Source of the DNA: a virus
Direction: 5' to 3' (one strand)
Length of the DNA stretch: 64,000 bases
IMG/VR virus record: IMGVR_UViG_3300023717_000163
Part shown: positions 1 to 64,000 of the stretch, piece by piece
Numbering within the stretch: position 1 is the first letter of the stretch
How the letters are laid out: each line of letters starts with the position of its first letter
Position numbers and translations under genes: made by a program
The notes under the pieces: model-generated
What the model saw: only the letters and a program-made list of their open reading frames with translations
Database searches by the model: none
What the model was told of the DNA's origin: nothing

Positions 1-360
1 CTGCGCCCGGTATGGCATCGAAAGCATCAGAGGCCCATTTCTTAAATTTACCGCCGCCGCTGGCCGTTTCCAGTGCATCAATCTCTTTTGTCAACCGGGA
101 AATCTCTTTGTTGTATTCCCGGATCGCTGGCAAATTATCCGCCGGTATCCATTCCTTTTCAGATTGAAGGGCATCGACTTTCATTTTAAGCGAACCGATA
201 GTCTTACCCGTATCTTTGCATACGGCATCGACGGAAGAAACTTTTTCGCGTACACCGGTAAGAGCCGTTATCGTTTTATCGGACGTGGCAGTAATGCCGC
301 CCAATTTAGCGGAAATCTTATCTTGTAGGGAAAATATGTATTCTATTTTGTTCGCCATAA
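1..360 (-). CDS. Tail protein, 5' partial (coiled-coil; possible tape-measure N-terminus); continues beyond the window start
   Basis: ATG at 358-360 on the minus strand. The frame translated by hand is open to position 1 (MANKIEYIFSLQDKISAKLGG...). Coiled-coil-like composition; position downstream of the sheath/tube-like genes. Confidence 0.45.
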
Positions 361-515
361 ATTAGTTATTAAATCCTGTTTCACCCATTCGGCCATCGCT
401 GTTTGATGCGCCCATTCTTCATCCGTAAGTTCTTCGGGGTTTATGTGCAGATAAGCCCGGATAAGGGTATCGGCTAAAAACATCCATCCGGGCTTCTCTG
501 CTATGTTTGTTCGGC

Positions 516-818
516 TTATAATTTTTTTAGTTCGGCCTCTTTCACTTCAATAAGATCGGCCAGCTTTGCAGATACGCCCAAAAATAAAGCGTCGTCTTTC
601 TTTATTTCTTCGTCACCGGCAATCCAACAGTTGTTCAGAAGTATTTCGTTATACTTCATCGGATCGGACTTACCAATGACCGCGGCCGCACCGAGAGCCT
701 TACGGTCGGGCTTATGCAGATAAGCCGTTTTTCCTTCAACTGTTACCTGAAACACATCGCCGTGTTTCTTTTTCCATTCCTCAATCTGTTCGACCGTTGC
801 TTTGTTTTCTTCGTTCAT
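516..818 (-). CDS. Hypothetical phage protein (tail assembly chaperone position)
   Basis: 100-aa ORF between the tube-like gene and the partial tail gene. Confidence 0.4.
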   Translation of the reverse strand: MNEENKATVEQIEEWKKKHGDVFQVTVEGKTAYLHKPDRKALGAAAVIGKSDPMKYNEILLNNCWIAGDEEIKKDDALFLGVSAKLADLIEVKEAELKKL

Positions 819-832
819 CGTTTTTAAGTTTA

Positions 833-1258
833 TTAAATTACATTCGGTTCCATATCACAGGCGATAAAAGGCAAGGCATGTTCCTGCTGCAAATCACCTT
901 CCTTAATCGCATAGGGGGCTTCCGTTATGGAAAGGTTGATAATCTTATCCGTTTGGATAACTCCGCTTTCAGGCAGATAAGACACAATAGCGTCAAATTC
1001 CAAATCGGTAATATCATCATGTCCTTTTGCCTTTGCGGCGGCCTGTAAGGCTATCAGTTCAGACTGGAGCAACGTAATAGTACCTTCATACTCCTTTTTA
1101 CCTAACTGAATGCCGCGTGCCTTCTTTCCGGTTGCAAAAAGGCATTCTTTTTGCCTTTTCATTTTGTACTCAATACCACGAAGCCCGGTTACTTCCTTGC
1201 CCAACATGACGAGTTTTACGTCAATCCAAGCATATTCTTTCGTATTAAAACTGCTCAT
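833..1258 (-). CDS. Putative tail tube-like protein
   Basis: 141-aa ORF directly after the 397-aa structural gene, with an ATGA overlap. Assigned on size and position only. Confidence 0.35.
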   Translation of the reverse strand: MSSFNTKEYAWIDVKLVMLGKEVTGLRGIEYKMKRQKECLFATGKKARGIQLGKKEYEGTITLLQSELIALQAAAKAKGHDDITDLEFDAIVSYLPESGVIQTDKIINLSITEAPYAIKEGDLQQEHALPFIACDMEPNVI

Positions 1259-2451
1259 TATTCACTTGTATTATAGGGGTTACTAAATGACAAATCCACA
1301 TCTATTTCTTTAAGCAGCGCAGTAGGTACAATCTTGCATTGAACCTTTAGAGAGCCGGTAGAAATCAAATTCTGATCCGGGTTGATATAAGCCTTAAAGC
1401 CGCTTATCTCACCGTCCATATTCGTATTAATGGAACGGATGATTGATTGCTCGAAAGACTTGCAGACAGGCTGCGATAACTGGCCGGTATCGGCATCAAC
1501 CATGATGCTATCTAAAATTTCGTCGATATACGTTTTATAGCAGATAACAACGGCTTTCTGTATAACACGGATAAGACAAAGGCGGTGGTAGTCGTCCGTT
1601 GTTGCAATGGCCGTGGCATCATCATTCAGGTAATAACCGTTTTTTCCGATATAAGTACGGTAAAAGATATAACCGGCATCGTGCAGGATATTCCAAAGGT
1701 TGTAATCTTCTTCCGGTTTCTTTCCGTCCGTCAAATAACCGTCAGCGGCAATACTACCATCTTTCACGCGACCGATAGAGATATTAACCGCACAAGTGGC
1801 AGCACGGCCGAGAACCTGACCGATGGCGGCAGAATATAATTTACTACCACCATAAAGGCCGTCAGAAGCAAGTACGACGCTAACACTATTCTGTGATCCT
1901 TCGCGCGGCTGGTAAAGACTATCTGTTTCGCCACTCCAAGCGATGGCCGGAAGCAAAACTACAAACGGGGCGATTTTAGTCATATATGTTTTAACGACTG
2001 ATTGAGCAGCGGCAATGGCAGTAACTACATCTTTGTCGATACATTTTTCAATCGTAGGAGCATAAGAAGCCGGGGCATTACGGTTCACACCGACAAGACG
2101 AATACGCCCAGCCGCGGAATCTATCAAAACTTGCAAAGGCGATCCGGCTTCGGCAGAACAAATTTGTGTCAATGTGGTAGCCTCACTAACTACCAGCAAA
2201 TGAAGTTCCGCGCCATCACCGGCAGTTGTGTAGAAGGCCGACACGTCTTTATAAACTAAGGGGTTGCTTTCTTTGTCAATACCCAGCTTTGACAGGTCAT
2301 TACTGGAAGAAAGTACATACACTTTGTTAAGAGCGAGTTTTCCTTCTACGGCTGATCCGGTCAAAATAAGCCCGGCAATACCATCATCCGAAAGGGTTAC
2401 AGTTCCGATGTTACCGTTACCCAGCGTAATATTTACATTTGGTAAACTCAT
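1258..2451 (-). CDS. Phage structural protein (tail sheath-like by position and size)
   Basis: 397-aa ORF. Its position matches the sheath-tube-chaperone-tape measure order of myophage-like tails. Confidence 0.35.
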   Translation of the reverse strand: MSLPNVNITLGNGNIGTVTLSDDGIAGLILTGSAVEGKLALNKVYVLSSSNDLSKLGIDKESNPLVYKDVSAFYTTAGDGAELHLLVVSEATTLTQICSAEAGSPLQVLIDSAAGRIRLVGVNRNAPASYAPTIEKCIDKDVVTAIAAAQSVVKTYMTKIAPFVVLLPAIAWSGETDSLYQPREGSQNSVSVVLASDGLYGGSKLYSAAIGQVLGRAATCAVNISIGRVKDGSIAADGYLTDGKKPEEDYNLWNILHDAGYIFYRTYIGKNGYYLNDDATAIATTDDYHRLCLIRVIQKAVVICYKTYIDEILDSIMVDADTGQLSQPVCKSFEQSIIRSINTNMDGEISGFKAYINPDQNLISTGSLKVQCKIVPTALLKEIDVDLSFSNPYNTSE

Positions 2452-2461
2452 GTTTTATTAA

Positions 2462-2665
2462 TTAATAGGTTTTTAATTCACCCTTTCCACATCTTTTTTG
2501 ATGGGAAACGGCCTTATCGTGTTCATGTCCGAGAAAAACCAAGTTATCACCGGTAACATGAAAGTTTAAACTATCCGGGTAGGCTTCCCGGTATTGAGCC
2601 AAAAAGGCAGGTTCATTAGCCGGTACGATAACCGGGGTTTCTTCTGTATGCTTTTCTTTTGCCAT
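2462..2665 (-). CDS. Hypothetical protein
   Basis: 67-aa ORF, tightly packed between neighbours. Confidence 0.35.
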   Translation of the reverse strand: MAKEKHTEETPVIVPANEPAFLAQYREAYPDSLNFHVTGDNLVFLGHEHDKAVSHQKRCGKGELKTY

Positions 2666-2666
2666 T

Positions 2667-3197
2667 CTAACGACGTTTTAATAGTTTTAAAATAACCTTC
2701 CAAATTGAAGGCAAATATTTAATCAAAAGGACAACCGCAAGCAATCGGCAAAGGTAAATTTGAGCCTGTTGCCACCATGTAAGCCGGTTAATATAGACCG
2801 TTTCACCGGGGACTGGCGTAGGCACGTAAATAATAGAATCTTTTGCCGGTATATAAATCGTGTCATGCTTGGCGTTAGCCTTGTAGTCCAGCTTCCCGTT
2901 ATCAAAAGAAAGGCTGCTTTCAACCCCAGCACTTTTCAATTCGTTATAAGCCTTCATTACAACCTGATTACTGCTGTCACATTCAAACAAGGCTGTTAGA
3001 AGTACCGAATCAGGCGACAGGTAAACAGGCACAAGGCGTTCCGTTGCTATATTAGCCGGTGGGTTCGCGGGCGTGCCCTTCGCATTTTTCAGCCCGCCGC
3101 AACTCGTCACGTACAGGACAAGAAGTATCAGCGTGAGGGCAGGTATTGACTTTTTCAACAGCCCGGCGAAGCCGTTCCAATTCTTTTCGTATTGCAT
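2667..3197 (-). CDS. o-spanin-like lipoprotein (Rz1-like); overlaps the 3' end of the i-spanin-like gene in another frame
   Basis: N-terminal signal with a lipobox (LVLYVTSCGG), followed by a Pro-rich segment. Overlaps 3052..3426 by 146 nt. Confidence 0.45.
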   Translation of the reverse strand: MQYEKNWNGFAGLLKKSIPALTLILLVLYVTSCGGLKNAKGTPANPPANIATERLVPVYLSPDSVLLTALFECDSSNQVVMKAYNELKSAGVESSLSFDNGKLDYKANAKHDTIYIPAKDSIIYVPTPVPGETVYINRLTWWQQAQIYLCRLLAVVLLIKYLPSIWKVILKLLKRR

Positions 3198-3426
3198 AAA
3201 TCTCCTTTTTTAGCGGTTCGACCACCTGTTCCATCAGGATGGCCATTGCCTTTTTAACATTATCCAGTTCGTCGCCGCGTGTGTCCGTCTTGGAGGCTTC
3301 CACTTGCGCCCGGAGCCCGTCGACTTCTGCGTCGTACTTCCTGCGTAGCAGTACAGCTGTAAGCCACGCGCTTAACGGTGCGGATATGATTGCGGCTACC
3401 AGCGATATTATTTCAGACAATTCCAT
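3052..3426 (-). CDS. i-spanin-like protein (Rz-like): N-terminal transmembrane helix plus coiled coil
   Basis: N-terminal TM segment (IISLVAAIISAPLSAWLTAVLL) followed by a charged coiled-coil region. Adjacent to the endolysin-like gene. Confidence 0.45.
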   Translation of the reverse strand: MELSEIISLVAAIISAPLSAWLTAVLLRRKYDAEVDGLRAQVEASKTDTRGDELDNVKKAMAILMEQVVEPLKKEIYAIRKELERLRRAVEKVNTCPHADTSCPVRDELRRAEKCEGHAREPTG

Positions 3427-3440
3427 CCTGACTTCTTAGG

Positions 3441-3842
3441 TTATTTGTTCAGCAACTCCCAGCCGGAATATATGTCAGCCATGACGGCGGGAACGCCGTT
3501 TTCCACTTGACTGATAGCCGCCGCAAAATTGCACATGGTCACTTTGTCGTTCACATCCGGCACATAGGTCGTTGGTACTTGCATTTCGCGGCAAACTCTT
3601 TGTATATATCCGGCGGTGTTATTCTCTATCTTTGGAGCATAGCGGTTGATAAAATCCGCTATCGTCTGGCATTTGTGTAATTTGCGATAGTTCTGCAAAG
3701 TACGGATCAGGGCACGATAACCATGTGCCATTGTCTCAAACTGGAAAAACGCCTTGTCCGTCTGCACCGCCCGAAGCCCCTGCCATTTATCTTTCGACAA
3801 ACGGAGATTGCCGGGGTTATTGTTTCTTAATCCGCGCGTCAT
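3441..3842 (-). CDS. Putative endolysin / lysis protein; conserved RNNNPGN-motif family with a paralog at 38700..39116
   Basis: 133 aa beginning MTRGLRNNNPGNLR. The N-terminus is about 70% identical to the ORF that follows the holin-like gene in region B. Lies upstream of the spanin-like pair. Confidence 0.45.
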   Translation of the reverse strand: MTRGLRNNNPGNLRLSKDKWQGLRAVQTDKAFFQFETMAHGYRALIRTLQNYRKLHKCQTIADFINRYAPKIENNTAGYIQRVCREMQVPTTYVPDVNDKVTMCNFAAAISQVENGVPAVMADIYSGWELLNK

Positions 3843-5170
3843 GCTTTAGGCTGGGTTAAAGTGATTGTAGCGGTTTTTGTCACATCTTCGGCAAGCGTCA
3901 GGGTAATAACGCCTTCTTTTGCGGCGTCACCGGCCGAATTATCCAAAGCAGTTACCAATAAAACTTTATCCTGTTTTACAACCTTAAAGCCTTCCGGTTC
4001 TGTATATGCGTAGTCAGACGAAGCGCTTACCGCAAATTGCTTTGTTCCACCGTTAACCGGGTAAGCGATTGTTTTCGGGGTAACTGATATTTCAGGCACA
4101 TAAGCCGAACTGACAATTGCGCCGATAGCTTCCATCTTTTTCGGTAATACGATAAAGTAATGACGGAAGTTAATCAAACTTTCCTGTGTTTGCGGACTTT
4201 TTTCGGCTTCCGAATAATACATTTTAGTCTTGCCCGAAGCCTTAAACATACGTTTTACATAGAAAGCAACCGAAGCCTGATTTGTGCCTTCCAAAGCCGT
4301 TTCGCCGAATTTCTTTTTTACTCCGTTAGTAGTGAATGACGGGCAACTAACATACTCGTAAACTTCAAATCCGTACAGGTTGGCAATCTTACCGGTCGTG
4401 TAATTATAGTATTGCTTTTCAAACTTCTGGTCGCAAAGCAGCAAATCGTTGACGTGATCCGAACACAACACAAGGCGGCGGCCCTCTGTGGGAACTTCCA
4501 TTTTATCGAATTTATCTTTCAATGCAACAATATCCTTTGTTGTAATCCTGCGGCGGCCGTTATCGTTCGCCCCGGTGGTAAGAACTACCGGTGTCAAATC
4601 AGAGTTCTTTTGAGGAGCAAGGGCATGAATTGCTTTCTTGAATTTGTTCACCAAGATGGATTCACCGTGACGTTCTTTGTGGCTTGCCATCTTTTCATAA
4701 GAACAGGCATAAAGTTCATCATCCGTGACACGGGTAGCCTTTGTTTGGTATTTATCCAAACTGATAGCAACGTCGCCATCTTCCAAATCTTGGATAGGAA
4801 TAGGATAAGTTGTATTGTTGATTAAAACGTCAGGATCACCGCCCACGTCGATAAGGTGAATAATATCGTTTTCGGCTTTATCGGAATAGTCGGGAATACC
4901 ATCCAGCCATGTAGCCGTAATTCCGGCACGCAATTTCTTAATTAATTCACCCGTCCAAATTTCCGTATATACACCAGCACAAGCCGAACCATTCGGCAGA
5001 AAGTTGCCCGAAACAATCGACGCACCTACAACGACCGCCGCACCGGCAGAAGCCGGAACGCCAACTGCGACGGCAAGAAAAAGCCCCATCATTGCATTAA
5101 TAAGCAACCGGGAAAAGAGTTTAAATCCTGTTTTCATTTTTACCTGTTTTAAAATTAGTAGTTGGGACAA
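3839..5170 (-). CDS. Putative major capsid protein with a C-terminal Ig-like (Big_2-like) domain
   Basis: 443 aa. Sits between the protease/scaffold gene and the lysis genes. The C-terminal ~80 aa are beta-rich and Ig-like. The Gly/Ala-rich hydrophobic N-terminus is unusual. Confidence 0.5.
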   Translation of the reverse strand: MSQLLILKQVKMKTGFKLFSRLLINAMMGLFLAVAVGVPASAGAAVVVGASIVSGNFLPNGSACAGVYTEIWTGELIKKLRAGITATWLDGIPDYSDKAENDIIHLIDVGGDPDVLINNTTYPIPIQDLEDGDVAISLDKYQTKATRVTDDELYACSYEKMASHKERHGESILVNKFKKAIHALAPQKNSDLTPVVLTTGANDNGRRRITTKDIVALKDKFDKMEVPTEGRRLVLCSDHVNDLLLCDQKFEKQYYNYTTGKIANLYGFEVYEYVSCPSFTTNGVKKKFGETALEGTNQASVAFYVKRMFKASGKTKMYYSEAEKSPQTQESLINFRHYFIVLPKKMEAIGAIVSSAYVPEISVTPKTIAYPVNGGTKQFAVSASSDYAYTEPEGFKVVKQDKVLLVTALDNSAGDAAKEGVITLTLAEDVTKTATITLTQPKA

Positions 5171-6108
5171 TCCACACCATATTCGGCCTTAAATAGCTTC
5201 ATATAGGTATTTTTGTCATTTTCTTTTAAATTTGCCATCTGATCCGCCGGAACATCAGACAGTTTTTTCCAGTCTAAAGCCATAGAACCGGAACCGCTGG
5301 GCTGGTTTATCAAATTCATCGGCTTTTGTATCGGTGTCATGGAATCAAAAGTCAACTTAAGACTTTCAATACCTACCTTTTTACCCAATTCGATAAAATG
5401 CGCTTCCTTTTCCGGCATAATCAAGCGTTTGCCTGTGGCTTCTTTTACCGCTTGCGTAATGGCAGACAATTGCATCTGTTCTTTCTCCTGTTGTAATTGC
5501 TGGTTAGCCAACTTATAGCCGTTCAGCACTTCAATAGAAGAAAGAATTTCATTTTCTCCGGCCGTTTCCGGCAACCCCAATTTCAGGGCGATAGCTTTGT
5601 AATCCATCTTTTCTTCGTCTTTTTGATTGTTGATATTAGTGAGTAATGGCAGACCGTCCGAATTTTCACCGGCCGCCAGTTTTAGTTCCTGACCTTTAAA
5701 AGTGAGTACCAGCGGCAAAGCGTTGTCATTTCCGCCTATGTCAACCATACTTATTTCAATTAACTTGCTTCGTGTAGCAGTAGCCCGGTATTGGCCCGGC
5801 TTTATCAGTTCCGGCGCGTCGCTGGTTTCTGTTACCTCAAAATTAGCGGAAGCCATTTTTAACGTACCCTTATCCCATTGCTGCTTTGCAAGTTTACTTT
5901 CATCGCGTACTTCATCAAAGTAAGGTTCGCCGGTGATTTTATCGCCTTCCTTTTTTATATCTTTGATACAGCCGATAATAATACCGCGCCAGTGCATCCA
6001 CAACAACACAGGATTGCGTTCGTATTGCGAAATATCAACGCCATCGGTTTTAACCCACGTTCCGTAACAGTTTACGGACTCATCACTTATAATTATTCGC
6101 TTTGCCAT
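5155..6108 (-). CDS. Prohead protease / scaffold fusion (Mu gpI-like)
   Basis: 317 aa. N-terminal ~120 aa look protease-like. The C-terminal half is Gln/Glu/Lys-rich and coiled-coil, scaffold-like. Divergent from the terminase operon. Confidence 0.45.
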   Translation of the reverse strand: MAKRIIISDESVNCYGTWVKTDGVDISQYERNPVLLWMHWRGIIIGCIKDIKKEGDKITGEPYFDEVRDESKLAKQQWDKGTLKMASANFEVTETSDAPELIKPGQYRATATRSKLIEISMVDIGGNDNALPLVLTFKGQELKLAAGENSDGLPLLTNINNQKDEEKMDYKAIALKLGLPETAGENEILSSIEVLNGYKLANQQLQQEKEQMQLSAITQAVKEATGKRLIMPEKEAHFIELGKKVGIESLKLTFDSMTPIQKPMNLINQPSGSGSMALDWKKLSDVPADQMANLKENDKNTYMKLFKAEYGVDCPNY

Positions 6109-6288
6109 TTACTACATGTTACATCGTTTTTATTACTGCATTTCTGCGCTTTATCCGGTGCAAACATAACCCCCTAAAATAGTCCGCACAAAAAAGTGTG
6201 TAACCGTTACGCGCTTGTGTGAAAGCATTTTATAATAGATGGAAAGCGTTTCACCCTTAATTGCCTCGCCCACCTATACTTTACAATT

Positions 6289-6756
6289 TTGCCAAAAAGT
6301 AAAGCGATAATTATGTCTAAAAAGGAAATAGAAAAGAGCAAGGAATTAGCACGCATGTACTACCTGAATGGCGAAACACAAAAACTTGTGGCCGAAAAGG
6401 TAGGGGTTAGCCGCGTAACGATTAACAAGTGGGTAGCCGATGGCGGTTGGGACACTATGCGCGTAGCGAAAACCATCACCCGGAAAGAAATCATTACTAA
6501 AATGATGCAGGAGGCTAACAAAAAGTTGGAAGAAGGGAAAATGTCTTTTGATGAAATGTCAAAGTTGGCCGCATCTATTGAAAAAATAGACAAGCAAACA
6601 AACGCAATTACTATTTACGAGGTAATGACCGTTTACAACGAATGGCTGATAGTTCGCACGAGTGTGGATAAAGAACTTACAACTGACCTGATTAAGACAA
6701 TGAACCACTACCAAGATATATTCCTGAGTGAACAGGTAGGCAAAAGCAAGTTCTAA
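6289..6756 (+). CDS. terS: Terminase small subunit
   Basis: 155 aa with an HTH (ELARMYYLNGETQKLVAEKVGVSRVTINKWV). Directly precedes the large terminase, abutting it with no gap. Confidence 0.55.
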   Translation: MPKSKAIIMSKKEIEKSKELARMYYLNGETQKLVAEKVGVSRVTINKWVADGGWDTMRVAKTITRKEIITKMMQEANKKLEEGKMSFDEMSKLAASIEKIDKQTNAITIYEVMTVYNEWLIVRTSVDKELTTDLIKTMNHYQDIFLSEQVGKSKF

Positions 6757-8291
6757 TGGTCGGAAATACTTTAAAACAAGCACAAGAGAGGTGGAAACAG
6801 TTATCGGAAACGATACAAAATATGTCCACCGTCAACGTAGCTGAAACGAAAGCTGCGCAATTAGAACGTATTGAACGCGCCCGGAAAGATTATGCCTATT
6901 TCGTGGAATACTACTATCCGCATTATTGCACGGACAAAGTAACCGGCGAAGTAACACCGTCGGCAAAGTTCCATATTGAAGCGGCAAAAAAAATACTTCA
7001 AAACAGGGATATAAAAGCCGTATTCAAGTGGGCGCGCGGCCACGCCAAATCTACCCACATGGACGTAATGATACCAATGTGGCTAATGTGCCAAAAACAA
7101 CGACAAATCAACGTCATGGTATTGGTCGGAAAGTCCGAAGATAGCGCACAAACTTTGCTGGGTGACATACAAGCCGAATTGCAATATAACAAACGGTACA
7201 TTCACGACTTCGGGGCGCAATACAATTCAGGAAACTGGCAGGATGGCGAATTTGTCACCAGTACCGGGATCGCCTTCTTTGCACGTGGGCGTGGGCAATC
7301 TCCGCGCGGTCTAAGATATAGAAACCGCCGCCCGGACTACATAGTCATTGACGACTTGGACGACGACGAATTGTGTGAAAACGATACCCGTGTCAGAAAG
7401 ATAACCGAATGGGTGAAAGAAGCCTTGTTCGGGGCTTTCGGGGCGGAAGGCGGCCGTTTTATCATGGTTGGTAATCTTATCAGCAAGTGCAGCGTATTGG
7501 CTAATATAGCCGCGTCAAAAGGTGTATTCGTTAGTCAGGTGGACGTATTGGATAAAAAAGGCAAACCGTCGTGGCCCGAATACTGGACTATGCAGCGCAT
7601 TCAGGCCAAACGCGAATTTATGGGCTACCGGGCCTTTGAAAAGGAATACATGAACAATCCTATCAAAGAAGGGACGGTATTTCGTAAAGACTGGATTCGC
7701 TGGAAGAAAATGTTTTCACTTGACCGGTACGAAAAGATTGTGGCTTATTGCGATCCATCCTTTAAAGGCAGCACGCAAAACGACTATAAGGCGATTAAGG
7801 TTTGGGGAAAGATCGGAACAGAGTTGCACCACATAGCCGCCTTTGTCCGGCAATGTTCGGTTAGCGAAATGGTGCGCTGGTTCTACGATCTCCACGAGCG
7901 TATGCCGGAAGGCGTGATATGCGAATACTATATAGAGGCTAATTTCCTTCAAGATATTCTTTTGGATGAATTTACAACGGAAGGAAAACTACGGGGCTAC
8001 CAATTGCCCATACAGGCCGACAAACGCAAAAAGCCCGATAAATTCGCCCGTATTGAAGCCGTTTCGCCATTATGGGAGCGCGGCTTTGTCTTCTACAATG
8101 AAAGGCTGCAAAATGATCCTGATATGTTGGCCGGGATAGAACAAACCCTTTCAATCGAAAAAGGAAGCCGGACGCACGACGACGCGCCGGATGCCGACGA
8201 AGGGGCTATTTATATCCTTCAAAAATACACAAGAATACAAGAGTATCAACCCAGCTTTGGCATGCGCCAAAGCCCTAAAAATTCATGGTAA
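6756..8291 (+). CDS. terL: Terminase large subunit
   Basis: 511 aa. Walker A-like WARGHAKST. Conserved gene order terS-terL-portal. Confidence 0.7.
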   Translation: MVGNTLKQAQERWKQLSETIQNMSTVNVAETKAAQLERIERARKDYAYFVEYYYPHYCTDKVTGEVTPSAKFHIEAAKKILQNRDIKAVFKWARGHAKSTHMDVMIPMWLMCQKQRQINVMVLVGKSEDSAQTLLGDIQAELQYNKRYIHDFGAQYNSGNWQDGEFVTSTGIAFFARGRGQSPRGLRYRNRRPDYIVIDDLDDDELCENDTRVRKITEWVKEALFGAFGAEGGRFIMVGNLISKCSVLANIAASKGVFVSQVDVLDKKGKPSWPEYWTMQRIQAKREFMGYRAFEKEYMNNPIKEGTVFRKDWIRWKKMFSLDRYEKIVAYCDPSFKGSTQNDYKAIKVWGKIGTELHHIAAFVRQCSVSEMVRWFYDLHERMPEGVICEYYIEANFLQDILLDEFTTEGKLRGYQLPIQADKRKKPDKFARIEAVSPLWERGFVFYNERLQNDPDMLAGIEQTLSIEKGSRTHDDAPDADEGAIYILQKYTRIQEYQPSFGMRQSPKNSW

Positions 8292-8292
8292 T

Positions 8293-8523
8293 ATGATTAA
8301 GTTATTCAAAGAATTTATTCTGAATTACAGAGTAAAAAGAGCCGTTAAGATGGCAAAAGAATTATCGGAAGTGAGCAAACGCAAGTACATCGTTTTGATG
8401 GTGGCCGGTGTTCCCAAAGTCTATTCCAAACAGGAATTAAAGAACCTGATTCAAAGACGTGTATTCAAGAAAGGCACGACTATTCAGGACTTGGAAAAAC
8501 GGGCAATCCTTATAACCGCATAG
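8293..8523 (+). CDS. Hypothetical protein (start moved to the internal ATG after the terL stop)
   Basis: The ORF-track start at 8191 lies inside terL. ATG at 8293 (MIKLFKEF...) follows the terL stop. Confidence 0.3.
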   Translation: MIKLFKEFILNYRVKRAVKMAKELSEVSKRKYIVLMVAGVPKVYSKQELKNLIQRRVFKKGTTIQDLEKRAILITA

Positions 8524-8526
8524 CCT

Positions 8527-8946
8527 ATGTTTCTGACTGAAAACGACTATATCGTGGCTTCGGCAGATGCGTTGACAATCTTTTCACAAAGCACGCCGGA
8601 AAAGCGCGAAAAGGCCGAAAAAATGGCTATTGAGGAAATCGCCGGTTATCTGCGTAGCCGATACGATACCGGGCTTATTTTTTCGGCCGTTGGTGACAAT
8701 CGTAACGATGTCATAGTTATGCACACCTGTGATATAACGCTGTATCACCTTGTTTCATGGCTTCCCGGAAAAATGGGACGTGAAATAAGGAAAGAGCGTT
8801 ACGAACGGGCGATTAAATGGCTGGAAGAAGTTCAAGCCGGAAAGGTTACGCCGAATTTGCCAACCTGCACCGGTGAGGATGGAGAGGTAGATATAAACAA
8901 CCCCGTAAAGTGGGGTTCGGGAAAAAGCAACACTTATATTTGGTAA
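8527..8946 (+). CDS. Hypothetical phage head-module protein
   Basis: 139-aa ORF between the terminase and portal genes. Confidence 0.45.
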   Translation: MFLTENDYIVASADALTIFSQSTPEKREKAEKMAIEEIAGYLRSRYDTGLIFSAVGDNRNDVIVMHTCDITLYHLVSWLPGKMGREIRKERYERAIKWLEEVQAGKVTPNLPTCTGEDGEVDINNPVKWGSGKSNTYIW

Positions 8947-8947
8947 G

Positions 8948-10183
8948 ATGGGTAACAAAAAACGCATAAGTAACGACCTGTGTGTAGGTGGGTTTAACCT
9001 TGCCAAAGAGAGCGACCGGAAACGGCTTAGTTCCATGATGGTAGAATTGAAGCTACAAGCGGATGCACTTACACAAAAAGACCTGAAAAATTGGCGGCAA
9101 GCGTGGCAAATGGCGTTGAACATAGAAAATCCGCGCCGCGGCCCTCTGTATGATATTTATACGGATATAGATGCAGATTTACACCTGACCGGCTGTGTCG
9201 GCCAGCGGAAAGGCTTTGTTTTGAAAAAAAGTTTCAAGCTGGTAGATGCCAAAGAAAAAGAGAACGAAGAGGCAACCAAACTATTTGAAACCGGATGGTT
9301 CAAAGATTTGATAGGCTATATCTTGGATAGTCGGTATTGGGGACACTCGCTTATTCAGTTAGGCGATGTTGTATCCGTTGACGGAAAGATGCGGTATAAA
9401 GACGTTGAGTTGATTCCACGCAAGCATGTAATTCCTGAATACGGCGTTATAGTTAGAGAACAGGCCGACGAATGGAAGCAAGGGTATGATTACAGGAATA
9501 CCCCCTTATCCGATTGGGTAATCGAAGCCGGAAAGCCGAAAGACCTCGGTCTATTCCTGAAGGCGGCACATCAGGCTATACCCAAAAAGAACATGCTGGC
9601 TTTTTGGGATCAGTTCGGGGAAATATTCGGTATGCCTATCAGAATCGCCAAGTCAACAGCCCGCGATCCTAAAGACCGGTCACGCATTGAAAACATGCTG
9701 GCTTCTATGGGGGCGGCCGCATGGGGATTATTCCCGGAAGGGACGGAAATTGATATTAAGGAGACAACAAGGGGCGACGCTTTTAATGTGTATGATAAGC
9801 GCATTGATCGTGCAAACAGTGAAATAAGCAAAGGCCTGCTTAACCAAACAATGACTATTGACAACGGTAGTAGTCTGTCACAATCGGAAGTGCATCTTGA
9901 AGTTTTTGAAAACGTAATTGAAAGCGATGCCGACTTAGTTAAGGATATAGTAAACGACCAACTGATTCCACGGATGATTAAGCACGGCTTCCCACTTAAA
10001 GACTTACGTTTTGTTTATGACGAAAGTATAGACTACACGCCGGAACAGCAGGTTGCATTTGAAACAATGATTGTTGACCGCTACGAAGTTGATCCAAAAT
10101 ATTTCATAGACAAGTACAATATTCCGATTATCGGGGAAAAGAAGGTACAAGCACAACAACTTTCAAGACCTTTTTTCGACTAA
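8948..10183 (+). CDS. Portal protein (Mu gp29 / DUF935-like)
   Basis: 411 aa, immediately upstream of the MuF-like gene. Matches the Mu-type order terminase-portal-F-G. Confidence 0.6.
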   Translation: MGNKKRISNDLCVGGFNLAKESDRKRLSSMMVELKLQADALTQKDLKNWRQAWQMALNIENPRRGPLYDIYTDIDADLHLTGCVGQRKGFVLKKSFKLVDAKEKENEEATKLFETGWFKDLIGYILDSRYWGHSLIQLGDVVSVDGKMRYKDVELIPRKHVIPEYGVIVREQADEWKQGYDYRNTPLSDWVIEAGKPKDLGLFLKAAHQAIPKKNMLAFWDQFGEIFGMPIRIAKSTARDPKDRSRIENMLASMGAAAWGLFPEGTEIDIKETTRGDAFNVYDKRIDRANSEISKGLLNQTMTIDNGSSLSQSEVHLEVFENVIESDADLVKDIVNDQLIPRMIKHGFPLKDLRFVYDESIDYTPEQQVAFETMIVDRYEVDPKYFIDKYNIPIIGEKKVQAQQLSRPFFD

Positions 10184-10281
10184 GCCCCGATATATATACG
10201 GGGCTGCACAAAAGGGCGGCAGAATTATACGGAGATAGCAACCTGATATTATCCGCTGATAATTACCCGGACACTTCGGGC

Positions 10282-11541
10282 GTGGAAGCTGCTTTCAACA
10301 AAGCGGCAAAATGGTTACATGATAACCGCACATTCGGAACGGCAATGCTTCGGGAAGATGTTGTTGTTGGGTTGATTGAAGAAACGGCTTCCTTCTTATC
10401 CAAAGGCATAGAACGGGGTTTGGAAGAATGTTCGCCATCGGAAACAATGGTGAGCAGCCTGCGCGAAAGTGTAGGGGTATTTTCCGGCTTCAAAACCTTT
10501 CACGAAATGAAAGAAGCCGCCGGAATGCTCTTAGATGAAAGCGGCAATATAAAACCATTCGAACAGTATTATAAAGACGTTCAAATCCTGAACGAAACTT
10601 ATAATAAGTTCTACCTAAAAACCGAATATGATTTCACCGTCGCCAGCAGCGAGGCAGCCGCGCGGTGGGAAGATCAGCAAGACGACGGGGAAGGCCGGTA
10701 TCTGCTGCAATACAGAACGGCCGGGGATAACAAGGTAAGAAAGGCACACCGGGAACTGGAAGGAATAACCCTACCGGTTTCCGATCCTTTTTGGGATAGC
10801 TATTATCCGCCTAATGGCTGGCGTTGTCGTTGTACGGTTGTGAAGGTACGGGCCGCCAAATACCCGGCAACAAACAGCAAAGAAGCCATTGAAGCCGGAA
10901 GCAAGGCAACGGCTGGGAAATACGCCGAAATGTTCCGCTTTAACCCCGGAAAGCAAAAGGCCGCTTATCCGGCTTACAATTCGTACACTATTTCAAAATG
11001 CAATGTGTGTTCCAAGAATGATTTAAAACTGGCAAAGAAGCCCAGCAATGAACTTTGTGCCGCTTGTAAGATTATCAGGGAACAGGCAAAGTTTATTCCT
11101 GAACACACCGAAAAAGGAGAATTACGGGTACATCTTGCACATGGGGAAGGTGAACGGGCCGAAAACATAAGGATCGCCCGGTATTTTACGGATAGATACG
11201 GCCAAGAAATAGACCTGTTACCAAGAAGCAACACCGAAAAATGCGCGGACGCTTATAACCGGACACTTAAACAGTTGCAGGAATATAAGCAGAACAGCAC
11301 ACCGACAAAGAACGCCATTGACGCGGCGTTAAGGGATGCTAACCAAAAGGCGGATCATGCCGTTTTACTGGTTTCCTCTGATATTTCGGAAAGCGATTTG
11401 ACGCGAGGTATCAAGGGGCGAATGTTACAGGCTAAAAGGTTACAAACAGTCACCATCGTAAAAGACGGCAAAGATGTTGTTTACACCAAAGAACAGATAT
11501 TGCAAAAGGGCTTTAAAGCAAGCTGGGCCGACTTGAAATAA
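10282..11541 (+). CDS. Phage head morphogenesis protein (Mu F / SPP1 gp7 family)
   Basis: 419 aa with YYPPNGWRCRCTV, matching the PxxHPNCRC motif of the MuF family. Confidence 0.65.
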   Translation: MEAAFNKAAKWLHDNRTFGTAMLREDVVVGLIEETASFLSKGIERGLEECSPSETMVSSLRESVGVFSGFKTFHEMKEAAGMLLDESGNIKPFEQYYKDVQILNETYNKFYLKTEYDFTVASSEAAARWEDQQDDGEGRYLLQYRTAGDNKVRKAHRELEGITLPVSDPFWDSYYPPNGWRCRCTVVKVRAAKYPATNSKEAIEAGSKATAGKYAEMFRFNPGKQKAAYPAYNSYTISKCNVCSKNDLKLAKKPSNELCAACKIIREQAKFIPEHTEKGELRVHLAHGEGERAENIRIARYFTDRYGQEIDLLPRSNTEKCADAYNRTLKQLQEYKQNSTPTKNAIDAALRDANQKADHAVLLVSSDISESDLTRGIKGRMLQAKRLQTVTIVKDGKDVVYTKEQILQKGFKASWADLK

Positions 11542-11630
11542 TCAAGTCAGCCCAGCAAGGGAGGCCGGGGGAATATTGCGATTCCCTCAACCGACACAAA
11601 GATAGGAATAATTAATTAATTTACAAAGGT

Positions 11631-12188
11631 ATGGACGGGAATTTCAAGAAAGAAGTTATTGACCGGTCGTTAGATGATATAAAGGTCGAATTAGACGAAG
11701 AATTTGACCGCAACTTTGAACGTAAGTCTTTCTTTAACGAAAAGGAATGGCCGGAAAGAAAGTTCGACGACGGTGTCGGATCACTTATGCAGCGAAGCGG
11801 CGGACTAAGGGGAAGCATCCGTTCCCGGAAACGAGGCGTTGAACTTGCCTATTCTTCATCCAAGCCATACGGACGCATACATAACGAAGGTGGAGAAATA
11901 AAAGTTACCCGGAAGATGAAAGGCTATTTTTTTGCCCGGTTAAAAGAGATAAAAGGGAAATATACCTATAAAAAAGATGGGGAAAAGAGAAACAACAAGC
12001 GGAACCGACAGCTTTCGGACAAAGAGCAATTTTACCGGGCTATGGCATTAAAGAAGGTCGGTTCAACAATTACCATGCCGGAACGCCGGTTCATCGGAAA
12101 CGGTAAGGCAACAGATAAAATCATCCGTGAAATAGCGGAACAGAATATTGAGGAATATTTTAAAAAACATAATATTATAACTCCATGA
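11631..12188 (+). CDS. Virion morphogenesis protein (Mu gpG-like)
   Basis: SLMQRSGGLRGSIRS...SSSKPYGRIHNEGGEI matches the gpG-family signature. Follows the F-like gene. Confidence 0.55.
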   Translation: MDGNFKKEVIDRSLDDIKVELDEEFDRNFERKSFFNEKEWPERKFDDGVGSLMQRSGGLRGSIRSRKRGVELAYSSSKPYGRIHNEGGEIKVTRKMKGYFFARLKEIKGKYTYKKDGEKRNNKRNRQLSDKEQFYRAMALKKVGSTITMPERRFIGNGKATDKIIREIAEQNIEEYFKKHNIITP

Positions 12189-12727
12189 GAAAAGAGGTTT
12201 ATCAAATTCTAAAAAAAAGGCTTCAACAGCTAATTACCGATGAAGAAAGTAATATTTGCTTTGTCTCTGAACGCCAGCTTCAGGAAATAGCCGAAAAGGG
12301 GAAAACGCCAACTTACGCAATTAAACATATAGGACTATGGAATAGGCAGGTTGAATTTATAGAGGAAGAAACGCCGTTTCTTATGCCAGCTATATTTGTG
12401 GAGTTCGGGAAAATAGATTGGAGAAGCCAATCAAACGGATTGCAAGATGCCAACCTGACAATAGGACTACACGTGCTTACAAATGCCATTCCCGAAGGCT
12501 ACGACGGAGAAATGTTTCATCTTGATTTATTGGATAAGATAAATTATTGCTTGCACGGCTTTAATAGCGGAAGTATGGGAACATTAACACGTGTAACCTC
12601 TATTCCCTGCCACGACCACGAAGAAATATTGGATAATACGGAAATATTCAAATGCTTAGTACAGGATGATACAGCCGTAAAAAAACAGGTTAAGATACCA
12701 GCAAAGCCCAATATTACCGTTACCTAA
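12185..12727 (+). CDS. Hypothetical protein
   Basis: 180-aa ORF overlapping the previous stop by ATGA. Confidence 0.45.
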   Translation: MRKEVYQILKKRLQQLITDEESNICFVSERQLQEIAEKGKTPTYAIKHIGLWNRQVEFIEEETPFLMPAIFVEFGKIDWRSQSNGLQDANLTIGLHVLTNAIPEGYDGEMFHLDLLDKINYCLHGFNSGSMGTLTRVTSIPCHDHEEILDNTEIFKCLVQDDTAVKKQVKIPAKPNITVT

Positions 12728-12942
12728 AAAAATGAAAGTTGCAAGGCTTCTTGTTTGGCTATTACGTCAGGATTGGCCGCCGCATTGATATAGTTATAGA
12801 AAGTCTTTTCCGATATGCCATATATCGGCCAAATATAACGCTTCCAAATAGCCCGGTTGGACAAACCGGTCTTTGCATATTCGTCATATATTGCATTGAC
12901 TTCTTTAACACGCTTAACGTATGAACAACCTTCTAAAGCCAT
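12724..12942 (-). CDS. Small HTH-like regulator (Mor-like position at the early/late junction)
   Basis: 72 aa with a helix-turn-helix-like segment (LSNRAIWKRYIWPIYGISEKTFYNYI). Last gene of the leftward early operon. Confidence 0.4.
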   Translation of the reverse strand: MALEGCSYVKRVKEVNAIYDEYAKTGLSNRAIWKRYIWPIYGISEKTFYNYINAAANPDVIAKQEALQLSFF

Positions 12943-12995
12943 TTTTTATTAATCGGGATTTATAATAAGTGCAAAACTACCAAAAAGTTACAGGA

Positions 12996-13036
12996 CTACA
13001 AAAGAAAAGCGGGCTAAATTTACTTAACCCGCTTTT
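12996..13036 (-). terminator. Rho-independent terminator candidate for the minus-strand operon
   Basis: 7-bp GC stem (AAGCGGG/CCCGCTT) with a T-run on the minus strand, immediately downstream of 13066..13350. Confidence 0.45.
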
Positions 13037-13065
13037 AGTAAAGCAACAAACCTATTTTTTTCCTA

Positions 13066-13350
13066 TCATTCGATATAATAGGTTTGTAGCATCATTCCGT
13101 TTCGTTTGATAAACAATACCGTCTTTCCTTCATCTGTGCGAATCTCCGTTGTTACTTCGCTACGGGTGATTGTCTTATTTTCTTTAAGGCTGATTATTGC
13201 AGCATCAATAAAGAATTTAAGTGCATCAAAATTGCTTTCATTATTTTGAACTATCAGGCCGTTATACTGCTTATCTACCCACGTTTGAATGATTTTCAAC
13301 CAACCCGGTTTGTTGTTGGGTATGATGGATTTATATTTCAGTTCCGCCAT
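13066..13350 (-). CDS. Hypothetical protein (94 aa; ORF trimmed to the internal ATG MAELKY)
   Basis: The N-terminal 120 codons of the 214-aa track ORF overlap the membrane-protein gene in another frame and look non-coding. The C-terminal 94 aa have ordinary composition. Confidence 0.35.
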   Translation of the reverse strand: MAELKYKSIIPNNKPGWLKIIQTWVDKQYNGLIVQNNESNFDALKFFIDAAIISLKENKTITRSEVTTEIRTDEGKTVLFIKRNGMMLQTYYIE

Positions 13351-13352
13351 GA

Positions 13353-13838
13353 TTAGAATGCCATTATAACCGAAATATAAGTTGCCGTGATTGCCGCCAC
13401 TTCTATCCAGAACATCCAATTCTTTTTTTTGCTGAATCCAGCCACACACAGGAAGAAAACAAAGGAAAGTAAAGATACCAGCCAAAAGCCAGCCATAATG
13501 CACCAAATTTGAGAAAACAGGCAACAAATAACGGCCGCTGTGTAGTGTACTGTATTGGTTAGACTTTCCTTGAATTGTGCAGCCGTTCCAACAAAGGCCA
13601 GCCCGGCAACGGAAAGAAAACAGGTATATTGATAGCTTTCCGGTGTCATATTCAGCCAACCGGGTAGCAAGAAACCACCAACACCGTAGCAAAACACAGT
13701 AAACAGCCACCCCAACCCCTTACGCTTTTCTTCTAAAAGGTAATATGTATTACTGATAGACCACGGGATATTAAACAAACAAACCACACAGATAATGTAT
13801 AGTATAAATATTGCTATTGATATGATAATTAAGTTCAT
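13353..13838 (-). CDS. Multi-pass membrane protein
   Basis: 161 aa with four or five hydrophobic helices. Confidence 0.5.
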   Translation of the reverse strand: MNLIIISIAIFILYIICVVCLFNIPWSISNTYYLLEEKRKGLGWLFTVFCYGVGGFLLPGWLNMTPESYQYTCFLSVAGLAFVGTAAQFKESLTNTVHYTAAVICCLFSQIWCIMAGFWLVSLLSFVFFLCVAGFSKKKNWMFWIEVAAITATYISVIMAF

Positions 13839-13842
13839 AAGA

Positions 13843-14601
13843 TTATTCTTCTATTGCTTTGTTGATATTGATATTCTTTCCATCACGATAACCATTGCAA
13901 AAAGCCTCTGCAATATCTTTCTTTTTCGTTTTGGGGGCTTTTCTCTCTACGGTTGAATAGTTACTCATGTAGTCGTTTATTAGTTGATTATGGCAAACTA
14001 CAAGTGATTTTTCCTGCACTTCGTTTGCTGCCGCTTCAAGTTTTAGCTTTGCTTTCAGACCATAAGCACAACCATTCAAGTAGGAAGCAATGTATTTGCG
14101 TTTATACTTTTCAGTTCGTGCAGCCCCACGTTTCCCCTTTGCAAATTCTTCATATCTGACCGGTGCTAACTTTCTGAATGTACTACGCAACATATCATAC
14201 AAGTAAATCACCGTTGAAGTGTTTGCCTCCGTTCCGACTACAATCATATTCGTTTGCCCGGAAATAAGGAATGTTTTGCAATAGTTAAATTCACAAAGAA
14301 CATTCATAAGCGAGCGTTTCCAAAGGCCGTATGTGTCTTTAAAACTAATATGGCCGGTTCTCTGTATCTGCATAGTTTCCTTTCTTTCTTCGGGATCAAT
14401 ATCCATCAATGAAAGATTGTATTGTGTCAACAAGCGGCTGATCGCGGCGGCCGCTGCATTTGCTTCACCTTCTGAACCAATCTTTTTTGCACCTTCCTGA
14501 AGGCGCATTAACTTTTTCAGTTTCTCTACTATTTTATCGGGTACTTCTGTTTCCATCTTAACTTTATTCATCTTTAAGTAAATTACTAAAGGCAATAGCA
14601 C
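13843..14601 (-). CDS. DUF2786-like phage protein
   Basis: N-terminal LKKLMRLQEGA...EGEANAAAAAISRLLTQYNLS resembles the DUF2786 signature common in prophage early regions. Confidence 0.5.
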   Translation of the reverse strand: MLLPLVIYLKMNKVKMETEVPDKIVEKLKKLMRLQEGAKKIGSEGEANAAAAAISRLLTQYNLSLMDIDPEERKETMQIQRTGHISFKDTYGLWKRSLMNVLCEFNYCKTFLISGQTNMIVVGTEANTSTVIYLYDMLRSTFRKLAPVRYEEFAKGKRGAARTEKYKRKYIASYLNGCAYGLKAKLKLEAAANEVQEKSLVVCHNQLINDYMSNYSTVERKAPKTKKKDIAEAFCNGYRDGKNININKAIEE

Positions 14602-14773
14602 TAAACATCAACTTCATTTGCACGACTTGATCTTCCATATCTTCATCACGCATTGTATATTCCTTGCCTTTCATTTTAGCCCACTGTTCATCGGACAACT
14701 TACTACCAACCAGTCGTACCATCACCGACACATCATCACGATCTAATTCTATTTTAACTACTACTTTTTCCAT
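14564..14773 (-). CDS. Hypothetical protein
   Basis: 69-aa ORF. Confidence 0.35.
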   Translation of the reverse strand: MEKVVVKIELDRDDVSVMVRLVGSKLSDEQWAKMKGKEYTMRDEDMEDQVVQMKLMFSAIAFSNLLKDE

Positions 14774-14793
14774 TTTATTCGTTTTTAAATTGA

Positions 14794-15225
14794 TTATACT
14801 CCAATTATCTCATCATTGATACGAAATATGCTATCACTCACAAAATCGTATATCTTATACATAAGTTCCGGTTCTTCTTTTTTCGGAGAATAAACCATCA
14901 CCTTTTTACCTGCACCTTTCATCCAGCCAGCTTCCGTATTAGCTGACCGACCACAAGGAAGAACCATAACACAGACATCCGCCCACTTCATGCCGTTAAA
15001 ATCTGAATCAAATCCTTTTTGTGCAATCGGATGATTAAGAGCTTCACGATATTGCTCTGTTGTCCAGTTCTGCCAATCAGGATCTATATCAGACCATTGG
15101 AAGCCACCATTACCATGAGGGGGATTCTTAAAATCGTAAACCTCATGTCCTAAATCACGGAGAATAGCTACAACGTCCTGTTGAAATACATTTCTCCAAC
15201 TACTTGCTACATAAATCTTTGCCAT
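14794..15225 (-). CDS. Nucleoside 2-deoxyribosyltransferase-like (NDT/SLOG fold) protein
   Basis: IYVASSWRN near the N-terminus and a VLPCGRSANTEAGWMKGAGKKV block resembling the NDT catalytic-Glu region. Confidence 0.4.
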   Translation of the reverse strand: MAKIYVASSWRNVFQQDVVAILRDLGHEVYDFKNPPHGNGGFQWSDIDPDWQNWTTEQYREALNHPIAQKGFDSDFNGMKWADVCVMVLPCGRSANTEAGWMKGAGKKVMVYSPKKEEPELMYKIYDFVSDSIFRINDEIIGV

Positions 15226-15371
15226 AATATTCTTTTTATAATTTTACTTTTGTATTTTTGTCACAGCATTTGTGACTGTGGAAGGGAGCGCCTGACAAAC
15301 GCTCTGTGGGTTCAAATCCCTGCCAAGTGTTAGGCGATTTTGCCGACATAACAATTAAAACTTAAAGAGTC

Positions 15372-15524
15372 ATGATTACATTTATATTATTATATATAAT
15401 CTTACCGATTATAATAAATGTTATATCCGATTGGATATATGACTCTATCAAAGAGAAAATGCGTTATCAAAATACAGTGTCGCCGACACAAGAAGCTGCC
15501 TCCGGGCGGCTTCTTCCGTTTTAG
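15372..15524 (+). CDS. Small hydrophobic peptide (50 aa, one TM helix), opposite in orientation to the flanking early operon
   Basis: ATG preceded by AAAGAG. MITFILLYIILPIIINVISDWIY... The stop lies inside a strong terminator hairpin. Not in the ORF track because it is under 60 aa. Confidence 0.3.
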   Translation: MITFILLYIILPIIINVISDWIYDSIKEKMRYQNTVSPTQEAASGRLLPF

Positions 15525-15530
15525 TATTTT
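15488..15530 (+). terminator. Rho-independent terminator
   Basis: GAAGCTGCC-TCCG-GGCGGCTTC hairpin followed by TTCCGTTTTAGTATTTTC. Confidence 0.5.
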
Positions 15531-15576
15531 CATTTGATTCATACTTGTTTTATCTCGAATAATTTTTCACCTCCAA

Positions 15577-15867
15577 TTAATAGCTTAAAAAAGCATACAT
15601 ACCTGCATTACACAAAGTAGCAATAATTAATTCCCGATCACCTTGCGCCGGGCCTATATTCAGACTATCGCTTTTTCCAGTTCCAACCGATACCGTTTCT
15701 TCCGTTCCGATTAGACAAAAACCAGCGGAAACAACCTTTGTTCCTTCTATCTTCACACTGCTGTGTGTTATGTGATCGGGAAAAAGAACCGGCATTTTTA
15801 AGCCGGTCTTTTCTTGTTCAAATACAACGTATTTCATACATACAGTATTAAAGCGTTTCAGGCGCAT
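15577..15867 (-). CDS. Hypothetical protein
   Basis: 96-aa ORF in the early operon. Confidence 0.4.
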   Translation of the reverse strand: MRLKRFNTVCMKYVVFEQEKTGLKMPVLFPDHITHSSVKIEGTKVVSAGFCLIGTEETVSVGTGKSDSLNIGPAQGDRELIIATLCNAGMYAFLSY

Positions 15868-16072
15868 AGGCCATTACATAGGTCGTTACATCACAGGTAA
15901 CTATCACACGGCCGGAACCCTTGCATTGCTCGCAAATATGCCCGTCTATACTGCCGCTACCTTCACAGACCTTGCACGCCACCACATGGGGCGGAATAGT
16001 CTTTGTTCTTTTTACGCCTTTGGGTTCTTGCGTTTCCTTTGGCTTTCTAAATCTGTCTAAAATGTTTCCCAT
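15848..16072 (-). CDS. Small Cys-rich zinc-finger protein
   Basis: CKVCEGSGSIDGHICEQCKGSG (CxxC...CxxC). Confidence 0.4.
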   Translation of the reverse strand: MGNILDRFRKPKETQEPKGVKRTKTIPPHVVACKVCEGSGSIDGHICEQCKGSGRVIVTCDVTTYVMAYAPETL

Positions 16073-16096
16073 ATCGTTTTATTACTTTAAATATTA

Positions 16097-16366
16097 CTAT
16101 TTACTTTCATCAGCTACCCAGTTGATTGTTACAACCGCTTTTAATTTCTTATGTCCCTTACAAACCGGGCATTCTACCTCTACACGTTCATGTGTCAGTT
16201 CATCCATTCCCCAAAACCAGCCGTTGCCGTGGCAATAGCCGCAAGGCACGCCGCCAAACTCCGTTTGTTCAACCGGGTGTTCCTTCGGGAATAATGGCGG
16301 CGAGATTAATAACATTGGTTGCTTCTTGCTCATGCTTCTGTCATACCTAAAGGAACACATACCCAC
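16097..16366 (-). CDS. Zinc-ribbon protein
   Basis: CGYCHGNG...CPVCKGHKK. Confidence 0.4.
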   Translation of the reverse strand: MGMCSFRYDRSMSKKQPMLLISPPLFPKEHPVEQTEFGGVPCGYCHGNGWFWGMDELTHERVEVECPVCKGHKKLKAVVTINWVADESK

Positions 16367-16992
16367 GCACCATTCTCGCTTTTCACTTCTGCACGAATAA
16401 ACTGCTTGCTAATTGCTGGCTGATAGGCTTCTTCGATTATTTGAACGCCTTCCATAAAGCGGTCACTTTTTGTTTCTTCGGCAATCTTACGGAGTTGCAC
16501 TACACGGCTGGCCTTTAATGTGCCTTTCGCATCGCGGGCCAGTAAGCGAAGTACCATTTTAACAAGTGCCTTTGTTTTTTCATCACTGGCAAGCCCTTCA
16601 ATATATTCTTTTACAATGGCAATACCATCTTCAACCGTATCACGATAACCGTCTGTTGTATAAACCCCTATGGTTATACGCTTATCACCTTTTGAGTTGG
16701 TAAATGTGTCACTACGTTGGCCATCCTTTTTTAGTTTCAGTACATCGGCTTTCATGTCGATAACATTTCTAAAATCATTCAAAACCGAAGACTTTGTGTC
16801 CTTAATACCTTGACTAAGGCACATCAAAGCCGGAACCGTTCTTTCAATGGTTTCATCTACAAGGTCACGATAAGCGTCGCGATCTTGTTTAGCCTTTACT
16901 TTTGCATTTTCTTCGGCCTGTTTAGCCTTAAACGCTTCAAACTGTCTCAATTCTTCGCTGTTCATTTCAACGACTTTCTTTTCTTCTTCCAT
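16330..16992 (-). CDS. Phage early protein (DUF3164-like?)
   Basis: 220 aa with a charged coiled-coil N-terminus. Position in the Mu-like early region. The family call is tentative. Confidence 0.4.
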   Translation of the reverse strand: MEEEKKVVEMNSEELRQFEAFKAKQAEENAKVKAKQDRDAYRDLVDETIERTVPALMCLSQGIKDTKSSVLNDFRNVIDMKADVLKLKKDGQRSDTFTNSKGDKRITIGVYTTDGYRDTVEDGIAIVKEYIEGLASDEKTKALVKMVLRLLARDAKGTLKASRVVQLRKIAEETKSDRFMEGVQIIEEAYQPAISKQFIRAEVKSENGAWVCVPLGMTEA

Positions 16993-16999
16993 GATGTTG

Positions 17000-17425
17000 T
17001 TAATTTAATTGTGAGTAATCAGTATTTTTATTGCCTTTCCGCTGTATCATCCTTATCTTGATACACAGTAGGTCTAATTCTTCGGTAGTCAATTTCCCAA
17101 ACTCCTTACCGGATATTCGCGGGTTCTTACAGAAGGCATTAACACTATTCCAATCTGTTGTATCAATGCCGTGTTTTTGCAGAAGATGAAGGGCGGCGGA
17201 TCGCTTGCGCCTTAATTCCTCGCGTGCTATCTCACGGGCCTTATAACCATTTGATTGCCGTTGCATCCCGTCACACATAGCATCATATTCTTTGTCGGTC
17301 ATTTCCTTTAAAGAATCCGTTCTATTGTTGGTATATTGCCTGACTAATTCGACTTTCAATTCATCTTTATCTATTGTCGGCATACGGCCAAGAAGGGCGT
17401 AAAACCGTGAATAATTTCGTTTCAT
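17000..17425 (-). CDS. Hypothetical protein
   Basis: 141-aa ORF. Confidence 0.45.
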   Translation of the reverse strand: MKRNYSRFYALLGRMPTIDKDELKVELVRQYTNNRTDSLKEMTDKEYDAMCDGMQRQSNGYKAREIAREELRRKRSAALHLLQKHGIDTTDWNSVNAFCKNPRISGKEFGKLTTEELDLLCIKIRMIQRKGNKNTDYSQLN

Positions 17426-17591
17426 ACAAAGTCCTCCTCTTTCATACCATATTCGGCCATTAGAGCATCATGCGAAAGACGTGTAAGTCGTTCCGCTAAT
17501 TCGCTAAAGATAAAAGACTGCTCATCATAGGAAAAGCCCCCGGCCTTCTTGATGATACTGTTTAAAATCACTTCAATTGCTTCATCCATAA
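17423..17591 (-). CDS. Small hypothetical protein (56 aa)
   Basis: Translated by hand (MDEAIEVILNSIIKKAGGFSYDE...). Its stop overlaps the downstream gene's start (ATGA overlap). Absent from the ORF track because of its size. Confidence 0.25.
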
Positions 17592-17612
17592 CTATTTCTT
17601 TTGATTTATTTA

Positions 17613-18233
17613 TTACTCATTCCAGTATTGCGCTGCTCCTTCGGCCCATATCGTATAATGATTACCCGGCTTTGTTATAAAGCGTCCTTTACAAATAGCC
17701 CGGAAACCCTGCACGAATATTTTCACATCAGCGTCATAAGCTACTTTTTTCGCGGCCCGGCCTTCGGGCTTAATACCTTCCGCATGGCTTATAAATATTA
17801 AAAGTTTATTTCTGTGCTTTTCCTTTAGTGCCTTATAGGTCGCATAGTTTAAACCTGAATACTGAAAACTGTCAATTATTACGGCTTCGGGGCTTCTACG
17901 TTTAGATAATCGCTCGCTTAAATCGGTCATACTTTCACGATCCAATATTATAAAGCGTTTGTTCACCTCGTCCATGCGGTAACGCTCAATATTATTTTTA
18001 AGTGAAAGGCTTGTACTTTCTTCCAAACTGTCATAAGCTACCTTGTTAAAAAACTGACACAAATACTTTGCAAGCTGCATAACAAAAGCCGTTTTTCCGT
18101 TACCGGAGTCCCCCCAAACAATCCACACGCCTGTACGTCCGGGAGTTCCAAAAGCAATTTCCCATTTGTCCGTAAAAGGAAGACTGGCAATGTTCATTGA
18201 TTGTATTTCTTTAGGGGAATAAGCGCGTTTCAT
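17613..18233 (-). CDS. RecA-like P-loop NTPase (KaiC/DnaB/Sak4-like)
   Basis: Walker A GDSGNGKTAF and Walker B-like IIDSFQ. 206 aa. Confidence 0.5.
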   Translation of the reverse strand: MKRAYSPKEIQSMNIASLPFTDKWEIAFGTPGRTGVWIVWGDSGNGKTAFVMQLAKYLCQFFNKVAYDSLEESTSLSLKNNIERYRMDEVNKRFIILDRESMTDLSERLSKRRSPEAVIIDSFQYSGLNYATYKALKEKHRNKLLIFISHAEGIKPEGRAAKKVAYDADVKIFVQGFRAICKGRFITKPGNHYTIWAEGAAQYWNE

Positions 18234-18442
18234 GATTTTACTTCTTTTACGGCTACCTTACAACGGGTAGCGGTTACTATTTTATTAGCCAACTCCAAAT
18301 TATCAAGTTCAATAACTATTAACCCTTCCGTTCTTGCGCGGCGTACTCGGATATCGCAAGGGTATTCACCTTCACCCCATAAAAGCAGAACATGCGCGGC
18401 GTATTGGGCTTCCATGCCAAGTTGATAGACCTTTTTCAACAT
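18230..18442 (-). CDS. Hypothetical protein
   Basis: 70-aa ORF, ATGA-coupled to the upstream gene. Confidence 0.4.
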   Translation of the reverse strand: MLKKVYQLGMEAQYAAHVLLLWGEGEYPCDIRVRRARTEGLIVIELDNLELANKIVTATRCKVAVKEVKS

Positions 18443-18443
18443 A

Positions 18444-19322
18444 TCAAGCCCCCTTTCTTAATTTTTCAATCTCCGTATATACCCGGCGAAGGCTTCCGCC
18501 TGTGCGGTTTACCACTTTCATAACCTCCGTACCTTCCGGGGCGTTTAGTTTCGCCACCATTGCCGCTTGTGCCTTTAGGAATGCTTCGCGCTCTTTTCCG
18601 TCGTCCGGGGTTACTTTGCTGTATTTATCACCATAACGGGAGAACATTTCGGTATATCCTACCTTTTTGCATTCAATAGACCGGTTCATCTTTTCTTTTA
18701 GGCCGTCCGCCCCCATCATATACCAAGCGCAACAACGTTCCGTCGCATTCCAAAGAGCTTTTAATTCTAAAAAGGCTTCATATTGCAGGTCGCCGCCTTC
18801 GTCAAGAATAATCAAAGGGCGTTCCAGCGTTTTCAGGTAGAAACAAAGGTCGTCGTAAACATCACAATACCTACCGTTGGAATTAACCCCAAATTCTTTT
18901 GCTATATAGCGGATCAGGCGTTGTTTGCTTTTAACCTGTGAGCAATCCACATAAATAGCGTTCTTGTGCATCTTTACATAAATCCGAGCCGTGAACGTCT
19001 TTCCTATATTTGCCATATCACATAATACGGCGGAAACGCTACTTTCCTGACACATTGCCAACTGTTCGGTTATATAGACAAAAGTCGGGGTTTCGGCCGC
19101 TTGCCACTGAATTTCATTATTCAGCGATACATTCAAGCGACGGGCAAGGCAAATCCAATTTGTATCGCTAACCTGTTTGTCAATTTTCCCTTTTTTCAGG
19201 ACGTTGTACACGCTGGCCGAAATGCCAAGTGCGGCGGCGTGCTTGTTATCCGAAGGGTAATTTTCCCGGTTTACCGTAATGGCTTCGAGAATACGTTGTT
19301 TAATATCGTTCGTTACTTCCAT
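18444..19322 (-). CDS. MuB-like DNA transposition ATPase
   Basis: N-terminal HTH-like segment, P-loop MANIGKTF and Walker B LIILDEGGD. Immediately downstream of the putative transposase. Confidence 0.55.
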   Translation of the reverse strand: MEVTNDIKQRILEAITVNRENYPSDNKHAAALGISASVYNVLKKGKIDKQVSDTNWICLARRLNVSLNNEIQWQAAETPTFVYITEQLAMCQESSVSAVLCDMANIGKTFTARIYVKMHKNAIYVDCSQVKSKQRLIRYIAKEFGVNSNGRYCDVYDDLCFYLKTLERPLIILDEGGDLQYEAFLELKALWNATERCCAWYMMGADGLKEKMNRSIECKKVGYTEMFSRYGDKYSKVTPDDGKEREAFLKAQAAMVAKLNAPEGTEVMKVVNRTGGSLRRVYTEIEKLRKGA

Positions 19323-19356
19323 GTTATAATAATGTTTTAATGTTATTCTAATACTG

Positions 19357-21414
19357 TTATATACTTGCTACGCCCCGGCCTTTATAATCGCTGAATTGGG
19401 CTATCAGGCTATCGGCATCTATTTCTGTATTTTCAACCTGTATCGGCTTTGCCGTTGCCTTCGCTATCCTTTTGGCGGTTTCTGCTTTTAGAACTACTAC
19501 CGGGGCGATGGCCTCTTTCTTAGTCATTGCGTCGAACTGGCTGATTAACTTATTTTGGTTTGTCATTATCAGTTTATCCGCTTCTGTCTGTTCGGCTTCG
19601 GCCGTATTGAAAGTTCCGACGTTACTTAACTTATCAAGCAATACGCCATTTTGGTAGATATAAACATCCCCCATGTTTCCTTCTTCATCAGGAAGGTAGT
19701 AGGCATCCACTTGATTATTATTCGGGGCAAGGCGGTCGAGAACTTCCGGGCTGCTCAACCAAAGATCGGTATAGTTTACGCGGCAATAACTGTTTCGCTT
19801 AATGCTCGTTTCCACATGTTCACCAATGAAACGGTACAAAATAGCCTTATCAACCGGTTGCAAAGTCGGGTTCATATTGCTTTCAAGAACCTGCCAACGC
19901 GTCATGCCGGGGTATTTCTTTTGATTAGGGTGTAGGGAGTGGTTGAACTCGTGAACGTCGTTCATATCTTCCTGAATAAGCTGTTCCCACGTGTAATACT
20001 GCTTTTCCTCGTAGGTATCGTTATATTCGTCACTTATCTTTTTGCTTTCGGCGCGGTATTTTTCATTTTTCGCGTAGAAGCGGCCTATTCCTAAATGATT
20101 TTTATGTTCAACACTGCGTTTTTTCGCACCGTTCAAGGGTTCTGCAAACTTTTCCTGTGAGTTTAATGGGGCGCAGAAGCGAACAAAAGGAAACATTGTA
20201 CCGGCTTTCAGAAAGCTATCTTTCCATTGACTCATAAGGTGGTTTTCCACTTCCACTTGTGCCGGGCAATTCCAACCGTTACGCTCCATCAGGCGGAACA
20301 TGTCGCGGAAACAATCCACCACTAAGTCAACGTTCTTGTTACGGTTGTAAGCAAAGCCGACTACGCATTGACTGGCTACGTCGTAGGCGTAATAAGCCTT
20401 TGGGCGTTGCTTGGTATCTTTCAGTTTACGCGGCAAATCCCGGTCGTCAAATGAAATCTTACTGAAAGAAAATTCCGGGGCGTGGCGGTGTACATGTGGG
20501 CGTTCATTGTGCATAAATGTGCTCCAACTCATAAGCCTGTGATTTATCAAAACTTGATTTTTCGGTTGGTTCAGATAGTTGTTTATAGTGGATTGACTAA
20601 GTTTGATCGGGTTGCCTTTCTTATCCACAAATTCCGCCGGGTTGAATATCTCGCCGGTTTCCGGGTTGCAAACAGTCAACTCACCGGCTATAAACATGTT
20701 GTACATTTCCCACACATTTTTATTCCACGGTTTATTCGGCTGTGTCGCCAAACTAAGCAGCAAATTTTCAATCTGTACGCTTACAAGCCTTGTATTCTGA
20801 TTACCAAACTTTTTGCTAATCAGGCTTATATAGCTATTTTCTTGAAAGTCCTTCACTTTCTTTTTGAAACGGTTTACCGAAAGCGGCAAACTGTGTCCGA
20901 ACTCTTTTTGAAAGAAGCTGATTGCACCGGCCATTTCTTCCCAGCGTATTTTGCTGCCTTGCATAACCGCCCGTTTCATCTTAACATCATTCATTAAGCG
21001 AATAACCGACTGCAAAGCAGAAGCATTCAAAGTATATTCCTGTTGTTGTTCCGGTTCTAAAGGCTTGCCGGATGCTAAACGGTAACGGGAATAAAAACTA
21101 CGAGCCGCGTCGTCCACCTCCCAATGCGAAGCGAACCAATTCCTTAAAATTTCAACATCCATACTTCCGTATTTTTGTTCAACTAATTTTTTATACTTAT
21201 CCGGAAGACTATCCACGGAAACAAGGGATTTTACCCCACGGCCTATACCTTTACAAACCACCTGTATTCTTTTACGATAAGCCAACTGATCGAAACAGCT
21301 AACTGTCATTATAGGAGCTTTCGTTACATCTAACTGATAGTCCCCTAAAAGTGGCCGGTCGTCACGCGTTAGGTCGTCTTTTGATATACACAATATTTTT
21401 CCGTAGTATTCCAT
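19357..21414 (-). CDS. Mu-like DDE transposase (MuA-like)
   Basis: 685 aa (Mu A is 663 aa). First large gene of the early operon, followed by a MuB-like ATPase, with a divergent repressor. The head module is Mu-type. DDE residues were not confidently placed. Confidence 0.5.
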   Translation of the reverse strand: MEYYGKILCISKDDLTRDDRPLLGDYQLDVTKAPIMTVSCFDQLAYRKRIQVVCKGIGRGVKSLVSVDSLPDKYKKLVEQKYGSMDVEILRNWFASHWEVDDAARSFYSRYRLASGKPLEPEQQQEYTLNASALQSVIRLMNDVKMKRAVMQGSKIRWEEMAGAISFFQKEFGHSLPLSVNRFKKKVKDFQENSYISLISKKFGNQNTRLVSVQIENLLLSLATQPNKPWNKNVWEMYNMFIAGELTVCNPETGEIFNPAEFVDKKGNPIKLSQSTINNYLNQPKNQVLINHRLMSWSTFMHNERPHVHRHAPEFSFSKISFDDRDLPRKLKDTKQRPKAYYAYDVASQCVVGFAYNRNKNVDLVVDCFRDMFRLMERNGWNCPAQVEVENHLMSQWKDSFLKAGTMFPFVRFCAPLNSQEKFAEPLNGAKKRSVEHKNHLGIGRFYAKNEKYRAESKKISDEYNDTYEEKQYYTWEQLIQEDMNDVHEFNHSLHPNQKKYPGMTRWQVLESNMNPTLQPVDKAILYRFIGEHVETSIKRNSYCRVNYTDLWLSSPEVLDRLAPNNNQVDAYYLPDEEGNMGDVYIYQNGVLLDKLSNVGTFNTAEAEQTEADKLIMTNQNKLISQFDAMTKKEAIAPVVVLKAETAKRIAKATAKPIQVENTEIDADSLIAQFSDYKGRGVASI

Positions 21415-21423
21415 AATGGTAAA

Positions 21424-21816
21424 CTATTGCAATTGGAGATCAGAAGCAATCTTTAATACTTCTTGCTGAAGGTTCATAAATTCGGAAACTGTCAAACCGT
21501 CCTCAATCTTTTTAACTTCACCATCAATTAATACGGCCGTCCGGTTCACATCCTTGTAAACAATGATTTTAACGCGATTGCTAAAAGTTTGCGTCATTGT
21601 ACCCTCCGATGTTTCATGTGTAGTTACCCAGTCCCTATAAACACCTTCACCCATTAATTCACCGCCTAACTCTTTGATGGCTGTATAGCGAATTTTGCGA
21701 GCCAATTCACTTTCACTCTCGAATGTTAAGGCTTTCCATACCATCACATCAGTACAATTAAATATCTGACGTAATTTGCCTTTGCTGGCTTTGTCTAAAT
21801 AAATGTGCTTTTTCAT
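21424..21816 (-). CDS. Hypothetical early protein
   Basis: 130-aa ORF. Confidence 0.45.
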   Translation of the reverse strand: MKKHIYLDKASKGKLRQIFNCTDVMVWKALTFESESELARKIRYTAIKELGGELMGEGVYRDWVTTHETSEGTMTQTFSNRVKIIVYKDVNRTAVLIDGEVKKIEDGLTVSEFMNLQQEVLKIASDLQLQ

Positions 21817-21823
21817 TGCTATA

Positions 21824-22033
21824 TTATTTTATAATTTCTATTGTACAATCATTCAACCGGCCTTCTATGACCGCCCTTGCATACGCCATTGCGCATTCGC
21901 CGGTAGCTGCTACTACAAATTCGGTTGCCCCCGTACCGGTCATGGCTATATCCTCGTGACCGTTCAACTTTTCCATCAGGTTCAGCATCTTAAACTGTTC
22001 CTGCTCATCAATAAACACTTTGATTGCTTTCAT
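21824..22033 (-). CDS. Small early protein (Ner-like position)
   Basis: 69 aa; first gene of the leftward early operon, divergent from the repressor. Confidence 0.35.
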   Translation of the reverse strand: MKAIKVFIDEQEQFKMLNLMEKLNGHEDIAMTGTGATEFVVAATGECAMAYARAVIEGRLNDCTIEIIK

Positions 22034-22172
22034 AATTCATTCTTTTAATCATTGAACTGTCGAGCGTTTTTCTTATATTTACCGCCCATTAATATCTTTA
22101 ACACGTTGCAAATATACAGTATTCTGTATTTTAAAGCAAGAAATAATAGAATTATTTTCAATATTCTGTATT

Positions 22173-22628
22173 ATGGATACAAAAAACGAAATATCGCACC
22201 GATTCATACAAGCGTATGAAGAATTACTGAAATGTGGATATGTTGCTGATAAAAAGGATTTTGCAAACAAGATAAATATCAGTGCATCAATGGTTACAGA
22301 AATTTCTAAGGGAAGAAGTAGTGTAGGTATATCTGCAATACAGAATATTGTATGTGTATTCGACATCTCAGCCGACTGGTTAATAACTGGTCGTGGTTCC
22401 ATGCTTTGTACAGAACAAAAACAGCCAGTATCTCAACCAGAAGTGCAGTCAGTTTTATCAACCGATGAATCTATTATATATAAAGAAATGTATAAGGAAA
22501 AAGATTTAGAAGTAAAAGACCTAATGGAAACTATTGGCTCATTGAAAGAACAGATCAGGCAACTGAAAAGGGAAAAGGGAAATTCTGTATCGGATGCAAC
22601 AGATTCGACACATGCAAGTGTAGGATAG
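22173..22628 (+). CDS. XRE-family HTH repressor (Mu c-like position)
   Basis: HTH (INISASMVTEISKGRSSVGISAIQNI) and a WLITGRG motif shared with two other HTH proteins at 62890 and 63662. Divergent from the transposase operon. Confidence 0.55.
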   Translation: MDTKNEISHRFIQAYEELLKCGYVADKKDFANKINISASMVTEISKGRSSVGISAIQNIVCVFDISADWLITGRGSMLCTEQKQPVSQPEVQSVLSTDESIIYKEMYKEKDLEVKDLMETIGSLKEQIRQLKREKGNSVSDATDSTHASVG

Positions 22629-22699
22629 AGTACGGACACACAATGTACATCAACAAGAAACTATAAAATTAAGCCACGCACGCGATTTATTCGCAGGTT

Positions 22700-22790
22700 A
22701 TAAACCAAACTGCTATCAATACATTGATTTTTAACTACTTACTCGCGTTTACGGATTGATTTTATTGATTAGCAATGTGGTAATTTCTAT
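22700..22790. repeat. Clustered short direct repeats (ATTGATT x3; CGCG(A)TTTA x2); candidate transposable-phage end or operator sites
   Basis: Seen directly: caatacATTGATTtttaac, cggATTGATTttATTGATTag, cgCGATTTATtcgc and cgCGTTTACgg, just past the repressor stop. Confidence 0.3.
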
Positions 22791-22984
22791 CTGTTTAAAC
22801 GTTTTTTTTTGTCAAAACAAGCCGTTTAATGTTGTTTTTATATATTTTACAAGCATTATATTACATTCTTTTGTAAGTCTTTTGTAAGTGTTTTAACATA
22901 TATTTTGTAGGTGTTTTATGTAGGTGTTTTTGTAAGGCATTCAAGTAAAACAAGATGTTAGAACACCAATAAAAAAGCCGTTAG

Positions 22985-23024
22985 AATACCATTTTAAAGG
23001 CATTCTAACGGCTTCTAATATCCA
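22985..23024. repeat. Perfect 13-bp inverted repeat (AAGCCGTTAGAAT..ATTCTAACGGCTT) with a 14-nt loop
   Basis: Seen directly. Preceded by a direct-repeat copy GTTAGAACACC. Terminator or operator candidate. Confidence 0.5.
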
Positions 23025-23037
23025 ATATAGCAATACT

Positions 23038-23256
23038 TTAACTTCCGCCTCTAATAAGGTGGGATTGCTTTATAATAGCCATTCTTGTAGGTATTGAAGT
23101 TCCATCGCATAACCCGGCATGTAAAAGAGTGCTTTTCTTTATGCCTATGCGTTCTTCGTCCAGCGTATTGAACACGGCGGATATGCTACCAAAGTAGAAA
23201 TCTCTTTTTTCAAATATCAGGTGTACATGTATCACCTTTGTTTCTGTCTTTCTCAT
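23038..23256 (-). CDS. Hypothetical protein
   Basis: 72-aa ORF in the gap between the two elements. Confidence 0.3.
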   Translation of the reverse strand: MRKTETKVIHVHLIFEKRDFYFGSISAVFNTLDEERIGIKKSTLLHAGLCDGTSIPTRMAIIKQSHLIRGGS

Positions 23257-23545
23257 GCGTATTTGGAAGTTTATTTTTGCAAAACTACCAAATAATAAGC
23301 ATTTGGAAGTTTTTATATCGTTAAACTACCAAAAAAGGAAAAATAAAAAACGACAAAAAAACAAGCCGCCGGAAGCCTCGTTTTGCGGCCCTATGACGGC
23401 TTTGTTTTTCGTATCGGGGAAATATAAGCAAAGTAAAGAGAAAAGTAAATGGCGGCCGGCGTTTGCTTTAATTAGATAACTTCAAGTGTAAAGCTAAAGC
23501 TAAGCAAGTGCAAAGCAAAAACCGTTTCGTTTTAAACCGGCGTTC

Positions 23546-23878
23546 GTGTCCTATCCTTCTGAAACGCCTATGAATAAAGGCTTTCCGTGTAGTTCTTCAC
23601 TATTCATATTTAAACCGCTTCGTTATGTGCCCCATAAATGTTCAGGCAAACTTTCTTTCGGTAAATTTACAGTTGTTACTCTCCATTTGCGGCATGATAG
23701 TGAATTGACTCTTGAAGTGGAGGATTGTGCCAAAGTTTTTGTAAGTGTATATGATCGGGCTAAACTACATGTAAGGCAAAGCGATGTGGCTAAAGTTTAT
23801 GTATATGTTCATGGTGGAAACTGTAAAGTTGAAACCGATGGCAATGTCATGGTAAGATATAAAATGAATGGGGATTAA
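23546..23878 (+). CDS. Hypothetical protein with an internally repeated beta-rich segment
   Basis: VFVSVYDRAKLHVRQSDVAKVYVYVHGGNCKV internal repetition. Confidence 0.3.
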   Translation: MSYPSETPMNKGFPCSSSLFIFKPLRYVPHKCSGKLSFGKFTVVTLHLRHDSELTLEVEDCAKVFVSVYDRAKLHVRQSDVAKVYVYVHGGNCKVETDGNVMVRYKMNGD

Positions 23879-24287
23879 CATGTGTTTTGCAACATCCTTA
23901 TTTATAGCCTTTTATATTCCTATATTATTTGAACGGTATCATAAATGACAATCAACATCTCGCCACAATACGGTAGATACGCGCATTATTTATATTATGT
24001 CTAAATTTTAGAGTAAATATAACTGTTTTTATTTACCGATTCTTACCGTTTGTTACTGATGTTTACCGAATTTATTTTATTGATTTTTAGGTTGTTGTAT
24101 GGTGAAAATATCGTCTTTATATTTGCGCTGGAAACAATGTTGTAAGGTTCATTACGTGGTTGTCATGAACTGGAGTAAAATATTATAGGGCATTCTCTTT
24201 GAGGCAGACAACCACATTAAGCTTCATCGGGATTTGCCCTTTCTCTTTACTATTATGTCAAGCGTGACTATTATATTAAGGAGGGTT

Positions 24288-24336
24288 CAGTAGGTACGAG
24301 TAATGGCGTATTGGGGTTCGATTCCCTGCCTACTAC
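24288..24336 (+). other. tRNA-like mini-element: acceptor-like stem, D-arm-like hairpin and T-arm (GGGGTTCGATTCCCTG), no anticodon arm
   Basis: agtagg/cctact 6-bp pairing, a tacg-AGTAATGG-cgta hairpin and a T-loop TTCGATT. The T-stem needs two wobble pairs. Confidence 0.3.
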
Positions 24337-24417
24337 AAGATCGGACAAAATAATTCCCCAAAAGCGGAGATGTCCGAGCCGCTGATGGGGAAAACATTAA
24401 CTTTATAGTGCAAAGAT

Positions 24418-24789
24418 ATGGAAAATTTTAATCAGTTAATACCTATTGATGAGGGAAAAGGTAAAAAAAGAACAATGACCTCCTTACAGATTGCAGAAAT
24501 TACGGGCAAAACTCATTCAAATGTAATGCGAGATATTCGCAATATCCTTGAACAACTGGAAGATAGACGACAATTCAGTTTTGAATTATCATCAAGACCT
24601 CAACCTATGCCAAACGGTGGAAGCAAAGAAGTGTCTTGTTACATTCTCACCAAAAAGGATTGTCTTCTTCTCGCAAGTGGTTATGATGCAAACTTACGAG
24701 CCAAAATTATTAATCGTTGGGAAGAACTTGAAGAAAACAAGCGTGAACTTTCCCGTAAAAGGGAGAAATCTTTGTTAAGTAAAATCTAA
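24418..24789 (+). CDS. Rha-family phage regulatory protein
   Basis: TMTSLQIAEITGKTHSNVMRDIRNILEQL matches the Phage_pRha signature. Confidence 0.6.
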   Translation: MENFNQLIPIDEGKGKKRTMTSLQIAEITGKTHSNVMRDIRNILEQLEDRRQFSFELSSRPQPMPNGGSKEVSCYILTKKDCLLLASGYDANLRAKIINRWEELEENKRELSRKREKSLLSKI

Positions 24790-24798
24790 ATTTATAAT

Positions 24799-25524
24799 AT
24801 GAAAACAAATCAAGAAATGGTGCGATACATTGATAGTTTTTCTGTGGTTCAGCGCACGAGTGATGGTTATTTTGACGGAACTGAATTGCTTCGGCAGTGG
24901 AATAATGTAGAAGGGAATCCGAGAAGGCAAATGAGTAAATTCTTAGAATCTGATAATACATCAGAGTTTTTGAAAGCTCTTGCAGAGGATGAAAGCCATA
25001 GAGCAAAAATGCTCATTGGTGAAAATCAACTACTTATAAAAGTTAAGGGTAGAAATACGAAAGAAGGCAAAACACCCGATAAAGTTTGGATGAATCCGCT
25101 TCTGTTTATCAAATTTGCTATGTGGATAAATCCGGCTTTTGAAGTCAAAGTATTACGGTTTGTGTACGATGAAATGATTCGCTATCGAAACGATGCCGGG
25201 GATGCTTACAAAGAACTTGGCTCTGCCGTTCAGAAGATAGTTCCTAAAGAGTTTATGCCGAAAGCAATGCAAAAGGTTGGGGAAGCATTGAATTGGGTTG
25301 TGTTTAACTCACATGAGAAAATGCTTCGCAACAAGCAGGGTGATGAAAGCAAACAACGCGAACTGTGGCAGCTTGAAAAGAAGGTGGCTGATTTAATCAA
25401 CGAGGGATTCATTACCAACTTCGATAATTTAATATCATACCTTAGAAAACAATATTCAAAAAGGAACTATCCTGCCGTGTTCCAATTACAGCAAGAAAAT
25501 ACAAATTTTATCCACTATAAATAA
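24799..25524 (+). CDS. KilA-N domain protein (antirepressor-like)
   Basis: N-terminal KilA-N-like region (SDGYFDGTELLRQWN) and WMNPLLFIKFAMWINPAFEVKV. Confidence 0.6.
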   Translation: MKTNQEMVRYIDSFSVVQRTSDGYFDGTELLRQWNNVEGNPRRQMSKFLESDNTSEFLKALAEDESHRAKMLIGENQLLIKVKGRNTKEGKTPDKVWMNPLLFIKFAMWINPAFEVKVLRFVYDEMIRYRNDAGDAYKELGSAVQKIVPKEFMPKAMQKVGEALNWVVFNSHEKMLRNKQGDESKQRELWQLEKKVADLINEGFITNFDNLISYLRKQYSKRNYPAVFQLQQENTNFIHYK

Positions 25525-25533
25525 TAAATCAAT

Positions 25534-25965
25534 ATGGAATTAGTAGAATTTATGAGCAACAAAGAATGCGTTGTAGAAACATTCAAAGTAAATGGTCTTA
25601 TTGCAAAAGACAATACGGTAACAGAGAAAGGTTTAATGGCTATACAGTTCTATTTAGATATGATAGAGCAAAAGAAGCCAGAATTAGAAAATTGTCAAAC
25701 GGCTTATATGTCATGTAGTGAGGTGGAGGAATGGGAAAAGAAAAACGCTGCGGCTTCGGTAAGTTTTGACAGCGGAGGGGTAGTCGAGTTTCTCCCGATA
25801 GAAATGTTCTCAAAAGATGCTAAAATAGAAAAGGGAGGTGGCATAAAAGGTATGCTTATTTCAATGTGCGATTGCGCATGTGAAGATGAAATATCCGAAA
25901 TAGTATCTTCAAATGATGAAATTCGTAAATTGAGAGATGCGCTTAACAAATATCTCGAAAGCTGA
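25534..25965 (+). CDS. Hypothetical acidic protein
   Basis: 143-aa ORF. Confidence 0.45.
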   Translation: MELVEFMSNKECVVETFKVNGLIAKDNTVTEKGLMAIQFYLDMIEQKKPELENCQTAYMSCSEVEEWEKKNAAASVSFDSGGVVEFLPIEMFSKDAKIEKGGGIKGMLISMCDCACEDEISEIVSSNDEIRKLRDALNKYLES

Positions 25966-26078
25966 ATACTTTTGGCTAAGAGTGGCAAAATGCACAAAAT
26001 AAAATTGGGCTGACTTTGGAGCCAGCCTAATTATAATTTATACGCGAAAACATTAGCCAGATTATGTTAGCTCAATAT

Positions 26079-26660
26079 TTAATGGTAGTCAGCGTTAAAA
26101 GACGTACTAATATCTTTATATTTAGAATATAATTTGATTTTATAGATATTATATGTTCCACGACCATTAAGTATAGACTTATCTACGCTTTTATTTGCGG
26201 ATTTAAATATAAAATAATAATTACCATAAGGGATTGTAGTTTTATATTTTCCCGTATTGTCAATCGTACAACTATATTTTACTTTATTTGATTTGAGAAT
26301 ATCAACCAAACATATAGCTAATTCACCTTCTCTCCTAATTTGTTCTTCAGCGGAAATGTAAAAGTCATATTCTTTTAATTTGGCTATTGCTTGTTCTTGC
26401 CCAACAAGTTCTTTCCATTTGATGTATTGTAACAAAGATTCATACCCCATTTGTATAGAGTCATTTTTTAATTCAATATCTTGTTTGAAATATTTACATG
26501 GTATAATATATAATTTTGCACCAATATCGGCTTTCGTACCTGAACCATTGTCGTAAGTTACAAGCCCATTTACAGATGAATAACTAATCTGTTTGTTCTG
26601 CGAATAGGAAGTAAAACACATAATAGTATAAAGCAAAAAGAATAATATATTTTTTTTCAT
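26079..26660 (-). CDS. Secreted protein (signal peptide) in an AT-rich island
   Basis: MKKNILFFLLYTIMCFTSYSQ signal. Local GC is much lower than in the flanks. Confidence 0.5.
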   Translation of the reverse strand: MKKNILFFLLYTIMCFTSYSQNKQISYSSVNGLVTYDNGSGTKADIGAKLYIIPCKYFKQDIELKNDSIQMGYESLLQYIKWKELVGQEQAIAKLKEYDFYISAEEQIRREGELAICLVDILKSNKVKYSCTIDNTGKYKTTIPYGNYYFIFKSANKSVDKSILNGRGTYNIYKIKLYSKYKDISTSFNADYH

Positions 26661-26863
26661 TTCTTATGTAATTTATTTAATAAATATTTTATGTCATTCT
26701 TGAATCTTTTTATATTAAAACGATTTTCGGGAAAATCGACATAGAAGAAAAATAGCAATGTTGAAAATGGTAGTATGACTACATAAAATATAATCCAATG
26801 CCACCCAGTAACACTAAAGCAGATCAGAAGAATCACTACTATCCAAACTAAAACTCCTAACAT
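26657..26863 (-). CDS. Small two-TM membrane protein
   Basis: 68 aa with two hydrophobic helices; ATGA-coupled to the secreted-protein gene. Confidence 0.45.
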   Translation of the reverse strand: MLGVLVWIVVILLICFSVTGWHWIIFYVVILPFSTLLFFFYVDFPENRFNIKRFKNDIKYLLNKLHKK

Positions 26864-27125
26864 ATAATAACCTCTTTTATAATTAAATACAAAAGTATTA
26901 ATAAATAAAATTATGACAAATGATATTTTTTATGTTTTTCAACATACACGTGGAAGCAAGTTAGGGGTTGAGTATAATAATCTACTAAAAAATACTTTTA
27001 TGGTATTATTTTCTATGATTATATAGAAAATACAATTATATTTGCGTTGAAATAAGATTAAAGTATAAGGCCATAGAGCTTGTTGTGGAGACTAAATATC
27101 TCTGCGGCAAGCTCTTTTTTTATAT

Positions 27126-27644
27126 GTGTATATGAACGAACCGTATTCTATTTTGATGCAGAAAACTACCGAGAATGCTCCGGTCAAAGACAGCTTGGTG
27201 CATTTTGGAATTGTGTGCACTGAATTTCCGTTCAAGCCGGGTGGGGAAACGAAAGATTTACCCAAACGGGATTGGCCGGATGAAGACGGTGAAGATACTT
27301 ACATACCCGATAAGCTGCTATTAAAGGCATACGACTTGGAAGCCGAGATGTGTTATAAGGGGGATTTGGGTACTGCATACGATAAAATTATGGCCTTTCA
27401 AAACTATCTCACGGGGGAGAATGGTGACGGTGCCACCTTGAAAATGTATAACTCGCACACGGGTATCGGGCGACAAGGACTTTACTTACTGGAGGTTGGA
27501 GATTTTGAATTTAACAAGTCCAATATGGATGAAGTCTTGACCTTCCCGGTAAAATTTAGAGTAACTGATCCTCGAACTCAAATAATCCCCTCGTATAGTG
27601 TTGCGGAACCGACAAAGATAGTTGCATTGGTTGAAAAAGTATAG
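27126..27644 (+). CDS. Phage tail-module protein
   Basis: 172-aa ORF opening the plus-strand tail block. Confidence 0.45.
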   Translation: MYMNEPYSILMQKTTENAPVKDSLVHFGIVCTEFPFKPGGETKDLPKRDWPDEDGEDTYIPDKLLLKAYDLEAEMCYKGDLGTAYDKIMAFQNYLTGENGDGATLKMYNSHTGIGRQGLYLLEVGDFEFNKSNMDEVLTFPVKFRVTDPRTQIIPSYSVAEPTKIVALVEKV

Positions 27645-30519
27645 CTGTATGGCATGGAAGGTTTATGATAAAACTGGCAATACGGTACGTTGTACGCTGA
27701 AAAGTTTGGAGTATAATGGTACATGGATGGGTGCATGTTTTGTGACAAGCACTCTGAAAAGTGCCGTGCCCATTCTTTTTGAGATAGGTGACTATGTTAT
27801 GTACCGTGGCGAGAAGTTTGAGATAAACTATGATCCTACGGCATTAAAAAAGGCGGCAAGAAAAACTTCGGGAGAAGCGTTTGTTTATGATAACATAAAG
27901 TTTAACTGGCCGGGAGATGAATTGACGCGATGTGATTTTCTTGATTATGTGAAAAGTGATAATCAGATACACTTCACTTCTTTGCCAAAGTTCAGTTTCT
28001 TCGCTTCGTCTATACAAGATTTGGCAGACCGTGTTCAAGTAAATCTTGACCGTATATATACCGGAGCACAAAAATGGACGGTTGTCGTACACCCTGAATA
28101 TGTGAGCACTACCAATGTAAACATTGATGTGAACAATATAAAGGTATGGGGTGCATTGGAGTTGCTCAATTCAAAATTTGGTGCGAACTTTGTTATTCGT
28201 GGCCGAACAATAACAATCGGTACTGCCGGTATTGCTGTGGGCAATATTTTCAAGTATGGACGTGGAAACGGTTTGTACGAAATTCAACGTACAGCCGATG
28301 CGGATCAACAGATTATTACGCGATTGCGTGCATACGGTAGTACAAGAAATATGCCTAACCGGTATTATAATAAGCTCTCAAACAGTTCTCTTACCAATTA
28401 TTTGCCGAATAACATGGCCGTGGAAAATCTGATGTTACCTGATTTTCCTAAGACAACGCTTGATCCATATATTGACAGCAAGAATATTGCTGTGCTTGGC
28501 ATTCGGGAAGGGAGTGTTTATTTTGACGGTACCGGTGATTTGGAAGAAATATGTCCTTCAATGGAAGGTATGACCGCCGAACAGTTGAAAGATGCAGGTA
28601 TTTATGTATCGTTGGATGCCGGGGATAATGGCAATCTTGACGAAGTGGCTGATGCCGAACAACTGACAGATGATGGTACAATGGATAGCCTGAAAGAAGG
28701 TGAAGATGTCCCACCTTTTACAATAACGCTAAAAGATGTTGGTTTCAATATAAACGATTACCTAACTTCTGAAACAGCCACCATTAGCATGAAAAACGGC
28801 ATGTGTGGTGGCCGGGATTTTGAAATAACCAAATGTGAGAAGAAGGGCAATAAATATGTGCTGACTTGTAACCGTGTATATGATGAAAGTCTGAAATTAT
28901 ATTTCCCATACAAGGATTACAATATAAAGTCCGGTGACAAGTTTGTCCTGCTTTATATTGATATGCCGGACGTTTATATTCAGGCCGCTTCACAACGGTT
29001 GCTTGCTACCGCGAAAAAATATCTTGCAAAGAATGACTATGTGCGCTATTCGTATGAACCGAAGGTGGATGATATTTTCATGGCACGCCAACATGATGAG
29101 GCTGTTGCAAGGGGGGAAGCAAGCATACATGATACTTTGAAAGAAGGGGACTTGATGCTATTCACTGATAGCGATCTTGGTATTGAAGGCAGCATCATTA
29201 TTGATACCCTTATTATCAAAGAGGGAGAAAATATGATACCGAAGTACACTATGACACTTCGGGAGGAAAAGGCTGTTGGATCGCTTGAAAAAATCCAAAA
29301 TCAGATAGACTCTATTGCAGGTGGTGGGCAGGGAACCGGTGGCTTGAATACCCAACAGATACAGTCTATCATCCGTTCACTGGGCAATCAGCTTTTTCTT
29401 TCGCGCACCCACAATGATACGGCAGCTGGGCTTATCGGCTTCTTAGCCGGTGCTATCTTTGGTGCAAGCGGTTTTGCAGAGGGTTTGACCGGCTTTGGGG
29501 CGAAAATAGACAGCATGGGACGTGGGTATATGGAAAGCCTCACGTTACGCAGGTTTTTAGAGGTGCCGGAATTGCGTTTTAACCGTGCTGAAATTGTGCT
29601 TGGTGACAAATGGCGTTCTCCCGGTGCTGGAATTATAGAGAGTGTTGAGCCTGATTATGATGCTGATGGTAACTTGCTACGTTCCGGGACAATAAGTTTG
29701 AAATTACAAGACGGTGAAATAGGTGCTGTGGCTGTGGATGATATTTGCATGGGGTATTTCCATGACTATGAAACGCCGGGGAATAATGCGGTATCTGATA
29801 TAGATGATAGCCGTGGCAACCGTATGTTTGCCGGTTTCTGTACAATCTATTTTCGTATTACAGAAATATTGGATGCCGGAACAAACAAAAGGTTTCGCTA
29901 TGTGCTTCGTGGTGTTTCTGATCGTTGGCAATATTCTTTCCATCCGTGTGAGGCTTTGCATTTTGTCGCTTATGGCAACTTTACAAACAAGGAACGCCAG
30001 ACTTCCGCTTATGAGACGAGGACATACCGCCGTTTCTTGGTAGGGGTAAATGACTGGGAGTTTACAAAGAGTATGGTTGCAATGCAGGATGGGGATTTGA
30101 GCAATCTCAACATCTTCGGGTTGGATATGACCGGTTATTCCGCTTATCTGAATAACATTTATATGACCGGCACAATCGAACAGTTACAGATAGATGCACC
30201 AGTACGCATTGAGATTGATACGCAAGGTGACAATTTTCTTGCTTATGGTGAATCAATGGAAATTACTTGCAAGGTCTTTAAAGGTTGGGAGGATATTACA
30301 GACACAGTTAGACAATGGGCTATCCGAAGGGATAGTGGAGATACCGCCGATGATGAAGCTTGGAATATCAAGCATAAAGATTTCAACGGTTCAATAACGA
30401 TACATAACACAAAGGAAATTAGTGATTTAGGAAATAATTCAGTAACAGTGGTAAGTACCTTGTTTACCATAACGGCAACAAATGATACTGCATCAGTAGA
30501 AGCAATTGTGACGATATGA
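27622..30519 (+). CDS. Large tail protein (965 aa)
   Basis: Size and position in a block of translationally coupled tail genes. Confidence 0.5.
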   Translation: MHWLKKYSCMAWKVYDKTGNTVRCTLKSLEYNGTWMGACFVTSTLKSAVPILFEIGDYVMYRGEKFEINYDPTALKKAARKTSGEAFVYDNIKFNWPGDELTRCDFLDYVKSDNQIHFTSLPKFSFFASSIQDLADRVQVNLDRIYTGAQKWTVVVHPEYVSTTNVNIDVNNIKVWGALELLNSKFGANFVIRGRTITIGTAGIAVGNIFKYGRGNGLYEIQRTADADQQIITRLRAYGSTRNMPNRYYNKLSNSSLTNYLPNNMAVENLMLPDFPKTTLDPYIDSKNIAVLGIREGSVYFDGTGDLEEICPSMEGMTAEQLKDAGIYVSLDAGDNGNLDEVADAEQLTDDGTMDSLKEGEDVPPFTITLKDVGFNINDYLTSETATISMKNGMCGGRDFEITKCEKKGNKYVLTCNRVYDESLKLYFPYKDYNIKSGDKFVLLYIDMPDVYIQAASQRLLATAKKYLAKNDYVRYSYEPKVDDIFMARQHDEAVARGEASIHDTLKEGDLMLFTDSDLGIEGSIIIDTLIIKEGENMIPKYTMTLREEKAVGSLEKIQNQIDSIAGGGQGTGGLNTQQIQSIIRSLGNQLFLSRTHNDTAAGLIGFLAGAIFGASGFAEGLTGFGAKIDSMGRGYMESLTLRRFLEVPELRFNRAEIVLGDKWRSPGAGIIESVEPDYDADGNLLRSGTISLKLQDGEIGAVAVDDICMGYFHDYETPGNNAVSDIDDSRGNRMFAGFCTIYFRITEILDAGTNKRFRYVLRGVSDRWQYSFHPCEALHFVAYGNFTNKERQTSAYETRTYRRFLVGVNDWEFTKSMVAMQDGDLSNLNIFGLDMTGYSAYLNNIYMTGTIEQLQIDAPVRIEIDTQGDNFLAYGESMEITCKVFKGWEDITDTVRQWAIRRDSGDTADDEAWNIKHKDFNGSITIHNTKEISDLGNNSVTVVSTLFTITATNDTASVEAIVTI

Positions 30520-31721
30520 TAGAGAGTGAAAAGAAAAGAATCAGAAAAGAGTTTCAACCGCTTACGATTGCAGTAAGCTTGAAGATAATGACACCGAACA
30601 GTCCGGCCAATCAGGTCTATAATCCGGTGGCAAATGAATATGATCCTGACCGTGGGGTTACTCCGCTGGTGATTTTACCGGAAGTCATAGCGAATGCCGC
30701 TGACGGTAGCTGGGATATGCCTTATGTTAATTCTTTGTTGGCAGAAATGAACTGGTTTGCTAATGGAGAGAATATTTCTGCAATCAGTTCATGGAATGGG
30801 AAGTACAGTATAGATACGGTTGGAGATACACGCGGTGCCATTACCATAAGCAGAAATGTGGCTCCGGGTGAAAGTTTTGAGTTGTATTTTGAAGGTCTGA
30901 TAGCTGATACCCGGCTTGGGGTGAATATTCCCGTTAAGACTGACTCTATCATGTTGACAACGGTAGATAAGAGTGAAGATACCTACGGTTTGTCTATTGG
31001 GGATAGTCAGATAATCCAGTACAATCCATTTCTTGACAAGCTTTTGTTGTATGATTACAAGGTAGCCAACAATTTGATTTCCGCATCTACGGCCAATAGG
31101 AATGCAGCTTTGGATGAAAATTCATACGAGCGCACCATTCCACTTATGGTAACAAAGGGAGTGAATAAAATAACTACCGGATATACAATTGAACTTTATC
31201 AGGTGAACAGCATATCAAGTCAAACAATGCTGACTACCGCAAACCATGAAATAGTGGCTTTGTCCTTAACCAGCCTGATAATGGACTTGCGTTTGGTCGA
31301 GAAGGGGGATTACTTGCTGTTGGTGAAGGTTGGTGGAAAGGAGGTTGCAAGACAGCAATTCTCCGTCAATCGTGTTTATCCAAAATTTACGTGCATACCG
31401 GCAAGTCAGGCTTCCATCAATCCTGATGAAATCCTGCATAGGAATATAGCTATGGTACAGTGGAATGGAGAAATTGTGCCGATACCGGCACCGATTATCC
31501 GCATGGTATGGTTTACGGACAGTGCAAATAAGACCGGGGTACAATGGCAGGAGGGGGAAAAAACTGTGATAATGTTGGATGGAACCGGTATTGGTGAAAC
31601 TTATCTTGACGATTGGTTGGACGTGTACATTAAGGCCGAGCAAAAAAAGGCTTTCTCTGTATTGACTGATGGGACAAATGAATATACGGACAGTAACGGG
31701 AACATATATATAAATAATTGA
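30516..31721 (+). CDS. Tail / baseplate-like protein
   Basis: 401 aa; ATGA overlap with the upstream gene. Confidence 0.5.
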   Translation: MIESEKKRIRKEFQPLTIAVSLKIMTPNSPANQVYNPVANEYDPDRGVTPLVILPEVIANAADGSWDMPYVNSLLAEMNWFANGENISAISSWNGKYSIDTVGDTRGAITISRNVAPGESFELYFEGLIADTRLGVNIPVKTDSIMLTTVDKSEDTYGLSIGDSQIIQYNPFLDKLLLYDYKVANNLISASTANRNAALDENSYERTIPLMVTKGVNKITTGYTIELYQVNSISSQTMLTTANHEIVALSLTSLIMDLRLVEKGDYLLLVKVGGKEVARQQFSVNRVYPKFTCIPASQASINPDEILHRNIAMVQWNGEIVPIPAPIIRMVWFTDSANKTGVQWQEGEKTVIMLDGTGIGETYLDDWLDVYIKAEQKKAFSVLTDGTNEYTDSNGNIYINN

Positions 31722-31722
31722 T

Positions 31723-31956
31723 ATGAGGTATGTTGTAGCAAATAAGGAAAAGGCTTTGGATGCCGGGGTTCTGTTGTTGGGGCACTTGGTAAAGGGAGAA
31801 TCCATCATCTTGAATGAAAAGGAGGTAATGTGCCTGCCTTCTCTTGATGGAGAACTGGAAGATAGAATACTGTTGTTGGACGGTATCGTTTATACTAATA
31901 CAAGCATGAATCAAATTATATCAGAAGGAGGTTGGGAATATGGCAGAAAATTATAG
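31723..31956 (+). CDS. Small hypothetical protein
   Basis: 77-aa ORF. Confidence 0.3.
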   Translation: MRYVVANKEKALDAGVLLLGHLVKGESIILNEKEVMCLPSLDGELEDRILLLDGIVYTNTSMNQIISEGGWEYGRKL

Positions 31957-32962
31957 TGCCCAAAATAGCATCACGATTAAACGTCTTCGTTCCAATGACA
32001 GCCTGATGCTGACTTTTGAAAATAATGGCATTCCATTGTTTCAGGCCGTAGATGAAGAAAGTGGGGCTGTCTCTCCTGATTGGAGTATAGCTGCGAATCA
32101 GCCGGTACGGACACCCAAAGTAACTTCGGCACGTGGGTTGGCGGTCAGTTTGTCTGGTCATAGTTGGGCTTACAATGGAGTGGCTTTAAATTTTAACGGT
32201 GCGGAAAGTGGAGGTTGGAAAAAAGACAGTACGGGCAAATTCTCTTTGAATACCAGTACCGGTGCCATTAAAATTGTCGGAAACTTGGCAAGCAAAACGA
32301 ATATTGCAGGAGATACATTGACTTATTCATGTGTCGCTTCTACGGCAGGTGTTGAGTATAATTTGACCGGGGAACTGCCTATTGCCATTCAGAATATGGG
32401 AGCCAGCTCTTACTATCTTGCTATTCTTGCAAGTACCGAACAGTTAACAAGCAAAGTAACAAGTTGTACTCTGACTACCAAGCTGTATGCCGGTGCCAAT
32501 GCCATTACCGATTACTATATAAAATGGTATAAGGACACGGCGGCTTGGACTGATAAGAACGGACAGAAAAGTGTAACTGTTACCCGTGGTGATGTGGACG
32601 GTACCCAGTTATTCATAGCAGAAGTTTATCAGTCTTCAAGTGCTTCACAACCGATAGCACGTGCCGGGGTACGTATCATTGATACGGCAGATGAATTTCA
32701 AATTGTATGTTATATAACTTCTTCCAACAAAGAGGTTGATACCGGACAACCCGTTACAGTAAGTGCCAAGATTGTAAATATGACTACGGGGTCAACTTAT
32801 ACTCCTACTTCCGCATCGTGGACTATGGATGTGATGGATAAGGAAAACTGGAAGAGTTTGAAACATTCTACAACAAATTCTATATCTGTAACAACAACGG
32901 AAACTGACAGAAACGGGACTCAATATGATGTTGATGTTTTGGCAGAATGTCATTTTAATTAA
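31940..32962 (+). CDS. Tail fibre-associated protein (beta-rich, Ig-like)
   Basis: 340 aa, Ser/Thr-rich and beta-rich. Confidence 0.45.
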   Translation: MAENYSAQNSITIKRLRSNDSLMLTFENNGIPLFQAVDEESGAVSPDWSIAANQPVRTPKVTSARGLAVSLSGHSWAYNGVALNFNGAESGGWKKDSTGKFSLNTSTGAIKIVGNLASKTNIAGDTLTYSCVASTAGVEYNLTGELPIAIQNMGASSYYLAILASTEQLTSKVTSCTLTTKLYAGANAITDYYIKWYKDTAAWTDKNGQKSVTVTRGDVDGTQLFIAEVYQSSSASQPIARAGVRIIDTADEFQIVCYITSSNKEVDTGQPVTVSAKIVNMTTGSTYTPTSASWTMDVMDKENWKSLKHSTTNSISVTTTETDRNGTQYDVDVLAECHFN

Positions 32963-32982
32963 CATAAAAACAAAATAATATT

Positions 32983-34302
32983 ATGGCAACTAAAGGATTA
33001 GGAAATGAAACATTGGTGACCTCCATTCTGCGTTCCAATACAGTATTGGTGGAAGTTGGTGGTAGTGTCAGACGCATTACCGTGGAAAACTTCATGAATG
33101 CTATTAATAATGGTGACGAACAAATGTTGAGGCAGGTGGCTTGGGGGATTCCAATCAAACAATCAACCCAAAGTAGCACGAACTATGGTGTGATAGGTAA
33201 TACAGCCGCATGGACAGAATACAAGTTGTATTGTGGCCGTTATCTCGTAACGAATGATGGAAGGGCTGCTAAAATGTCCCCTACCAATAGTGCGGTGTTT
33301 GCTGATGGTACTGCGGTGGATGAAACCAAAGGGCATGTGATGTGGATAGGGCCACGTTTGTATTATCGTGTACAGACTGACAGTGTAAGTGGTGTACCAG
33401 TCTTATGGCTCTCGATGCTACCTATTGGCGGTGAGTTTATTGGTGGGGCAAATGGTGGAATGTATAACTGTATCGGTGCATACAAAGGCTCCATGTCAGG
33501 TAGCGCACTTGTTTCACGTTCAGGAGTTGCACCGGCAGGCAGCAAGACAATCAACGCATTTTGGAATGCTGCACAAGTGAACGGTAAGGAATGGGGACTG
33601 ACCGATTACGATCAGAGAAAGCTTATTATGATGTTGGGGCTGTCCCAGTACGGAGATACCAATATTCAAGCCAAACTTGGTTATGGTGTGGGTGGTAGCT
33701 CCAGTAAAGACTTGTGGGCTGCTGCGGCAGCATTGCAAACTGGCGCAACAAAGAGTCTCGGTGACAATTGGGGCAAAATAGCTATTTCTGTGGTGAATGG
33801 AAGTAATACTGGAGTGGATTGTTCACGGGTGAACATGATGGGTATAGAAGATCCTTATGGGTGGCAGTGGGAATTTCTGCAAGGAGTATTTTGCGGTAGT
33901 TCCAACAATAGTGCTCAAAGTGGAACGGAAATTTTCATTTACAAAGGAAACCGTTTACCGACTACTGCTGAATTAGCTGCGCATCCAAATGGTGAATACA
34001 GACAAGCTACCCGTCAGACAGCTTCCGGTCAAGTGCAGGAAATAATTCTTGGGGAGCATTTTGATATTTTCCCGAAAAAGATTGGTGGAAACAGCACTTC
34101 TTATTGGGCTGATTATTCATGGGCAAACACTACTGGGCAGCTGGTTCTTTGGGGCGGTAATGCGTATGCCGGTGCGTATTGCGGCCTCGCTTATGCGGGC
34201 TCGGATAGCGCTTGGTCGAGCTCGCGTGCGGACTTCGGCTCTCGCCTTGCGTATTTTGGGAATTTAACATTTGTTAGCGGTGCATCTTTGATGGCTGCAT
34301 AA
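32983..34302 (+). CDS. DGR target protein 1 (tail-fibre/receptor-binding candidate) with the C-terminal variable repeat VR1
   Basis: 439 aa. The C-terminus LVLWGGNAYAGAYCGLAYAGSDSAWSSSRADFGSRLA matches the TR 120 bp downstream except at TR adenines. Confidence 0.7.
   Translation: MATKGLGNETLVTSILRSNTVLVEVGGSVRRITVENFMNAINNGDEQMLRQVAWGIPIKQSTQSSTNYGVIGNTAAWTEYKLYCGRYLVTNDGRAAKMSPTNSAVFADGTAVDETKGHVMWIGPRLYYRVQTDSVSGVPVLWLSMLPIGGEFIGGANGGMYNCIGAYKGSMSGSALVSRSGVAPAGSKTINAFWNAAQVNGKEWGLTDYDQRKLIMMLGLSQYGDTNIQAKLGYGVGGSSSKDLWAAAAALQTGATKSLGDNWGKIAISVVNGSNTGVDCSRVNMMGIEDPYGWQWEFLQGVFCGSSNNSAQSGTEIFIYKGNRLPTTAELAAHPNGEYRQATRQTASGQVQEIILGEHFDIFPKKIGGNSTSYWADYSWANTTGQLVLWGGNAYAGAYCGLAYAGSDSAWSSSRADFGSRLAYFGNLTFVSGASLMAA
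34139..34246 (+). repeat. DGR variable repeat VR1
   Basis: About 108-bp match to the TR. Of the 15 differences, 14 fall at TR adenine positions. Confidence 0.7.
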
Positions 34303-34425
34303 TAGATTTTGAAATATTAGTTCTTTGAATTTCAATTAATTAAAACCCGTCCACCTTCTCGTTTTACGGCAACGGATAACGGGACGAAAGCCGAAAGGCG
34401 TGGACGGTTGGCAGAGGGGAACAAG

Positions 34426-34532
34426 AGCTGGTTCTTTGGGGCGGTAATGCGAATAACGGTGCGAATTGCGGCCTCGCTTATGCGAACTCGAATAACGATT
34501 GGTCGAACTCGAATGCGAATATCGGCTCTCGC
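34426..34532 (+). repeat. DGR template repeat (TR)
   Basis: Non-coding copy rich in AAT/AAC triplets (reads LVLWGGNANNGANCGLAYANSNNDWSNSNANIGSR). Lies between the target gene and the RT. Confidence 0.7.
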
Positions 34533-34818
34533 CATACTTATTTATCGTAGAGTAATCTGCGAGTTCTCCGAGCCATGACCTTGCAGGATTTATATCGTTG
34601 CAACGTAGTAATCAATTGGTTACGATGTCAGAAAATCAAGAATGCGGAAAGGTTGCCCAATTTGCGAAAGGCAACAAGCGGTGTTAGTAGGTTGGTTCTC
34701 GAAAGCTCCGGGCGAATTATTCAAGCAAGTAAAAACAGCTTGCAGTTATCGGAATAATTAAAATAGTCTGAACAAGACAAAATTGGAAGTATGGTGTAAA
34801 TTTTAAAACAAAGCAGCA

Positions 34819-36362
34819 GTGAATATTGGAAGAAGTGATATTGATTGGAAGAGTCTATCGCATAATGAAATTGATAGAATTATAGCGGAAAGGATAGAGG
34901 CTGACAATAAACGGATAGAAGCAAACGGTGGAAAGAAATCTAAAAGAGCCGGGTATATTCTTGAACGTATAGCAGAGATAAATAATTTACGTGAAGCGGA
35001 CAAAGAAGCACAAGATGGGAAGGTTAAGAAAAACCGCTTTATCAGGCGGCATAATCTACACCCGGAAGAAGACCTCCGAGCTTTGCAGTTGATGATCCTG
35101 ACATTGGATTTTCCGGCACCGGATTATAGCGTAATGAGAGTAAAAAGTGATGCAGGAAAGGTTCGAGATATTGTCAAACAGAAATATTTCCCGTGGCGTA
35201 TATTGCACCATGCAATTATGAGGGTGATTGAAGAAGATGTTTATAGAAATTTGATTTATGATACAAGTGCGTGTATCAAGGGAAAGGGATTACATTTTGG
35301 AGTAAGGAGAATGAAACGTTTTCTTCACCGGTACCCGGAATACAAATGGTTCGTAAAGACTGATTTCAAAAAGTTCTATCAAAGTATTCTTCATGAGCTT
35401 ATTGTTGCTGCATTGAGAAGGAAATTCAAAGATGAACGATTTATTAAATTGATCGAGATAGCTGTTTTATCGTATGACAGCGGAACAGAGTTAGTTGACG
35501 TATTGGAGAATGAAGTTGAACGGAAGAAGAGGTGTTCCGATTGGAGCATTTACAAGCCAACCTATCGGGAATTTTGCGGCAAGCCGGATAGATCATACAA
35601 TGAAGGAGAAATATCGTGTCAAATGCCTGCATAGATATTGCGATGATAATGTTATGCTGGCTCGTTCTAAGGCCGAAGCGTTGTTTCTTATTCGTGCGTA
35701 TGAACGGGAAAGTGCAAAAGTTGGGTTGGTAGTTAAAGCAAACAGTTGTATTGCTCCGATAGGAACAGAAACAAAAAATGGGAACAAAAAGCATAGAAAG
35801 CGAAAACGTAGTAAGAGGAAGAAGGATTAACTTTTTGGGCTATTGCTTCACGAAAGATAATGTTCGGATGCGTAAAAATATGAAAAAGAACTTTGCCCGA
35901 AAGGTGAAACGAATAAAAAGCCGGAAACGTAACCGCGAGATACGAGCTTCATACTGGGGCTGGTGTAAGTGGGGAGATTGTAAGAATTTATGGAGAACAA
36001 TAACAAATAATGATATGAGTTTTGCAGATAAAGGTATCAAACAGAGTGGTAGAACAAAGGACGGAAAGAAGTTCTTCGATGTAAAAGAGACAAGATTGAT
36101 GGATATTCTCAATGTCCCTATAACAGTGGTGGACTTTGAAACGAATGTGAAGACAAAGCAAGGTGAAGGTAGATATTGTGTTCTTTTTGAACAGAACGGA
36201 CAACGTAGCAAATTCATAACGAACTGTTACAATCTGAAAGATGTGTTGGATCAGGCTCGCGAAGCGGAGAATAACGGTCAGAAGATTTTTCCAGTGGAAA
36301 ATGTGATTGTCAAGCGGCGTTCGTTAGGTGACGGGAAGAGTGCTTATTATTTTGAAGAATAA
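34819..36362 (+). CDS. DGR reverse transcriptase, interrupted by two apparent frameshifts (three ORF-track pieces)
   Basis: GTG start. Motif A VKTDFKKFYQSILHELI is in frame 1. Motifs B and C GVPIGAFTSQ and RYCDDNVMLA are in frame 2 (35495..35830). INFLGYCF is in frame 3 (35778..36362). The shifts fall at purine and A runs near 35515-35535 and 35770-35790. Confidence 0.7.
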
Positions 36363-36383
36363 TTATAAAAATGGAGGTAATTT

Positions 36384-36779
36384 ATGAAAAGTTATGGAAC
36401 TCTTGTAGGAGAACTGCCGACTGGTATTGAATTTGTAGTTGAAGGTGCGTTGCTACGCATTTACTTCGACTTTGAGAGAAGAGAAGCTGTTCAAAAGGCC
36501 GGTTCGGAAGATGTGGTGGTTGAAGACCAGTATGTCTGTGAAAACGTGGATGTTGAAGGGGAACATGATTATGACAGTATTGTAAGTGCCATTATCATGG
36601 AACGTTATGATGCGAATAAACGTGATGCCATTTTCGCCAACTTGGAAATGGCACGTGATATGGCTTCGGAACTTGACGAAGGTAAGCGTGCCGAATATCT
36701 GAAAGAATACACTGATTATCAGAGTTATCGTATCAAGGCTAAGGAGATCGCAAAAGAAGTATTAGCAAAATTGAAGTAA
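36384..36779 (+). CDS. Hypothetical acidic protein
   Basis: 131-aa ORF after the RT. Confidence 0.45.
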   Translation: MKSYGTLVGELPTGIEFVVEGALLRIYFDFERREAVQKAGSEDVVVEDQYVCENVDVEGEHDYDSIVSAIIMERYDANKRDAIFANLEMARDMASELDEGKRAEYLKEYTDYQSYRIKAKEIAKEVLAKLK

Positions 36780-36785
36780 TCCGGT

Positions 36786-37961
36786 ATGGAGGCGCAAGGG
36801 CATATATTAATACGAAGAAAGGCCAAAAATGGAATTGACGGTACTAATGGGGAACCGGGGAAAAACGGGCTGCAAGGCTGTATTCTCCGGCAATCCGAAT
36901 GGGCTAAAGGCATAGAGTATCGCAATGACGAGGCTTTGACTTCCGGTACCCGGTACTTGGATATTGCAATTGTGACTACCGGTGCTAATACGTTTAATGC
37001 GTATAAATGTCTGAAAACTCATACGTCCAGTGATTCCATTCCGGTGACAAATACAACTTATTGGCAGAAGTTTAATTCTTTGGTGCCAGTGTACACTCCG
37101 CTTATCATGGCTCAAAATGCTATTCTACGGTTCATGCAGGGTAATCAGCTTTTGATAATGAAGGGCGATAATAAAACGGTTGCAGCAGGTCTTGTTGGTG
37201 GTGACTATCCGTTATGGGTTGGAGCTACAACACCGACTGATGCGCCATATAAGGTGAGTATAGCAGGGAAACTCTATGCGGCTGGTGCGGTTATTTCAGG
37301 TGACAGCACTTTTGAAGGTACATTGAAAGGTGTATCAGGCTCTTTTACAAGGTTGAATTGCGTGAATGCTGCTGGTGATGCGGTTGGAGGAATCAGCTTT
37401 GGAAGTGATGGAAGAATGTGGTTTGATGGTGATATGTATCATCAAGGTACTAAGGATAACCGGTCATTACGTTTCTACACTTCTGACTTATGGTGTAGAG
37501 GCGTGTTTGGCGCAAGGGAAAGAAGCATTATGGTAGTTTACGGCTCCTATGCCTATGTGTACACAAAAGGTGCTGATAAAACCGGTACTTATATACCTTT
37601 GACTTCCGGGACTTCCTCTGCTAACGAAACTTATTATACAGTTCCTTGCTATTCGCCAAGATACGATTATAACGGTGAAACTTCGGGTTTTCCAGTTGAT
37701 ACGGTTATATTTAGAATAACATCGAATGTAACCTACCGTTATCTTTTGAGTCTTGCCGTCACCCAAAGGATATTCGTGGTTAATGCAAATGACAATTATA
37801 ATAATGTTCAGATATATGCGAATGGAACAAAGCAAACATTGAATGGCGGTTCCATGCACCATTGTATGCAGTTGGTGGATTTTATGTATCCGTCACCGAA
37901 CTCTGACTGGTTGGGAAGAGGACTGATGTTCGGTGCTTCAAATGATAATGATTGGAAGTGA
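36786..37961 (+). CDS. Tail fibre protein with a collagen-like N-terminal segment
   Basis: GIDGTNGEPGKNGLQG Gly-X-Y repeats near the N-terminus; 391 aa. Confidence 0.5.
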   Translation: MEAQGHILIRRKAKNGIDGTNGEPGKNGLQGCILRQSEWAKGIEYRNDEALTSGTRYLDIAIVTTGANTFNAYKCLKTHTSSDSIPVTNTTYWQKFNSLVPVYTPLIMAQNAILRFMQGNQLLIMKGDNKTVAAGLVGGDYPLWVGATTPTDAPYKVSIAGKLYAAGAVISGDSTFEGTLKGVSGSFTRLNCVNAAGDAVGGISFGSDGRMWFDGDMYHQGTKDNRSLRFYTSDLWCRGVFGARERSIMVVYGSYAYVYTKGADKTGTYIPLTSGTSSANETYYTVPCYSPRYDYNGETSGFPVDTVIFRITSNVTYRYLLSLAVTQRIFVVNANDNYNNVQIYANGTKQTLNGGSMHHCMQLVDFMYPSPNSDWLGRGLMFGASNDNDWK

Positions 37962-38227
37962 TTATGAAAAGGATAAATTTTGAAAGAATTGAGATATTTG
38001 TTGATATTGATAAGACGAGATGTTCCGTTGAGAACTACAAGAAGGATTTTGCCAATATCATTTATCAACTTGGCAGGGGAATAGAGGCTCATGCCCTCGC
38101 ATTTAAAATATTCAACTCCAATGGAGAAATTGAGTATAACGATGAAGAGTGTAATATGATTAAGGAATACGCAAGTTTATGTTCCCCAGCCTTTATTGAT
38201 GCTATCAACAAATTACTATTGGAATAA
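37952..38227 (+). CDS. Hypothetical protein
   Basis: 91-aa ORF. Confidence 0.4.
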   Translation: MEVIMKRINFERIEIFVDIDKTRCSVENYKKDFANIIYQLGRGIEAHALAFKIFNSNGEIEYNDEECNMIKEYASLCSPAFIDAINKLLLE

Positions 38228-38254
38228 AAATAATAAACGCAAACACAAAAGGAT

Positions 38255-38722
38255 ATGAACGACATTATTGAAACATTCATTCACGACCATTTGTTTTTAC
38301 ATTTGGTTTTGATAGCGGTAAGTATGACAGCTATCATAATCGCAATGGGGATAGATTTTATTTCGGGGATTCAGAAGGCCAAACAGCGTGGGGAACTTCG
38401 TACCTCGAAGAAGTACAAAATGACAGCGACAAAAGCGAAGAAATATTTTAATCCGTTTCTGACACTGGTTATGATTGACCTTATATGTTGCATCGTCATT
38501 CCATTTCCAGTATTCGCTATGTTATGGGCGGTTTATTGCGTTTTCTGTGAGTTCAAATCGGTACGTGAGAAATCATGGGAAAAGGCCGAGCTTCGGAAAG
38601 CGGAAAAGACCATGAGTATAATTATTGAGAATAAGGACGATATAGCACGACTGGCCGCACAAATATTGTTTGAAACACAAAAAGAAAAGGAGGATAAAAA
38701 TGACACGGGGACTACGGAATAA
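38255..38722 (+). CDS. Holin-like protein (three TM helices, charged C-terminus)
   Basis: Three hydrophobic helices followed by a Lys/Glu-rich tail. Directly upstream of the endolysin-like paralog. Confidence 0.5.
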   Translation: MNDIIETFIHDHLFLHLVLIAVSMTAIIIAMGIDFISGIQKAKQRGELRTSKKYKMTATKAKKYFNPFLTLVMIDLICCIVIPFPVFAMLWAVYCVFCEFKSVREKSWEKAELRKAEKTMSIIIENKDDIARLAAQILFETQKEKEDKNDTGTTE

Positions 38723-39116
38723 TAATCCGTTAAATATACGGAGAAATAATACGAAATGGCAGGGGTTGTCTGCAACACAGACAGATAAAAGTTTCTTTCA
38801 GTTTAAAACTATGGCATACGGTTATCGTGCTGCTTTTAAAACTCTTCAAACTTATATTCTTAATAAGTATGATACTGACAAAGACGGCACGGCCAATGAA
38901 CTTGAAGATGTTATTATGCGATGGGCACCGCCATGTGAGAACAATACTGAAGTGTATATTGCCACAGTCGAAAAGCGTTCAGGCATATCTCGTCATACAA
39001 TTCTGAACAGAAACAACCGGGAACAACTTATTGCGGTGGTGGCTGCAATGAGTTATGTTGAGAATGGTGTTCCTGCAAACATGGATGAGGTAAGGAAAGG
39101 TTGGGAGTTGATATAG
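38700..39116 (+). CDS. Putative endolysin / lysis protein, RNNNPGN family (paralog of 3441..3842)
   Basis: Start moved to the internal ATG MTRGLRNNNPLNIR, which aligns with the paralog's start. Overlaps the holin-like gene's end. Confidence 0.45.
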   Translation: MTRGLRNNNPLNIRRNNTKWQGLSATQTDKSFFQFKTMAYGYRAAFKTLQTYILNKYDTDKDGTANELEDVIMRWAPPCENNTEVYIATVEKRSGISRHTILNRNNREQLIAVVAAMSYVENGVPANMDEVRKGWELI

Positions 39117-39144
39117 GAAACAAACATATAAACACATAGAAGAT

Positions 39145-39852
39145 ATGGCAAACTTGAATTTTACTCTTAAAGAAGAGGATTGGTACGAAAGCCAACCTAT
39201 ACAGTTATCTACTGGGAAATTTGCTATTAGCATCAATTTTGGAGATGCAGCAAACAACAGAGTTGTTGTGTACAAAAGTTCTAATGGAAAGGATTATGTA
39301 CCTTACAAAACAGCACTTGGGGTTGGAGAGTTCTGTGATATGAATGTCGACGGGTTGATAGCCGGACAATATGTTATGGTAGGATGTAATGAACTTCCTA
39401 TTTCATCTTCATTTTTGGAAAGTTCTGATGGTAGCAGCAGTGCGAGCAAATCGGATATTTTAGCAGAAAGCGGACGTGCTCAACTGGCAGAGTCCCAACT
39501 GGAACAGTCCATAAATGCGGTGAAGACCGCTTTGGATGAATTGGTTGGTACTGTTGATGCGACTACGGCCATTGACACCTTCAATGAAATTGAAACCTTC
39601 CTTGCAGGAGTAACCAATGAAAAAACTCTGACTGGAATGTTGGCTGTTACTGATGGAAAGGCCGTGACCGCACAAACAACGGCTGATGCTGCAAAAAGTA
39701 CAGCTCAAACAGCTCTTAGCAAAGCCACTGCCAATGAAACAAAACTTAATACAATACCTGAAATGCCGGAGAATGACGGTAAGATATATGGTTTCTGTAA
39801 TGGTGCATGGGTAGTTATTGCGGAAGTTGGTAAAAATGTATATACAGATTGA
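39145..39852 (+). CDS. Fibre-like coiled-coil protein inside the lysis cassette
   Basis: 235 aa with an Ala/Thr/Gln-rich coiled-coil segment. Confidence 0.4.
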   Translation: MANLNFTLKEEDWYESQPIQLSTGKFAISINFGDAANNRVVVYKSSNGKDYVPYKTALGVGEFCDMNVDGLIAGQYVMVGCNELPISSSFLESSDGSSSASKSDILAESGRAQLAESQLEQSINAVKTALDELVGTVDATTAIDTFNEIETFLAGVTNEKTLTGMLAVTDGKAVTAQTTADAAKSTAQTALSKATANETKLNTIPEMPENDGKIYGFCNGAWVVIAEVGKNVYTD

Positions 39853-40412
39853 TTATGAGATTGAAGATAGGTATAGGAGTAATCTTTGTGTTACTCCTTG
39901 CGGCAACCTTTTTGATGTACCGGTTGTGGCAGGAAGAGAAGAAGGAAAGTGCCCGACTTTCAGATAATATGAAAAGTCTCTGTACTGGGCTTGAAGAATA
40001 TAAGATTAGGGATAGTCTAAATGTGGTTGAAAACCATGTTTTACGGCTTAACATAGAAGAATTGAAAGAGCTGCGGAGTGCGGATGCAAAACTAATAAAA
40101 GAATTGAATCTGCGTCCAAAAGAAGTCGAATATATCACAACCACAAAAGTTGTCACTAAAGACAGTATTGTATTTGTTCTGAAAGACAGCTGTTTCAATT
40201 ATTCAGATAAATGGGTGGATTTTTATGCAAATATTCCTGACAGCACATTTACTTATGAAGTGAGAGACAGTCTTTCAAGTGCGATAAGCCGGATATATAA
40301 ACACAGGTTCCTATGGTGGAGATGGGGGACAAAGGGGTATAAACAAACGATAGTCAATCATAACCCACGAAGCAAAATCGTTTATAATGAAATTGTAAAG
40401 GTGGAACATTAA
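39849..40412 (+). CDS. i-spanin-like protein (N-terminal TM plus coiled coil)
   Basis: LKIGIGVIFVLLLAATFLMYRLW followed by a charged coiled coil. Confidence 0.4.
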   Translation: MIMRLKIGIGVIFVLLLAATFLMYRLWQEEKKESARLSDNMKSLCTGLEEYKIRDSLNVVENHVLRLNIEELKELRSADAKLIKELNLRPKEVEYITTTKVVTKDSIVFVLKDSCFNYSDKWVDFYANIPDSTFTYEVRDSLSSAISRIYKHRFLWWRWGTKGYKQTIVNHNPRSKIVYNEIVKVEH

Positions 40413-40447
40413 TTAATAAGAAGGGAGCCGAAATGCTCCCTTCTCCT
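40412..40447 (+). terminator. Rho-independent terminator between convergent modules
   Basis: AGGGAGC-cgaaat-GCTCCCT hairpin followed by TTCTCCTTTTTCTTT. Confidence 0.5.
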
Positions 40448-40453
40448 TTTTCT

Positions 40454-40855
40454 TTAGAAAGGCAAATCGTCTTTTTGTTCCCCAAAATCCACTGGCGGTT
40501 GAGGTATGGCAGTTTGTACGGGTGCCGCGGTGGATGATGCCCCCTGATAATAAGTTTGGGGCTGTTGCGCTGCGGTAGGCTGTCCTGGATTACGGAGTGT
40601 TGCTTTCCAGCAAGTAATGGAGTTAAACCATTTTCCTTGCCATTCATTCGCATTAATATCTATTTCAATATCAACGTCTTGCCCGACTGCTAATCCAAAA
40701 TTCTGAATATTGCTATTCATTACTGAAAAAGCGACTTTTTTAGGGTATTGGCCGGGAATTTCCAAAACGAAATCTTGTCTTTGCCAGTTGTTACCATTTT
40801 TTGAGACACCCGATTGTATCGGTTGTGCCACAATAATTTTTCCTTCTAATTTCAT
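40454..40855 (-). CDS. ssb: Single-stranded DNA-binding protein
   Basis: OB-fold-like N-terminal domain, a Gln/Pro-rich linker and the C-terminal acidic tail DDLPF. Confidence 0.8.
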   Translation of the reverse strand: MKLEGKIIVAQPIQSGVSKNGNNWQRQDFVLEIPGQYPKKVAFSVMNSNIQNFGLAVGQDVDIEIDINANEWQGKWFNSITCWKATLRNPGQPTAAQQPQTYYQGASSTAAPVQTAIPQPPVDFGEQKDDLPF

Positions 40856-41041
40856 TGTTCGCTTATAAATAGTTAAACACTATATGCCCGGCCTTTTCAA
40901 GTTTACGGGCATAATCTAACATTCTTTCTTTAGTGCTGAAACTTTCATCATTCCACCAAATGCCAAATCTTTTAATCTGACACTGATAGCGTTTGTCTCC
41001 TAATAGATTCTCGGATATTCCTATACGATATTTTGCCATTT

Positions 41042-41707
41042 TTATTCATCATCCCCAGCCGGATTTAACTTGTCTGACTCATTGATTGCGCGGCTGATAA
41101 TATCACAATCAGTAAGTTTTCGTTGTATGATAGCCATCCCCCTTTTGCAATTATCACTTTGATTGAGGTCACAATACCCTCCCTTATATAAAATATCAGA
41201 AAGTTCGTCCAATACTTTAAGTGTGTCAGTGAGCCGGAGATATGTTATTCCGGTTACTTCTTTGTTGTATGGACGGACTTCTTCTATCCGTTTGTCAAGG
41301 GATAGACAAGCAAGCTCTGCCATACATCTTGTAAGTTCTACTTTGGCAAGTAAGGCACTGTTTTCAATCCGGCATTTGTCAAATTCCAGTTTAATGGAGT
41401 ATTCCATTTTAAGCAGATCAGGTTGTACTTCATCTGCAATATACTGGTTAGCATCAGCCATGAAAAAAGCCCGGTGTCCAGCTATTTTATTGATTTTCTT
41501 TTCATATTGAAGCATCAACTGTTCCAGTTTATTTCCTTGCTGCTTTACGCGGAAACGACAAAGCCTTGATTTACGTAATTCACTTAACATTTCTACAATT
41601 AAGGAACAAACTATGTCATTGGTGAACAATATGTTATATATTGCTGCCAGTGTGATATTTTCAGCTTTTAACTTCTTGTCTTTTATATCACCTATTTTTC
41701 TTTCCAT
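41042..41707 (-). CDS. Hypothetical protein
   Basis: 221-aa ORF. Confidence 0.45.
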   Translation of the reverse strand: MERKIGDIKDKKLKAENITLAAIYNILFTNDIVCSLIVEMLSELRKSRLCRFRVKQQGNKLEQLMLQYEKKINKIAGHRAFFMADANQYIADEVQPDLLKMEYSIKLEFDKCRIENSALLAKVELTRCMAELACLSLDKRIEEVRPYNKEVTGITYLRLTDTLKVLDELSDILYKGGYCDLNQSDNCKRGMAIIQRKLTDCDIISRAINESDKLNPAGDDE

Positions 41708-41797
41708 AAGTTCATGAAATCTTTATAGACACATGGTAGTGCAAAGATAAGGACAAACGTCTCAACAATCAACTTTATTAATTGTCCGGTTCCTATA

Positions 41798-42097
41798 TCA
41801 ATCCATTCTGTTTTTATTATAATTCATTTTGGCTTCAATGAGTGAATCAATGTCACATTTGAAATGATGTAGTGTACTTAGGGCAACAATGATTACATCT
41901 GCCAGTTCTTCTTCTACATCTAAATACTCTTTAATATGTGGAGATTTCTCACCCGTACACTCAAAGACTTCGGCAACTTCTTCAAGCAGATCGCGGTGAA
42001 GATTGTTGTTGCTATCATTGTCGGGATCAATCTTTCCACGTCTTACGGCACATTCATAAGCTTTCTGCGCGATCTCATTTAATTTTCCCATTATCAA
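41798..42097 (-). CDS. MazG-like nucleotide pyrophosphohydrolase
   Basis: EEVAEV...EELADVIIV motifs; 99 aa. Confidence 0.5.
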   Translation of the reverse strand: MIMGKLNEIAQKAYECAVRRGKIDPDNDSNNNLHRDLLEEVAEVFECTGEKSPHIKEYLDVEEELADVIIVALSTLHHFKCDIDSLIEAKMNYNKNRMD

Positions 42098-42476
42098 TAT
42101 GTTTTATCCAGTTATTATCTTTCTCCAAAAACCATTGCCAGCCATTTTGGGGCTTGATTTTTCGTTTTATATACCGGCGAACTGTGGCATAATTCAGATT
42201 TAGCTTTTGGGCGGCTTGGGTTATTGAATCGAATCTATACCATTTGCCTTCGGGAGTGATTGCGATACACGCAAAGGCATGGGCGTTTCCATTAGACCAA
42301 TATCTATGTCCTTTCAAAGCCTCGCTGTGTCTTTTTCTTATTTCAACAGCTCTCTCTTTGCCATAGTATTCTTCATAGGTTTTTCCTCTTAATCCGTGGT
42401 GATAGCCTTTATTGAAAACATTATGTCCGTTGACAACCCGTGTGACCGGTATTTCAGGGTCTAATCTTAATTCCAT
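42075..42476 (-). CDS. HNH-type endonuclease-like protein
   Basis: His/Asn-rich core (GHNVFNKGYHHG...H) and a C-terminal DNA-binding-like region. Confidence 0.4.
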   Translation of the reverse strand: MELRLDPEIPVTRVVNGHNVFNKGYHHGLRGKTYEEYYGKERAVEIRKRHSEALKGHRYWSNGNAHAFACIAITPEGKWYRFDSITQAAQKLNLNYATVRRYIKRKIKPQNGWQWFLEKDNNWIKHIDNGKIK

Positions 42477-42477
42477 A

Positions 42478-42993
42478 TTATTCCTTATTTTTGTAATTAT
42501 CTCTTCTCATTTGGTGATAGCGATAGTACATGGATAAGTCGAGTTTACGAATGAAATTATCATCCGCTTTCATGTCAGAAACTTTTTGGGCAGGCTTGAC
42601 TACCTCAAAGAAAATTCTCTTTACCGCATACCTTCCCTTTTCAAGAGAATAACATTGCACTGATCCTTCATAAGCATAAATAAGCCCGGCAAAATCAGGG
42701 ACTTCATCGGGCTTTATCAAACTTTTTGGTACTATATAATAAAAATAATTGGTACGTTGGCCGGAAGTGACAACATCAAACTTGTTCTTGCCATATTTAT
42801 CACTTTTCTTTTTATCCTTATGGAAATCACATCTGCTTACTTTTACTTCATATTCATAAGTCAGGCGTGACCGGGTAACTTCCAATAAGTCAGCTTCCCA
42901 TTTCCCGACAAAAATATTGGGAAAGATGCGGTTTCCTTTTTTATCACGAAAAACATGATCGCAAAAGCCTTGTATAATATCAAGTGTTTTCAT
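42478..42993 (-). CDS. Possible PD-(D/E)xK-type nuclease
   Basis: EADLLEV...EYEVKVS resembles a D-ExK motif. A weak call. Confidence 0.3.
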   Translation of the reverse strand: MKTLDIIQGFCDHVFRDKKGNRIFPNIFVGKWEADLLEVTRSRLTYEYEVKVSRCDFHKDKKKSDKYGKNKFDVVTSGQRTNYFYYIVPKSLIKPDEVPDFAGLIYAYEGSVQCYSLEKGRYAVKRIFFEVVKPAQKVSDMKADDNFIRKLDLSMYYRYHQMRRDNYKNKE

Positions 42994-43397
42994 TTGATCT
43001 TTCCATGTTCCTTATCCAGTTCATACTCAAAAAATCCTTTTGCCTTATCATAAAGTCCGTCCTTTATATCAGAGAAATACATAGCGGCATTAAAGGCTTT
43101 CAATGCTGCCACACGAGCTTTCTTCTTATAATAGTCTGCCCGTTTGATCGTATTTTCTTCTTTTCTACGTTCTTGCTGTTCCAAATATCGGTCAACCGCT
43201 TCTCGTCCCCAACGGAACATGTCTTCTTTGTCGGCAAAGGTGGCAGATTCTTCACGGATCAGCCTTTTCTCCGAGGAAATGACATAAGCTGATATTCCTT
43301 TGTATCTACGAATGGAAACGGCTATGTCGAAACCTTTATAATTTTGCTGTTCAACATAGCCGCCAAGAGTATATGGGAAGTCTGTCTTTTCTATCAT
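42990..43397 (-). CDS. Hypothetical protein
   Basis: 135-aa ORF, ATGA-coupled to rtcB. Confidence 0.45.
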   Translation of the reverse strand: MIEKTDFPYTLGGYVEQQNYKGFDIAVSIRRYKGISAYVISSEKRLIREESATFADKEDMFRWGREAVDRYLEQQERRKEENTIKRADYYKKKARVAALKAFNAAMYFSDIKDGLYDKAKGFFEYELDKEHGKIK

Positions 43398-44665
43398 ACA
43401 GCTTTGATATTGATTAGTGGCACAATTGTATCAATAATTTCTACCGTAGGTTCTATAAGCTCTTTTATTTCCTGAACATTTTTGTATGCCATAGGACTTT
43501 CATCCAATGTCCCTTCACATACGGAAGTGGAATACACTTTGCTCATTTGGGTTTTGAATGCGTCCATTGATAATCTTTCTTTAGCTTCGGAACGGGAGTA
43601 TAAGCGTCCTGCACCATGTGGTGCAGAATAGTTCCAGTCTTTGTTTCCCTTACCACGACAAAGAAGAATACCGTCTGCCATATTCATAGGAATCACAACG
43701 TAATCATTGGCGTATGCGGCAATAGCCCCTTTACGGATTATCATATCATCAAAGCTGATATAGTTATGGACTGTCTCAACGGATATTGTAGCGTTCCAGC
43801 TCAAAGTTCTGATTATACGCTGTATAATCAACTTGCGGTTGAATGCGGCATATCCTTGTGCGATCACCATGTCACATAAATAGTGGAGCATTGCTTCATT
43901 TGTGAGATACCCGGAATATTCGGCAAATTTTTCCTTCAAACGTAGTATTTCAGTTTGCATGAATTGTGGCTCAACAGTGGACTTCAAGCGTTGAATTTCA
44001 TTAGAAAAAGCCTTTTTATCAAATTTTGCTATTTCTGCATGGTATTTACAGACCTTCACACCAAAGTTGCGCGATCCGGTATGTATTGTAAGAAATATAT
44101 TATTGGTTGACTCGGCACGCCCCAGTTCTATAAAGTGGTTTCCACCTCCCAATGTACCTAAAGAGTTGTAGAATGTGCCTTCATTTATCCCCACCTTCTT
44201 ACAAAGTTGTGATACATATTCTTCATTAATAACTGGTTTGGTTAGTTGGTATTTAGAGCAGAACTGATCCATTCTGATAGATAAGAAGGTAAACAAATCT
44301 TCCTTTTCTTGTTTGGATAAGGGTTGTTGGTTAATCTCAAATCCCATAGGTATGATGGAACGGATTGCATGATTAATGTCCGGGAAAGAACCTTCTGTTA
44401 TTGCGTTTTCAATTTCTACACACAACATTCCACAACCAATATCCACTCCGATATGATTGGGGTTGACACGATCTGTAACTGGCATGGTGAATCCAATCAC
44501 TATATCTACTCCTTGATGGGTATCAGGCATAATACGAACCGGAACACCAGTCGTAACCGGATTGTTCAAAATGTTTTGTATCGTTCCAATAGCTTCATTT
44601 TCTATTGTATTTGCAAATATTTTACAATCTTTGCCGAATTTTCCTTGTAATTCAATCATAATCAA
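43394..44665 (-). CDS. rtcB: RtcB RNA-splicing ligase
   Basis: MPDTHQG, GVDIGCGM, LGTLGGGNHFIE, HNYI, SAPHGAGR and DESPMAYKNV all match RtcB active-site motifs. Confidence 0.85.
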   Translation of the reverse strand: MIMIELQGKFGKDCKIFANTIENEAIGTIQNILNNPVTTGVPVRIMPDTHQGVDIVIGFTMPVTDRVNPNHIGVDIGCGMLCVEIENAITEGSFPDINHAIRSIIPMGFEINQQPLSKQEKEDLFTFLSIRMDQFCSKYQLTKPVINEEYVSQLCKKVGINEGTFYNSLGTLGGGNHFIELGRAESTNNIFLTIHTGSRNFGVKVCKYHAEIAKFDKKAFSNEIQRLKSTVEPQFMQTEILRLKEKFAEYSGYLTNEAMLHYLCDMVIAQGYAAFNRKLIIQRIIRTLSWNATISVETVHNYISFDDMIIRKGAIAAYANDYVVIPMNMADGILLCRGKGNKDWNYSAPHGAGRLYSRSEAKERLSMDAFKTQMSKVYSTSVCEGTLDESPMAYKNVQEIKELIEPTVEIIDTIVPLINIKAV

Positions 44666-44871
44666 ATCTTTTCGTTAAGTTTTTCAAGAAGTTCATTCGC
44701 ACAGTTCTTTGCGTATTCTTCATCTTCATCATGAAAGGACTTGACTGTTATCCAAATCCCTGCAAATTTAACTTGCACTTTGTAATCAGGAAGAAGGTAT
44801 TTCTCTCTGTTTTCGCTGCGATTATCTTCTACGAAGGTAGTCGTTTTATTAATTCTGTACTGTTTCATCAT
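44662..44871 (-). CDS. Hypothetical protein
   Basis: 69-aa ORF. Confidence 0.4.
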   Translation of the reverse strand: MMKQYRINKTTTFVEDNRSENREKYLLPDYKVQVKFAGIWITVKSFHDEDEEYAKNCANELLEKLNEKI

Positions 44872-45124
44872 TATTTATTTCTTTAGAGTGGCAATTTCTA
44901 TCAAGTATCTCAATGCACTGTTTAATCCCAGTATCAAATCCTTCTTTATAGTCTTTGGTATGCTCACCTAAAACATATATAGTCATTGACAGCCAAAATA
45001 GAAGTATGCCAACGGATTTATACCAGCATGGTAAAGATATAGAAAAGGGTTTTAAGGTGATAGAGAAATCACCGATCCACAGAAGACCGGCAATGAGCAT
45101 GAGTAAATATAAGACTTTCATCAT
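44849..45124 (-). CDS. Small membrane protein
   Basis: 91 aa with two or three hydrophobic helices. Confidence 0.4.
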   Translation of the reverse strand: MMKVLYLLMLIAGLLWIGDFSITLKPFSISLPCWYKSVGILLFWLSMTIYVLGEHTKDYKEGFDTGIKQCIEILDRNCHSKEINNDETVQN

Positions 45125-45611
45125 TTATCATTGTTAAGTTCAACATATTTGCCTTGTAAAGAGCAGTTCCTTAAAATTTCGGCATTTTCCCGGCCAAATG
45201 CAATAAGAACACTACCGCAACCGGGGCTGTCCCCACGTGTTCCATCGGGACGGAAGAATTTTATTCGATTTCTCAAAAACATCATACCAGTTGCTTTCGT
45301 GAAGATGATGTCTTGAAACTTATTGCTGTCACACCGGTTAAAAAGTAGTGCTATACCGTTGCCGTGTTCTGCCAATTTCTCTACAAACTGCCATATAAGC
45401 GGTTTGGAGTACGGAGGGTTAAGCCAAATTCGCCCCCCCAATTTTGTACAAGACCATTGTCCTGCTTGTTGTACATGATTTTTGCAGTAGGCCAAAGAGG
45501 GTGCATGGGAGCACATGGATCAAGGTCAAATTCACCTAATGCTTCAATGATTTCTCGTGGTGTGTACCATTCATCGGAAGCATTTGCAGATCGTTCAAAA
45601 GATGTATTCAT
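45121..45611 (-). CDS. DNA N6-adenine methyltransferase (phage Dam, DEWYTP...NPPY type), frame broken at a G7/C7 homopolymer
   Basis: The N-terminal part (45381..45611) carries DEWYTPREIIEALGEFDLDP. The C-terminal part (45121..45516) carries WLNPPYS. The frames join only if the tract at 45433-45439 has 8 rather than 7 residues. Confidence 0.7.
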
Positions 45612-45844
45612 GTATTACTTACATTTAGGATTTTACGAATTTCTATATGATCACAATTTTCATCAGCCTTTTTCAGAATATAAGCAATCTCTTCTTCCTT
45701 ACTCATGTTCTGTGGACGTTTCGTTGCTTCTGCTCTCAATTCAGAAATAATTTTATCTACTTCGGGATTAGGAGTTTCATATAATTTTTTAAGTTCAGCG
45801 GCTCTACGTTTAATAAGTCGCTCTGTCTTTTTGTTTAATTTCAT
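45608..45844 (-). CDS. Hypothetical protein
   Basis: 78-aa ORF. Confidence 0.45.
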   Translation of the reverse strand: MKLNKKTERLIKRRAAELKKLYETPNPEVDKIISELRAEATKRPQNMSKEEEIAYILKKADENCDHIEIRKILNVSNT

Positions 45845-45845
45845 C

Positions 45846-46745
45846 TTACAACATTTTAAAGTATTCCTTGCATAAAAATCCTTTTCTTGGTGAAAAGTCT
45901 TTGAAGTCGCAACTCATGTATATTTCCTTCCTATCAGCCCAATGTGCCATATCTTTCTGCCACTGTGGAATAATTTGGTGTGGATTGTTCAGATCACGAA
46001 AGGGTTGACAATGTGGAAGAAAACGGCGGCTTTTAGATTTCCAGTAGTTGACGCGCGCAAACGATTCTTTAAAGTCCATAAGGATGCAATACAAGAAATA
46101 TTCCCCTTTATATCCATACTTGTCTATTAAAGCGGAAGCACGTTCAACTTCTGCAATCTGTCCCGGTGTATCGCATCCAAAGCGAATACGTTTAATCCAT
46201 TTTACTTTTGCAAGTAGCCGAGCGATTTCATCCGTGATTAAACGGGCATCCAGTCCTTGATTAAAATCCACTTTGATACCCAGTTTGATGATTTTCTCTA
46301 TTTGCTGCAAGCCATAGTTTGAGGCCAGTATATTATTATCCATAAGGATAGCTTTTTTCCGTCCGGCTGTTATTTCCTCAATATCCATATAAGGTGAGAT
46401 TTTTCCTTCTTTTTTAGGAACAACACACCATTTACACCGATTGGGACACCCACGTGTCAGAAATCCATAGGATAAATTGGAGTCAATATTGTAGATCGAG
46501 TAATCAGGTTGAAGACGATCAACCTCAACTGGAAGAACTTTTTCAATATCATATCCGGTACCACCTTTTTCTATTTGGTTAGTATTGATATAATAGTTAT
46601 AGTCGGGTGTGAAAGTGAAAACTTTAGCTGCATATACTTTATCATATTCACATAGTGGATTATACCATTCCACTTGATCGCCTCTTGCTTTGTGGTAAGC
46701 ACTGATCTTCATAAGTGCTAAATTGGGGGGGGGAATTGCTATCAA
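45846..46745 (-). CDS. Radical SAM protein
   Basis: GCPNRCKWC (CxxxCxxC). A G9/C9 tract lies 16-24 nt upstream of the ATG at 46709, or inside the gene if the TTG at 46745 is the start. Confidence 0.55.
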   Translation of the reverse strand: MIAIPPPNLALMKISAYHKARGDQVEWYNPLCEYDKVYAAKVFTFTPDYNYYINTNQIEKGGTGYDIEKVLPVEVDRLQPDYSIYNIDSNLSYGFLTRGCPNRCKWCVVPKKEGKISPYMDIEEITAGRKKAILMDNNILASNYGLQQIEKIIKLGIKVDFNQGLDARLITDEIARLLAKVKWIKRIRFGCDTPGQIAEVERASALIDKYGYKGEYFLYCILMDFKESFARVNYWKSKSRRFLPHCQPFRDLNNPHQIIPQWQKDMAHWADRKEIYMSCDFKDFSPRKGFLCKEYFKML

Positions 46746-46766
46746 CGGCTAAAATTCCAATATTCA

Positions 46767-47114
46767 TTATTCTTCAAATTTAGGTTTTGGCATCCATGCT
46801 ATCGGTTCCCATGACGGAGGTATGCTGCTCATTGAAGAGTAAATTGGGTTACCTTTGTACGTGTCATAGATATAACCATCCATGCAGAACCATACATTGT
46901 TGCTATATGTACCGTTAAAAATCGCACCATGTTTACATAGAATGATGATGTCTTCATTTTCATCCGGTAACCGTTCTTTCACTGATACCCACGGAGGTTG
47001 TTTTGTCTGCCATCTGGCTCCTTCTTTGAATCCTATTCTAAAACAAGTTATTTTATCCCAGTCAGGATGTACGCCTCCAATTTCATTTACGGCTTCTTCT
47101 AATGTCTGTTTCAT
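46767..47114 (-). CDS. DUF551-like phage protein
   Basis: PWVSVKERLPDENEDIIILCKHG matches the DUF551 signature. Confidence 0.5.
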   Translation of the reverse strand: MKQTLEEAVNEIGGVHPDWDKITCFRIGFKEGARWQTKQPPWVSVKERLPDENEDIIILCKHGAIFNGTYSNNVWFCMDGYIYDTYKGNPIYSSMSSIPPSWEPIAWMPKPKFEE

Positions 47115-47116
47115 AT

Positions 47117-47785
47117 CTATTTATCAAATAAATTAGTTTGAACCAACCTTCCTCTCTCTGTTTTTATCTCCCCAAAACATTCCCGGTGAAAACGTTCTTC
47201 TTGTGCTTCAAAGTATTCTTCATCTATTTCAGTTGCATAGAAATCGAATCCAAGTCCATAAGCAGCTATTCTGCTGCTTCCTGAACCTAAATGACTATCA
47301 AAAATTTTGTCTCCCTCTTTGGCGTTTTTTCTTAATATTTCAGCATATAATTTCACTGGCTTCTGACAACGATGGATATTTCCACCTCGTTCTCCAATTG
47401 TACACCGGTTTAGAGTTATGATCCGAAGAGCCTTGTCAAAACTACTCCATGCCAATTCACCGTCAGACATAGTTAATCCATGTTGTCCTTTATCCCAAAC
47501 AATCCAACCCATTTTGGGAGGAAGATAGGTAGTAAAGTAGTTACCACCAAAAATTATTTGATTCTTCGATACCCTGAATAGTTCCTCAAAATATTTCTTT
47601 CCGGGGGGGGACTTATCCCAATCCTTTCTTTTATATTGTTTAAAGCCTAAATGCTTCGGCATCCCACCTTTGTGCATTATGTCTATGCCATACTGGGGAT
47701 CGACTATCGCTAAATCAAAGAACTTATCAGGAATCCCCTTCATGTATTCCATACAGTCCATGTTATATACTTCGCTTATCGGCAT
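47117..47785 (-). CDS. DNA methyltransferase, beta-class (motif IV before motif I); N6A or N4C
   Basis: DLAIVDPQY upstream of FDSHLGSGSS. An in-frame G8 tract encodes SPPGK. Confidence 0.6.
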   Translation of the reverse strand: MPISEVYNMDCMEYMKGIPDKFFDLAIVDPQYGIDIMHKGGMPKHLGFKQYKRKDWDKSPPGKKYFEELFRVSKNQIIFGGNYFTTYLPPKMGWIVWDKGQHGLTMSDGELAWSSFDKALRIITLNRCTIGERGGNIHRCQKPVKLYAEILRKNAKEGDKIFDSHLGSGSSRIAAYGLGFDFYATEIDEEYFEAQEERFHRECFGEIKTERGRLVQTNLFDK

Positions 47786-47799
47786 TATTTATATCCTTT

Positions 47800-48033
47800 C
47801 TATTCTGTTATTATTAATTTCATGTGCATTCTTGAAATCATTTTCTCTTCTTCTTTCAACTTATGATAATAATCTATAGCTTCATCTTTAGTATTGAATG
47901 TACCAACACACGAATAATGCCAAGATCCGAAAGGATCTTTGAGGATATACAAGTTGTATGAACCTAAGACCGTTTTCGCCAAATAGTAAGGATCTCGTAT
48001 CATAATGTTCATTCCATTTTTATTTACTCGCAT
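47800..48033 (-). CDS. Hypothetical protein
   Basis: 77-aa ORF. Confidence 0.4.
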   Translation of the reverse strand: MRVNKNGMNIMIRDPYYLAKTVLGSYNLYILKDPFGSWHYSCVGTFNTKDEAIDYYHKLKEEEKMISRMHMKLIITE

Positions 48034-48875
48034 AGTCCATGAAACAGACTCATGCAGGCATATCCACCTTCCGGCTCGAACATATCAGGGGTATGTTCTT
48101 TAACGTACTCCAAAACTTCCTCTACATAAGGATATTGTTTGTTTTTACAGAATCTTTGAGGTATGTATAATGGAGGAAAGAAGGAATGTCCTACGCTTTT
48201 CTCTGCTTGAATTAGGCGTTGGCACATTTTAGGATCATTTTTGGCTATGAGTTCGATTTCTTTGTGCCGACACATGATACACGGGAAACATCCAACACGT
48301 GAGAATCCACGATAATACAATGGATTCGGTTTCTGCCCTGCATCCAGTATGCAATCTATAACTTGCTGTGCACTCCATTTGAAGATAGGTCTTAGAACAG
48401 AAGCGTCATATTGGGAACACCATTCTTTGACATCCTTACTTCGGTAGTTTTCAGTTCTTCCTTTCTTATTAGGTTGAAAATACGATTTGAAGTACATACA
48501 TTCCTCTTCCATTGCCGCACGTGCTGTACTTTCTCCGGCTCTGATACCTTGTATGATAATGCAGCTTTCTTTCAAAGAAAGTACATAATCAATCATTGGC
48601 TTCATTTTTAGTTCACTGGTACAAAATCGTGCATTCGTGGAAGGAAATCTTTTCTTATGAGCTGCCAAAGACACAAAATCATATTTTGATTTGAGAGTTA
48701 TAAGTCTTACACCCATTTGCAGACAAACATCATTCACATGTTTATATGTGTCAGGGTGTTCCCAACCGGTGTCACAAAACACAGCGGTTAAATTCCCCCC
48801 CCCATATTGTTTGAAGGCTTGGATTAAACATGCTTGTGAATCCTTACCACCTGAAAAACTTACTAATATTTTCAT
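48024..48875 (-). CDS. PP-loop ATP pyrophosphatase, PAPS-reductase/QueC superfamily
   Basis: SFSGGKDS P-loop and a C-terminal GCFPC...C Cys cluster. An in-frame C9 tract encodes YGGGN. Confidence 0.6.
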   Translation of the reverse strand: MKILVSFSGGKDSQACLIQAFKQYGGGNLTAVFCDTGWEHPDTYKHVNDVCLQMGVRLITLKSKYDFVSLAAHKKRFPSTNARFCTSELKMKPMIDYVLSLKESCIIIQGIRAGESTARAAMEEECMYFKSYFQPNKKGRTENYRSKDVKEWCSQYDASVLRPIFKWSAQQVIDCILDAGQKPNPLYYRGFSRVGCFPCIMCRHKEIELIAKNDPKMCQRLIQAEKSVGHSFFPPLYIPQRFCKNKQYPYVEEVLEYVKEHTPDMFEPEGGYACMSLFHGLCE

Positions 48876-48877
48876 TT

Positions 48878-49207
48878 TTATGCCATTTCAATTTTTACAT
48901 ATTCATTTTTATTAATCCCGGCACTACCTTTGGGAGAATACACTAATCGGCCTCCATTATCCAATATCTTTTGTACATCTTTCATAGCTTGGTATGCTTG
49001 GGTATAGTCTTTGTATTCTTGGTGGCCTATTGGATATTTGCAATATCTTCTACCACCGTCAGGCATGATGCTGATACCGAATACTGTTTCATAAGTTTTT
49101 CGGTTGAAATTCTGTTGAGTCCTTACTTTCATTTTTTTTGATACATTTTCCCAGTTTAAGTATAAATACACATTCGTTATCCGGTGCTCCCCAATTGGTG
49201 TTACCAA
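48878..49207 (-). CDS. Hypothetical protein
   Basis: 109-aa ORF. Its start may be the internal ATG, since it overlaps the next gene by 119 nt. Confidence 0.35.
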   Translation of the reverse strand: MVTPIGEHRITNVYLYLNWENVSKKMKVRTQQNFNRKTYETVFGISIMPDGGRRYCKYPIGHQEYKDYTQAYQAMKDVQKILDNGGRLVYSPKGSAGINKNEYVKIEMA

Positions 49208-49505
49208 CTCCGATGGTTATAGATTCAAGTTCAAAAAGCATTGTCCGTTTGGTGTAGCCAAAACGGAAGCGAACATGAGTGTATTCTTTGGGGTGAAAGC
49301 CGTTTCCACGTGTAATACAAGAAAAACAAATAGCTTTCTTACAATAGAAACCAGTCTTTTCATAGGAATTGCGACCTCCACATTTTGCTAATCTTCCGAT
49401 CCAGTATTTCTTGATCTCTCTGTATTCTTCTTTCTTATTTCCGGATTCGATCATTTCATACCATTTTGCTTTTAATGGCAGGTCAAGGATTTTCATATTA
49501 ACCAT
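49089..49505 (-). CDS. ASCH-domain protein
   Basis: SGNKKEEYR fits the GxKxxExR ASCH signature. Confidence 0.45.
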   Translation of the reverse strand: MVNMKILDLPLKAKWYEMIESGNKKEEYREIKKYWIGRLAKCGGRNSYEKTGFYCKKAICFSCITRGNGFHPKEYTHVRFRFGYTKRTMLFELESITIGVGNTNWGAPDNECVFILKLGKCIKKNESKDSTEFQPKNL

Positions 49506-49739
49506 AGTCTAAAAGAGTTGCGGATTCTGTTTGTCGTGAAGGATTTTTTGAACACGTTCAATTTCTTCATCTACTTCACGCTCAATTTGTTTACTTATTC
49601 GTAAATCTATCTGTCTCTTATTTTTTAAATATTCTTTTTGGCAACGGCGCATTTCCACCACTTTGTCGAAAAAATCTTTTGGAGTCATAGATTTAAAAGG
49701 TATGGAAAAGGCCGCTTTGATGCGGCCTCCCCAGTGTGA

Positions 49740-50324
49740 TTACTTTTTTCCAATCAGAAAGTCTTTCCACAATTCTTTGAATTGTTCTCCAAAGTAAATT
49801 GCGATTTCACTTGATTTTACAGCAAGGCGAGAGCCGATATACGCAGACGAGGACGACCAAGCGGAAGCCGAGTTCGCAGAAGCGAGGCCGCAAAACGCAC
49901 CGAAATTCGCAGAACCGCCCCAAAGAACCAGCCGATTACGATCCTCTTCGTCCATTTCATCAATTTCTTTTTGATTATAAAGATAAAACCACGGCGTATA
50001 ACGGTATTCATCTTTAGTAAATCGTGGAAAATCAGGATCGTTGTTTAACGCACGGGCAATAGTGTATAGTTTGATGTAGGCGAGGTGTGCAATATCAGCC
50101 ACTTCTTCTTTGTGTCCGTCTTCATCTTCAACAAGTAGGCGAACAATGGGTTTTACACCTATTGCTTCACAAGCATCTTCGTAGGTTTTAATATTGTGAT
50201 AATCTGTATAATCCGGCTTTTGCTTTCCGAATAGGGCTGTTAGAATACTAATTGCTTTAGGACAGTCGTTTGCTTCACTAAAAGCGGCTGTTACCTTTTC
50301 TTGTGTGATTTTAAGTTCTGACAT
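49740..50324 (-). CDS. DGR target protein 2 (194 aa) carrying the remote variable repeat VR2
   Basis: C-terminal LVLWGGSANFGAFCGLASANSASAWSSSSAYIGSRLA. All 17 nucleotide differences from the TR fall at TR adenines. Confidence 0.6.
   Translation of the reverse strand: MSELKITQEKVTAAFSEANDCPKAISILTALFGKQKPDYTDYHNIKTYEDACEAIGVKPIVRLLVEDEDGHKEEVADIAHLAYIKLYTIARALNNDPDFPRFTKDEYRYTPWFYLYNQKEIDEMDEEDRNRLVLWGGSANFGAFCGLASANSASAWSSSSAYIGSRLAVKSSEIAIYFGEQFKELWKDFLIGKK
49826..49933 (-). repeat. DGR variable repeat VR2 (about 15 kb from the TR, on the opposite strand)
   Basis: Reverse complement aligned to the TR by hand across its full ~108-bp length. The 17 mismatches are all A-to-N. Confidence 0.65.
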
Positions 50325-50332
50325 AATGTAAA

Positions 50333-51085
50333 TTATTTATTGTTAATACTATATCCGAATAATGCAAAATCTCCCCGGCACGGATCATCCGGGAAAATTG
50401 TTTTCATGTAATTGGTTACTTGTTGAACCATTTTCCAGTCCTCTGTTTTGCGTGTTGTTATCCCAAGCTGATGTGCCATTTTTGCAACATGCGCATCCAA
50501 TGGTATGTATAATTCTGTTGGATGAATAATAGTCCAAATACCTAAATCCACCGGCGATTTTCGTACTACCCACCGTAGAAACAGACAAATACGCTTGCAT
50601 GGAGAATCACGCTCCAATTTTGGAATACCTTTTACGCCACCAAAATCTGTTTGTATTTCACGGATAACATTGTTGTAACCCTCATAAAATACTTCCAAAT
50701 CATCCCATTCCTGATATATGTTGTACAACCGCTGGCAAATGCAGAAGAAGTCATGGTAGGTGAACATACGGTAGAAGGTATTTGTATTTTCTTTGTATTG
50801 TTCCCATACTTTGTTCATAATGAAGTCATAAGGAGAATTACCCATTAGATTATCCAAAATTTCTGCTTGCTGCATTATCAGTTTGCGATTCCCGAAAGCT
50901 ATCCATGAAGTAAGAAAGGCACTGATTTCTATGTCCTTTTTATCACTGTACTTATGTGGGAAGAATATAGGATCATCTTTTATAAAATCAGGTGTTTCAA
51001 ATTGTTTTGCCCAGTCAAGTAGTTTGTTTCTTAGTTCTTCCATAATATTCTTCTTTCCATTTTTTGAAAGCGGCTTCTTTATCAT
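50333..51085 (-). CDS. HhH-GPD superfamily-like protein (DNA glycosylase fold)
   Basis: IPLDAHVAKMAHQLGI resembles the vDTHvfRv.nRlgl helix-hairpin-helix motif of Nth/MutY-type enzymes. Confidence 0.4.
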   Translation of the reverse strand: MIKKPLSKNGKKNIMEELRNKLLDWAKQFETPDFIKDDPIFFPHKYSDKKDIEISAFLTSWIAFGNRKLIMQQAEILDNLMGNSPYDFIMNKVWEQYKENTNTFYRMFTYHDFFCICQRLYNIYQEWDDLEVFYEGYNNVIREIQTDFGGVKGIPKLERDSPCKRICLFLRWVVRKSPVDLGIWTIIHPTELYIPLDAHVAKMAHQLGITTRKTEDWKMVQQVTNYMKTIFPDDPCRGDFALFGYSINNK

Positions 51086-51698
51086 TTGATTTCATCCTTT
51101 GTATGAATGATTGATGGGATTCCAATAATTCTTTGGCCTCTTCATCTCCATTTTCCGATCTTTCAGTTAGATGTTTGATATATTCTCCGTAGAACATTCC
51201 AGTGCTGTTATTATTTTGTTCATGGGCTTCATTAATTGAAAGAGAAGAAACAATTTCATCACGCTGTACATCGTATTCATTTAACCAGCCGAGAATGATA
51301 TTACCGTCCAGTCTATCGTAAATCTTACCGGAAGCCATAGCATTACGGAAACACAATTTGATTTCCTCCAATTTGAGATAATAGAATCTGTCTATTATTA
51401 GATCAGCGGTAAGTGCCACTTGAACATCATTCATCGTTTTTCCAACATTGAAAAAAGACACAAGCTCGTTAATCGCAATTACCAGTATGGCTCTTGCGCC
51501 AGCCAATGTGATTTCTTTTCTTATAACGGAGAGTGGTAGGTTAGGAGTGTTGAGAACAGCTTCTTTAATCGAACTTACGTGCAATCCCTTGTAATACTCC
51601 GCTTGCAAGGTCAGCAAGTCTTTCAACGCTTTCTTTTCGGTTGCCGGGAGATTGCTGTTGACTTGAATTAAGTTGTTTCCCATACTTGTTAAAATCAT
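51015..51698 (-). CDS. Hypothetical protein
   Basis: 227-aa ORF. The likely start is the internal ATG (MGNNLIQ), given a 134-nt overlap with the upstream ORF. Confidence 0.4.
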   Translation of the reverse strand: MILTSMGNNLIQVNSNLPATEKKALKDLLTLQAEYYKGLHVSSIKEAVLNTPNLPLSVIRKEITLAGARAILVIAINELVSFFNVGKTMNDVQVALTADLIIDRFYYLKLEEIKLCFRNAMASGKIYDRLDGNIILGWLNEYDVQRDEIVSSLSINEAHEQNNNSTGMFYGEYIKHLTERSENGDEEAKELLESHQSFIQRMKSNDKEAAFKKWKEEYYGRTKKQTT

Positions 51699-51984
51699 TA
51701 TTAGACCATCTGACTAAACGTTTGGAAACTTCAAATGTACGTTCCTTCTCAAAGCGCATTTTCCGGCCTCCGCATTCAGTCCAATACTCAAAAAAGTCCT
51801 TCAACATATCATCAGGATATTTTCCTCTATACATGAGGACTTCACTTCTGAATTTGTCTTTCCTTGCAGAAAGAGAATCCTTATTCATATTCATCTTATG
51901 GCCTAATCCGGCCATGAATGCTTGTTCCAATGTTGCATCGGGATGATCCCGACACCATTGGGCTGCTAATTCTTCTGATTTCAT
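51565..51984 (-). CDS. Hypothetical protein
   Basis: 139-aa ORF. Its C-terminal ~45 aa overlap the next gene in another frame. Confidence 0.4.
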   Translation of the reverse strand: MKSEELAAQWCRDHPDATLEQAFMAGLGHKMNMNKDSLSARKDKFRSEVLMYRGKYPDDMLKDFFEYWTECGGRKMRFEKERTFEVSKRLVRWSNNDFNKYGKQLNSSQQQSPGNRKESVERLADLASGVLQGIARKFD

Positions 51985-51989
51985 TTGAT

Positions 51990-53095
51990 TTATAATTTAG
52001 ATAACCAATATTTCCATACTCGTGAGGCTACTTGTGCCATCATAACGGGTGGTACACTCATTCCACAGATATAATGTGGGGATTGGTTGAGGAAATGATA
52101 ATCTTGTGGAAATGTGGATATATTACATACTTCTGACCGTGATAAATATATAGGCTGCTTAAAAGGAATAATTGAGTCTGCATGAGTTGTTAGGGTGTAG
52201 CTTACTTTGTTCTCATATAGATATTGTTGATTAAAAAAGCCTCGTTTTCCAGTTTGTTTCTTATAGGCCTCTGCCAAAGCAATATCTCCTGCCACTCTCT
52301 GCTCAAATAACTTTCTCATTTTTACGCCAATAGGCTTTCCCTTGTAATCCGCATATTCCCCATAATATATTTCCGATTCATTAAATTCCATGTCGATGTA
52401 TGGCTCAACATTGAAGAGGTCTGAAACTTTTAGGAAATGGGCTCCCAAATCATGTCTGATACATATAAAGAATACACGTTCTCTTTTTTGAGGTACTCCC
52501 ATTTTAGAAGCATCAAGAAGAAAATGCTGACAGTAATAACCAGCTTCCTCAAAGCCTTTGTATATACGTCTGACATAATCAATCGCATTCCCTAAAAGAA
52601 GTCCTTTTACATTTTCAGCAATAACGACTTTAGGTTTTAAGCGTTTGGCAAGTGCAATAAAATCAAAAAAGAGCGTGTCTAAAACTTGTGTCTTTTGACC
52701 TTCCTTGAATTTCTTTTCTTTACCCCACGCATCTTCACGTAATCCCGACATGCTAAATGTACTGCAAGGTGGTGATCCGTCCAATATATCTAAATTGTAC
52801 AGTTCTTCGGGAAGATTATTCCTTTTCACTAAATCACGAATATCTTCCAAATAACTATACTGGGGATGATGGTTTGTTTCATAGCATTTCATCATTCGTG
52901 GATCAATCTCATTACAGCCAATAACATCGTAACCTGCTATTTTGTAACCCATAGTAGAGCCACCGCCACATGCAAAACAAGAAAATACCTTTCCCTTATC
53001 TTTAGTAAAAACAGCATCTTCTAAAGACCAGCGATAAGGATAGAGATGTTGTGTATGGGGGGGGTAATTACATCTTTCATCATTCCACCTCCCAT
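51990..53095 (-). CDS. DNA cytosine-5 methyltransferase whose N-terminus (motif I) is out of frame at a G8 tract
   Basis: PPCSTFSMSG and ENVKGLL lie in the annotated ORF. Motif I FSCFACGGG is upstream of the annotated ATG, in frame but with no start codon. The ATGs at about 53084-53095 join this frame only if the G8 tract (53057-53064) becomes G9. Confidence 0.7.
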
Positions 53096-53616
53096 AATTC
53101 AGCTACTCTTTTGAACTCTTCATCAGCTGGAACCGGGCAATCTTTGATCCATTGCATATCTTTTACTTTCCATAACGAAAGGTCTGTGTTGTCAGGAATA
53201 TGCTTTTTAATATCAGGAAAAAGATTGAGCCGAAGAGATTTACTTTCCATAAGTTCATCTTTGTAATCCAACAAAAAATTATTGGCCTCCAATAAACTAT
53301 GAACATCATTAACAGAATGTGGAGTGTAAACAACTCCATCGAAGTATCTGATATAATTGGGGAGCATATCAGCCAGTGCCGTATATAGAAATAATTTTCC
53401 TTTATTTCCATAGGCCAATTTTTGAACGGTTTTGATACTTTCAGCCAAATTTGCCAGTTTTTCAGGAAACAAAAGTGGTTCTCCACCAGTTATCATGATC
53501 TCTTTGTAATTAAAGTGCTCAACAACTGGTAATTTTGAAAAATCCCATGAGTTGTTGCAACACATAGGACATTTGTTCGGACATTTGGTTGTAACCAATA
53601 GACGTAACTTTTCCAT
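53080..53616 (-). CDS. Radical SAM protein, QueE/PflA-activase-like
   Basis: N-terminal CPNKCPMC (CxxxCxxC) and MITGGEPLL. Confidence 0.5.
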   Translation of the reverse strand: MEKLRLLVTTKCPNKCPMCCNNSWDFSKLPVVEHFNYKEIMITGGEPLLFPEKLANLAESIKTVQKLAYGNKGKLFLYTALADMLPNYIRYFDGVVYTPHSVNDVHSLLEANNFLLDYKDELMESKSLRLNLFPDIKKHIPDNTDLSLWKVKDMQWIKDCPVPADEEFKRVAELWEVE

Positions 53617-53892
53617 TTATAATGATATTGTTTGGGTGTATTTCAATTCTCCGGTATATCCACGTGCTTTCAATTCTGCGATAAGTTCCCGTGGAGAAAA
53701 TTTTGCCAATTCAGGATTGGAATATATTTTCTTCAAATTCCCCCCCCCCGGAGTTTTCTTACGGTTTCTGGCATAAACATTACCGCACTCTTTACAATAT
53801 GTCTGCAATCCATCTTCGGTTGAAGCATTTTTCCAAAACTCACTGACCGGAAGTTCCCGGCCACATTTGCTACATTTTTTTAATTTTTCCAT
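53617..53892 (-). CDS. Zinc-ribbon protein
   Basis: CSKCGRE...CKECGN. An in-frame C10 tract encodes PGGGN. Confidence 0.45.
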   Translation of the reverse strand: MEKLKKCSKCGRELPVSEFWKNASTEDGLQTYCKECGNVYARNRKKTPGGGNLKKIYSNPELAKFSPRELIAELKARGYTGELKYTQTISL

Positions 53893-54347
53893 TATTCCTT
53901 TTCTTTAATTCTACCATATTCACATATTAGTAAGGCATCCGAAGTTGCCAATGTAACTTTTGCATACGGGAACAGCTGTTGGGCTTTCTTCTTTAAGATG
54001 TTTTTCCATTCTGTCTTACCCAATTTGTCTGTATTTCGTAATCCTATAGTTTTTTGCCAAGTTTGTGGAGATACTGTTACTGTCGGAATCCCACAAGCTA
54101 TCAATCCCATAGTCAGCTGTCCGTAACTTTCTCCAAAAACAAAAGAGGCAGAAGCACTTTGTCCGGTCATGCCATTCACTCGTTCCAAATAACAAACGCT
54201 ATTTTCTTTGTATATGGAGAGAAAATCTAATAAGTCTTTGGGAGTTGGTGGCATTTTGATACACTCCAATAATTTGTTATTCTCGGTGTCGTACACTACA
54301 ATACCACCGTTTTTGCCAACATCTATACCTATGATCCTTCGTTTCAT
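53892..54347 (-). CDS. RuvC-like Holliday junction resolvase
   Basis: IIGIDVGKNGGIVVYD at the N-terminus and TSDALLICEYG near the C-terminus, matching the RuvC fold. Confidence 0.55.
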   Translation of the reverse strand: MKRRIIGIDVGKNGGIVVYDTENNKLLECIKMPPTPKDLLDFLSIYKENSVCYLERVNGMTGQSASASFVFGESYGQLTMGLIACGIPTVTVSPQTWQKTIGLRNTDKLGKTEWKNILKKKAQQLFPYAKVTLATSDALLICEYGRIKEKE

Positions 54348-54350
54348 AAA

Positions 54351-54518
54351 TTATACTTTTTTGTTTATAAATCTTTTGAGCTTAATTACATCTTTCTTTC
54401 CAAGCCTTAGTGCTTCACTGGTCTTGATGTCAGAAGGTGAAGCTTTACAATTCTCGGTTATCCTTTCAAAATGTCGGATAAAGGATTTTAGGAAATAGTC
54501 GGGAATTTCAACTTTCAT
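54351..54518 (-). CDS. Small hypothetical protein (ATG-initiated part of the track ORF)
   Basis: MKVEIPDYFLKSF... The track ORF's TTG-initiated extension covers the tRNA-like T-arm. Confidence 0.3.
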   Translation of the reverse strand: MKVEIPDYFLKSFIRHFERITENCKASPSDIKTSEALRLGKKDVIKLKRFINKKV

Positions 54519-54532
54519 AATGATTGATTTAT

Positions 54533-54697
54533 GAGAATAAGCCCGGACTCGAACCGGGAACTGTTGCAATCAGGATTTTCGTTTCTGCTTCCGTTTGTAC
54601 GTATGTCAAGTGTTAATAGCATGATTACCTGACTCGTGATGCTATTCGTGCATTTTTACCACAGAAACTAAGCGTCTTCCAATTCCGCCACTTATTC
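54533..54697 (-). other. tRNA-like RNA element with a 7-bp acceptor-like pairing and a canonical T-arm, about 165 nt long
   Basis: On the minus strand: 5' GAATAAG...U8...GG...cccggTTCGAGTccggg-CTTATTC-t. The T-stem is a perfect 5 bp. No canonical anticodon arm could be placed. Confidence 0.3.
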
Positions 54698-55096
54698 GTT
54701 TGCCTCCACAATAGAGGCATTCTTATATGAACAAAAAGACTCTTTGTAGTATCTACCGCCGTGGAGCGTATGCAGCGTACTCGGCTCGACTTGCAAAGAG
54801 AAGAAAAAAGGTGAGGCATGATAGTTCCCGGATAGGCGGCCAAGCCACACCGGGAGAAGCTGATTATTAATCGGGTTAATGATTATTGTTTTAAGAATTT
54901 AGCAAAAGTCTTGATTGAGCTTTCATTATTACTTTTTAAAGAGGCCAATTCTGTATTTTTAGAAGTTAGCGTAGAAATAACAGATTTATTCTTTTCGATT
55001 TCTGTATCAATATCACTATTAAGTGTTTCCAAATCGGCTTTTGCTTGTGTAAATTGAGACAATATTGTATCTCTTCTTTGTTGAAATGTCGGTATA

Positions 55097-55888
55097 CTAT
55101 TTTGTTATTTTTAGAAATTCAGGAGCAATACCATACAAAGGGCTTGTTCCATCCCATTTGTCAATGAACTGTTTATATAATATTTCTTTTGTCAGACCTC
55201 TTGACTGAATTAGAGCCTGCTCGGTTTTTAACTGTTCCAGTTCATTGCGCTTCTTCTGTTCCTCAATTTGTTGATCCAACACGGAGATATTGGTATTCAC
55301 TTCATTTCTACTATCAATTTTTTCGCGAACTTTATCGGAGAACTCCAACTGGGCAGAGAATGTGAGTAATTGCAGACCTCTTTTTTCAAACTCTTTGTCA
55401 ACTATCTGTTCCAATCGTTTCTCAAACACTAATGAACCTCCATCAGCCATTAAACTGTCAGTCTTATGTTTCCGACTTTCCTCTTTTATCAAATCATATA
55501 TACGTGGCTCCAAAATGTTATCTTCTAACGAAGACATGAAATCACTTCCACGGCCAATATGCTTGTTGTCAAAGACAACATCAATGGCACGGTTCTTGAT
55601 AACTTTATAGCTATATGTGGGACGTGCCTTGAACTCTGTATTATCGGCTGCTTTCAGTGTGACAGCTTCGGCAAATTCTCCACGCTGATCGAATAGCGGA
55701 ACTTGAAAAAGCTCTGTGCCTAATTCCCATGTAGATACCTTACCGGAAACGATTTTAAAATCTTCTTTTCCTTGTTTGCCGTAGTTCTCCATAAGGACAC
55801 CGGCATAATTGGGAGCAACTCTTTCGCATGAAGCAAACAAAACAACGGCAAATAATGCCACAATCAAAAAATCAATCTTTCTTTTCAT
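55097..55888 (-). CDS. Lipoprotein with coiled-coil regions
   Basis: Signal and lipobox (LFAVVLFASC); 263 aa. Confidence 0.5.
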   Translation of the reverse strand: MKRKIDFLIVALFAVVLFASCERVAPNYAGVLMENYGKQGKEDFKIVSGKVSTWELGTELFQVPLFDQRGEFAEAVTLKAADNTEFKARPTYSYKVIKNRAIDVVFDNKHIGRGSDFMSSLEDNILEPRIYDLIKEESRKHKTDSLMADGGSLVFEKRLEQIVDKEFEKRGLQLLTFSAQLEFSDKVREKIDSRNEVNTNISVLDQQIEEQKKRNELEQLKTEQALIQSRGLTKEILYKQFIDKWDGTSPLYGIAPEFLKITK

Positions 55889-56045
55889 TTTCTACTTTTT
55901 TAATGATATTATAAACTATAAATGCTACAGTCAGCATGATTATTGAAATTCCAAGCCACGCATTTATGTGATTGAATACGCGGTTGCCAATGAAGAAAGC
56001 CGATACGACAAGTACCGGCTTCCAGTATTTCTTTACAGACTTCAT
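55866..56045 (-). CDS. Small membrane protein (59 aa)
   Basis: Translated by hand (MKSVKKYWKPVLVVSAFFIGN...), with two hydrophobic helices. Overlaps both neighbours. Confidence 0.3.
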
Positions 56046-56047
56046 TG

Positions 56048-56791
56048 TTATTGTTCGATAATGGCAATATCCGGTGCCAATTTACGAATTAACAACAATT
56101 GCTCGTCAATGGCCTTATTACGCTCTTCTTCCACTATTACTTCTGCACCGGGAGAGCAAAGGGATAATCGAATGTTACGCCCATCCACATCTGCAATGAT
56201 TTCCACTTCAATTTCTTCTGCCGGGCGACCTTTGAAAATCGGAACAATAAGATTGAATGAGGCCGGAAGATTGGAGTTGACAACTTGGCTGTAATTGTCA
56301 GTGCGACTACCGTTGTCTTGTCGGGAGTTTTCCACTTTTGAGTCAATGCTGGCTTTGAAGTTCTTCAAGACTGTTACCAGTTCCATGTTGTATTGTGCAT
56401 CCTTGAAGAAGGCACGATTCATTTTGAAGAACTTTGAAAGCTGCACCGGTTCCCATGTCTTGCTTGTGTTAATACCAAATTCAAGAAACTTGGGATAGTA
56501 TTTCAACTCACCTCTTACAGTAGCTTTATTCCTACTGTCAGTTTCATTGGTGACAAGTTTAAGTGTCATTTTCTCCCGATCAACAAGAATATAGCAACGT
56601 TTCTGATTGATCTGCTCTTTTTCAGAGATTCTTTTCAAGAGAAATTCATGAACACTTCCAATTGTTCCGGCTAATTCTACCTTATCAGGCTCCAGTACCG
56701 GTAACTCATTTTCTTCGTGAAGTTCAATAACTCTAAGGGTTGCTTCGGTCATACCCGGAGCAAAGTTCACTTGCATCTTTTCGTTTCCCAT
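56048..56791 (-). CDS. Hypothetical protein
   Basis: 247-aa ORF. Confidence 0.5.
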   Translation of the reverse strand: MGNEKMQVNFAPGMTEATLRVIELHEENELPVLEPDKVELAGTIGSVHEFLLKRISEKEQINQKRCYILVDREKMTLKLVTNETDSRNKATVRGELKYYPKFLEFGINTSKTWEPVQLSKFFKMNRAFFKDAQYNMELVTVLKNFKASIDSKVENSRQDNGSRTDNYSQVVNSNLPASFNLIVPIFKGRPAEEIEVEIIADVDGRNIRLSLCSPGAEVIVEEERNKAIDEQLLLIRKLAPDIAIIEQ

Positions 56792-56797
56792 GCTGTT

Positions 56798-57076
56798 CTA
56801 CAAATTTTTAGTTCTGTTTTTAAATGATTTGGCAGGTTTGAAATGTGGAGTATAATGCTCCGCTATGACAATAGTCTCGTTTTTGTGTATGTTACGAGCA
56901 ACTTTTCGTTTATAGTGTTTGGGTGACAGTGTGCCAAAACCTCTGATATAAAGAGTCTTTCCATTAGCTACTGCATCCACGGTCTCTTTCAGTGCTGCCT
57001 CTATGACAGTTCGGACTTCACAAATAGCGATACCGGTTGATTCGGCTACTTGCTTGATAAGTTCTTCTTTCCTCAT
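56798..57076 (-). CDS. HU/IHF-family DNA-binding protein
   Basis: RGFGTLSPKHYKRKVARNIHKNETIVIAEHYTPHFKPAK matches the HU arm region. Confidence 0.7.
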   Translation of the reverse strand: MRKEELIKQVAESTGIAICEVRTVIEAALKETVDAVANGKTLYIRGFGTLSPKHYKRKVARNIHKNETIVIAEHYTPHFKPAKSFKNRTKNL

Positions 57077-57079
57077 AGC

Positions 57080-57508
57080 TTATCCCTCCGTACCAGTAGA
57101 TTCCATGTCCTCGAAGACTGTTTTCTGCATCTCTTGTGCTTCCATCGGACGTTCTTTAACCAAGTCACCATTACCATTGTAATATCCGGTAGTACGGGTG
57201 CTACGTTCCATGAACTTAAAGCATTCATCCGTAATTTCCTCATAACCACGCTTTATATCGGTAAGCAACGTTTTTTTACGCTCTTTTTTAGGTTTCATCT
57301 TGTCTTTGTATGCCTGCATGAAAGCTTTCTTTTCTTCTTCCAGTGCGGCCATATCAAGATCAATATTTGCCAACTCCGTTTTCCGTTCACCCATTTCTTC
57401 CTCACTGAAAGGAGAGGTATAGGTGATTCTTTCAACTGCTGCGCAATTGTCTTCCAACATTTGTCTGCGAAGCAATGGATTCTTGTCTTTAAATAGTTCT
57501 TTATCCAT
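57080..57508 (-). CDS. Hypothetical protein
   Basis: 142-aa ORF. Confidence 0.5.
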   Translation of the reverse strand: MDKELFKDKNPLLRRQMLEDNCAAVERITYTSPFSEEEMGERKTELANIDLDMAALEEEKKAFMQAYKDKMKPKKERKKTLLTDIKRGYEEITDECFKFMERSTRTTGYYNGNGDLVKERPMEAQEMQKTVFEDMESTGTEG

Positions 57509-57509
57509 A

Positions 57510-57812
57510 TCATAACGGTTTTAAGCCATATCGGGCAGAACCGACAAATGGCTGTGGGTTAGTCCTTATGTTTGCTTTGTGTATATCATCTGTACGATGA
57601 TTGAATAATCGGGGTAATCCCGTTATTTTGTCATATACAACCAGTTCAGACGATACATAACAAATAAAGCCTTTCAGTCGCTCTTTCAACCATGCGTTCT
57701 GATAGGCTCTGCGTTCACGATACTCTTGGTAGCTCATTCCTTTGGGACGAGCTGTGAGAAGGGGAGTGTAATTTCTCGCCCCCCCCGATTTAGATTTACT
57801 CTTTCCCATCAA
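57510..57812 (-). CDS. Hypothetical basic protein
   Basis: 100-aa ORF. An in-frame G8 tract encodes SKSGGARN. Confidence 0.45.
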   Translation of the reverse strand: MMGKSKSKSGGARNYTPLLTARPKGMSYQEYRERRAYQNAWLKERLKGFICYVSSELVVYDKITGLPRLFNHRTDDIHKANIRTNPQPFVGSARYGLKPL

Positions 57813-58410
57813 TCAAATTTTTATATTGTTTTTCTGAAACGAACTTGTCGCAGTTCTTATACCAAGTGCCATCATTTATTTTGTATGGGTTGCTCGTTTC
57901 ATCCACTTCATTCATAATACCGACTACCGCATTTTCTTTGTTGTTATCATCCCATACGATAACAATATCGCCGACAGTCGGGATATATTCAGGCTGTAAC
58001 TTCTCAAAATTGAAGGAGTAATGTTTTTCTTCCTTCATGGCGGCAAGCATCTTTGCCTTTTCCTCTTCTGTAGCTTTACGGAATCCCTTCATGCCTCCGA
58101 TACCAGCTTCGGGTGTGAGTTTTACAAAAACTCTGTCACCTTCATCGTTGGAAGGAACATAAGCGACAAGGCCGAAAGGTACTTTTATTGCTGGTAAAAA
58201 AGGAAGCGGCCTTTCTTCTCTAATTTCAGAGAGAATCATCATGCTGCCCCCTCCGCGATTTGGATTGATAATTACGTCACCGGGGATGAATGTCTCACCT
58301 TCAAACTCAAATTTACCCCCCCCCATAACTTTTTGGGTAGATTGCATACTTTCTTCTTTCACGATTTTTACCATGTGTCCTTCGGGCACTTCAACTGTTA
58401 CTGTTCTCAT
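57796..58410 (-). CDS. Hypothetical protein
   Basis: 204-aa ORF. An in-frame G9 tract encodes MGGGK. Confidence 0.5.
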   Translation of the reverse strand: MRTVTVEVPEGHMVKIVKEESMQSTQKVMGGGKFEFEGETFIPGDVIINPNRGGGSMMILSEIREERPLPFLPAIKVPFGLVAYVPSNDEGDRVFVKLTPEAGIGGMKGFRKATEEEKAKMLAAMKEEKHYSFNFEKLQPEYIPTVGDIVIVWDDNNKENAVVGIMNEVDETSNPYKINDGTWYKNCDKFVSEKQYKNLIDGKE

Positions 58411-58631
58411 TTTAATTTGATTTTAAACTGGTTATTGTATTCTATGTATTTTTTCGGGCAGGTTGTTTCTATAATTCCGTTCATTGTAGGAATACGAAAC
58501 AACTTGCCGGATTTATGAAGCTCTTTTTCAAGCTGTTTTGCTTTATGTAAAGCAGCCAAAGAACGTGTTTCATTTTCGATCAGTTCTTTAGCCGCTGTGA
58601 TACTGTTACTAATTTTTTCACATGAATCCAT
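58407..58631 (-). CDS. Hypothetical protein
   Basis: 74-aa ORF. Confidence 0.4.
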   Translation of the reverse strand: MDSCEKISNSITAAKELIENETRSLAALHKAKQLEKELHKSGKLFRIPTMNGIIETTCPKKYIEYNNQFKIKLK

Positions 58632-59539
58632 TACTTGACTTCTTCTGCGTATGGAGTATCGTCTTCCTCAAAATCGTCCGGTTTCTGACCTTGTGCCTTT
58701 CTCCAGTCTTCAAACATTTCATCATCCAACTGGCTCTCTGTTTCAAGAACTTTAATCATGGAATCTGAAATGCCGGTTTTGGGCAGGAATTTGAAAGCCC
58801 AGTTCACGATTGTTTTTCGAGCCATTTCTTCAAAGTCTGTGTCCCACGGGGATTGCTTGCCTTTCTTGACAGCCTCACTACGACTTTTTATTTCTTCAAT
58901 ACGTGCTTTGGGCATTGCATCGAATTTTACAACACCGGAAGTCAAGACTGCAAAATAGTAGCCTCCAAGAAGATCACCACGTTCTCCGAATACATTGGGT
59001 TTGTGGATGATAGTGCCACCGGTACCTTTTGTCATGCTGAACTCGTCATTAGCATAAACCAAATCAGAATAAATATCTTTTACAACACCGGTGCGGATCA
59101 AAATATCAACTTTACCCATGTATGAAGCTTGGAACTTCACTTTGCCTTTGTACGGTACAAGATACCCCAACCTTAGTTCAGGATTGAGCGTCAGACCGGT
59201 AAGAGAAACGTTTTTGATTGCTTCGACAAGATGATCGGGATATTGCCGGGCACAGTCAATCAAATAAGGATTATTCAACATTGCCTGCATAGCGAAATTG
59301 ACTTCACGGGCAAATTGCTGTTCTGTGCCACCAGCTGCTATAAATGCCTTTTTAGGGGAGATAAAACAGCTTTCCAATCCTTTCAGTTGTACTGGAAAGG
59401 CTGGTGGGGCAGAAGGAACGGGCGGTTGTGGTGTGGAAGGTGTTGGGGAGACCGGTTCTGTTTTTGTTGGTGAAGGAGCATTGTGTTGTTCCATTCCCAA
59501 GTTCCCTTGTTGGGGGGATTGATTCTCTGTTTTACTCAT
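58631..59539 (-). CDS. recT: RecT-family single-strand annealing protein
   Basis: LTGLTLNPELRLGYLVPYKGKVKFQASYMGKVDILIRTG matches the RecT core. Has a Pro-rich N-terminus. Confidence 0.65.
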   Translation of the reverse strand: MSKTENQSPQQGNLGMEQHNAPSPTKTEPVSPTPSTPQPPVPSAPPAFPVQLKGLESCFISPKKAFIAAGGTEQQFAREVNFAMQAMLNNPYLIDCARQYPDHLVEAIKNVSLTGLTLNPELRLGYLVPYKGKVKFQASYMGKVDILIRTGVVKDIYSDLVYANDEFSMTKGTGGTIIHKPNVFGERGDLLGGYYFAVLTSGVVKFDAMPKARIEEIKSRSEAVKKGKQSPWDTDFEEMARKTIVNWAFKFLPKTGISDSMIKVLETESQLDDEMFEDWRKAQGQKPDDFEEDDTPYAEEVK

Positions 59540-60504
59540 TGTTCTTGATTATTATAAAAGTTAAACATCTTGTTCTTTTCAAATGCAGGTGTGTCCGGCA
59601 CCATTATTCTTCGTCCTTTGAATCCCGGCTGAATAAATATCTGTGCACCGTCAAAATCATTGTTTTGTGTACAGTAAACATGCTGGTCTAACAATTTCTT
59701 GAATGCCAATGCGCTTGCCCCCATTTTCACAATTCCGTCTTCCAAATGGAAAGCCCAGTTAGCTGCACTGACAAATACTGCGTCATAGGGAGCTGTCTTT
59801 TGTTGCATAACCCAGTAGAACTCCTTCCATACTCCAGTACGTTCATGTTCAAAAAACTGATAGAAAGCTGCCGAAATACCATAATGAAATTTGGCAATAG
59901 TCCGGTTAACTGTTTCTTCATGAAGATCATCAACCGCCAATGTTTTCCAGTCAACAATTTTTTTGGCCGTTTCCACATCAGGGCGATATTTGAACTTGCA
60001 TCCTTCGTATTCAACGAAATGGCTAACTTCGGCTTTTCCCCATTTTAATATCTGCCTGATCTGTTTGGAGGTGTCCCGGCAATTATTAAGAAGCTCATAA
60101 ACCATTGTTTCAACCAATTGTATATCGGTTGTGCTTGTCAATGTTTTACCGGGATTTGATTCTTTGGACTCTATTAGTGCAATCTGATATTTTTGGGTGT
60201 CTCGTCCATACGGACAGCCGGTTTTAGGATTTATAGGCGGCTCAAATACAAGAAGGTTGTTTCGCCACTTGTCAAGTTTTCCAGTATTAACAAGGCTTTC
60301 CATTGCATCATGGTACAGTGAACCTTTTTCAGAGGCTTCAATACTTATCTCAAATAATTCTGGGTGCAATGCCTTGTATCGGGCAAACTTTGGGGACACC
60401 ATATAATCTTTAATCTGCGTACTACTTAGGAAATCTTTGAATCTTTCTCCACGGTGGTATTCTTCATTTGGCAGATCGTAAATTGTATCTTCTATATTAC
60501 TCAT
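59536..60504 (-). CDS. Recombination exonuclease partner (PD-(D/E)xK family, YqaJ-like)
   Basis: 322 aa, ATGA-coupled upstream of recT. N-terminal LPNEEYHRGERF...SPKFARYK. Confidence 0.5.
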   Translation of the reverse strand: MSNIEDTIYDLPNEEYHRGERFKDFLSSTQIKDYMVSPKFARYKALHPELFEISIEASEKGSLYHDAMESLVNTGKLDKWRNNLLVFEPPINPKTGCPYGRDTQKYQIALIESKESNPGKTLTSTTDIQLVETMVYELLNNCRDTSKQIRQILKWGKAEVSHFVEYEGCKFKYRPDVETAKKIVDWKTLAVDDLHEETVNRTIAKFHYGISAAFYQFFEHERTGVWKEFYWVMQQKTAPYDAVFVSAANWAFHLEDGIVKMGASALAFKKLLDQHVYCTQNNDFDGAQIFIQPGFKGRRIMVPDTPAFEKNKMFNFYNNQEQ

Positions 60505-60575
60505 ATAATGAATTTGGAGTTTTACAAAAAACTCCCTACTTTCGCAAGCAAGGAGCCAATAACTAACTAAAAAAC

Positions 60576-61277
60576 TTATTCATCACTTGTGGATAGTAAT
60601 TCTTTGTAATTCTGTAATATGTATTCTTTTTCTTTATCTGTAAAAGAATAGGCTTTAGCCATAAATTTCATTGCCATATCCTCATTGTGATCGGAAAGGG
60701 GATAATAGTCAGTAGCGAATTTGTAAGTAAGCCTATTCAATCGCTCATACTTAACTTTGACCTCCTTAACCCATCCGCTTATCTCCGAGATGATGCCGGA
60801 CGCTTCTTGCATCTTTTCGTCATATTCCTTTTGGTCTTTTGCTGCTTGTTCTTTCATAACCTTGTTCTGTGCGGCAAAGTTTGAAATCTTAGCATATAGT
60901 TCATCCGAATAAGCCCATCCTGAAATGATGTCAAAATCAGAGTTCCCATTAAACTTGTATCTCTCACTCTTTTTAAGGAACTTGTAATCACTCCCAAGTT
61001 TATTCCAATCGTAATCAACCTTTCGCAATGACTTCGCGCTTTTCAGAATTTCAGCAACCTTAGTCGCTTCATTAATGTCAGTAAACGCAAAACCATCCAA
61101 AAGCGGAATAGAGAAGTACTGAATATCAGCAGGCTCAATTTCAAATAATTCGGGAATTTTGGGTTTATCCATGATTTTGATACCTTCCTCCATCATGCGA
61201 AGTTTAATCATTTTCTGTACATCTTCCTCCGTTAACGCAAGAATCTCTTGCTCGGTCATTTCTGTAATTCCTTTCAT
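60576..61277 (-). CDS. Hypothetical protein
   Basis: 233-aa ORF. Confidence 0.5.
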   Translation of the reverse strand: MKGITEMTEQEILALTEEDVQKMIKLRMMEEGIKIMDKPKIPELFEIEPADIQYFSIPLLDGFAFTDINEATKVAEILKSAKSLRKVDYDWNKLGSDYKFLKKSERYKFNGNSDFDIISGWAYSDELYAKISNFAAQNKVMKEQAAKDQKEYDEKMQEASGIISEISGWVKEVKVKYERLNRLTYKFATDYYPLSDHNEDMAMKFMAKAYSFTDKEKEYILQNYKELLSTSDE

Positions 61278-61662
61278 ACTTTTAGCATTTAAAATGTGTT
61301 CCCGTCCGCGTTCCGATGGATTGTTGGCCGTAGCTTTTTAGCGGTGACCGCTTCTTGCGAAGCACGGGTATATATATCATTTAAAGTATCTATTCAGTTA
61401 AGAATGTATTTATAAACGCCCTACGTTTACTTTGTCATAATATAAGTCGTTTTTGATAACTTAGTGATTCGTGTGCTGCATCTTCTTATTGGCAGTCCGT
61501 ATTCACACTCTTTTCACTAATCCGCTTTGGCTACTTTGTCGGTCTATTTCGCCCTTTAGATAAGCAGTAAACCTTGTTTTAAGTCTTTAATTTGTTCAGA
61601 CTATACAATATGTCAAAGAACGTTTTGTTAGTTCCCGGAAAGACGGTCAAATCCGTCCGGGA

Positions 61663-61914
61663 TTATTTTCTTTCCATGAATTTTCTCAAAACTGATTTGG
61701 TAAAAATGAGACTCTTGCCATTTTTGGTGTGAGGAATATCATGTATTCGATTGTATAAGGTTTGCAACTTCCATCCGAGAAATACAGCTGCTTGTTTGGC
61801 ACTCAAATACTCTTCGGTTTCAGCAGTCGTTATTTCAGTTACAGCCTTTCTCACATCATTGCGAATAAACTTGTGCAGTTCTTCTGCAATCATTTTGGCT
61901 TCTGAACGGTTCAT
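61663..61914 (-). CDS. Excisionase-like HTH protein (HTH_17 type)
   Basis: LSAKQAAVFLGWKLQTLYNRIHDIPHTKNGKSLIFTKSVL. Confidence 0.5.
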   Translation of the reverse strand: MNRSEAKMIAEELHKFIRNDVRKAVTEITTAETEEYLSAKQAAVFLGWKLQTLYNRIHDIPHTKNGKSLIFTKSVLRKFMERK

Positions 61915-62159
61915 TTCTTTATCGCTTCGATAGTTATCTGATTTTTATCTTTGTCGATAGATGTTGAATATCTTTCAACGTCTTCACGGGGATCAGTAAA
62001 AGCTAATTGATAGGCATAGCTTCTTGCATTGACGCAATCCTTGTAAGAATCCAGTTGCATTACTTTGGAAGAACCAGCCTTAATGCTTAGAATATCTTTC
62101 TTTGTTACTTTCATATTATTTTCTATTTTATACTTAAATTTTCCACAAAAAATTTGCAT
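61911..62159 (-). CDS. Hypothetical protein
   Basis: 82-aa ORF, the first gene leftward of the immunity region. Confidence 0.4.
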   Translation of the reverse strand: MQIFCGKFKYKIENNMKVTKKDILSIKAGSSKVMQLDSYKDCVNARSYAYQLAFTDPREDVERYSTSIDKDKNQITIEAIKK

Positions 62160-62889
62160 AAAAGAAAGCTAACAACTACATTTGCCAATGAGATATGTAG
62201 TAAGTGGCTTTTGAAGTCGCCAGCTTTCTTATTGTTCAAACTTACACTCTTTGTTTGTTTGACGTTGCAAATATACTTCATATTTTCAGAAGTACAATAA
62301 AATACTTCATAAAATTTGTAGTACTTTGTATGTTATAAAACATATTTTTATGTAAGTTGTTGGTTTATAAAATGTTATGTAGGTAAGGCTCGCGTAAAAA
62401 AAGCTTTTTGAAAAAAAAAGTAATGTCGTTCTATTGTTATTGTAATAATTGAAGAAGTAAAAGACGATCTCATTCGGTAAGGTGCTGGATTGCTGCATAG
62501 TTAGCCCTTAGACGGTTTCCCGTTTTTGCTATATGCAGCATAAGAAATGTCTCGTTCGTATAAGTACGCCGTTCTTAGCTGGCCGGGCATTAACAAGTTA
62601 CCCGACTTCCCGGATTTTTCGCTTACTTGTAGCTGTGCAGGCATCCCGGTTTCGTTTGCCTCTCAATATCGCACGCCTTTCGCAGTATTGAGTTGTAAGA
62701 GTGTAACCCTCTGTCTCTCCGCTATGCGGCCTACCGCCGATTACACAATGTGGAGAAAAAGAAAATCCGCAAATAGGTAGCAGCTATTTACGGATTTCTA
62801 TATATAAACTCCAAATAGGATGTTTAATCAATTTATGTGGTAATACTGCTACTATTACGGATGCAAATATACTACTTAATTTGTGAAGT

Positions 62890-63660
62890 ATGCAAGAAGT
62901 TGACGATAAAAAATTGAGTGATCTCTCAAAAAGGTTTTTGCAAGCAATTTCATATTGTGGTTTGAGTGGGTATAAATTGAAGAAAGACAATATTATATCC
63001 AGTGAATCAACTCTTACCAGTATAAAAAAAGGGATTCAGTTACCAAGTAAAAAAACAATTGATGCTTTTTGTGAGAAGTATGATGTGAGCAGAGCATGGC
63101 TATATACTGGAGAAGGTTTGTTTGCAAAGACTCCATCAGGACAGATAGAACCTTCGGAGAAGGATATTAGGGATGCTCTGAAAAATGCGAGAATGCAATC
63201 AGACTCTACGATTAGTAAAGTAGCTCCTTATCTTCAAGATATTCTTGTAAAAGTAAAATATGTTCCGATAGATGCTGCGGCTTCATTTGTCGAAAGCTTA
63301 TATAACACAGCTTATGAAATTGATTCTTATGGTGTCATGCCGGAAGAAGGTGAAGTGCTTGATGATTCTTATATGGTCTTTCAAGTACGTGGTGACAGCA
63401 TGGAGCCAACTATACCGGACGGAGCTAAAATTCTTGCTCGCAAAATAGAAGAAGGTTTGTGGGAAAGCGCGTCAGGAGTTGTGAGTATTGTGTATGGGAA
63501 AACACTTTCAGTCAAGCGGATATTGAAAAACAGTCTTTTCTTGGATAATGTGCTGACTTTAAAGGCTGATAACCCCAAGCATGGCCAGTTAGATGTCGAG
63601 AGAAGAGAAATAAGGGGGATGTGGCAAGCATTACGCATAATAAGTCAAAAGATTATTTGA
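62890..63660 (+). CDS. CI/LexA-like repressor (XRE HTH plus S24 peptidase domain)
   Basis: N-terminal HTH with WLYTGEG. C-terminal VRGDSMEPTIPDGAKIL with a downstream Lys (Ser-Lys dyad). Confidence 0.7.
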   Translation: MQEVDDKKLSDLSKRFLQAISYCGLSGYKLKKDNIISSESTLTSIKKGIQLPSKKTIDAFCEKYDVSRAWLYTGEGLFAKTPSGQIEPSEKDIRDALKNARMQSDSTISKVAPYLQDILVKVKYVPIDAAASFVESLYNTAYEIDSYGVMPEEGEVLDDSYMVFQVRGDSMEPTIPDGAKILARKIEEGLWESASGVVSIVYGKTLSVKRILKNSLFLDNVLTLKADNPKHGQLDVERREIRGMWQALRIISQKII

Positions 63661-63661
63661 T

Positions 63662-64000
63662 ATGGAAGAAAGGGCTATTGACAGATTACGAAAATTTGCA
63701 AGGTATGCACGTGATAAGGGAGTTGTCAAAGGTGAGAACTCGTTTGAGGCTTATTGTGAATTATCAAATAGATACATTTATAATTCCATAAGGAACGGGA
63801 AGGGGGCTATTGGAACTGATATAATAGCTCGTATTGTGGATAAGTTCCCGGAATTGAATGTGAAGTGGCTTTGTACTGGCAAAGGGAATATGATTGAGAC
63901 GGATATTGATGCGAATGTCAACTACAAAGCAGCTTATGAAGGTGCGATGATGCAGATAGAAGCACTGCATAAAATTATAGAAGAAAATAAGCGGAGATGA
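63662..64000 (+). CDS. XRE-family HTH regulator (Cro/CII-like position)
   Basis: AIGTDIIARIVDKFPELNVKWLCTGKG. The stop codon is at the window end. Confidence 0.55.
   Translation: MEERAIDRLRKFARYARDKGVVKGENSFEAYCELSNRYIYNSIRNGKGAIGTDIIARIVDKFPELNVKWLCTGKGNMIETDIDANVNYKAAYEGAMMQIEALHKIIEENKRR

Follow-up and report, generated by a model that had tools for sequence, protein, structure and literature searches.

Three DNA methylase genes of different classes lie within 9 kb in the 64-kb stretch of viral DNA analysed here (the window), in company with genes for two radical-SAM proteins, a PP-loop protein and a glycosylase-fold protein. Do these genes build one complex DNA modification, or do they act separately? 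We consider it likely, with a probability of about 70%, that the interval 45121-54347 comes from a temperate phage of Bacteroides/Phocaeicola of the LoVEphage type, where it forms the accessory portion of the leftward block of early (replication/recombination) genes. On this reading the interval is a mosaic of single-gene cassettes that work independently in anti-restriction or as nucleic-acid enzymes, and contingency-locus switching acts on several of them.

Gene content of the interval

The interval shares 99.2% identity with Bacteroides phage BI-TP1 and 98% with LoVEphage genomes. LoVEphage is a very common Bacteroides phage of the human gut, with a host range of multiple genera. RecT/exonuclease genes and RtcB/MazG/SSB genes flank the interval, and all genes called in it are on the minus strand (Table 1).

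Table 1. Coordinates of the genes discussed and of their homopolymer runs in the window.
Feature	Coordinates	Strand	Matches and motifs	Run in the window	Run lengths across genomes	dN/dS
Dam-type N6-adenine DNA methylase	45121..45611	-	Pfam PF05869 on both fragments; 163 aa when in frame	coding-strand G7, 45433-45439	6-10	
305-aa radical-SAM protein	45846..46767	-	phrog_9298, E 3.6e-121; Pfam only 22.7 bits; CxxxCxxC at CPNRCKWC	C9, 46725-46733		
DUF551 protein	46767..47114	-	Pfam PF04448, 27 bits vs cut-off 22			
Beta-class N6A/N4C DNA methylase	47117..47785	-	Pfam PF01555 (N6_N4_Mtase), phrog_67, PADLOC MTase_II	coding-strand C8, 47603-47610 (codon ~59)	7-10	
PAPS-reductase-like PP-loop protein	48024..48875	-	Pfam PF01507 (PAPS_reduct), E 8e-25	coding-strand G9, 48795-48803 (codon ~25)	8-12	0.04
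138-aa protein	49089..49505	-	PHROG match (phrog_625); called ASCH in GenBank relatives BI-TP1 and PV4-TP1			
DUF2400/TIGR02757 protein	50333..51085	-	E 6e-68; HhH-GPD glycosylase fold, invariant Asp in LDxHV motif			
C5 cytosine DNA methylase	51990..53083	-	PF00145, E 1e-41; 364 aa when in frame	coding-strand C8, 53057-53064		
178-aa minimal radical-SAM protein	53080..53616	-	CPNKCPMCC and ITGGEPLL motifs			
91-aa zinc-ribbon protein	53617..53892	-	PHROG matches to Zn-ribbon parts of endonuclease VII, HNH and Lar-like proteins	coding-strand G10, 53740-53749 (codon ~48)	6-11	0.10
RuvC-like Holliday junction resolvase	53892..54347	-	phrog_1770, E 8e-27; replication/recombination backbone gene, end of interval			
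100-aa ORF, no function assigned	57510..57812	-		coding-strand G8, 57779-57786 (codon ~9)		
204-aa ORF, no function assigned	57796..58410	-		coding-strand G9, 58316-58324 (codon ~29), conserved		0.16

Profile searches found three methylases of different classes, two radical-SAM proteins, a PAPS-reductase PP-loop protein, a DUF551 protein and an HhH-GPD glycosylase-fold protein, all at the coordinates given by an earlier sequence-only reading. Two labels of that reading fared less well. The 178-aa radical-SAM protein had been called QueE-like; it matches neither the QueE family nor a solved QueE structure, and GGEP is a general radical-SAM motif. An ASCH fold had been assigned to the 138-aa protein, which has no Pfam match and is confirmed as ASCH by no HMM; the name comes from structure-based annotation of its GenBank relatives.

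The beta-class enzyme, with DPQY close to the N terminus and FxGxG close to the C terminus, is the sole intact methylase of the three in the window; the other two are out of frame. Specifically, the Dam gene is split by a frameshift at its G7 run, the in-frame length being G8, and its exact ON and OFF proteins are each found on at least 1000 contigs. Similarly, the C5 methylase gene, whose ATGATG start at 53083 shares bases with the stop codon of the gene upstream, has a C8 run where C9 is in frame. With the true start thereby out of frame, the 320-aa ORF from 52952 lacks motif I (FACGGG). Contigs carrying the 320-aa form number at least 1000, compared with 73 for the 364-aa form. No restriction enzyme was recognised beside the three methylase genes.

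Accessory enzymes and a possible role in RNA or nucleotide metabolism

The PAPS-reductase-like protein is intact in the window and has an SGGKDS motif and many invariant Cys residues, including GCFPC and the C-terminal HGLCE. Its best defence-related profiles in PADLOC are SspD (79 bits), a DNA phosphorothioation protein, and BrxP (58 bits). In a structure search its AF2 model is nearest to APS/PAPS reductases; QueC ranks only 27th, and TtuA, MnmA and TrmU are among the lower matches. The protein stays below the curated cut-offs for QueC (24.9 bits vs 378) and DndC (24.6 bits vs 290).

The 305-aa radical-SAM gene has its true ATG at 46767, and the C9 run puts the first ~14 codons out of frame; most of its relatives have TCCCC or C5 at this site and are in frame. 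No solved or curated family is closer to this protein than MiaB (E~0.09). The 178-aa radical-SAM gene belongs to the conserved backbone of LoVE-like phages. Its relatives (~53% identity) are found in ~100-kb phages, adjoining family-A DNA polymerase-like and ThyX-like genes, both read from sequence. Chromosomal relatives of the DUF2400 gene in Parabacteroides adjoin an AlkD-like DNA_alkylation gene and a LOG-family gene.

In one alternative, the non-methylase enzymes (PP-loop, radical-SAM, ASCH-like and DUF2400) act on RNA, tRNA or nucleotides, not DNA. Combined with RtcB ligase and MazG, encoded downstream, they would be a toolkit for tRNA repair/modification or for sanitising nucleotides, countering anticodon nucleases of the host or defences based on nucleotides. 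Consistent with this, RtcB and a MazG-like pyrophosphohydrolase are encoded in the same gene block, the weak best matches of the 305-aa protein are MiaB-family tRNA methylthiotransferases, and relatives of the small radical-SAM gene lie amid genes resembling nucleotide metabolism by sequence. The lower structural matches of the PP-loop protein also point this way, and tRNA thiolases are among the PP-loop enzymes with Fe-S Cys motifs. However, these similarities are all weak or at superfamily level, and the top defence-related profile of the PP-loop protein is that of a DNA phosphorothioation protein. Some LoVEphage variants without RtcB keep the other genes, and the reverse is also seen. Moreover, the switch run of the PAPS-reductase-like gene is of the type found in the three methylase genes, which groups it with the DNA-modification genes. 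An RNA or nucleotide toolkit is therefore unlikely.

Length variation and conservation of homopolymer runs

There are eight G/C runs of at least 7 bases in the window, every one within 45.4-58.4 kb, compared with a Markov-1 expectation of 2.8 per 64 kb. Each lies within, or immediately ahead of, the first half of a gene. Run density is 2.7-3.1 per 10 kb in the early region, versus 0.2-0.28 elsewhere or in other phages. The chance that all three methylase genes carry a run is ~0.003 by our own hypergeometric estimate (about 7 run-bearing among about 45 early genes). In the window, the beta-class methylase, PAPS-reductase-like and Zn-ribbon genes are ON; the Dam and C5 methylase genes are OFF, and a frameshift affects the 5' end of the 305-aa radical-SAM gene. 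The sequence-only reading had not noted these runs or the frameshifts in the three genes.

The runs are polymorphic in length and conserved in position. Each G/C run has 3-6 lengths across genomes, and several lengths are found on identical 600-nt flank haplotypes. The runs are retained at the same codons in a diverged relative (dS ~0.8-1.1), with dN/dS of 0.03-0.16 for the genes. Exact ON and OFF forms are each found on at least 1000 contigs, complete Bacteroidaceae chromosomes included.

Part of the +/-1 scatter in run length could be homopolymer sequencing or assembly error.

The frameshifts might not be a switch at all, reflecting either decay of dispensable cargo to pseudogenes or homopolymer sequencing/assembly error. 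The in-frame fraction across assemblies, about 38%, is near the 1/3 that would arise if frame were not under selection. Large deletions and chimeric fusions are tolerated in the region, and several sequencing platforms tend to make errors at homopolymers of 8-12 bases. However, correcting the run to an in-frame length leaves most alleles intact (Dam 14/14, PAPS-reductase 14/17, Zn-ribbon 7/8, orf100 5/5), and A/T runs of six on the same contigs and in the same region are nearly all invariant. The low dN/dS at a dS of ~1 with the run at the same codon, and the occurrence of both states on finished chromosomes, also argue against decay or error. The roughly 10-fold enrichment of runs in the gene block, and their place in or before the first half of genes, form a pattern beyond the reach of error. 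We regard this alternative as quite improbable.

At least seven genes, namely the three methylase, PAPS-reductase-like and Zn-ribbon genes and the two ORFs, have a 7-12-base G/C run at or before mid-frame, and these runs seem to be switches. We infer from the sequences that the switching is reversible. In the preferred mosaic of independent cassettes, the orphan methylases (Dam-type m6A, beta-class m6A/m4C and C5) would methylate replicating phage DNA, allowing escape from host restriction-modification; these targets and the anti-restriction role are those suggested by family functions. The PAPS-reductase-like, both radical-SAM, DUF2400, putative ASCH and DUF551 proteins would each work alone. 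Slippage at the runs would shift the frame and give a phage population with a combinatorial ON/OFF mix. The benefit is probably bet-hedging across hosts: methylation would shield the DNA from classical restriction, yet expose it to modification-dependent restriction.

Probable independence of the genes, and comparison with known systems

The sequence-only reading had proposed a candidate hypermodification or epigenetic module resembling 7-deazaguanine pathways. Its epigenetic part stands, given the three methylase classes and the SspD/BrxP similarity. Its hypermodification part is not supported, because defining enzymes are missing and the genes occur separately from one another. None of the proteins was found to belong to QueE, QueC, DndC, DpdA/TGT, FolE or QueD, and no defining 7-deazaguanine or Dnd/Ssp enzyme was found. 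That reading had itself recognised no TGT/DpdA, FolE or QueD. None of the three appears in the annotation of BI-TP1, the nearest complete phage genome, of which 97% was covered, and the annotation lists neither a DNA polymerase of the phage's own nor nucleotide-level modification enzymes.

Neighbourhood comparison, within +/-10 kb and at tblastn-level similarity, showed that every non-methylase gene has relatives in other phages where the rest are missing. The 305-aa radical-SAM gene has ~80% identical counterparts in 37 non-LoVE loci, where the commonest neighbour cluster occurs in only 8. A PAPS-reductase-type gene is near it in 6 of these 37 and in 4 of about 30 unrelated loci, adjoining it in a minority of unrelated phages. 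The 41 loci with a PAPS-reductase-like relative are without DUF2400, small radical-SAM and ASCH-like genes; DUF551-like and methylase genes do occur near such relatives. Some pairwise functional links may exist, given this loose recurrence. Within the LoVEphage population, individual genes are missing, exchanged for others, joined to a neighbour by a deletion or frameshifted, each independently. One obligate multi-enzyme pathway would not tolerate such gene-by-gene loss and frameshift. Cooperation of the methylases, radical-SAM, PP-loop and glycosylase-fold proteins in one complex base modification of phage DNA, 7-deazaguanine-like or of new chemistry, is thus very improbable, although the genes lie together on one strand within 9 kb, the PP-loop protein resembles SspD and BrxP, and the pairing of a PAPS-reductase-type gene with the 305-aa radical-SAM gene recurs in those few unrelated phages.

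The locus shares with 7-deazaguanine (DpdA/QueC/QueD/QueE/FolE) and Dnd/Ssp systems a protein of the PP-loop ATP-pyrophosphatase superfamily, radical-SAM proteins and an alignment to the SspD profile. Unlike them, it has no transglycosylase, FolE, QueD, QueE, cysteine desulfurase, DndD/E or SspB/C that we could find, and the bit scores of the PP-loop protein are more than 10-fold below the curated thresholds for QueC and DndC. Anti-restriction by orphan DNA methylases is known from phages, as with Dam of T1 and P1, and multi-methylase phages occur. The LoVEphage methylases, of three classes, are likewise encoded in the early region without a cognate nuclease, but each is interrupted by a hypervariable homopolymer.

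One precedent is phage T2, in which experiment showed that an A9 run in agt frameshifts often and reversibly. This toggles DNA modification between TgvAB and McrBC restriction as bet-hedging, since the modification guards against one class of restriction and makes the DNA sensitive to the other (Gomez, Barrick and Waters, bioRxiv 10.1101/2025.10.21.683753). Both cases have a frameshifting homopolymer within a phage DNA-modification gene. However, agt encodes a glucosyltransferase of a virulent phage, whereas LoVEphage, a temperate gut phage, has G/C runs of 7-12 in three methylase, the PAPS-reductase-like and other genes. Unlike the agt run, its runs cluster in a single block of genes and show conservation across species, and the evidence for them is comparative throughout.

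Hypermutable polyG tracts in genes of Campylobacter (Fletchervirus) phages generate phenotypic diversity within the phage population (Sorensen et al. 2021 Cell Rep 35:109214, as cited in PMC12823448). On that summary, the likeness lies in several polyG tracts in phage genes; the LoVEphage tracts differ in being located in DNA-modification genes and in a Bacteroides phage. The Campylobacter phage tracts are reportedly in receptor-binding and related genes, affecting host recognition, and the Campylobacter host uses polyG switching in its own genome. Switching in Bacteroides is invertase-mediated, according to a phase-variation review. In the phasevarions of Haemophilus, Neisseria, Helicobacter and Campylobacter, methylation is turned ON or OFF by simple-sequence repeats within methylase genes, and LoVEphage has such repeats in its methylase genes too. 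The phasevarion methylases are chromosomal, belong to restriction-modification systems or are orphans, and reprogramme host expression, whereas those of LoVEphage are encoded by phage early genes, presumably silent in the lysogen.

Phage identity and DNA methylases

The 9.2-kb interval under study (45121–54347, minus strand) is 99.2% identical to the corresponding region of Bacteroides phage BI-TP1, the closest complete genome, and 98–98.6% identical to five further genomes of the LoVEphage type. Bacteroides intestinalis and Phocaeicola vulgatus were the hosts from which these relatives were induced. A recent study describes species-level LoVEphage members induced from B. thetaiotaomicron, P. 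dorei and P. vulgatus, and detects LoVEphage in ~8% of gut viromes. LoVEphage is one of the most prevalent temperate phages of the human gut, and is inducible from several Bacteroides and Phocaeicola species.

The genes under study all lie on the minus strand, within a long, tightly packed block bounded by RecT/exonuclease genes (~60.5 kb) and by RtcB, MazG and SSB genes (~40.5 kb). A strong terminator-like hairpin at 49705–49732 on the minus strand, with a T-rich tail after 11 pairs (7 G-C), separates the phrog_11581 gene from the small ORF that comes next, and could split the block into two transcription units. A sigma-70 promoter scan of the window gives 56 sites against 57 expected, which is uninformative; Bacteroides promoters differ. 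The 750 nt at 54351–55097 hold only short, doubtful ORFs and a sequence resembling a tRNA T-arm (CCCGGTTCGAGTCCGGG, 54542–54558, minus strand). At the homologous place, the LoVEphage type genome has an annotated intron-containing 'tRNA-His/Undet'; tRNA (ARAGORN) and Rfam scans of the window give no match.

The sequence-only reading named three DNA methylases of different classes, and all three are borne out by domain scores above the curated thresholds and by the presence of their motifs. Specifically, Dam (PF05869; 32.2 against a threshold of 28.1) contains DEWYTP and NPPY, with the match falling on two fragments. The beta-class N6_N4 methylase (PF01555; 45.3 against 26.7) contains DPQY and FDSHLGSGSS. 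The C5 methylase (PF00145; 143.5 against 22, E = 1e-41) contains motif I (FACGGG) only when a run of C residues is nine bases long. Apart from the Zn-ribbon protein, which lacks the nuclease part, the ORFs adjoining the methylases match no nuclease family, and several of these neighbours are functionally unassigned.

Two of the methylase genes are interrupted in the window. A G7 run on the coding strand splits the Dam gene; with G8, NWGGRIWLNPPY would be restored. The true start of the C5 methylase is the ATGATG at 53083, which overlaps the stop of the upstream gene. Because a C8 run puts this start out of frame, the visible ORF encodes 320 aa and lacks motif I; with C9, the gene encodes a 364-aa enzyme that includes FACGGG. 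The C5 methylase (visible ORF, 51990–52952; relatives in loci L089, L093, L096 and L261) occurs in two allelic forms, with ~96–99% and ~77–79% identity to the window protein. The more distant form is annotated as 368 aa in the relative OY731444. The two forms would fit an exchange of target-recognition domains.

GenBank records already carry annotation of the region's gene content, but often in fragments, owing to runs of G or C. Annotators should be aware that run-bearing genes are repeatedly called fragments or 'hypothetical' in public records.

G/C runs of the early region are enriched, polymorphic and conserved

All eight G/C runs of at least seven bases in the 64-kb window fall within 45.4–58.4 kb (13 kb). 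Each is located inside the first half of a minus-strand gene or shortly before it. The run-bearing genes are those of the three methylases, the PAPS-reductase-like protein (at codon 25), the 305-aa radical-SAM protein and the Zn-ribbon protein, together with two ORFans, orf100 and orf204.

Genes of the region (minus strand), their G/C runs and the state predicted for the window
Gene	Gene coordinates	G/C run	Predicted state
Dam methylase	45121–45611	45433–45439	OFF
305-aa radical SAM	45846–46767	46725–46733	5'-shifted
DUF551	46767–47114		
Beta-class N6_N4 methylase	47117–47785	47603–47610	ON
PAPS-reductase-like PP-loop	48024–48875	48795–48803	ON
phrog_625 ('ASCH-like')	49089–49505		
DUF2400	50333–51085		
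C5 methylase	51990–53083	53057–53064	OFF
178-aa radical SAM	53080–53616		
Zn-ribbon	53617–53892	53740–53749	ON
RuvC-like resolvase	53892–54347		
orf100	57510–57812	57779–57786	ON
orf204	57796–58410	58316–58324	ON

A first-order Markov model of the window predicts 2.8 such runs per 64 kb, and the highest count among 200 simulations is 7. The density of runs is 2.7–3.1 per 10 kb in LoVE-like early regions, 0.2 in the other 50 kb of BI-TP1 and 0.28 in 100 other Bacteroidales phage loci, placing the early region ~10-fold above both the rest of the phage and other phages. A G8 run at position 38,800 of BI-TP1 has no counterpart in the window.

Seven of the runs occur in three to six lengths each among LoVEphage contigs and GenBank genomes, and the length differences alter the reading frame. 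Several lengths are found on identical 600-nt flank haplotypes (7, 8, 9 and 10 bases for Dam), and the GenBank genomes differ in which genes are split and which are intact. A/T runs of six bases in the same region are nearly all invariant, and a T8 run varies once in nine. Among the few A/T runs that vary, the most variable is a T6 run at 55896–55901, within a 57-aa ORF (55872–56045), which has 6, 7, 8 or 9 bases among LoVEphage contigs.

The runs are also retained over considerable divergence. In a relative with ~86% identity (dS 0.8–1.1), they lie at the same codons, and the Dam, PAPS-reductase-like and orf204 genes are one base out of frame there. Sequencing error may add noise to the run lengths, but neither the location of the runs nor their conservation can be put down to it.

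Once the run is set in frame, the rest of the gene is generally intact: in 14 of 14 alleles for Dam, 14 of 17 for the PAPS-reductase-like gene, 7 of 10 for the N6_N4 methylase, 7 of 8 for the Zn-ribbon gene, 5 of 5 for orf100 and 8 of 10 for orf204. Against the ~86% relative, dN/dS is 0.03 for Dam, 0.04 for the PAPS-reductase-like gene, 0.10 for the Zn-ribbon gene and 0.16 for orf204. In a collection of 15 billion proteins, Dam is present in at least 1000 contigs as the exact in-frame protein and likewise in at least 1000 as the exact 76-aa fragment, with multi-megabase chromosomal contigs among them. For the C5 methylase, the count is at least 1000 contigs with the 320-aa form and 73 with the 364-aa form; long and 5'-shortened forms of the PAPS-reductase-like protein are both abundant. 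Decay of the split genes into pseudogenes does not fit, being contradicted by the intact alleles after run repair, the low dN/dS and the abundance of both ON and OFF forms.

The region displays three features of contingency loci, namely an excess of repeats in or upstream of genes, length polymorphism that changes the frame, and intact genes in which the repeat is under selection. These conserved, hypervariable G/C runs appear to be a switch of the phage's DNA-modification genes. All three methylases carry a run, which speaks for DNA-modification genes as the preferred targets; in a hypergeometric hand estimate with ~7 run-bearing genes among ~45 early genes, the chance that all three would do so is ~0.003.

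Slippage during replication would flip each gene ON or OFF, reversibly and at a high rate. The methylases would shield phage DNA against host restriction-modification. Switching would hedge between hosts with classical restriction, which methylation evades, and hosts with modification-dependent nucleases, which attack methylated DNA. Because the PAPS-reductase-like protein, the Zn-ribbon protein and the two ORFans carry runs as the methylases do, their genes, too, probably incur costs that depend on the host. In the 305-aa radical-SAM gene, the window has C9 where most relatives carry TCCCC or C5, and the first codons are shifted; an internal ATG just after the run could give a radical-SAM protein shorter by ~17 residues.

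Phase-variable methylases are classical in bacterial pathogens, and contingency loci are also on record for phages. The glucosyltransferase gene agt of coliphage T2 holds an A9 run at which frameshifts are frequent and reversible, and the switching sets sensitivity to TgvAB off against sensitivity to McrA/BC (bioRxiv 10.1101/2025.10.21.683753). Hypermutable polyG tracts are reported for Campylobacter phages (Sorensen et al. 2021). Phage-encoded examples are absent from a 2025 review on phase variation, in which switching in Bacteroides is presented as invertase-mediated. In the open-access literature, we found no description of such runs in LoVEphage or in any Bacteroides phage, and nothing useful on LoVEphage methylases.

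If the genes are switched by slippage, each lysate would contain a mix of epigenotypes, adapted in advance to hosts that differ in their restriction systems, which would help to explain the multi-genus host range. The phage would then be a natural, population-scale counterpart to the laboratory result with T2 agt. A conserved switch run would also mark phage genes with host-dependent costs, and so offer a handle on the PP-loop protein, the Zn-ribbon protein and the two ORFans. BI-TP1 gp11–gp12 (window ~32983–35634, plus strand) are annotated as a reverse transcriptase and an Mtd-like tail protein, together a diversity-generating retroelement. The phage may use this retroelement to vary receptor binding and, alongside it, homopolymer switches to vary DNA modification.

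The genes are mutually independent

The sequence-only reading saw in this region a candidate DNA hypermodification or epigenetic module, resembling pathways for complex bases such as 7-deazaguanine derivatives but perhaps of different chemistry. The label 'epigenetic' suits the methylases; the hypermodification pathway finds no support in tests of family membership and of co-occurrence. Most of the families in its gene list, DUF551 included, are recovered by profile searches, and two of its names, 'QueE-like' and ASCH, are not.

Two radical-SAM enzymes are present as proposed, with the cysteine motifs CPNRCKWC (305 aa) and CPNKCPMC (178 aa), and GGEPL is invariant in the 178-aa family. Neither protein matches an NCBIfam QueE model at E ≤ 0.01, and the profile of the 178-aa family retrieves no solved QueE. 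The GGEP within TGGEPLL is a general radical-SAM motif. The 138-aa protein thought to have an ASCH reader fold matches no ASCH profile in Pfam even at E ≤ 10 and belongs to phrog_625, which has no assigned function; its name stems only from Foldseek-based annotation of BI-TP1 and of another relative, PV4-TP1, by other groups.

The PP-loop protein scores below family level for QueC, with 24.9 bits in NCBIfam (cut-off 378), confined to the N-terminal PP-loop, and 18.6 in Pfam (cut-off 22); in a fold search with its model, QueC ranks 27th (TM 0.34). For the DndC equivalog of NCBIfam, it scores 24.6 bits (cut-off 290). DndA/IscS-type desulfurases, DndD/E and SspA/B/C have no PADLOC, Pfam or NCBIfam match in the region and are not annotated in the 97% of BI-TP1 covered. 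The absence of TGT/DpdA, FolE and QueD, already remarked from the sequence, holds among the Pfam, NCBIfam and PHROG matches of the region and in the structure-assisted annotation of BI-TP1 (71.6 kb, 97% of the genome covered), which likewise lists no DNA polymerase of the phage's own. In HMM searches, DpdA/TGT, QueE, QueC, FolE and QueD are all missing, and we rejected membership in a 7-deazaguanine or Dnd system on the strength of Pfam, NCBIfam, PADLOC, PDB sequence and fold searches.

Co-occurrence was examined in IMG/VR by looking for each of the region's genes within ±10 kb of relatives of four genes. Outside the LoVEphage species, 37 loci carry the 305-aa radical-SAM gene with ~80% identity. 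Clustering of its neighbours there yields no conserved partner: the commonest neighbour cluster occurs in 8 of the 37 loci, and a different PAPS-reductase-type gene is nearby in 6. None of the 41 relatives of the PAPS-reductase-like gene (62–75% identity) has a DUF2400, small radical-SAM or ASCH-like gene within ±10 kb, and a methylase, DUF551-like or radical-SAM gene is near them only sometimes. For the PAPS-reductase-like and 178-aa radical-SAM genes, fixed partners were sought in the same way, and only loose, minority associations emerged.

Within LoVEphage, the genes are lost one by one. Genomes variously lack the PAPS-reductase-like, the ASCH-like or the 305-aa radical-SAM gene, OY731444 has another methylase in place of the last, and some genomes lack the whole segment from Dam to the N6_N4 methylase. 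Three different in-frame deletions join shortened PAPS-reductase-like and radical-SAM genes. Such chimeras, found in public metagenomes (proteins P0134, P0138 and P0181), lack the intervening genes, and both enzymes are truncated. We rejected these fusions as a Rosetta-stone link, since three different junctions and truncation of both enzymes make them look like deletion products. The chimeras are also the reason why the protein collection clusters the two families together.

This individual loss, replacement and fusion argues for independently exchangeable cassettes rather than an obligate pathway. The idea of a single cooperating pathway fails on gene neighbourhoods, as relatives of the four genes mostly occur without the others and LoVEphage genomes lose the genes individually. 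The gene set should not be catalogued as a 7-deazaguanine-like or other hypermodification pathway.

Radical-SAM, PP-loop and DUF2400 proteins

We slightly favour the view that the radical-SAM, PP-loop and DUF2400 proteins are stand-alone nucleic-acid or nucleotide enzymes; a role directed at RNA or tRNA is a live alternative.

The PP-loop protein matches the generic Pfam family PAPS_reduct (88 bits, E = 8e-25). Among defence-system profiles in PADLOC, SspD (79 bits over residues 4–228) and BrxP (58 bits) score best, no better than Pfam PAPS_reduct. In its structural model (pLDDT 84.5), the closest folds are APS/PAPS reductases and CysD. The best sequence match in the PDB is chain C of 21fy, 'PptA' (270 aa; E = 1e-5 over the N-terminal 93 residues), of which we found no description in the searchable literature. 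It is improbable, in our judgement, that the protein is a stand-alone phage DNA modifier (for example, with sulfur or other backbone or base chemistry related to SspD/BrxP and drawing on host sulfur donors), toggled by its polyG run like the methylases. The 305-aa radical-SAM protein would then perhaps be a second stand-alone nucleic-acid modifier, and virions would bear a combinatorial, phase-variable code with at least one non-methyl mark.

The 305-aa radical-SAM protein (299–305 aa) has a weak Pfam radical-SAM score (22.7, cut-off 29.5) and matches the radical-SAM family phrog_9298 with E = 3.6e-121. The 178-aa protein scores 17.4, below the same cut-off of 29.5, and the profile of its family has as its best match among solved structures an unnamed radical-SAM core (E = 0.13). 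Its relatives with ~53% identity occur in phages of ~100 kb (loci L226–L259, match at ~10001–10534), beside genes that, by the look of their sequences, we take to encode a family-A DNA polymerase, a ThyX-type thymidylate synthase, a MazG-like protein, a phosphatase and a kinase. These phages are of crAss-like size, and the neighbours are conserved beside the radical-SAM gene, which suggests a role of the 178-aa protein in replication or nucleotide metabolism. The RuvC-like resolvase encoded next to the Zn-ribbon protein is confirmed by profile search.

The HhH-GPD glycosylase fold proposed for the DUF2400 protein is upheld by a two-domain helical fold in its AF2 model (pLDDT 93.3). The protein matches DUF2400/TIGR02757 with E = 6e-68, and D197 is invariant, within an IPLDAHV motif that we liken to the VDTHV motif of EndoIII/MutY. 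Among solved structures, the queuosine glycosylase Qng1 has the closest fold. A search of the literature on DUF2400/TIGR02757 returned nothing useful. On Parabacteroides chromosomes (loci L113–L115, genes at 5292–7349), the DUF2400 gene is the middle one of a conserved trio, flanked by genes for an AlkD-like DNA_alkylation protein (PF08713) and a LOG/Lysine_decarbox protein. This trio and the likeness to Qng1 may bear on the function of TIGR02757. In phages of ~45 kb, the DUF2400 protein is longer and its gene adjoins those of an AAA ATPase and an RNase_T exonuclease.

Follow-up and report, generated by a model that had tools for sequence, protein, structure and literature searches.

The locus raises the question why eight long homopolymeric G/C tracts should be crowded into 13 kb of coding sequence of a Bacteroidales prophage. 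In the window, i.e., the whole stretch of 64,000 nt analyzed here, exactly eight G/C homopolymers of at least 7 nt were found, all within positions 45433-58324 (C7, G9, G8, C9, G8, C10, C8, and C9 on the window strand, in this order). The other ~50 kb contain none, the longest runs there being three 6-mers. Under a first-order Markov background with the tracts masked, 0.39 runs of at least 7 nt are expected in the region 45000-58500 against 8 observed (P=8.5e-9), and 0.083 runs of at least 8 nt against 7 observed (P=5e-12). For the other 50.5 kb, 2.4 runs of at least 7 nt are expected and 0 were observed. An earlier note had described both the cluster and the otherwise tract-free window, and the census confirms both, with the start of the third tract corrected from 47602 to 47603. 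The same note had asked for an equal tract density elsewhere as a counter-indication. No comparable tract was found in the 23.6 kb of host DNA or the remaining prophage of the window, and the only such tract in the other 38 kb of the closest complete phage is one G8. In a whole-genome census of MW660583 and BI-TP1, all G/C runs of at least 7 nt except one G8 were located in the early accessory module, and the structural genes of both phages carry none.

The prophage occupies positions 23635-64000 of the window and matches LoVEphage, BI-TP1, and PV4-TP1 at 96-99%. LoVEphage was the most often detected inducible temperate phage in a human gut virome survey, being present in ~8% of 1,241 viromes, and has been induced from three host species of two genera, Bacteroides and Phocaeicola. 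All tract-bearing genes are early genes on the minus strand of this prophage. Each of the eight tracts lies inside an ORF, seven of them within the first 36% of the gene (P=0.004), and a length change that is not a multiple of three leads to a stop after 1-22 codons. The tracts are composed of rare codons, as GGG accounts for 10% of the glycine codons and CCC for 20% of the proline codons outside them. Frameshifts in the window are confined to the tracts, and the remaining ORFs have the lengths of the BI-TP1 CDS. Three genes are out of frame (OFF) in this genome, encoding a Dam-type methyltransferase (MTase), a C5 MTase, and a radical SAM protein, while the tracts starting at 47603, 48795, 53740, 57779, and 58316 are in frame (ON). 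The earlier count of two broken MTase frames thus stands, but five instead of six tracts are in frame, since the one at 46725 had been taken as such due to a TTG-initiated ORF that reads through it.

Three of the tracts are located in MTase genes, and in each of them a length-polymorphic tract sets the frame. The Dam-type N6-adenine MTase (45121..45611, minus strand; PF05869, phrog_111) is split into two frames at a coding-strand G7 (45433..45439) around codon 58. A G8 would restore the reading ...NWGGRIWLNPPYS, and the protein has 163 amino acids when in frame; the whole 492-nt CDS is present in OY731444. Relatives carry G6 (1), G7 (6), G8 (16), or G9 (6). The N6/N4 DNA MTase gene (47117..47785, minus strand; PF01555, 222 amino acids) is ON, with a coding-strand C8 (47603..47610) in codons 59-61 (S-P-P). 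Its relatives carry C7 (3), C8 (8), C9 (10), C10 (2), or a tract-free allele (4). In the tract-free allele of BI-TP1, K-P-P is encoded as AAA CCA CCT, i.e., the same Pro-Pro in mixed codons, which makes it a 'locked ON' allele. The C5 cytosine MTase gene (51990..53083, minus strand; PF00145, E=2.8e-44) is OFF due to a coding-strand C8 (53057..53064) in codons 7-9 after ATGATG. A C9 would restore MMKDVITPPHTQHLYPYRW..., and with C9 a CDS of 1107 nt is known. The lengths in relatives are C7 (1), C8 (22), C9 (18), C10 (5), and C11 (1). The catalytic motifs of the MTases are intact in the ON readings, among them FACGGG, SPPCS, ENV, and QKRER in the C9 reading of the C5 enzyme; motif IV of the N6/N4 enzyme is a non-canonical DPQY.

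The radical SAM protein gene (45846..46767, minus strand; phrog_9298, E=3.6e-121; 305 amino acids in relatives) has a coding-strand C9 in codons 12-14 (46725..46733), which is out of frame with the ATG at 46767; C8 would restore the frame. This tract looks newly expanded, since all relatives have C4-C5 at this site, among them two independent +1 C events. A PP-loop ATP-pyrophosphatase gene (48024..48875, minus strand; PF01507, 283 amino acids) of the PAPS-reductase/SspD/DndC-like type is ON. Its PADLOC matches were SspD (1e-22), BrxP (9e-17), and DndC (2e-7), and a coding-strand G9 (48795..48803) forms codons 25-27 (GGG) directly after the SGGKDS PP-loop. Pooled unbiased relatives showed G7 (1), G8 (8), G9 (7), G10 (12), G11 (2), and G12 (2), so that 9 of 32 are ON. 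Exact copies of the in-frame protein are indexed in over 9,500 blocks of the public assembly collection.

The function of the remaining three tract-bearing genes, all on the minus strand and ON, could not be assigned. A 91-residue Zn-ribbon protein (53617..53892) with weak PHROGs matches to endonuclease VII, HNH, and Lar-like restriction alleviation proteins has a coding-strand G10 in codons 48-51 (53740..53749). Relatives carry G7-G12 as well as an interrupted GGGAG8-10 allele, and 16 of 46 are ON. A 99-residue ORF (57510..57809), for which family searches gave no match, contains a G8 in codons 8-10 (57779..57786; in relatives G7 4, G8 20, G9 5, G11 3, G12 1). Finally, a 204-residue ORF (57796..58410) with only weak NUMOD3/DUF5839 matches contains a G9 in codons 29-31 (58316..58324; in relatives G7 1, G8 3, G9 22, G10 7).

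The comparison set consisted of 51 related genomes and contigs with 95-99% identity, namely six GenBank LoVEphage-type genomes and ~45 metagenomic, MAG, or isolate loci. As the earlier note had wished to see examined, these relatives keep the tracts at the same codons. The length varies at every site, and all frame classes occur at seven sites, with ON fractions of 21-70% at these seven; some consensus lengths stem from long-read-only assemblies and may be wrong by 1 nt. Among 25 genomes typed at six or more sites, 23 different ON/OFF patterns were found. Of 36 groups whose 2x100-nt flanks are identical, 27 differ in tract length. Within single flank haplotypes, some tracts exceed the ON length and others fall short of it, in keeping with both gain and loss of units. 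Repeat number thus changes faster between close relatives than point substitutions accumulate, and it toggles the frame. The earlier view of the tracts as slipped-strand substrates in a Bacteroidales prophage is supported by these same-codon tracts and by lengths spread over three frame classes. As an indirect look at variation within populations, contig ends were counted near the tracts, where they showed no significant clustering (3 of 40, 1.8 expected).

Some sequencing platforms often miscount homopolymers, no platform is given for the window and several of the records, and most differences amount to +/-1 nt. The tracts could hence be real and their length differences and frame breaks mere miscalls from sequencing or assembly, an artefact that the earlier note had also considered. 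The behavior of other runs in the same assemblies makes this very improbable: where the 40-nt flanks match exactly, G/C runs of at least 8 nt differ in 24 of 40 comparisons, whereas G/C runs of 5-6 nt differ in 0 of 27, A/T runs of 5-7 nt in 1 of 838, and A/T runs of 8 nt in 1 of 11. Two near-identical pairs from separate, independent assemblies (L002/L003 and L027/L028) have the same length at every site. Moreover, the differences reach 4-5 nt (C5 vs. C9 in the radical SAM gene, G7-G12 in the PP-loop gene and the 99-residue ORF), and the same spread is seen in GenBank phage isolates, IMG/VR, ENA metagenome scaffolds, and NCBI chromosomes.

Long homopolymers are sites of RNA polymerase slippage, which is established for A/T runs of at least 9 nt. 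Polymerase slippage or ribosomal frameshifting might therefore restore the frame, the tracts then tuning dosage instead of acting as DNA switches. Out-of-frame consensus states are indeed common, and a nearby A8 at 49132 resembles a classical slippery site joining two ORFs. However, programmed sites usually keep one length and an out-of-frame arrangement, whereas here all three frame classes occur, in-frame alleles are frequent, and the OFF frames soon stop. Assignment as a programmed frameshift or transcriptional slippage site was rejected on these grounds. Recoding may add some leakiness, but it leaves the polymorphism at the DNA level unexplained and is very unlikely as the main function. 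A target of a diversity-generating retroelement (DGR) was rejected as well, as the tracts have no template copy and vary in length and not at adenines; the DGR of the phage targets the tail-fibre gene at 34139-34256.

More weight has to be given to the view that the tracts are tolerated mutational hot spots of no adaptive value, reflecting relaxed selection or incipient pseudogenisation of dispensable accessory genes. Three genes are OFF in most of the consensus assemblies, ON being found in 28% (PP-loop), 34% (C5), and 35% (Zn-ribbon). The tracts occur only in accessory genes and in no essential structural or replication gene, for which purifying selection alone would suffice, and the radical SAM tract is a new acquisition of this genome that disables the gene. 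In addition, tract conservation within the LoVE-type clade is shallow, since all genomes are 95-98% identical. Neutral decay, however, would not build rare-codon runs of 8-12 nt at eight genes where 0.08 are expected. Under such decay, substitutions would also wipe the tracts out, but only a minority of the alleles are interrupted or tract-free. Every site retains in-frame alleles, the genes are broken at the tracts only, and the 5′ bias speaks against it too. Finally, tracts are also present in homologous MTases of Prevotella-type phages, which are unrelated and share only ~570 nt with the LoVE type at 68% identity. In their C5 MTase, motif I (FACGGGS) contains a run of G7-G9, either ON or OFF, and the N6/N4 MTase homologue of a Prevotella prophage (51% amino acid identity) has a C8 at the same WDK-x-PP codons. 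By their sequences, the tracts in these other phages may be of independent or ancient origin. Taken together, we regard the hot-spot view as rather unlikely.

The tracts share the hallmarks of slipped-strand contingency loci, as they lie within CDS, are longer and commoner than base composition predicts, and show frame-toggling polymorphism among relatives. We therefore consider it probable, at about three in four, that they are hypermutable homopolymeric contingency loci of the early accessory module, whose switching by slippage is kept as bet-hedging. Slipped-strand mispairing during replication would add or remove one or more G:C pairs and, because the tract lies in the 5′ part of the CDS, bring the gene sequence behind it into frame or out of it. 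The three MTases, the PP-loop enzyme, the radical SAM protein, the Zn-ribbon protein, and the two further proteins would thereby be switched ON and OFF independently and heritably, and the progeny of one lineage could carry DNA-modification and anti-restriction functions in many combinations. From the sequence comparison we infer that slippage would be reversible and occur at a high rate within a population, and that its maintenance would reflect bet-hedging. Methylation might guard the phage against classical restriction in some hosts and, in others, be costly or make it susceptible to modification-dependent (Type IV) enzymes. This trade-off is suggested by analogy with agt of phage T2 and by what is known of Type IV restriction, and its dependence on the host would fit the fact that LoVEphage lysogenises several Bacteroides and Phocaeicola species. 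The gene classes, with three MTases, an SspD/DndC-like enzyme, and a Lar/HNH-like protein, are likewise compatible with bet-hedging against host defence.

On the coding strand, AATTT follows within 2 nt after five of the eight tracts (background 0.0077, P=1.5e-9), a flank shared by only 6 of the region's 158 G/C runs of at least 3 nt. In the radical SAM gene, the C4-C5 run at the AATT(T)-Cn-AATTT site gained bases at least three independent times, i.e., by two +1 events on different haplotypes and by the step from C5 to C9 in the window, unlike other short runs, which are nearly invariant. Beyond passive slippage, tract birth and instability might be promoted by this specific context: an activity encoded by phage or host, e.g., nicking or pausing at AATT-flanked G/C runs, could seed and drive new contingency loci. 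This is a speculative and decidedly unlikely extension. If true, it would place a targeted homopolymer-expansion system alongside the phage DGR.

If the modification genes switch stochastically, one prophage could yield virions in up to 2^8 modification states, which would probably serve to meet different host defences. The methylomes of Bacteroides are extremely diverse, and this would be a simple way across the diverse restriction and methylation landscape of the Bacteroides fragilis group, complementing the DGR diversification of the tail fibre. In practice, automated annotation splits or truncates the tract genes differently in every deposited genome, and methylome studies of lysogens may show strain-specific motifs that hinge on one base pair. 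Inducible isolates for a direct test exist (BI-TP1, PV4-TP1, and the Nature 2025 collection).

The mechanism itself is already known and has precedents in phages; for LoVEphage and for phage methyltransferases, a literature search returned no earlier report of such tracts. In Bacteroides, switching is known, in the accounts available, chiefly from invertible promoters and not from simple repeats. The polyG tracts of Campylobacter phages reportedly lie in receptor-binding and tail genes of strictly lytic phages, whose host is said to use polyG tracts as well. These hypermutable tracts of Fletchervirus (Sorensen et al., 2021, Cell Rep 35:109214, as cited in PMC12823448) are, as here, G homopolymers in phage CDS whose length shifts the frame, and they result in phenotypically mixed phage populations. 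In the temperate Bacteroidales phage, however, DNA-modification and early accessory genes are affected, and the tail fibre is varied by the separate DGR.

The A-runs of T2 agt and T4 rIIA were described as contingency loci, with agt toggling trading sensitivity to TgvAB against that to McrA/BC (Type IV), which was termed bet-hedging (Gomez, Barrick and Waters, bioRxiv 10.1101/2025.10.21.683753). In the agt case, as in the present one, a gene for DNA modification in a phage contains a simple repeat that toggles it by frameshift. The T-even runs, though, are short (6-9 nt) and about as dense as the composition of an AT-rich genome predicts, and their mutants were measured at frequencies of ~1e-4 to 1e-3, whereas here sequence comparison reveals eight G/C runs of 7-10 nt (0.4 expected) in one module with three MTases, polymorphic even between consensus genomes.

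Phasevarions, as outlined for Type III mod and Type I hsd genes of Haemophilus, Neisseria, Helicobacter, and Moraxella (PMC6902483; PMC7394358), also rely on MTases switched by repeat length, so that methylation differs genome-wide between siblings. They comprise chromosomal R-M genes, often with tetra- or pentanucleotide repeats, and are defined by a downstream regulon. The MTases of the prophage would be phase-variable in a similar manner, but are not mod or hsdM of a chromosomal Type III or I system. They were not classed as a phasevarion because they are orphan phage enzymes of a presumed early lytic operon, with no restriction partner gene in their neighborhood.

A likeness in tract form is offered by the polyG/C genes of Campylobacter jejuni and Helicobacter pylori, as summarized in PMC539331. 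These accessory genes carry G/C runs of ~8-12 nt in their 5′ parts, which are commoner than base composition would predict and polymorphic in length from strain to strain. Those tracts belong to chromosomal surface-structure and R-M genes of organisms without full mismatch repair, whereas the tracts described here are carried by a virus of a mismatch-repair-proficient phylum, next to host DNA that is itself tract-free in the window.

G/C homopolymers of at least 7 nt occur exactly eight times in the 64-kb window, as shown by a complete census. On the plus strand these are C7 (45433-39), G9 (46725-33), G8 (47603-10), C9 (48795-803), G8 (53057-64), C10 (53740-49), C8 (57779-86) and C9 (58316-24), designated T1 to T8; an earlier note made from the sequence alone had listed the same runs, with a 1-nt slip at the third (47602). 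Expected run counts were calculated analytically with a first-order Markov background, which was estimated with the tracts masked. In the 13.5-kb stretch carrying the tracts, 8 runs of at least 7 nt were observed vs. 0.39 expected (P=8.5e-9), and 7 runs of at least 8 nt vs. 0.083 expected (P=5e-12). The remaining 50.5 kb contain none of at least 7 nt vs. 2.4 expected, as the note had stated for the other ~50 kb; the longest G/C runs there are three 6-mers.

All eight tracts are located in a leftward, minus-strand early module, with the RecT/exonuclease VIII genes on one side of them and RtcB on the other. Its genes were assigned using Pfam, PHROGs, PADLOC and NCBIfam. T1 lies in a gene for a Dam-type m6A methyltransferase (MTase), T2 in one for a radical SAM protein (phrog_9298), T3 in one for an N6/N4 MTase, T4 in one for a PAPS-reductase-fold PP-loop protein (nearest to SspD, BrxP, and DndC) and T5 in one for a C5 cytosine MTase. 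The T6 gene encodes a 91-aa Zn-ribbon protein matching endonuclease VII, HNH, and Lar-like restriction-alleviation PHROGs. T7 and T8 are located in genes for a 99-aa and a 204-aa protein without functional assignment; neither has significant matches in PHROGs, PADLOC or NCBIfam, and Pfam yielded none for the former and only sub-threshold NUMOD3/DUF5839 for the latter. The tract-free neighbors are housekeeping-type early genes, namely RecT, Exo VIII, HU, a Holliday-junction resolvase, DUF2303 and a band-7 protein. The gene order downstream of a divergent repressor/Cro-like switch (61.6-63.7 kb) suggests a putative early lytic expression of the module.

The region from 23635 to 64000 matches Bacteroides phage LoVEphage (MW660583 and three OY records), Bacteroides phage BI-TP1 and Phocaeicola phage PV4-TP1 with 96-99.8% identity, and positions 1-23634 are host chromosome without a phage match. 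The similarity to LoVEphage begins abruptly at ~23635, the prophage/host junction, and the 23.6 kb of host DNA contain no G/C run longer than 6 nt. LoVEphage, a temperate phage of 71 kb, was first described in 2021 (PMC8525569). A later report named it as the inducible temperate phage detected most often in gut viromes and described its induction from B. thetaiotaomicron, P. dorei, and P. vulgatus (PMC12629997). In whole-genome censuses of MW660583 and BI-TP1, 30 kb of genes for structure, packaging and replication were free of G/C runs of at least 7 nt, and one extra G8 was found outside the module. This G8 (position 9440 of MW660583.1 and 38800 of PQ571265.1, outside the window) is the sole other G/C run of at least 7 nt in complete LoVEphage-type genomes and lies among poorly annotated small ORFs, with a primase/helicase gene on one side and replication-module genes on the other.

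A tRNA-like match of 164 nt (54534-54697, minus strand) was found in a 750-nt ORF-free gap between the resolvase and band-7 genes. It covers the Rfam tRNA model end to end with 26.8 bits (gathering threshold 29), implying a tRNA gene with an insertion of ~90 nt. MW660583 is annotated with a two-piece 'tRNA-His' at this site, and ARAGORN predicted zero tRNAs in the whole window. An RtcB RNA ligase is also encoded by the phage (43394-44665, minus strand).

Read on the coding strand, T1 to T8 are G7, C9, C8, G9, C8, G10, G8, and G9, at fractional gene positions of 0.36, 0.04, 0.27, 0.09, 0.03, 0.53, 0.08, and 0.14, so that seven of the eight lie within the first 36% of their gene (P=0.004). T3, T4, T6, T7, and T8 are in frame in the window, and the Dam (T1), radical SAM (T2) and C5 MTase (T5) genes are out of frame. 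The two broken methyltransferase frames claimed before are thereby upheld; the in-frame tracts number five and not six, since the radical SAM gene had been missed as a third broken gene. In the Dam gene, DEWYTP...NWGG and RIWLNPPYS are encoded in successive frames; G8 would join both, leaving the catalytic motif NPPYS intact. In the C5 MTase gene, the ATG(ATG) does not share the frame of the sequence from motif I onward, upstream of which no alternative start codon exists; C9 would join them, and the catalytic motifs FACGGG, SPPCS, ENV and QKRER are intact in this reading. In the radical SAM gene, the ATG (46767) and the body lie in different frames, which C8 would join; the only in-frame start is a TTG, without the first nine residues. 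The N6/N4 MTase carries an unusual DPQY where DPPY is expected. Tracts apart, the ORFs equal the annotated genes of BI-TP1 in length, which shows that the prophage is not generally decayed.

Outside the tracts, GGG accounts for 10% of the glycine codons and CCC for 20% of the proline codons of the module, which makes strings like GGG-GGG-GGG or CCC-CCC improbable codon choices. The N6/N4 MTase allele of BI-TP1 is that of the window except for a patch of ~130 nt, where ...DWDK-K-P-P-G-K... is encoded by AAA CCA CCT GGC and the window has TCC CCC CCC GG. Based on this mixed-codon allele, the run belongs to the DNA and not to the protein, and a form locked ON, i.e., in frame with its start, occurs naturally.

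Tract lengths were compared in six GenBank genomes, ~30 IMG/VR contigs, four loci from LoVE-type (LoVEphage-related) genomes or MAGs, one of them the isolate B. acidifaciens DSM 15896, and ten assemblies chosen by the exact PP-loop protein, two of which are multi-megabase and chromosome-scale (AP025240.1 and JANUTS010000001.1). Only 2 further contigs were obtained by directly scanning IMG/VR for the T1 pattern. The earlier note had proposed checking whether related prophages keep the tracts at the same codons; they do, and the lengths vary. T1 is G6 in 1, G7 in 6, G8 (ON) in 16 and G9 in 6 loci (16/29 ON). T3 is C7 in 3, C8 (ON) in 8, C9 in 10 and C10 in 2, with 4 tract-free (12/27 ON). T4 ranges over G7 (1), G8 (8), G9 (7), G10 (12), G11 (2), and G12 (2), G9 and G12 being ON (9/32), and T5 over C7 (1), C8 (22), C9 (18), C10 (5), and C11 (1), with C9 as the ON length (16/47). 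T6 occurs as G7-G12 and as an interrupted allele, its ON length varying with the flanking allele (16/46 ON). The 99-aa ORF has G7 in 4, G8 in 20, G9 in 5, G11 in 3 and G12 in 1 (ON at G8 and G11, 23/33), and the 204-aa ORF G7 in 1, G8 in 3, G9 (ON) in 22 and G10 in 7 (22/33 ON).

At least six sites could be typed in 25 genomes, and these genomes showed 23 distinct ON/OFF patterns. The only repeated ones belong to two near-identical pairs from separate assemblies (loci L002/L003 and L027/L028), which are concordant at every site. More than one length occurs in 27 of the 36 groups sharing exactly identical 100-nt flanks on both sides, often both below and above the in-frame length. As a matched control, all homopolymers of at least 5 nt in 44.6-60 kb were compared, requiring exact 40-nt flanks. 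Lengths differed in 24 of 40 comparisons for G/C runs of at least 8 nt, in 0 of 27 for G/C runs of 5-6, in 1 of 838 for A/T runs of 5-7 and in 1 of 11 for the single A/T run of 8. The tracts mutate faster than their surroundings, which is the signature of hypermutable repeats. That sequencing or assembly produced the differences is very improbable, as it is contradicted by this control, by the concordant assembly pairs and by differences of up to 4-5 nt. Contig ends, a proxy for within-sample heterogeneity, fell within 130 nt of a tract in 3 of 40 cases vs. 1.8 expected (P=0.26).

A further run at 49132-49139 (eight T on the plus strand, A8 on the coding strand) lies in the overlap of an ASCH-domain ORF (49089-49505, minus strand) with the ORF at 48878-49207 (minus strand). 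A7 or A10 yields a fused protein of 208-209 aa, A8, as in the window, 138 aa and A9 125 aa; in relatives, A7 was found in 5, A8 in 17 and A9 in 2, and the gene call in one assembly (L096) is a fused 191 aa. The run represents a ninth contingency site or, alternatively, a programmed slippery site.

T2 is C9 in the window only. In all relatives it is C4-C5, and C4 in most (AATTTCCCCAATTT). BI-TP1 has C5 through a T>C substitution, and TTT+C5, a +1 frameshift, occurs on two different flanking haplotypes (loci L001, L016, and L091 compared). Bases have been gained at T2 at least three times independently, while other short runs are invariant. T2 has the appearance of a nascent contingency locus, with an instability that is unusual at such a small run length. 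On the coding strand, AATTT follows five of the eight tracts within 2 nt (45421-45432, 46713-46724, 48783-48794, 53728-53739, and 58304-58315; background probability 0.0077, P=1.5e-9) and is found at only 6 of the 158 G/C runs of at least 3 nt in the region. From this flank and the gains at T2, a context-dependent process that seeds tracts could be proposed, albeit with low probability. AATTT as a hidden out-of-frame stop (followed by AA, AG or GA to give ATT-TAA, ATT-TAG or ATT-TGA) was rejected; a stop within 3 codons was found in only 4 of 16 OFF frames, the same as the null rate of 0.27. An AATT...AATT hairpin around the tracts is by inspection possible at T1 and T2 only and is thus not general.

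All LoVE-type genomes are 95-98% identical in DNA, and tract conservation inside this clade is therefore shallow. Lineages of '80% identity' were rejected as evidence for deep conservation, since they are 95-98% identical DNA with a swapped MTase segment and not independent. This segment of the C5 MTase (52163-52377, ~215 nt), over which the blastn alignment is lost, pulls the whole-protein identity down to ~80%. It probably represents a target-recognition domain that was exchanged, in which case the phase-variable enzyme would also come in different specificities.

A stronger argument for selection comes from unrelated Prevotella-type phages (IMG/VR loci L030, L032, L033, L054, L058, and L064 and the Prevotella MAG L082), which have only ~570 nt of the C5 MTase in common with 68% identity. 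Their C5 MTase carries a G7-G9 run within motif I (FAC-GGG-S); three of these runs are in frame and four are not, and L030 and L064 differ by G8 vs. G7 with identical flanks. In LoVEphage, motif I is encoded by GGC GGT GGC, and the run lies at codons 7-9 instead. An N6/N4 MTase of a Prevotella prophage, with 51% protein identity and no blastn similarity to the window at E<=1e-10, has a C8 run at the WDK-x-PP codons of T3. No comparable runs were found in homologs from Flavobacterium and Neisseriaceae genomes and ~30 environmental phage contigs. Neutral decay of dispensable genes, which would agree with the OFF-majority states, is unlikely, as it leaves unexplained how runs of rare codons came about in eight genes, why they are biased to the 5′ part, why in-frame alleles persist and why other phages have these parallel tracts.

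L082, L030, and L064 represent a different prophage group with only MTase genes in common and several G/C runs within 20 kb (2283, 9987, and 11940 in L082; 9987 and 11907 in L030/L064). These are G10 in a 115-aa ORF, G7-G8 in motif I of the C5 MTase, and C8 in the N6/N4 MTase of L082 or a proline-rich ORF of L030/L064. This suggests that the G/C-run strategy is spread more widely among Bacteroidales phages.

The tracts are non-random and 5′-proximal and consist of rare codons. Their length, which sets the frame, is hypervariable. G/C homopolymers of at least 8 nt are known to undergo reversible slipped-strand change. Slipped-strand mispairing in replication would lead to reversible length changes and to independent stochastic switching of three MTases, a possible phosphorothioation-type enzyme, a radical SAM enzyme and a Lar/HNH-like protein. 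Progeny would then emerge in many DNA-modification states, which may hedge between hosts in which modification blocks restriction and those in which it has a cost or draws modification-dependent nucleases. RNA-level or ribosomal recoding may contribute leakiness; as a full explanation it is improbable, since it cannot account for DNA polymorphism over all frames.

The same prophage has its tail-fiber gene diversified by a diversity-generating retroelement (34139-34256, 34426-34543, and 34819-35634, plus strand). The 118-nt variable repeat is located at the 3′ end of a tail-collar fiber ORF (32983-34302), and the template repeat, located 287 nt downstream, has A at 16 of 18 mismatches. The repeats are followed by a reverse-transcriptase ORF (RVT_1, E=1.7e-4, below the cut-off of Pfam). 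The prophage would possess two mutators, the retroelement for adsorption and the tracts for evasion of defense after entry.

The mechanism of the LoVEphage tracts is probably that of a classical contingency locus. Phase-variable MTases are well known in bacteria as phasevarions, which have an R-M mod/hsd context and a regulon. The LoVEphage MTases, however, have neither an R-M mod/hsd context nor a known regulon and therefore fall outside this family. The phylum of the hosts is not known for repeat-mediated switching. The case stands out by the number of loci, the three MTase classes hit at once, its occurrence in this phylum and the prevalence of the phage. No earlier account of the tracts was found in the searched LoVEphage, Bacteroides methylome and phase-variation literature; they are unmentioned in the LoVEphage description (PMC8525569), the Nature 2025 temperate-phage paper (PMC12629997), the Bacteroides 'roving methyltransferases' paper and a gut epigenetic phase-variation preprint. 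Precedents for phage contingency loci are the polyG tracts of Campylobacter phages (2021, as cited in PMC12823448) and the A-runs of T-even phages (2025 preprint, bioRxiv 10.1101/2025.10.21.683753). The nearest experimental precedent is the agt A-run of phage T2, in which frameshifts trade off sensitivity to TgvAB against that to McrA/BC (bioRxiv 10.1101/2025.10.21.683753).

Follow-up and report, generated by a model that had tools for sequence, protein, structure and literature searches.

A remote variable repeat in the gene of a 194-aa protein as the very probable second target of a DGR in a LoVEphage-type Bacteroides prophage

The window analysed here, a stretch of 64,000 nucleotides from the IMG/VR virus record IMGVR_UViG_3300023717_000163, carries on its minus strand a gene for a 194-aa protein (49740-50324) whose 3' part contains a remote variable repeat, VR2. 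This gene lies within an early DNA-modification block and on the strand opposite to that of the DGR cassette. Directly upstream of it is a DUF2400/TIGR02757 gene (50333-51085, minus strand), which ends with its stop codon 8 nt from the ATG of the VR2 gene and probably corresponds to the MutY-like nuclease of Benler et al., and further upstream is a gene for a C5 cytosine DNA methyltransferase (51990-52952, minus strand; PF00145, E 1e-41). On the other side, 8 nt past the stop codon of the VR2 gene, there is a terminator-like hairpin (49705-49732, minus strand) made of GGCCGC-loop-GCGGCC and then a T-rich tail. A 59-aa ORF (49509-49688, minus strand), annotated in all relatives, separates this terminator from an ASCH-like gene (49089-49505, minus strand) that is annotated as ASCH in relatives; a 59-aa gene is also found 3' of the VR2-family gene in a distant locus (L016). 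The downstream block (43394-49505) additionally encodes, all on the minus strand, a PAPS-reductase/PP-loop protein (48024-48875), an N6/N4 methyltransferase (47117-47785), a radical SAM protein (45846-46745), a Dam-like methyltransferase (45121-45516) and an RtcB tRNA ligase (43394-44665). A preliminary description of this DNA had called the carrier of VR2 a non-fibre protein and had placed it between ASCH and HhH-GPD-like genes within a DNA-modification cluster, and the annotation of the neighbourhood agrees, with the 59-aa ORF intervening on the ASCH side and the DUF2400/TIGR02757 gene standing on the other.

VR2 belongs to a 112-nt repeat present in three copies in the window. The non-coding TR copy (34427-34538, plus strand) precedes the reverse transcriptase (RT) by 280 nt; VR1, the local variable repeat (34140-34251, plus strand), forms the 3' end of the gene for a 439-aa tail protein (32983-34302, plus strand; PHROG 5302); and VR2 (49821-49932, minus strand), with a mutable part at approximately 49838-49913, encodes residues 131-168 of the 194-aa protein. 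The full-length alignment of VR2 with the TR had previously been given at 49826-49933, essentially the same segment. An ungapped comparison over the 112 nt found 19 mismatches between VR2 and the TR, and all 19 correspond to TR adenines (10 A>T, 7 A>C and 2 A>G), among them the codon changes AAT>TCT, AAC>TTC and AAT>GCT quoted in the earlier account. The 17 differences counted there, all at TR adenines, are those of the mutable part, to which 2 more are added at the 3' end (TR positions 34534 and 34536). Since the TR contains 25 adenines in 112 positions, the chance of finding 19 out of 19 mismatches at adenines is about 0.223^19, or approximately 4e-13. In addition, a 22-nt anchor taken from VR2 matched only the TR, VR1 and VR2 sites in the window and gave 0 matches in 100 shuffles. 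A chance similarity of VR2 to the TR was therefore ruled out, because of both the absence of matches in the shuffles and the restriction of all 19 mismatches to adenines. VR1, for its part, differs from the TR by 16 changes at adenine sites plus T>C at 34520 and T>G at 34538.

The 2 mismatches at the 3' end of the repeat deserve separate consideration. TR positions 34534 and 34536 are changed identically in VR1 and VR2, and therefore both variable repeats end in GGCTCTCGCCTTGC, compared with GGCTCTCGCCATAC in the TR; VR1 and VR2 both read CGCCTTGC where the TR reads CGCCATAC. These shared differences look like the distinction between IMH and IMH*, and the IMH adenine pair is invariant across all 35 VR2 copies compared below. 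The IMH-like 3' end that VR2 has in common with VR1 occupies 49821-49835 (minus strand; GGCTCTCGCCTTGCT). A hairpin or cruciform common to both variable repeats was sought downstream of this IMH-like end and none was found. The spacer between the TR and the RT (34539-34818, plus strand) is presumably, judging only from its position, included in the TR-containing RNA, and its first 100 nt yielded no significant fold.

The RT of the cassette (34819-36362, plus strand) is distributed over three overlapping frames (34819-35634, 35495-35830 and 35778-36362), each of the two steps from one frame to the following one being a +1 shift. When the three frames were joined, the translation found its best match in the Bordetella phage DGR RT 8ub7_A (E 2.1e-14), which ranked ahead of group II intron and retron RTs, in an alignment that crosses the first frame junction and resumes in the third frame. 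The joined translation contains YCDD as well as PIGAFTSQ, which we take to be the IGxxxSQ-type motif typical of DGR RTs. Five independent relatives, some of them phages obtained by induction of cultured hosts, are annotated with the same three-frame split, which is therefore not a sequencing error of the window. The shifts would fall within approximately 35495-35530 and 35763-35830, the second of these stretches being A-rich with A6 and A5 runs. An RT occupying all three frames, with putative programmed frameshifting, has been described by Benler et al. (2021; PMC8008677), and production of a putative full-length RT as a single protein would need two +1 frame changes. No Avd-like accessory protein was recognised among the ORFs near the cassette, there is no room for an Avd gene between the VR1 gene and the TR, and searches of Pfam, NCBIfam and PDB sequences gave no match for the 131-aa ORF that follows the RT (36384-36779).

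The preliminary description had proposed that VR2 variation be examined across related prophages, and this comparison was made with a set of 35 genomes composed of 29 IMG/VR contigs, GenBank relatives and the window itself. The 35 genomes carry 31 distinct VR2 sequences, with 525 of 541 differences from the TR placed at adenines. All four bases occur at every one of the 23 mutable adenine sites, and nucleotide diversity reaches 0.613 at TR-adenine sites, compared with 0.010 at the other sites of the variable repeat and 0.027 in the rest of the gene. In six GenBank relatives VR2 departs from the TR at 11-19 positions and never at a non-adenine, and the TR, read in five GenBank relatives, is 100% identical in all of them. 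At the protein level, the hypervariable columns (2-3.3 bits) of an alignment of 40 close 194-aa homologues are exactly the 13 codons with a mutable TR adenine, while the remaining columns average 0.06 bits. VR2 is thus undergoing diversification in natural populations while the TR remains constant. Together, the adenine pattern and the variation in relatives bear out the earlier proposal of a remote second DGR target on the opposite strand, 15 kb from the TR.

The 16 differences that fall off adenines include a recurrent one at TR index 93 (window position 34520), a T located between adenines in AATATC, which is changed T>C in VR1 of the window and T>C or T>G in VR2 of five other genomes; such changes could be either a TR polymorphism or low-level misincorporation at non-adenines. 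Furthermore, two LoVEphage isolates (OY725593 and OY731444) have an identical VR2 and a different VR1, one of the VR1 copies having a one-codon deletion, which suggests that the two targets do not change in step.

The reading frame that carries VR2 is a genuine gene, as the preliminary description had assumed. The possibility of a non-coding ORF at 49740-50324 was discarded on the basis of an end-to-end match of the 194-aa protein to PHROG 11581 (E 2e-48), its homologues, the constraint on the gene and the total lack of internal stops in the 35 genomes. A search of 5.8 billion proteins returned 306 homologues, and a full HMMER scan of 1.84 billion cluster representatives, clustered at 50% identity, found 1,363 clusters at E<=0.001 and 488 at E<=1e-10. 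Two clusters defined at 90% identity contain 37,449 and 14,127 distinct sequences. Members are mostly full-length proteins of about 190 aa, and the VR-like segment is an intrinsic and conserved part of them. The protein has no Pfam or NCBIfam match, and inspection of the sequence by eye found neither a signal peptide nor a membrane segment. By these searches, the 194-aa protein belongs to a large and unannotated family. Some metagenomic versions of 216-219 aa (P0001-P0004 and P0006) have 22 aa of the VR segment duplicated internally, and in another (P0146, 433 aa) DUF2400 is fused to the VR2 protein by read-through; assembly errors caused by mixed VR populations, or else frameshifts, probably account for these forms, genuine duplications being the less favoured explanation.

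We then considered whether the two targets share a scaffold, since the preliminary description had suggested a common C-type-lectin-like fold. BLASTP aligned residues 131-168 of the 194-aa protein with residues 386-423 of the tail protein only, that is, the 38 residues encoded by the variable repeats, which are 71% identical, and hhalign aligned 40 columns only between the family profiles of both targets, so neither method found homology beyond the VR segment. A weak match of the 194-aa protein to the tail family PHROG 5302 covers residues 120-172. This agrees with the earlier view that a single TR diversifies two otherwise unrelated proteins, the similarity between them being confined to the VR-coded residues. 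An AlphaFold model of the 194-aa protein from a deep alignment of 99 sequences reached a mean pLDDT of 83.9, with residues 136-162 below 50; a model from 32 close homologues (pLDDT 48.8) was unusable and was discarded. The only matches of the predicted structure in a viral structure library were uncharacterised members of the same family, one of them from a crAss-like virus, and no solved fold matching the model was detected. Searches of PDB sequences with the family profiles and with the tail protein gave nothing meaningful. The C-type lectin domain published for the LoVEphage/Quimbyvirus target was not reproduced here, and the accessible part of the supplementary text of Benler et al. contains no lectin alignment for the target. 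A shared lectin fold is consequently possible but not demonstrated, and the preliminary interpretation is supported only in part for this reason.

The window belongs to a known group of phages. Positions 23636-64000 are 98-99% identical to LoVEphage (also known as Quimbyvirus), PV4-TP1 and BI-TP1, phages of Phocaeicola/Bacteroides, and both LoVEphage (Van Espen et al. 2021; PMC8525569) and Quimbyvirus (PMC8008677) align to one and the same prophage of B. dorei (CP011531.1). A protospacer listed for Quimbyvirus in the supplement of Benler et al. is found at 45380-45414 of the window with one mismatch; the same positions match a CRISPR spacer of Bacteroides sp. 3_1_40A, the window carrying the exact version of the spacer, and lie in an overlap region of the Dam-like methyltransferase gene block. 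Unlike the rest, window positions 1-23635 have no megablast match to the LoVEphage records, nor to any of 50,697 phage records. PHROG matches identify in this left part a tail sheath, a major head protein, a large terminase and a portal. The window is therefore a mosaic relative of LoVEphage, and its head and tail-sheath module appears to be either different from that of LoVEphage or much more diverged. No tRNA genes are found in the window, and LoVEphage reportedly has nine.

The layout of the window is that of Quimbyvirus/LoVEphage in the positions of the variable repeats, the strands, the neighbours of VR2 and the three-frame RT, and it has already been described. Benler et al. (2021, Microbiome 9:78; PMC8008677) reported two variable repeats. 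The first falls in a protein whose gene is downstream of those for the tail fibre; the second lies away from the structural module and on the other strand, with a MutY-like nuclease, methyltransferases and a tRNA ligase as neighbours, and these authors concluded that the second-target protein probably acts in phage-host conflict. More recently, Dahlman et al. (2025, Nature; PMC12629997) described four prophage species with a second distal variable repeat near counter-defence genes. The two-target arrangement was thus published for this phage in 2021 and restated in 2025, and the novelty implied by the preliminary description does not hold.

What is new in this work is that the family of the 194-aa protein is the remote second DGR target also in two unrelated Bacteroides phages, Versailles and BT-TP2. 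Versailles (ON453897.1, 58 kb) has a single-ORF RT, a TR near 53832 and VR1 at approximately 53630 in a tail protein, and its remote variable repeat, at approximately 10550, lies within a 193-aa homologue that is 37.8% identical to the window protein and is encoded in the early region between recombination and replication genes. This remote repeat has 15 of its 16 mismatches with the TR at adenines. The Versailles homologue is annotated as 'tail protein', an annotation that is probably due only to its VR segment. BT-TP2 (PQ571279.1, 45 kb) presents a TR near 40635, VR1 at approximately 40350 in a giant tail protein and a remote variable repeat at approximately 124, in a family member located beside regulatory genes in the early region, with all 13 mismatches to the TR at adenines. 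Some features differ among the three phages: the remote target of Versailles is on the same strand as the TR and 43 kb away from it, whereas that of the window is on the opposite strand; Versailles and BT-TP2 have single-ORF RTs, in contrast with the three-frame RT of the window; and the TR/VR types of these two phages (LLSATA... and VVYRS...) are distinct from that of the window (LVLWGG...). With three phages and three VR types, the coupling of a tail protein to this small protein through a single TR has therefore recurred and is not an accident of a single lineage. The literature search found no paper on two-target DGRs in Versailles or BT-TP2, and the four species with double variable repeats of Dahlman et al. 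may overlap with these cases.

Other members of the family were found in comparable surroundings. The pair formed by DUF2400 and the VR2-family gene is kept in a relative only 54% identical (L016), another member shares an early region with genes for RecT, a sigma factor and a C5 methylase, and another is 2.5 kb from Tad2-like and Sequestin anti-defence genes. Methyltransferases are near the family gene both in the window and in L012. None of the loci examined places a family member in a tail module. The partial contigs L012 and L016-L018 contain no TR, an absence that is uninformative because remote TRs can lie more than 15 kb away.

The DGR mechanism, in which a transcribed TR is converted by an adenine-misreading RT into a cDNA that replaces the variable repeat, is established for the Bordetella phage BPP-1. 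The DGR of this phage was reportedly described by Liu et al. in 2002. BPP-1, with Mtd as its tail fibre target and a bRT-Avd complex, resembles the window in the adenine-specific transfer from TR to variable repeat, the IMH-like 3' end and the related RT. In BPP-1 the only target is structural and adjacent, the RT is a single ORF and Avd is its partner; the window, unlike BPP-1, has a second target that is remote, non-structural and encoded on the opposite strand, its RT is split and no Avd was recognised near the cassette. Bacterial DGRs with multiple targets can also serve several variable repeats from one TR, some of them far from the cassette and in either orientation. Surveys including such bacterial systems are said to have been made by Wu et al. 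(2018, NAR) and Roux et al. (2021, Nat Commun). Their targets are mostly cellular surface or signalling proteins, whereas the remote target in the window is a small, predicted cytoplasmic phage protein.

Taken together, these results indicate that VR2 is very probably a second target on which the one DGR of a LoVEphage/Quimbyvirus-type Bacteroides prophage acts in trans. At its core, judging from the repeats and from what occurs in BPP-1, there would almost certainly be mutagenic retrohoming from one TR into two variable repeats. Counting against this reading are the lack of a recognised Avd-like protein near the cassette, the two +1 frame changes that a one-protein RT would require, the failure to find a hairpin common to both variable repeats past the IMH-like end, and the 16 differences off adenines. 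We infer the following steps by analogy. The TR would be transcribed, and the DGR RT would copy the TR RNA into cDNA, misreading adenines; this cDNA would then replace any genomic segment having flanking homology and a 3' IMH-like end. Two such segments would be available, VR1 in the adjacent tail protein and VR2, 15.3 kb away and on the other strand, in the predicted cytoplasmic 194-aa protein.

Regarding the role of this protein, our best guess, proposed tentatively since it falls short of even odds, is that it may be an intracellular hypervariable binder, made together with the early DNA-modification genes and acting in counter-defence. Its ligands might be variable host defence proteins or proteins of competing phages. 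This best guess derives from the gene neighbourhood. In a wider and somewhat less probable form, which we regard as possible, the whole family of about 190 aa could be a dedicated cytoplasmic, DGR-diversified counter-defence binder, coupled through the TR to tail-fibre diversification in several unrelated Bacteroides phages and built on a scaffold that maybe is not a recognisable C-type lectin.

The alternative that survives best, although unlikely, is that the 194-aa protein is a virion or tail accessory, such as a receptor-binding adaptor or a fibre-associated factor, in which case VR2 would serve host range as VR1 does. The identity of 71% between its VR segment and that of the tail protein, together with the weak PHROG 5302 match, the 'tail protein' annotation of the Versailles homologue and the co-diversification with a tail protein from one TR in all three phages, are consistent with such a role. 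However, the similarity to the tail protein is limited to the VR-coded residues, no signal peptide was seen in the sequence by eye, and the gene is placed on the opposite strand in an early DNA-modification operon with a terminator at its end; in four other phages, too, the homologues occupy early, recombination or anti-defence regions and never tail modules.

More doubtful is a role of the 194-aa protein as a subunit that lends variable specificity or targeting to the neighbouring DNA-modification or repair enzymes (the glycosylase-like DUF2400 protein, the methyltransferases and the PP-loop enzyme). The spacing of 8 nt to DUF2400, the retention of this pairing in the 54%-identical relative and the nearby methyltransferases in the window and in L012 would fit with it, but no DUF2400 adjoins the family members of Versailles, BT-TP2, L012 and L018, and we know of no DNA-modification system with a DGR-type variable subunit, which also counts against this role. 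Finally, any segment with the right flanking homology can become a target, and VR2 could in principle be a passive by-stander, a fossil or accidental copy overwritten without useful variation, but this is very improbable given that the VR-like segment is conserved throughout the 1,363 clusters (50% identity) that make up the family, strong constraint acts on the remainder of the gene (entropy of 0.06 bits and pi of 0.027), the 35 genomes contain no stops, and the family is targeted in three phage lineages with three VR types, which argues for selection on the pairing.

The targets of phage DGRs have long been held to be receptor-binding tail proteins only. If the 194-aa protein is, as we tentatively favour, an intracellular and non-structural binder, targeted hypermutation would be used inside the cell too, most plausibly against host defences. 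As this idea is already in the literature for this phage (2021 and 2025), the finding adds nothing new in this respect; what is sharpened here is that the remote targets of three phages belong to one large unannotated family without a detectable relative of solved fold. LoVEphage is among the most prevalent human gut phages and is now both inducible and engineerable (PMC12629997), so that the role of the 194-aa family is experimentally approachable.
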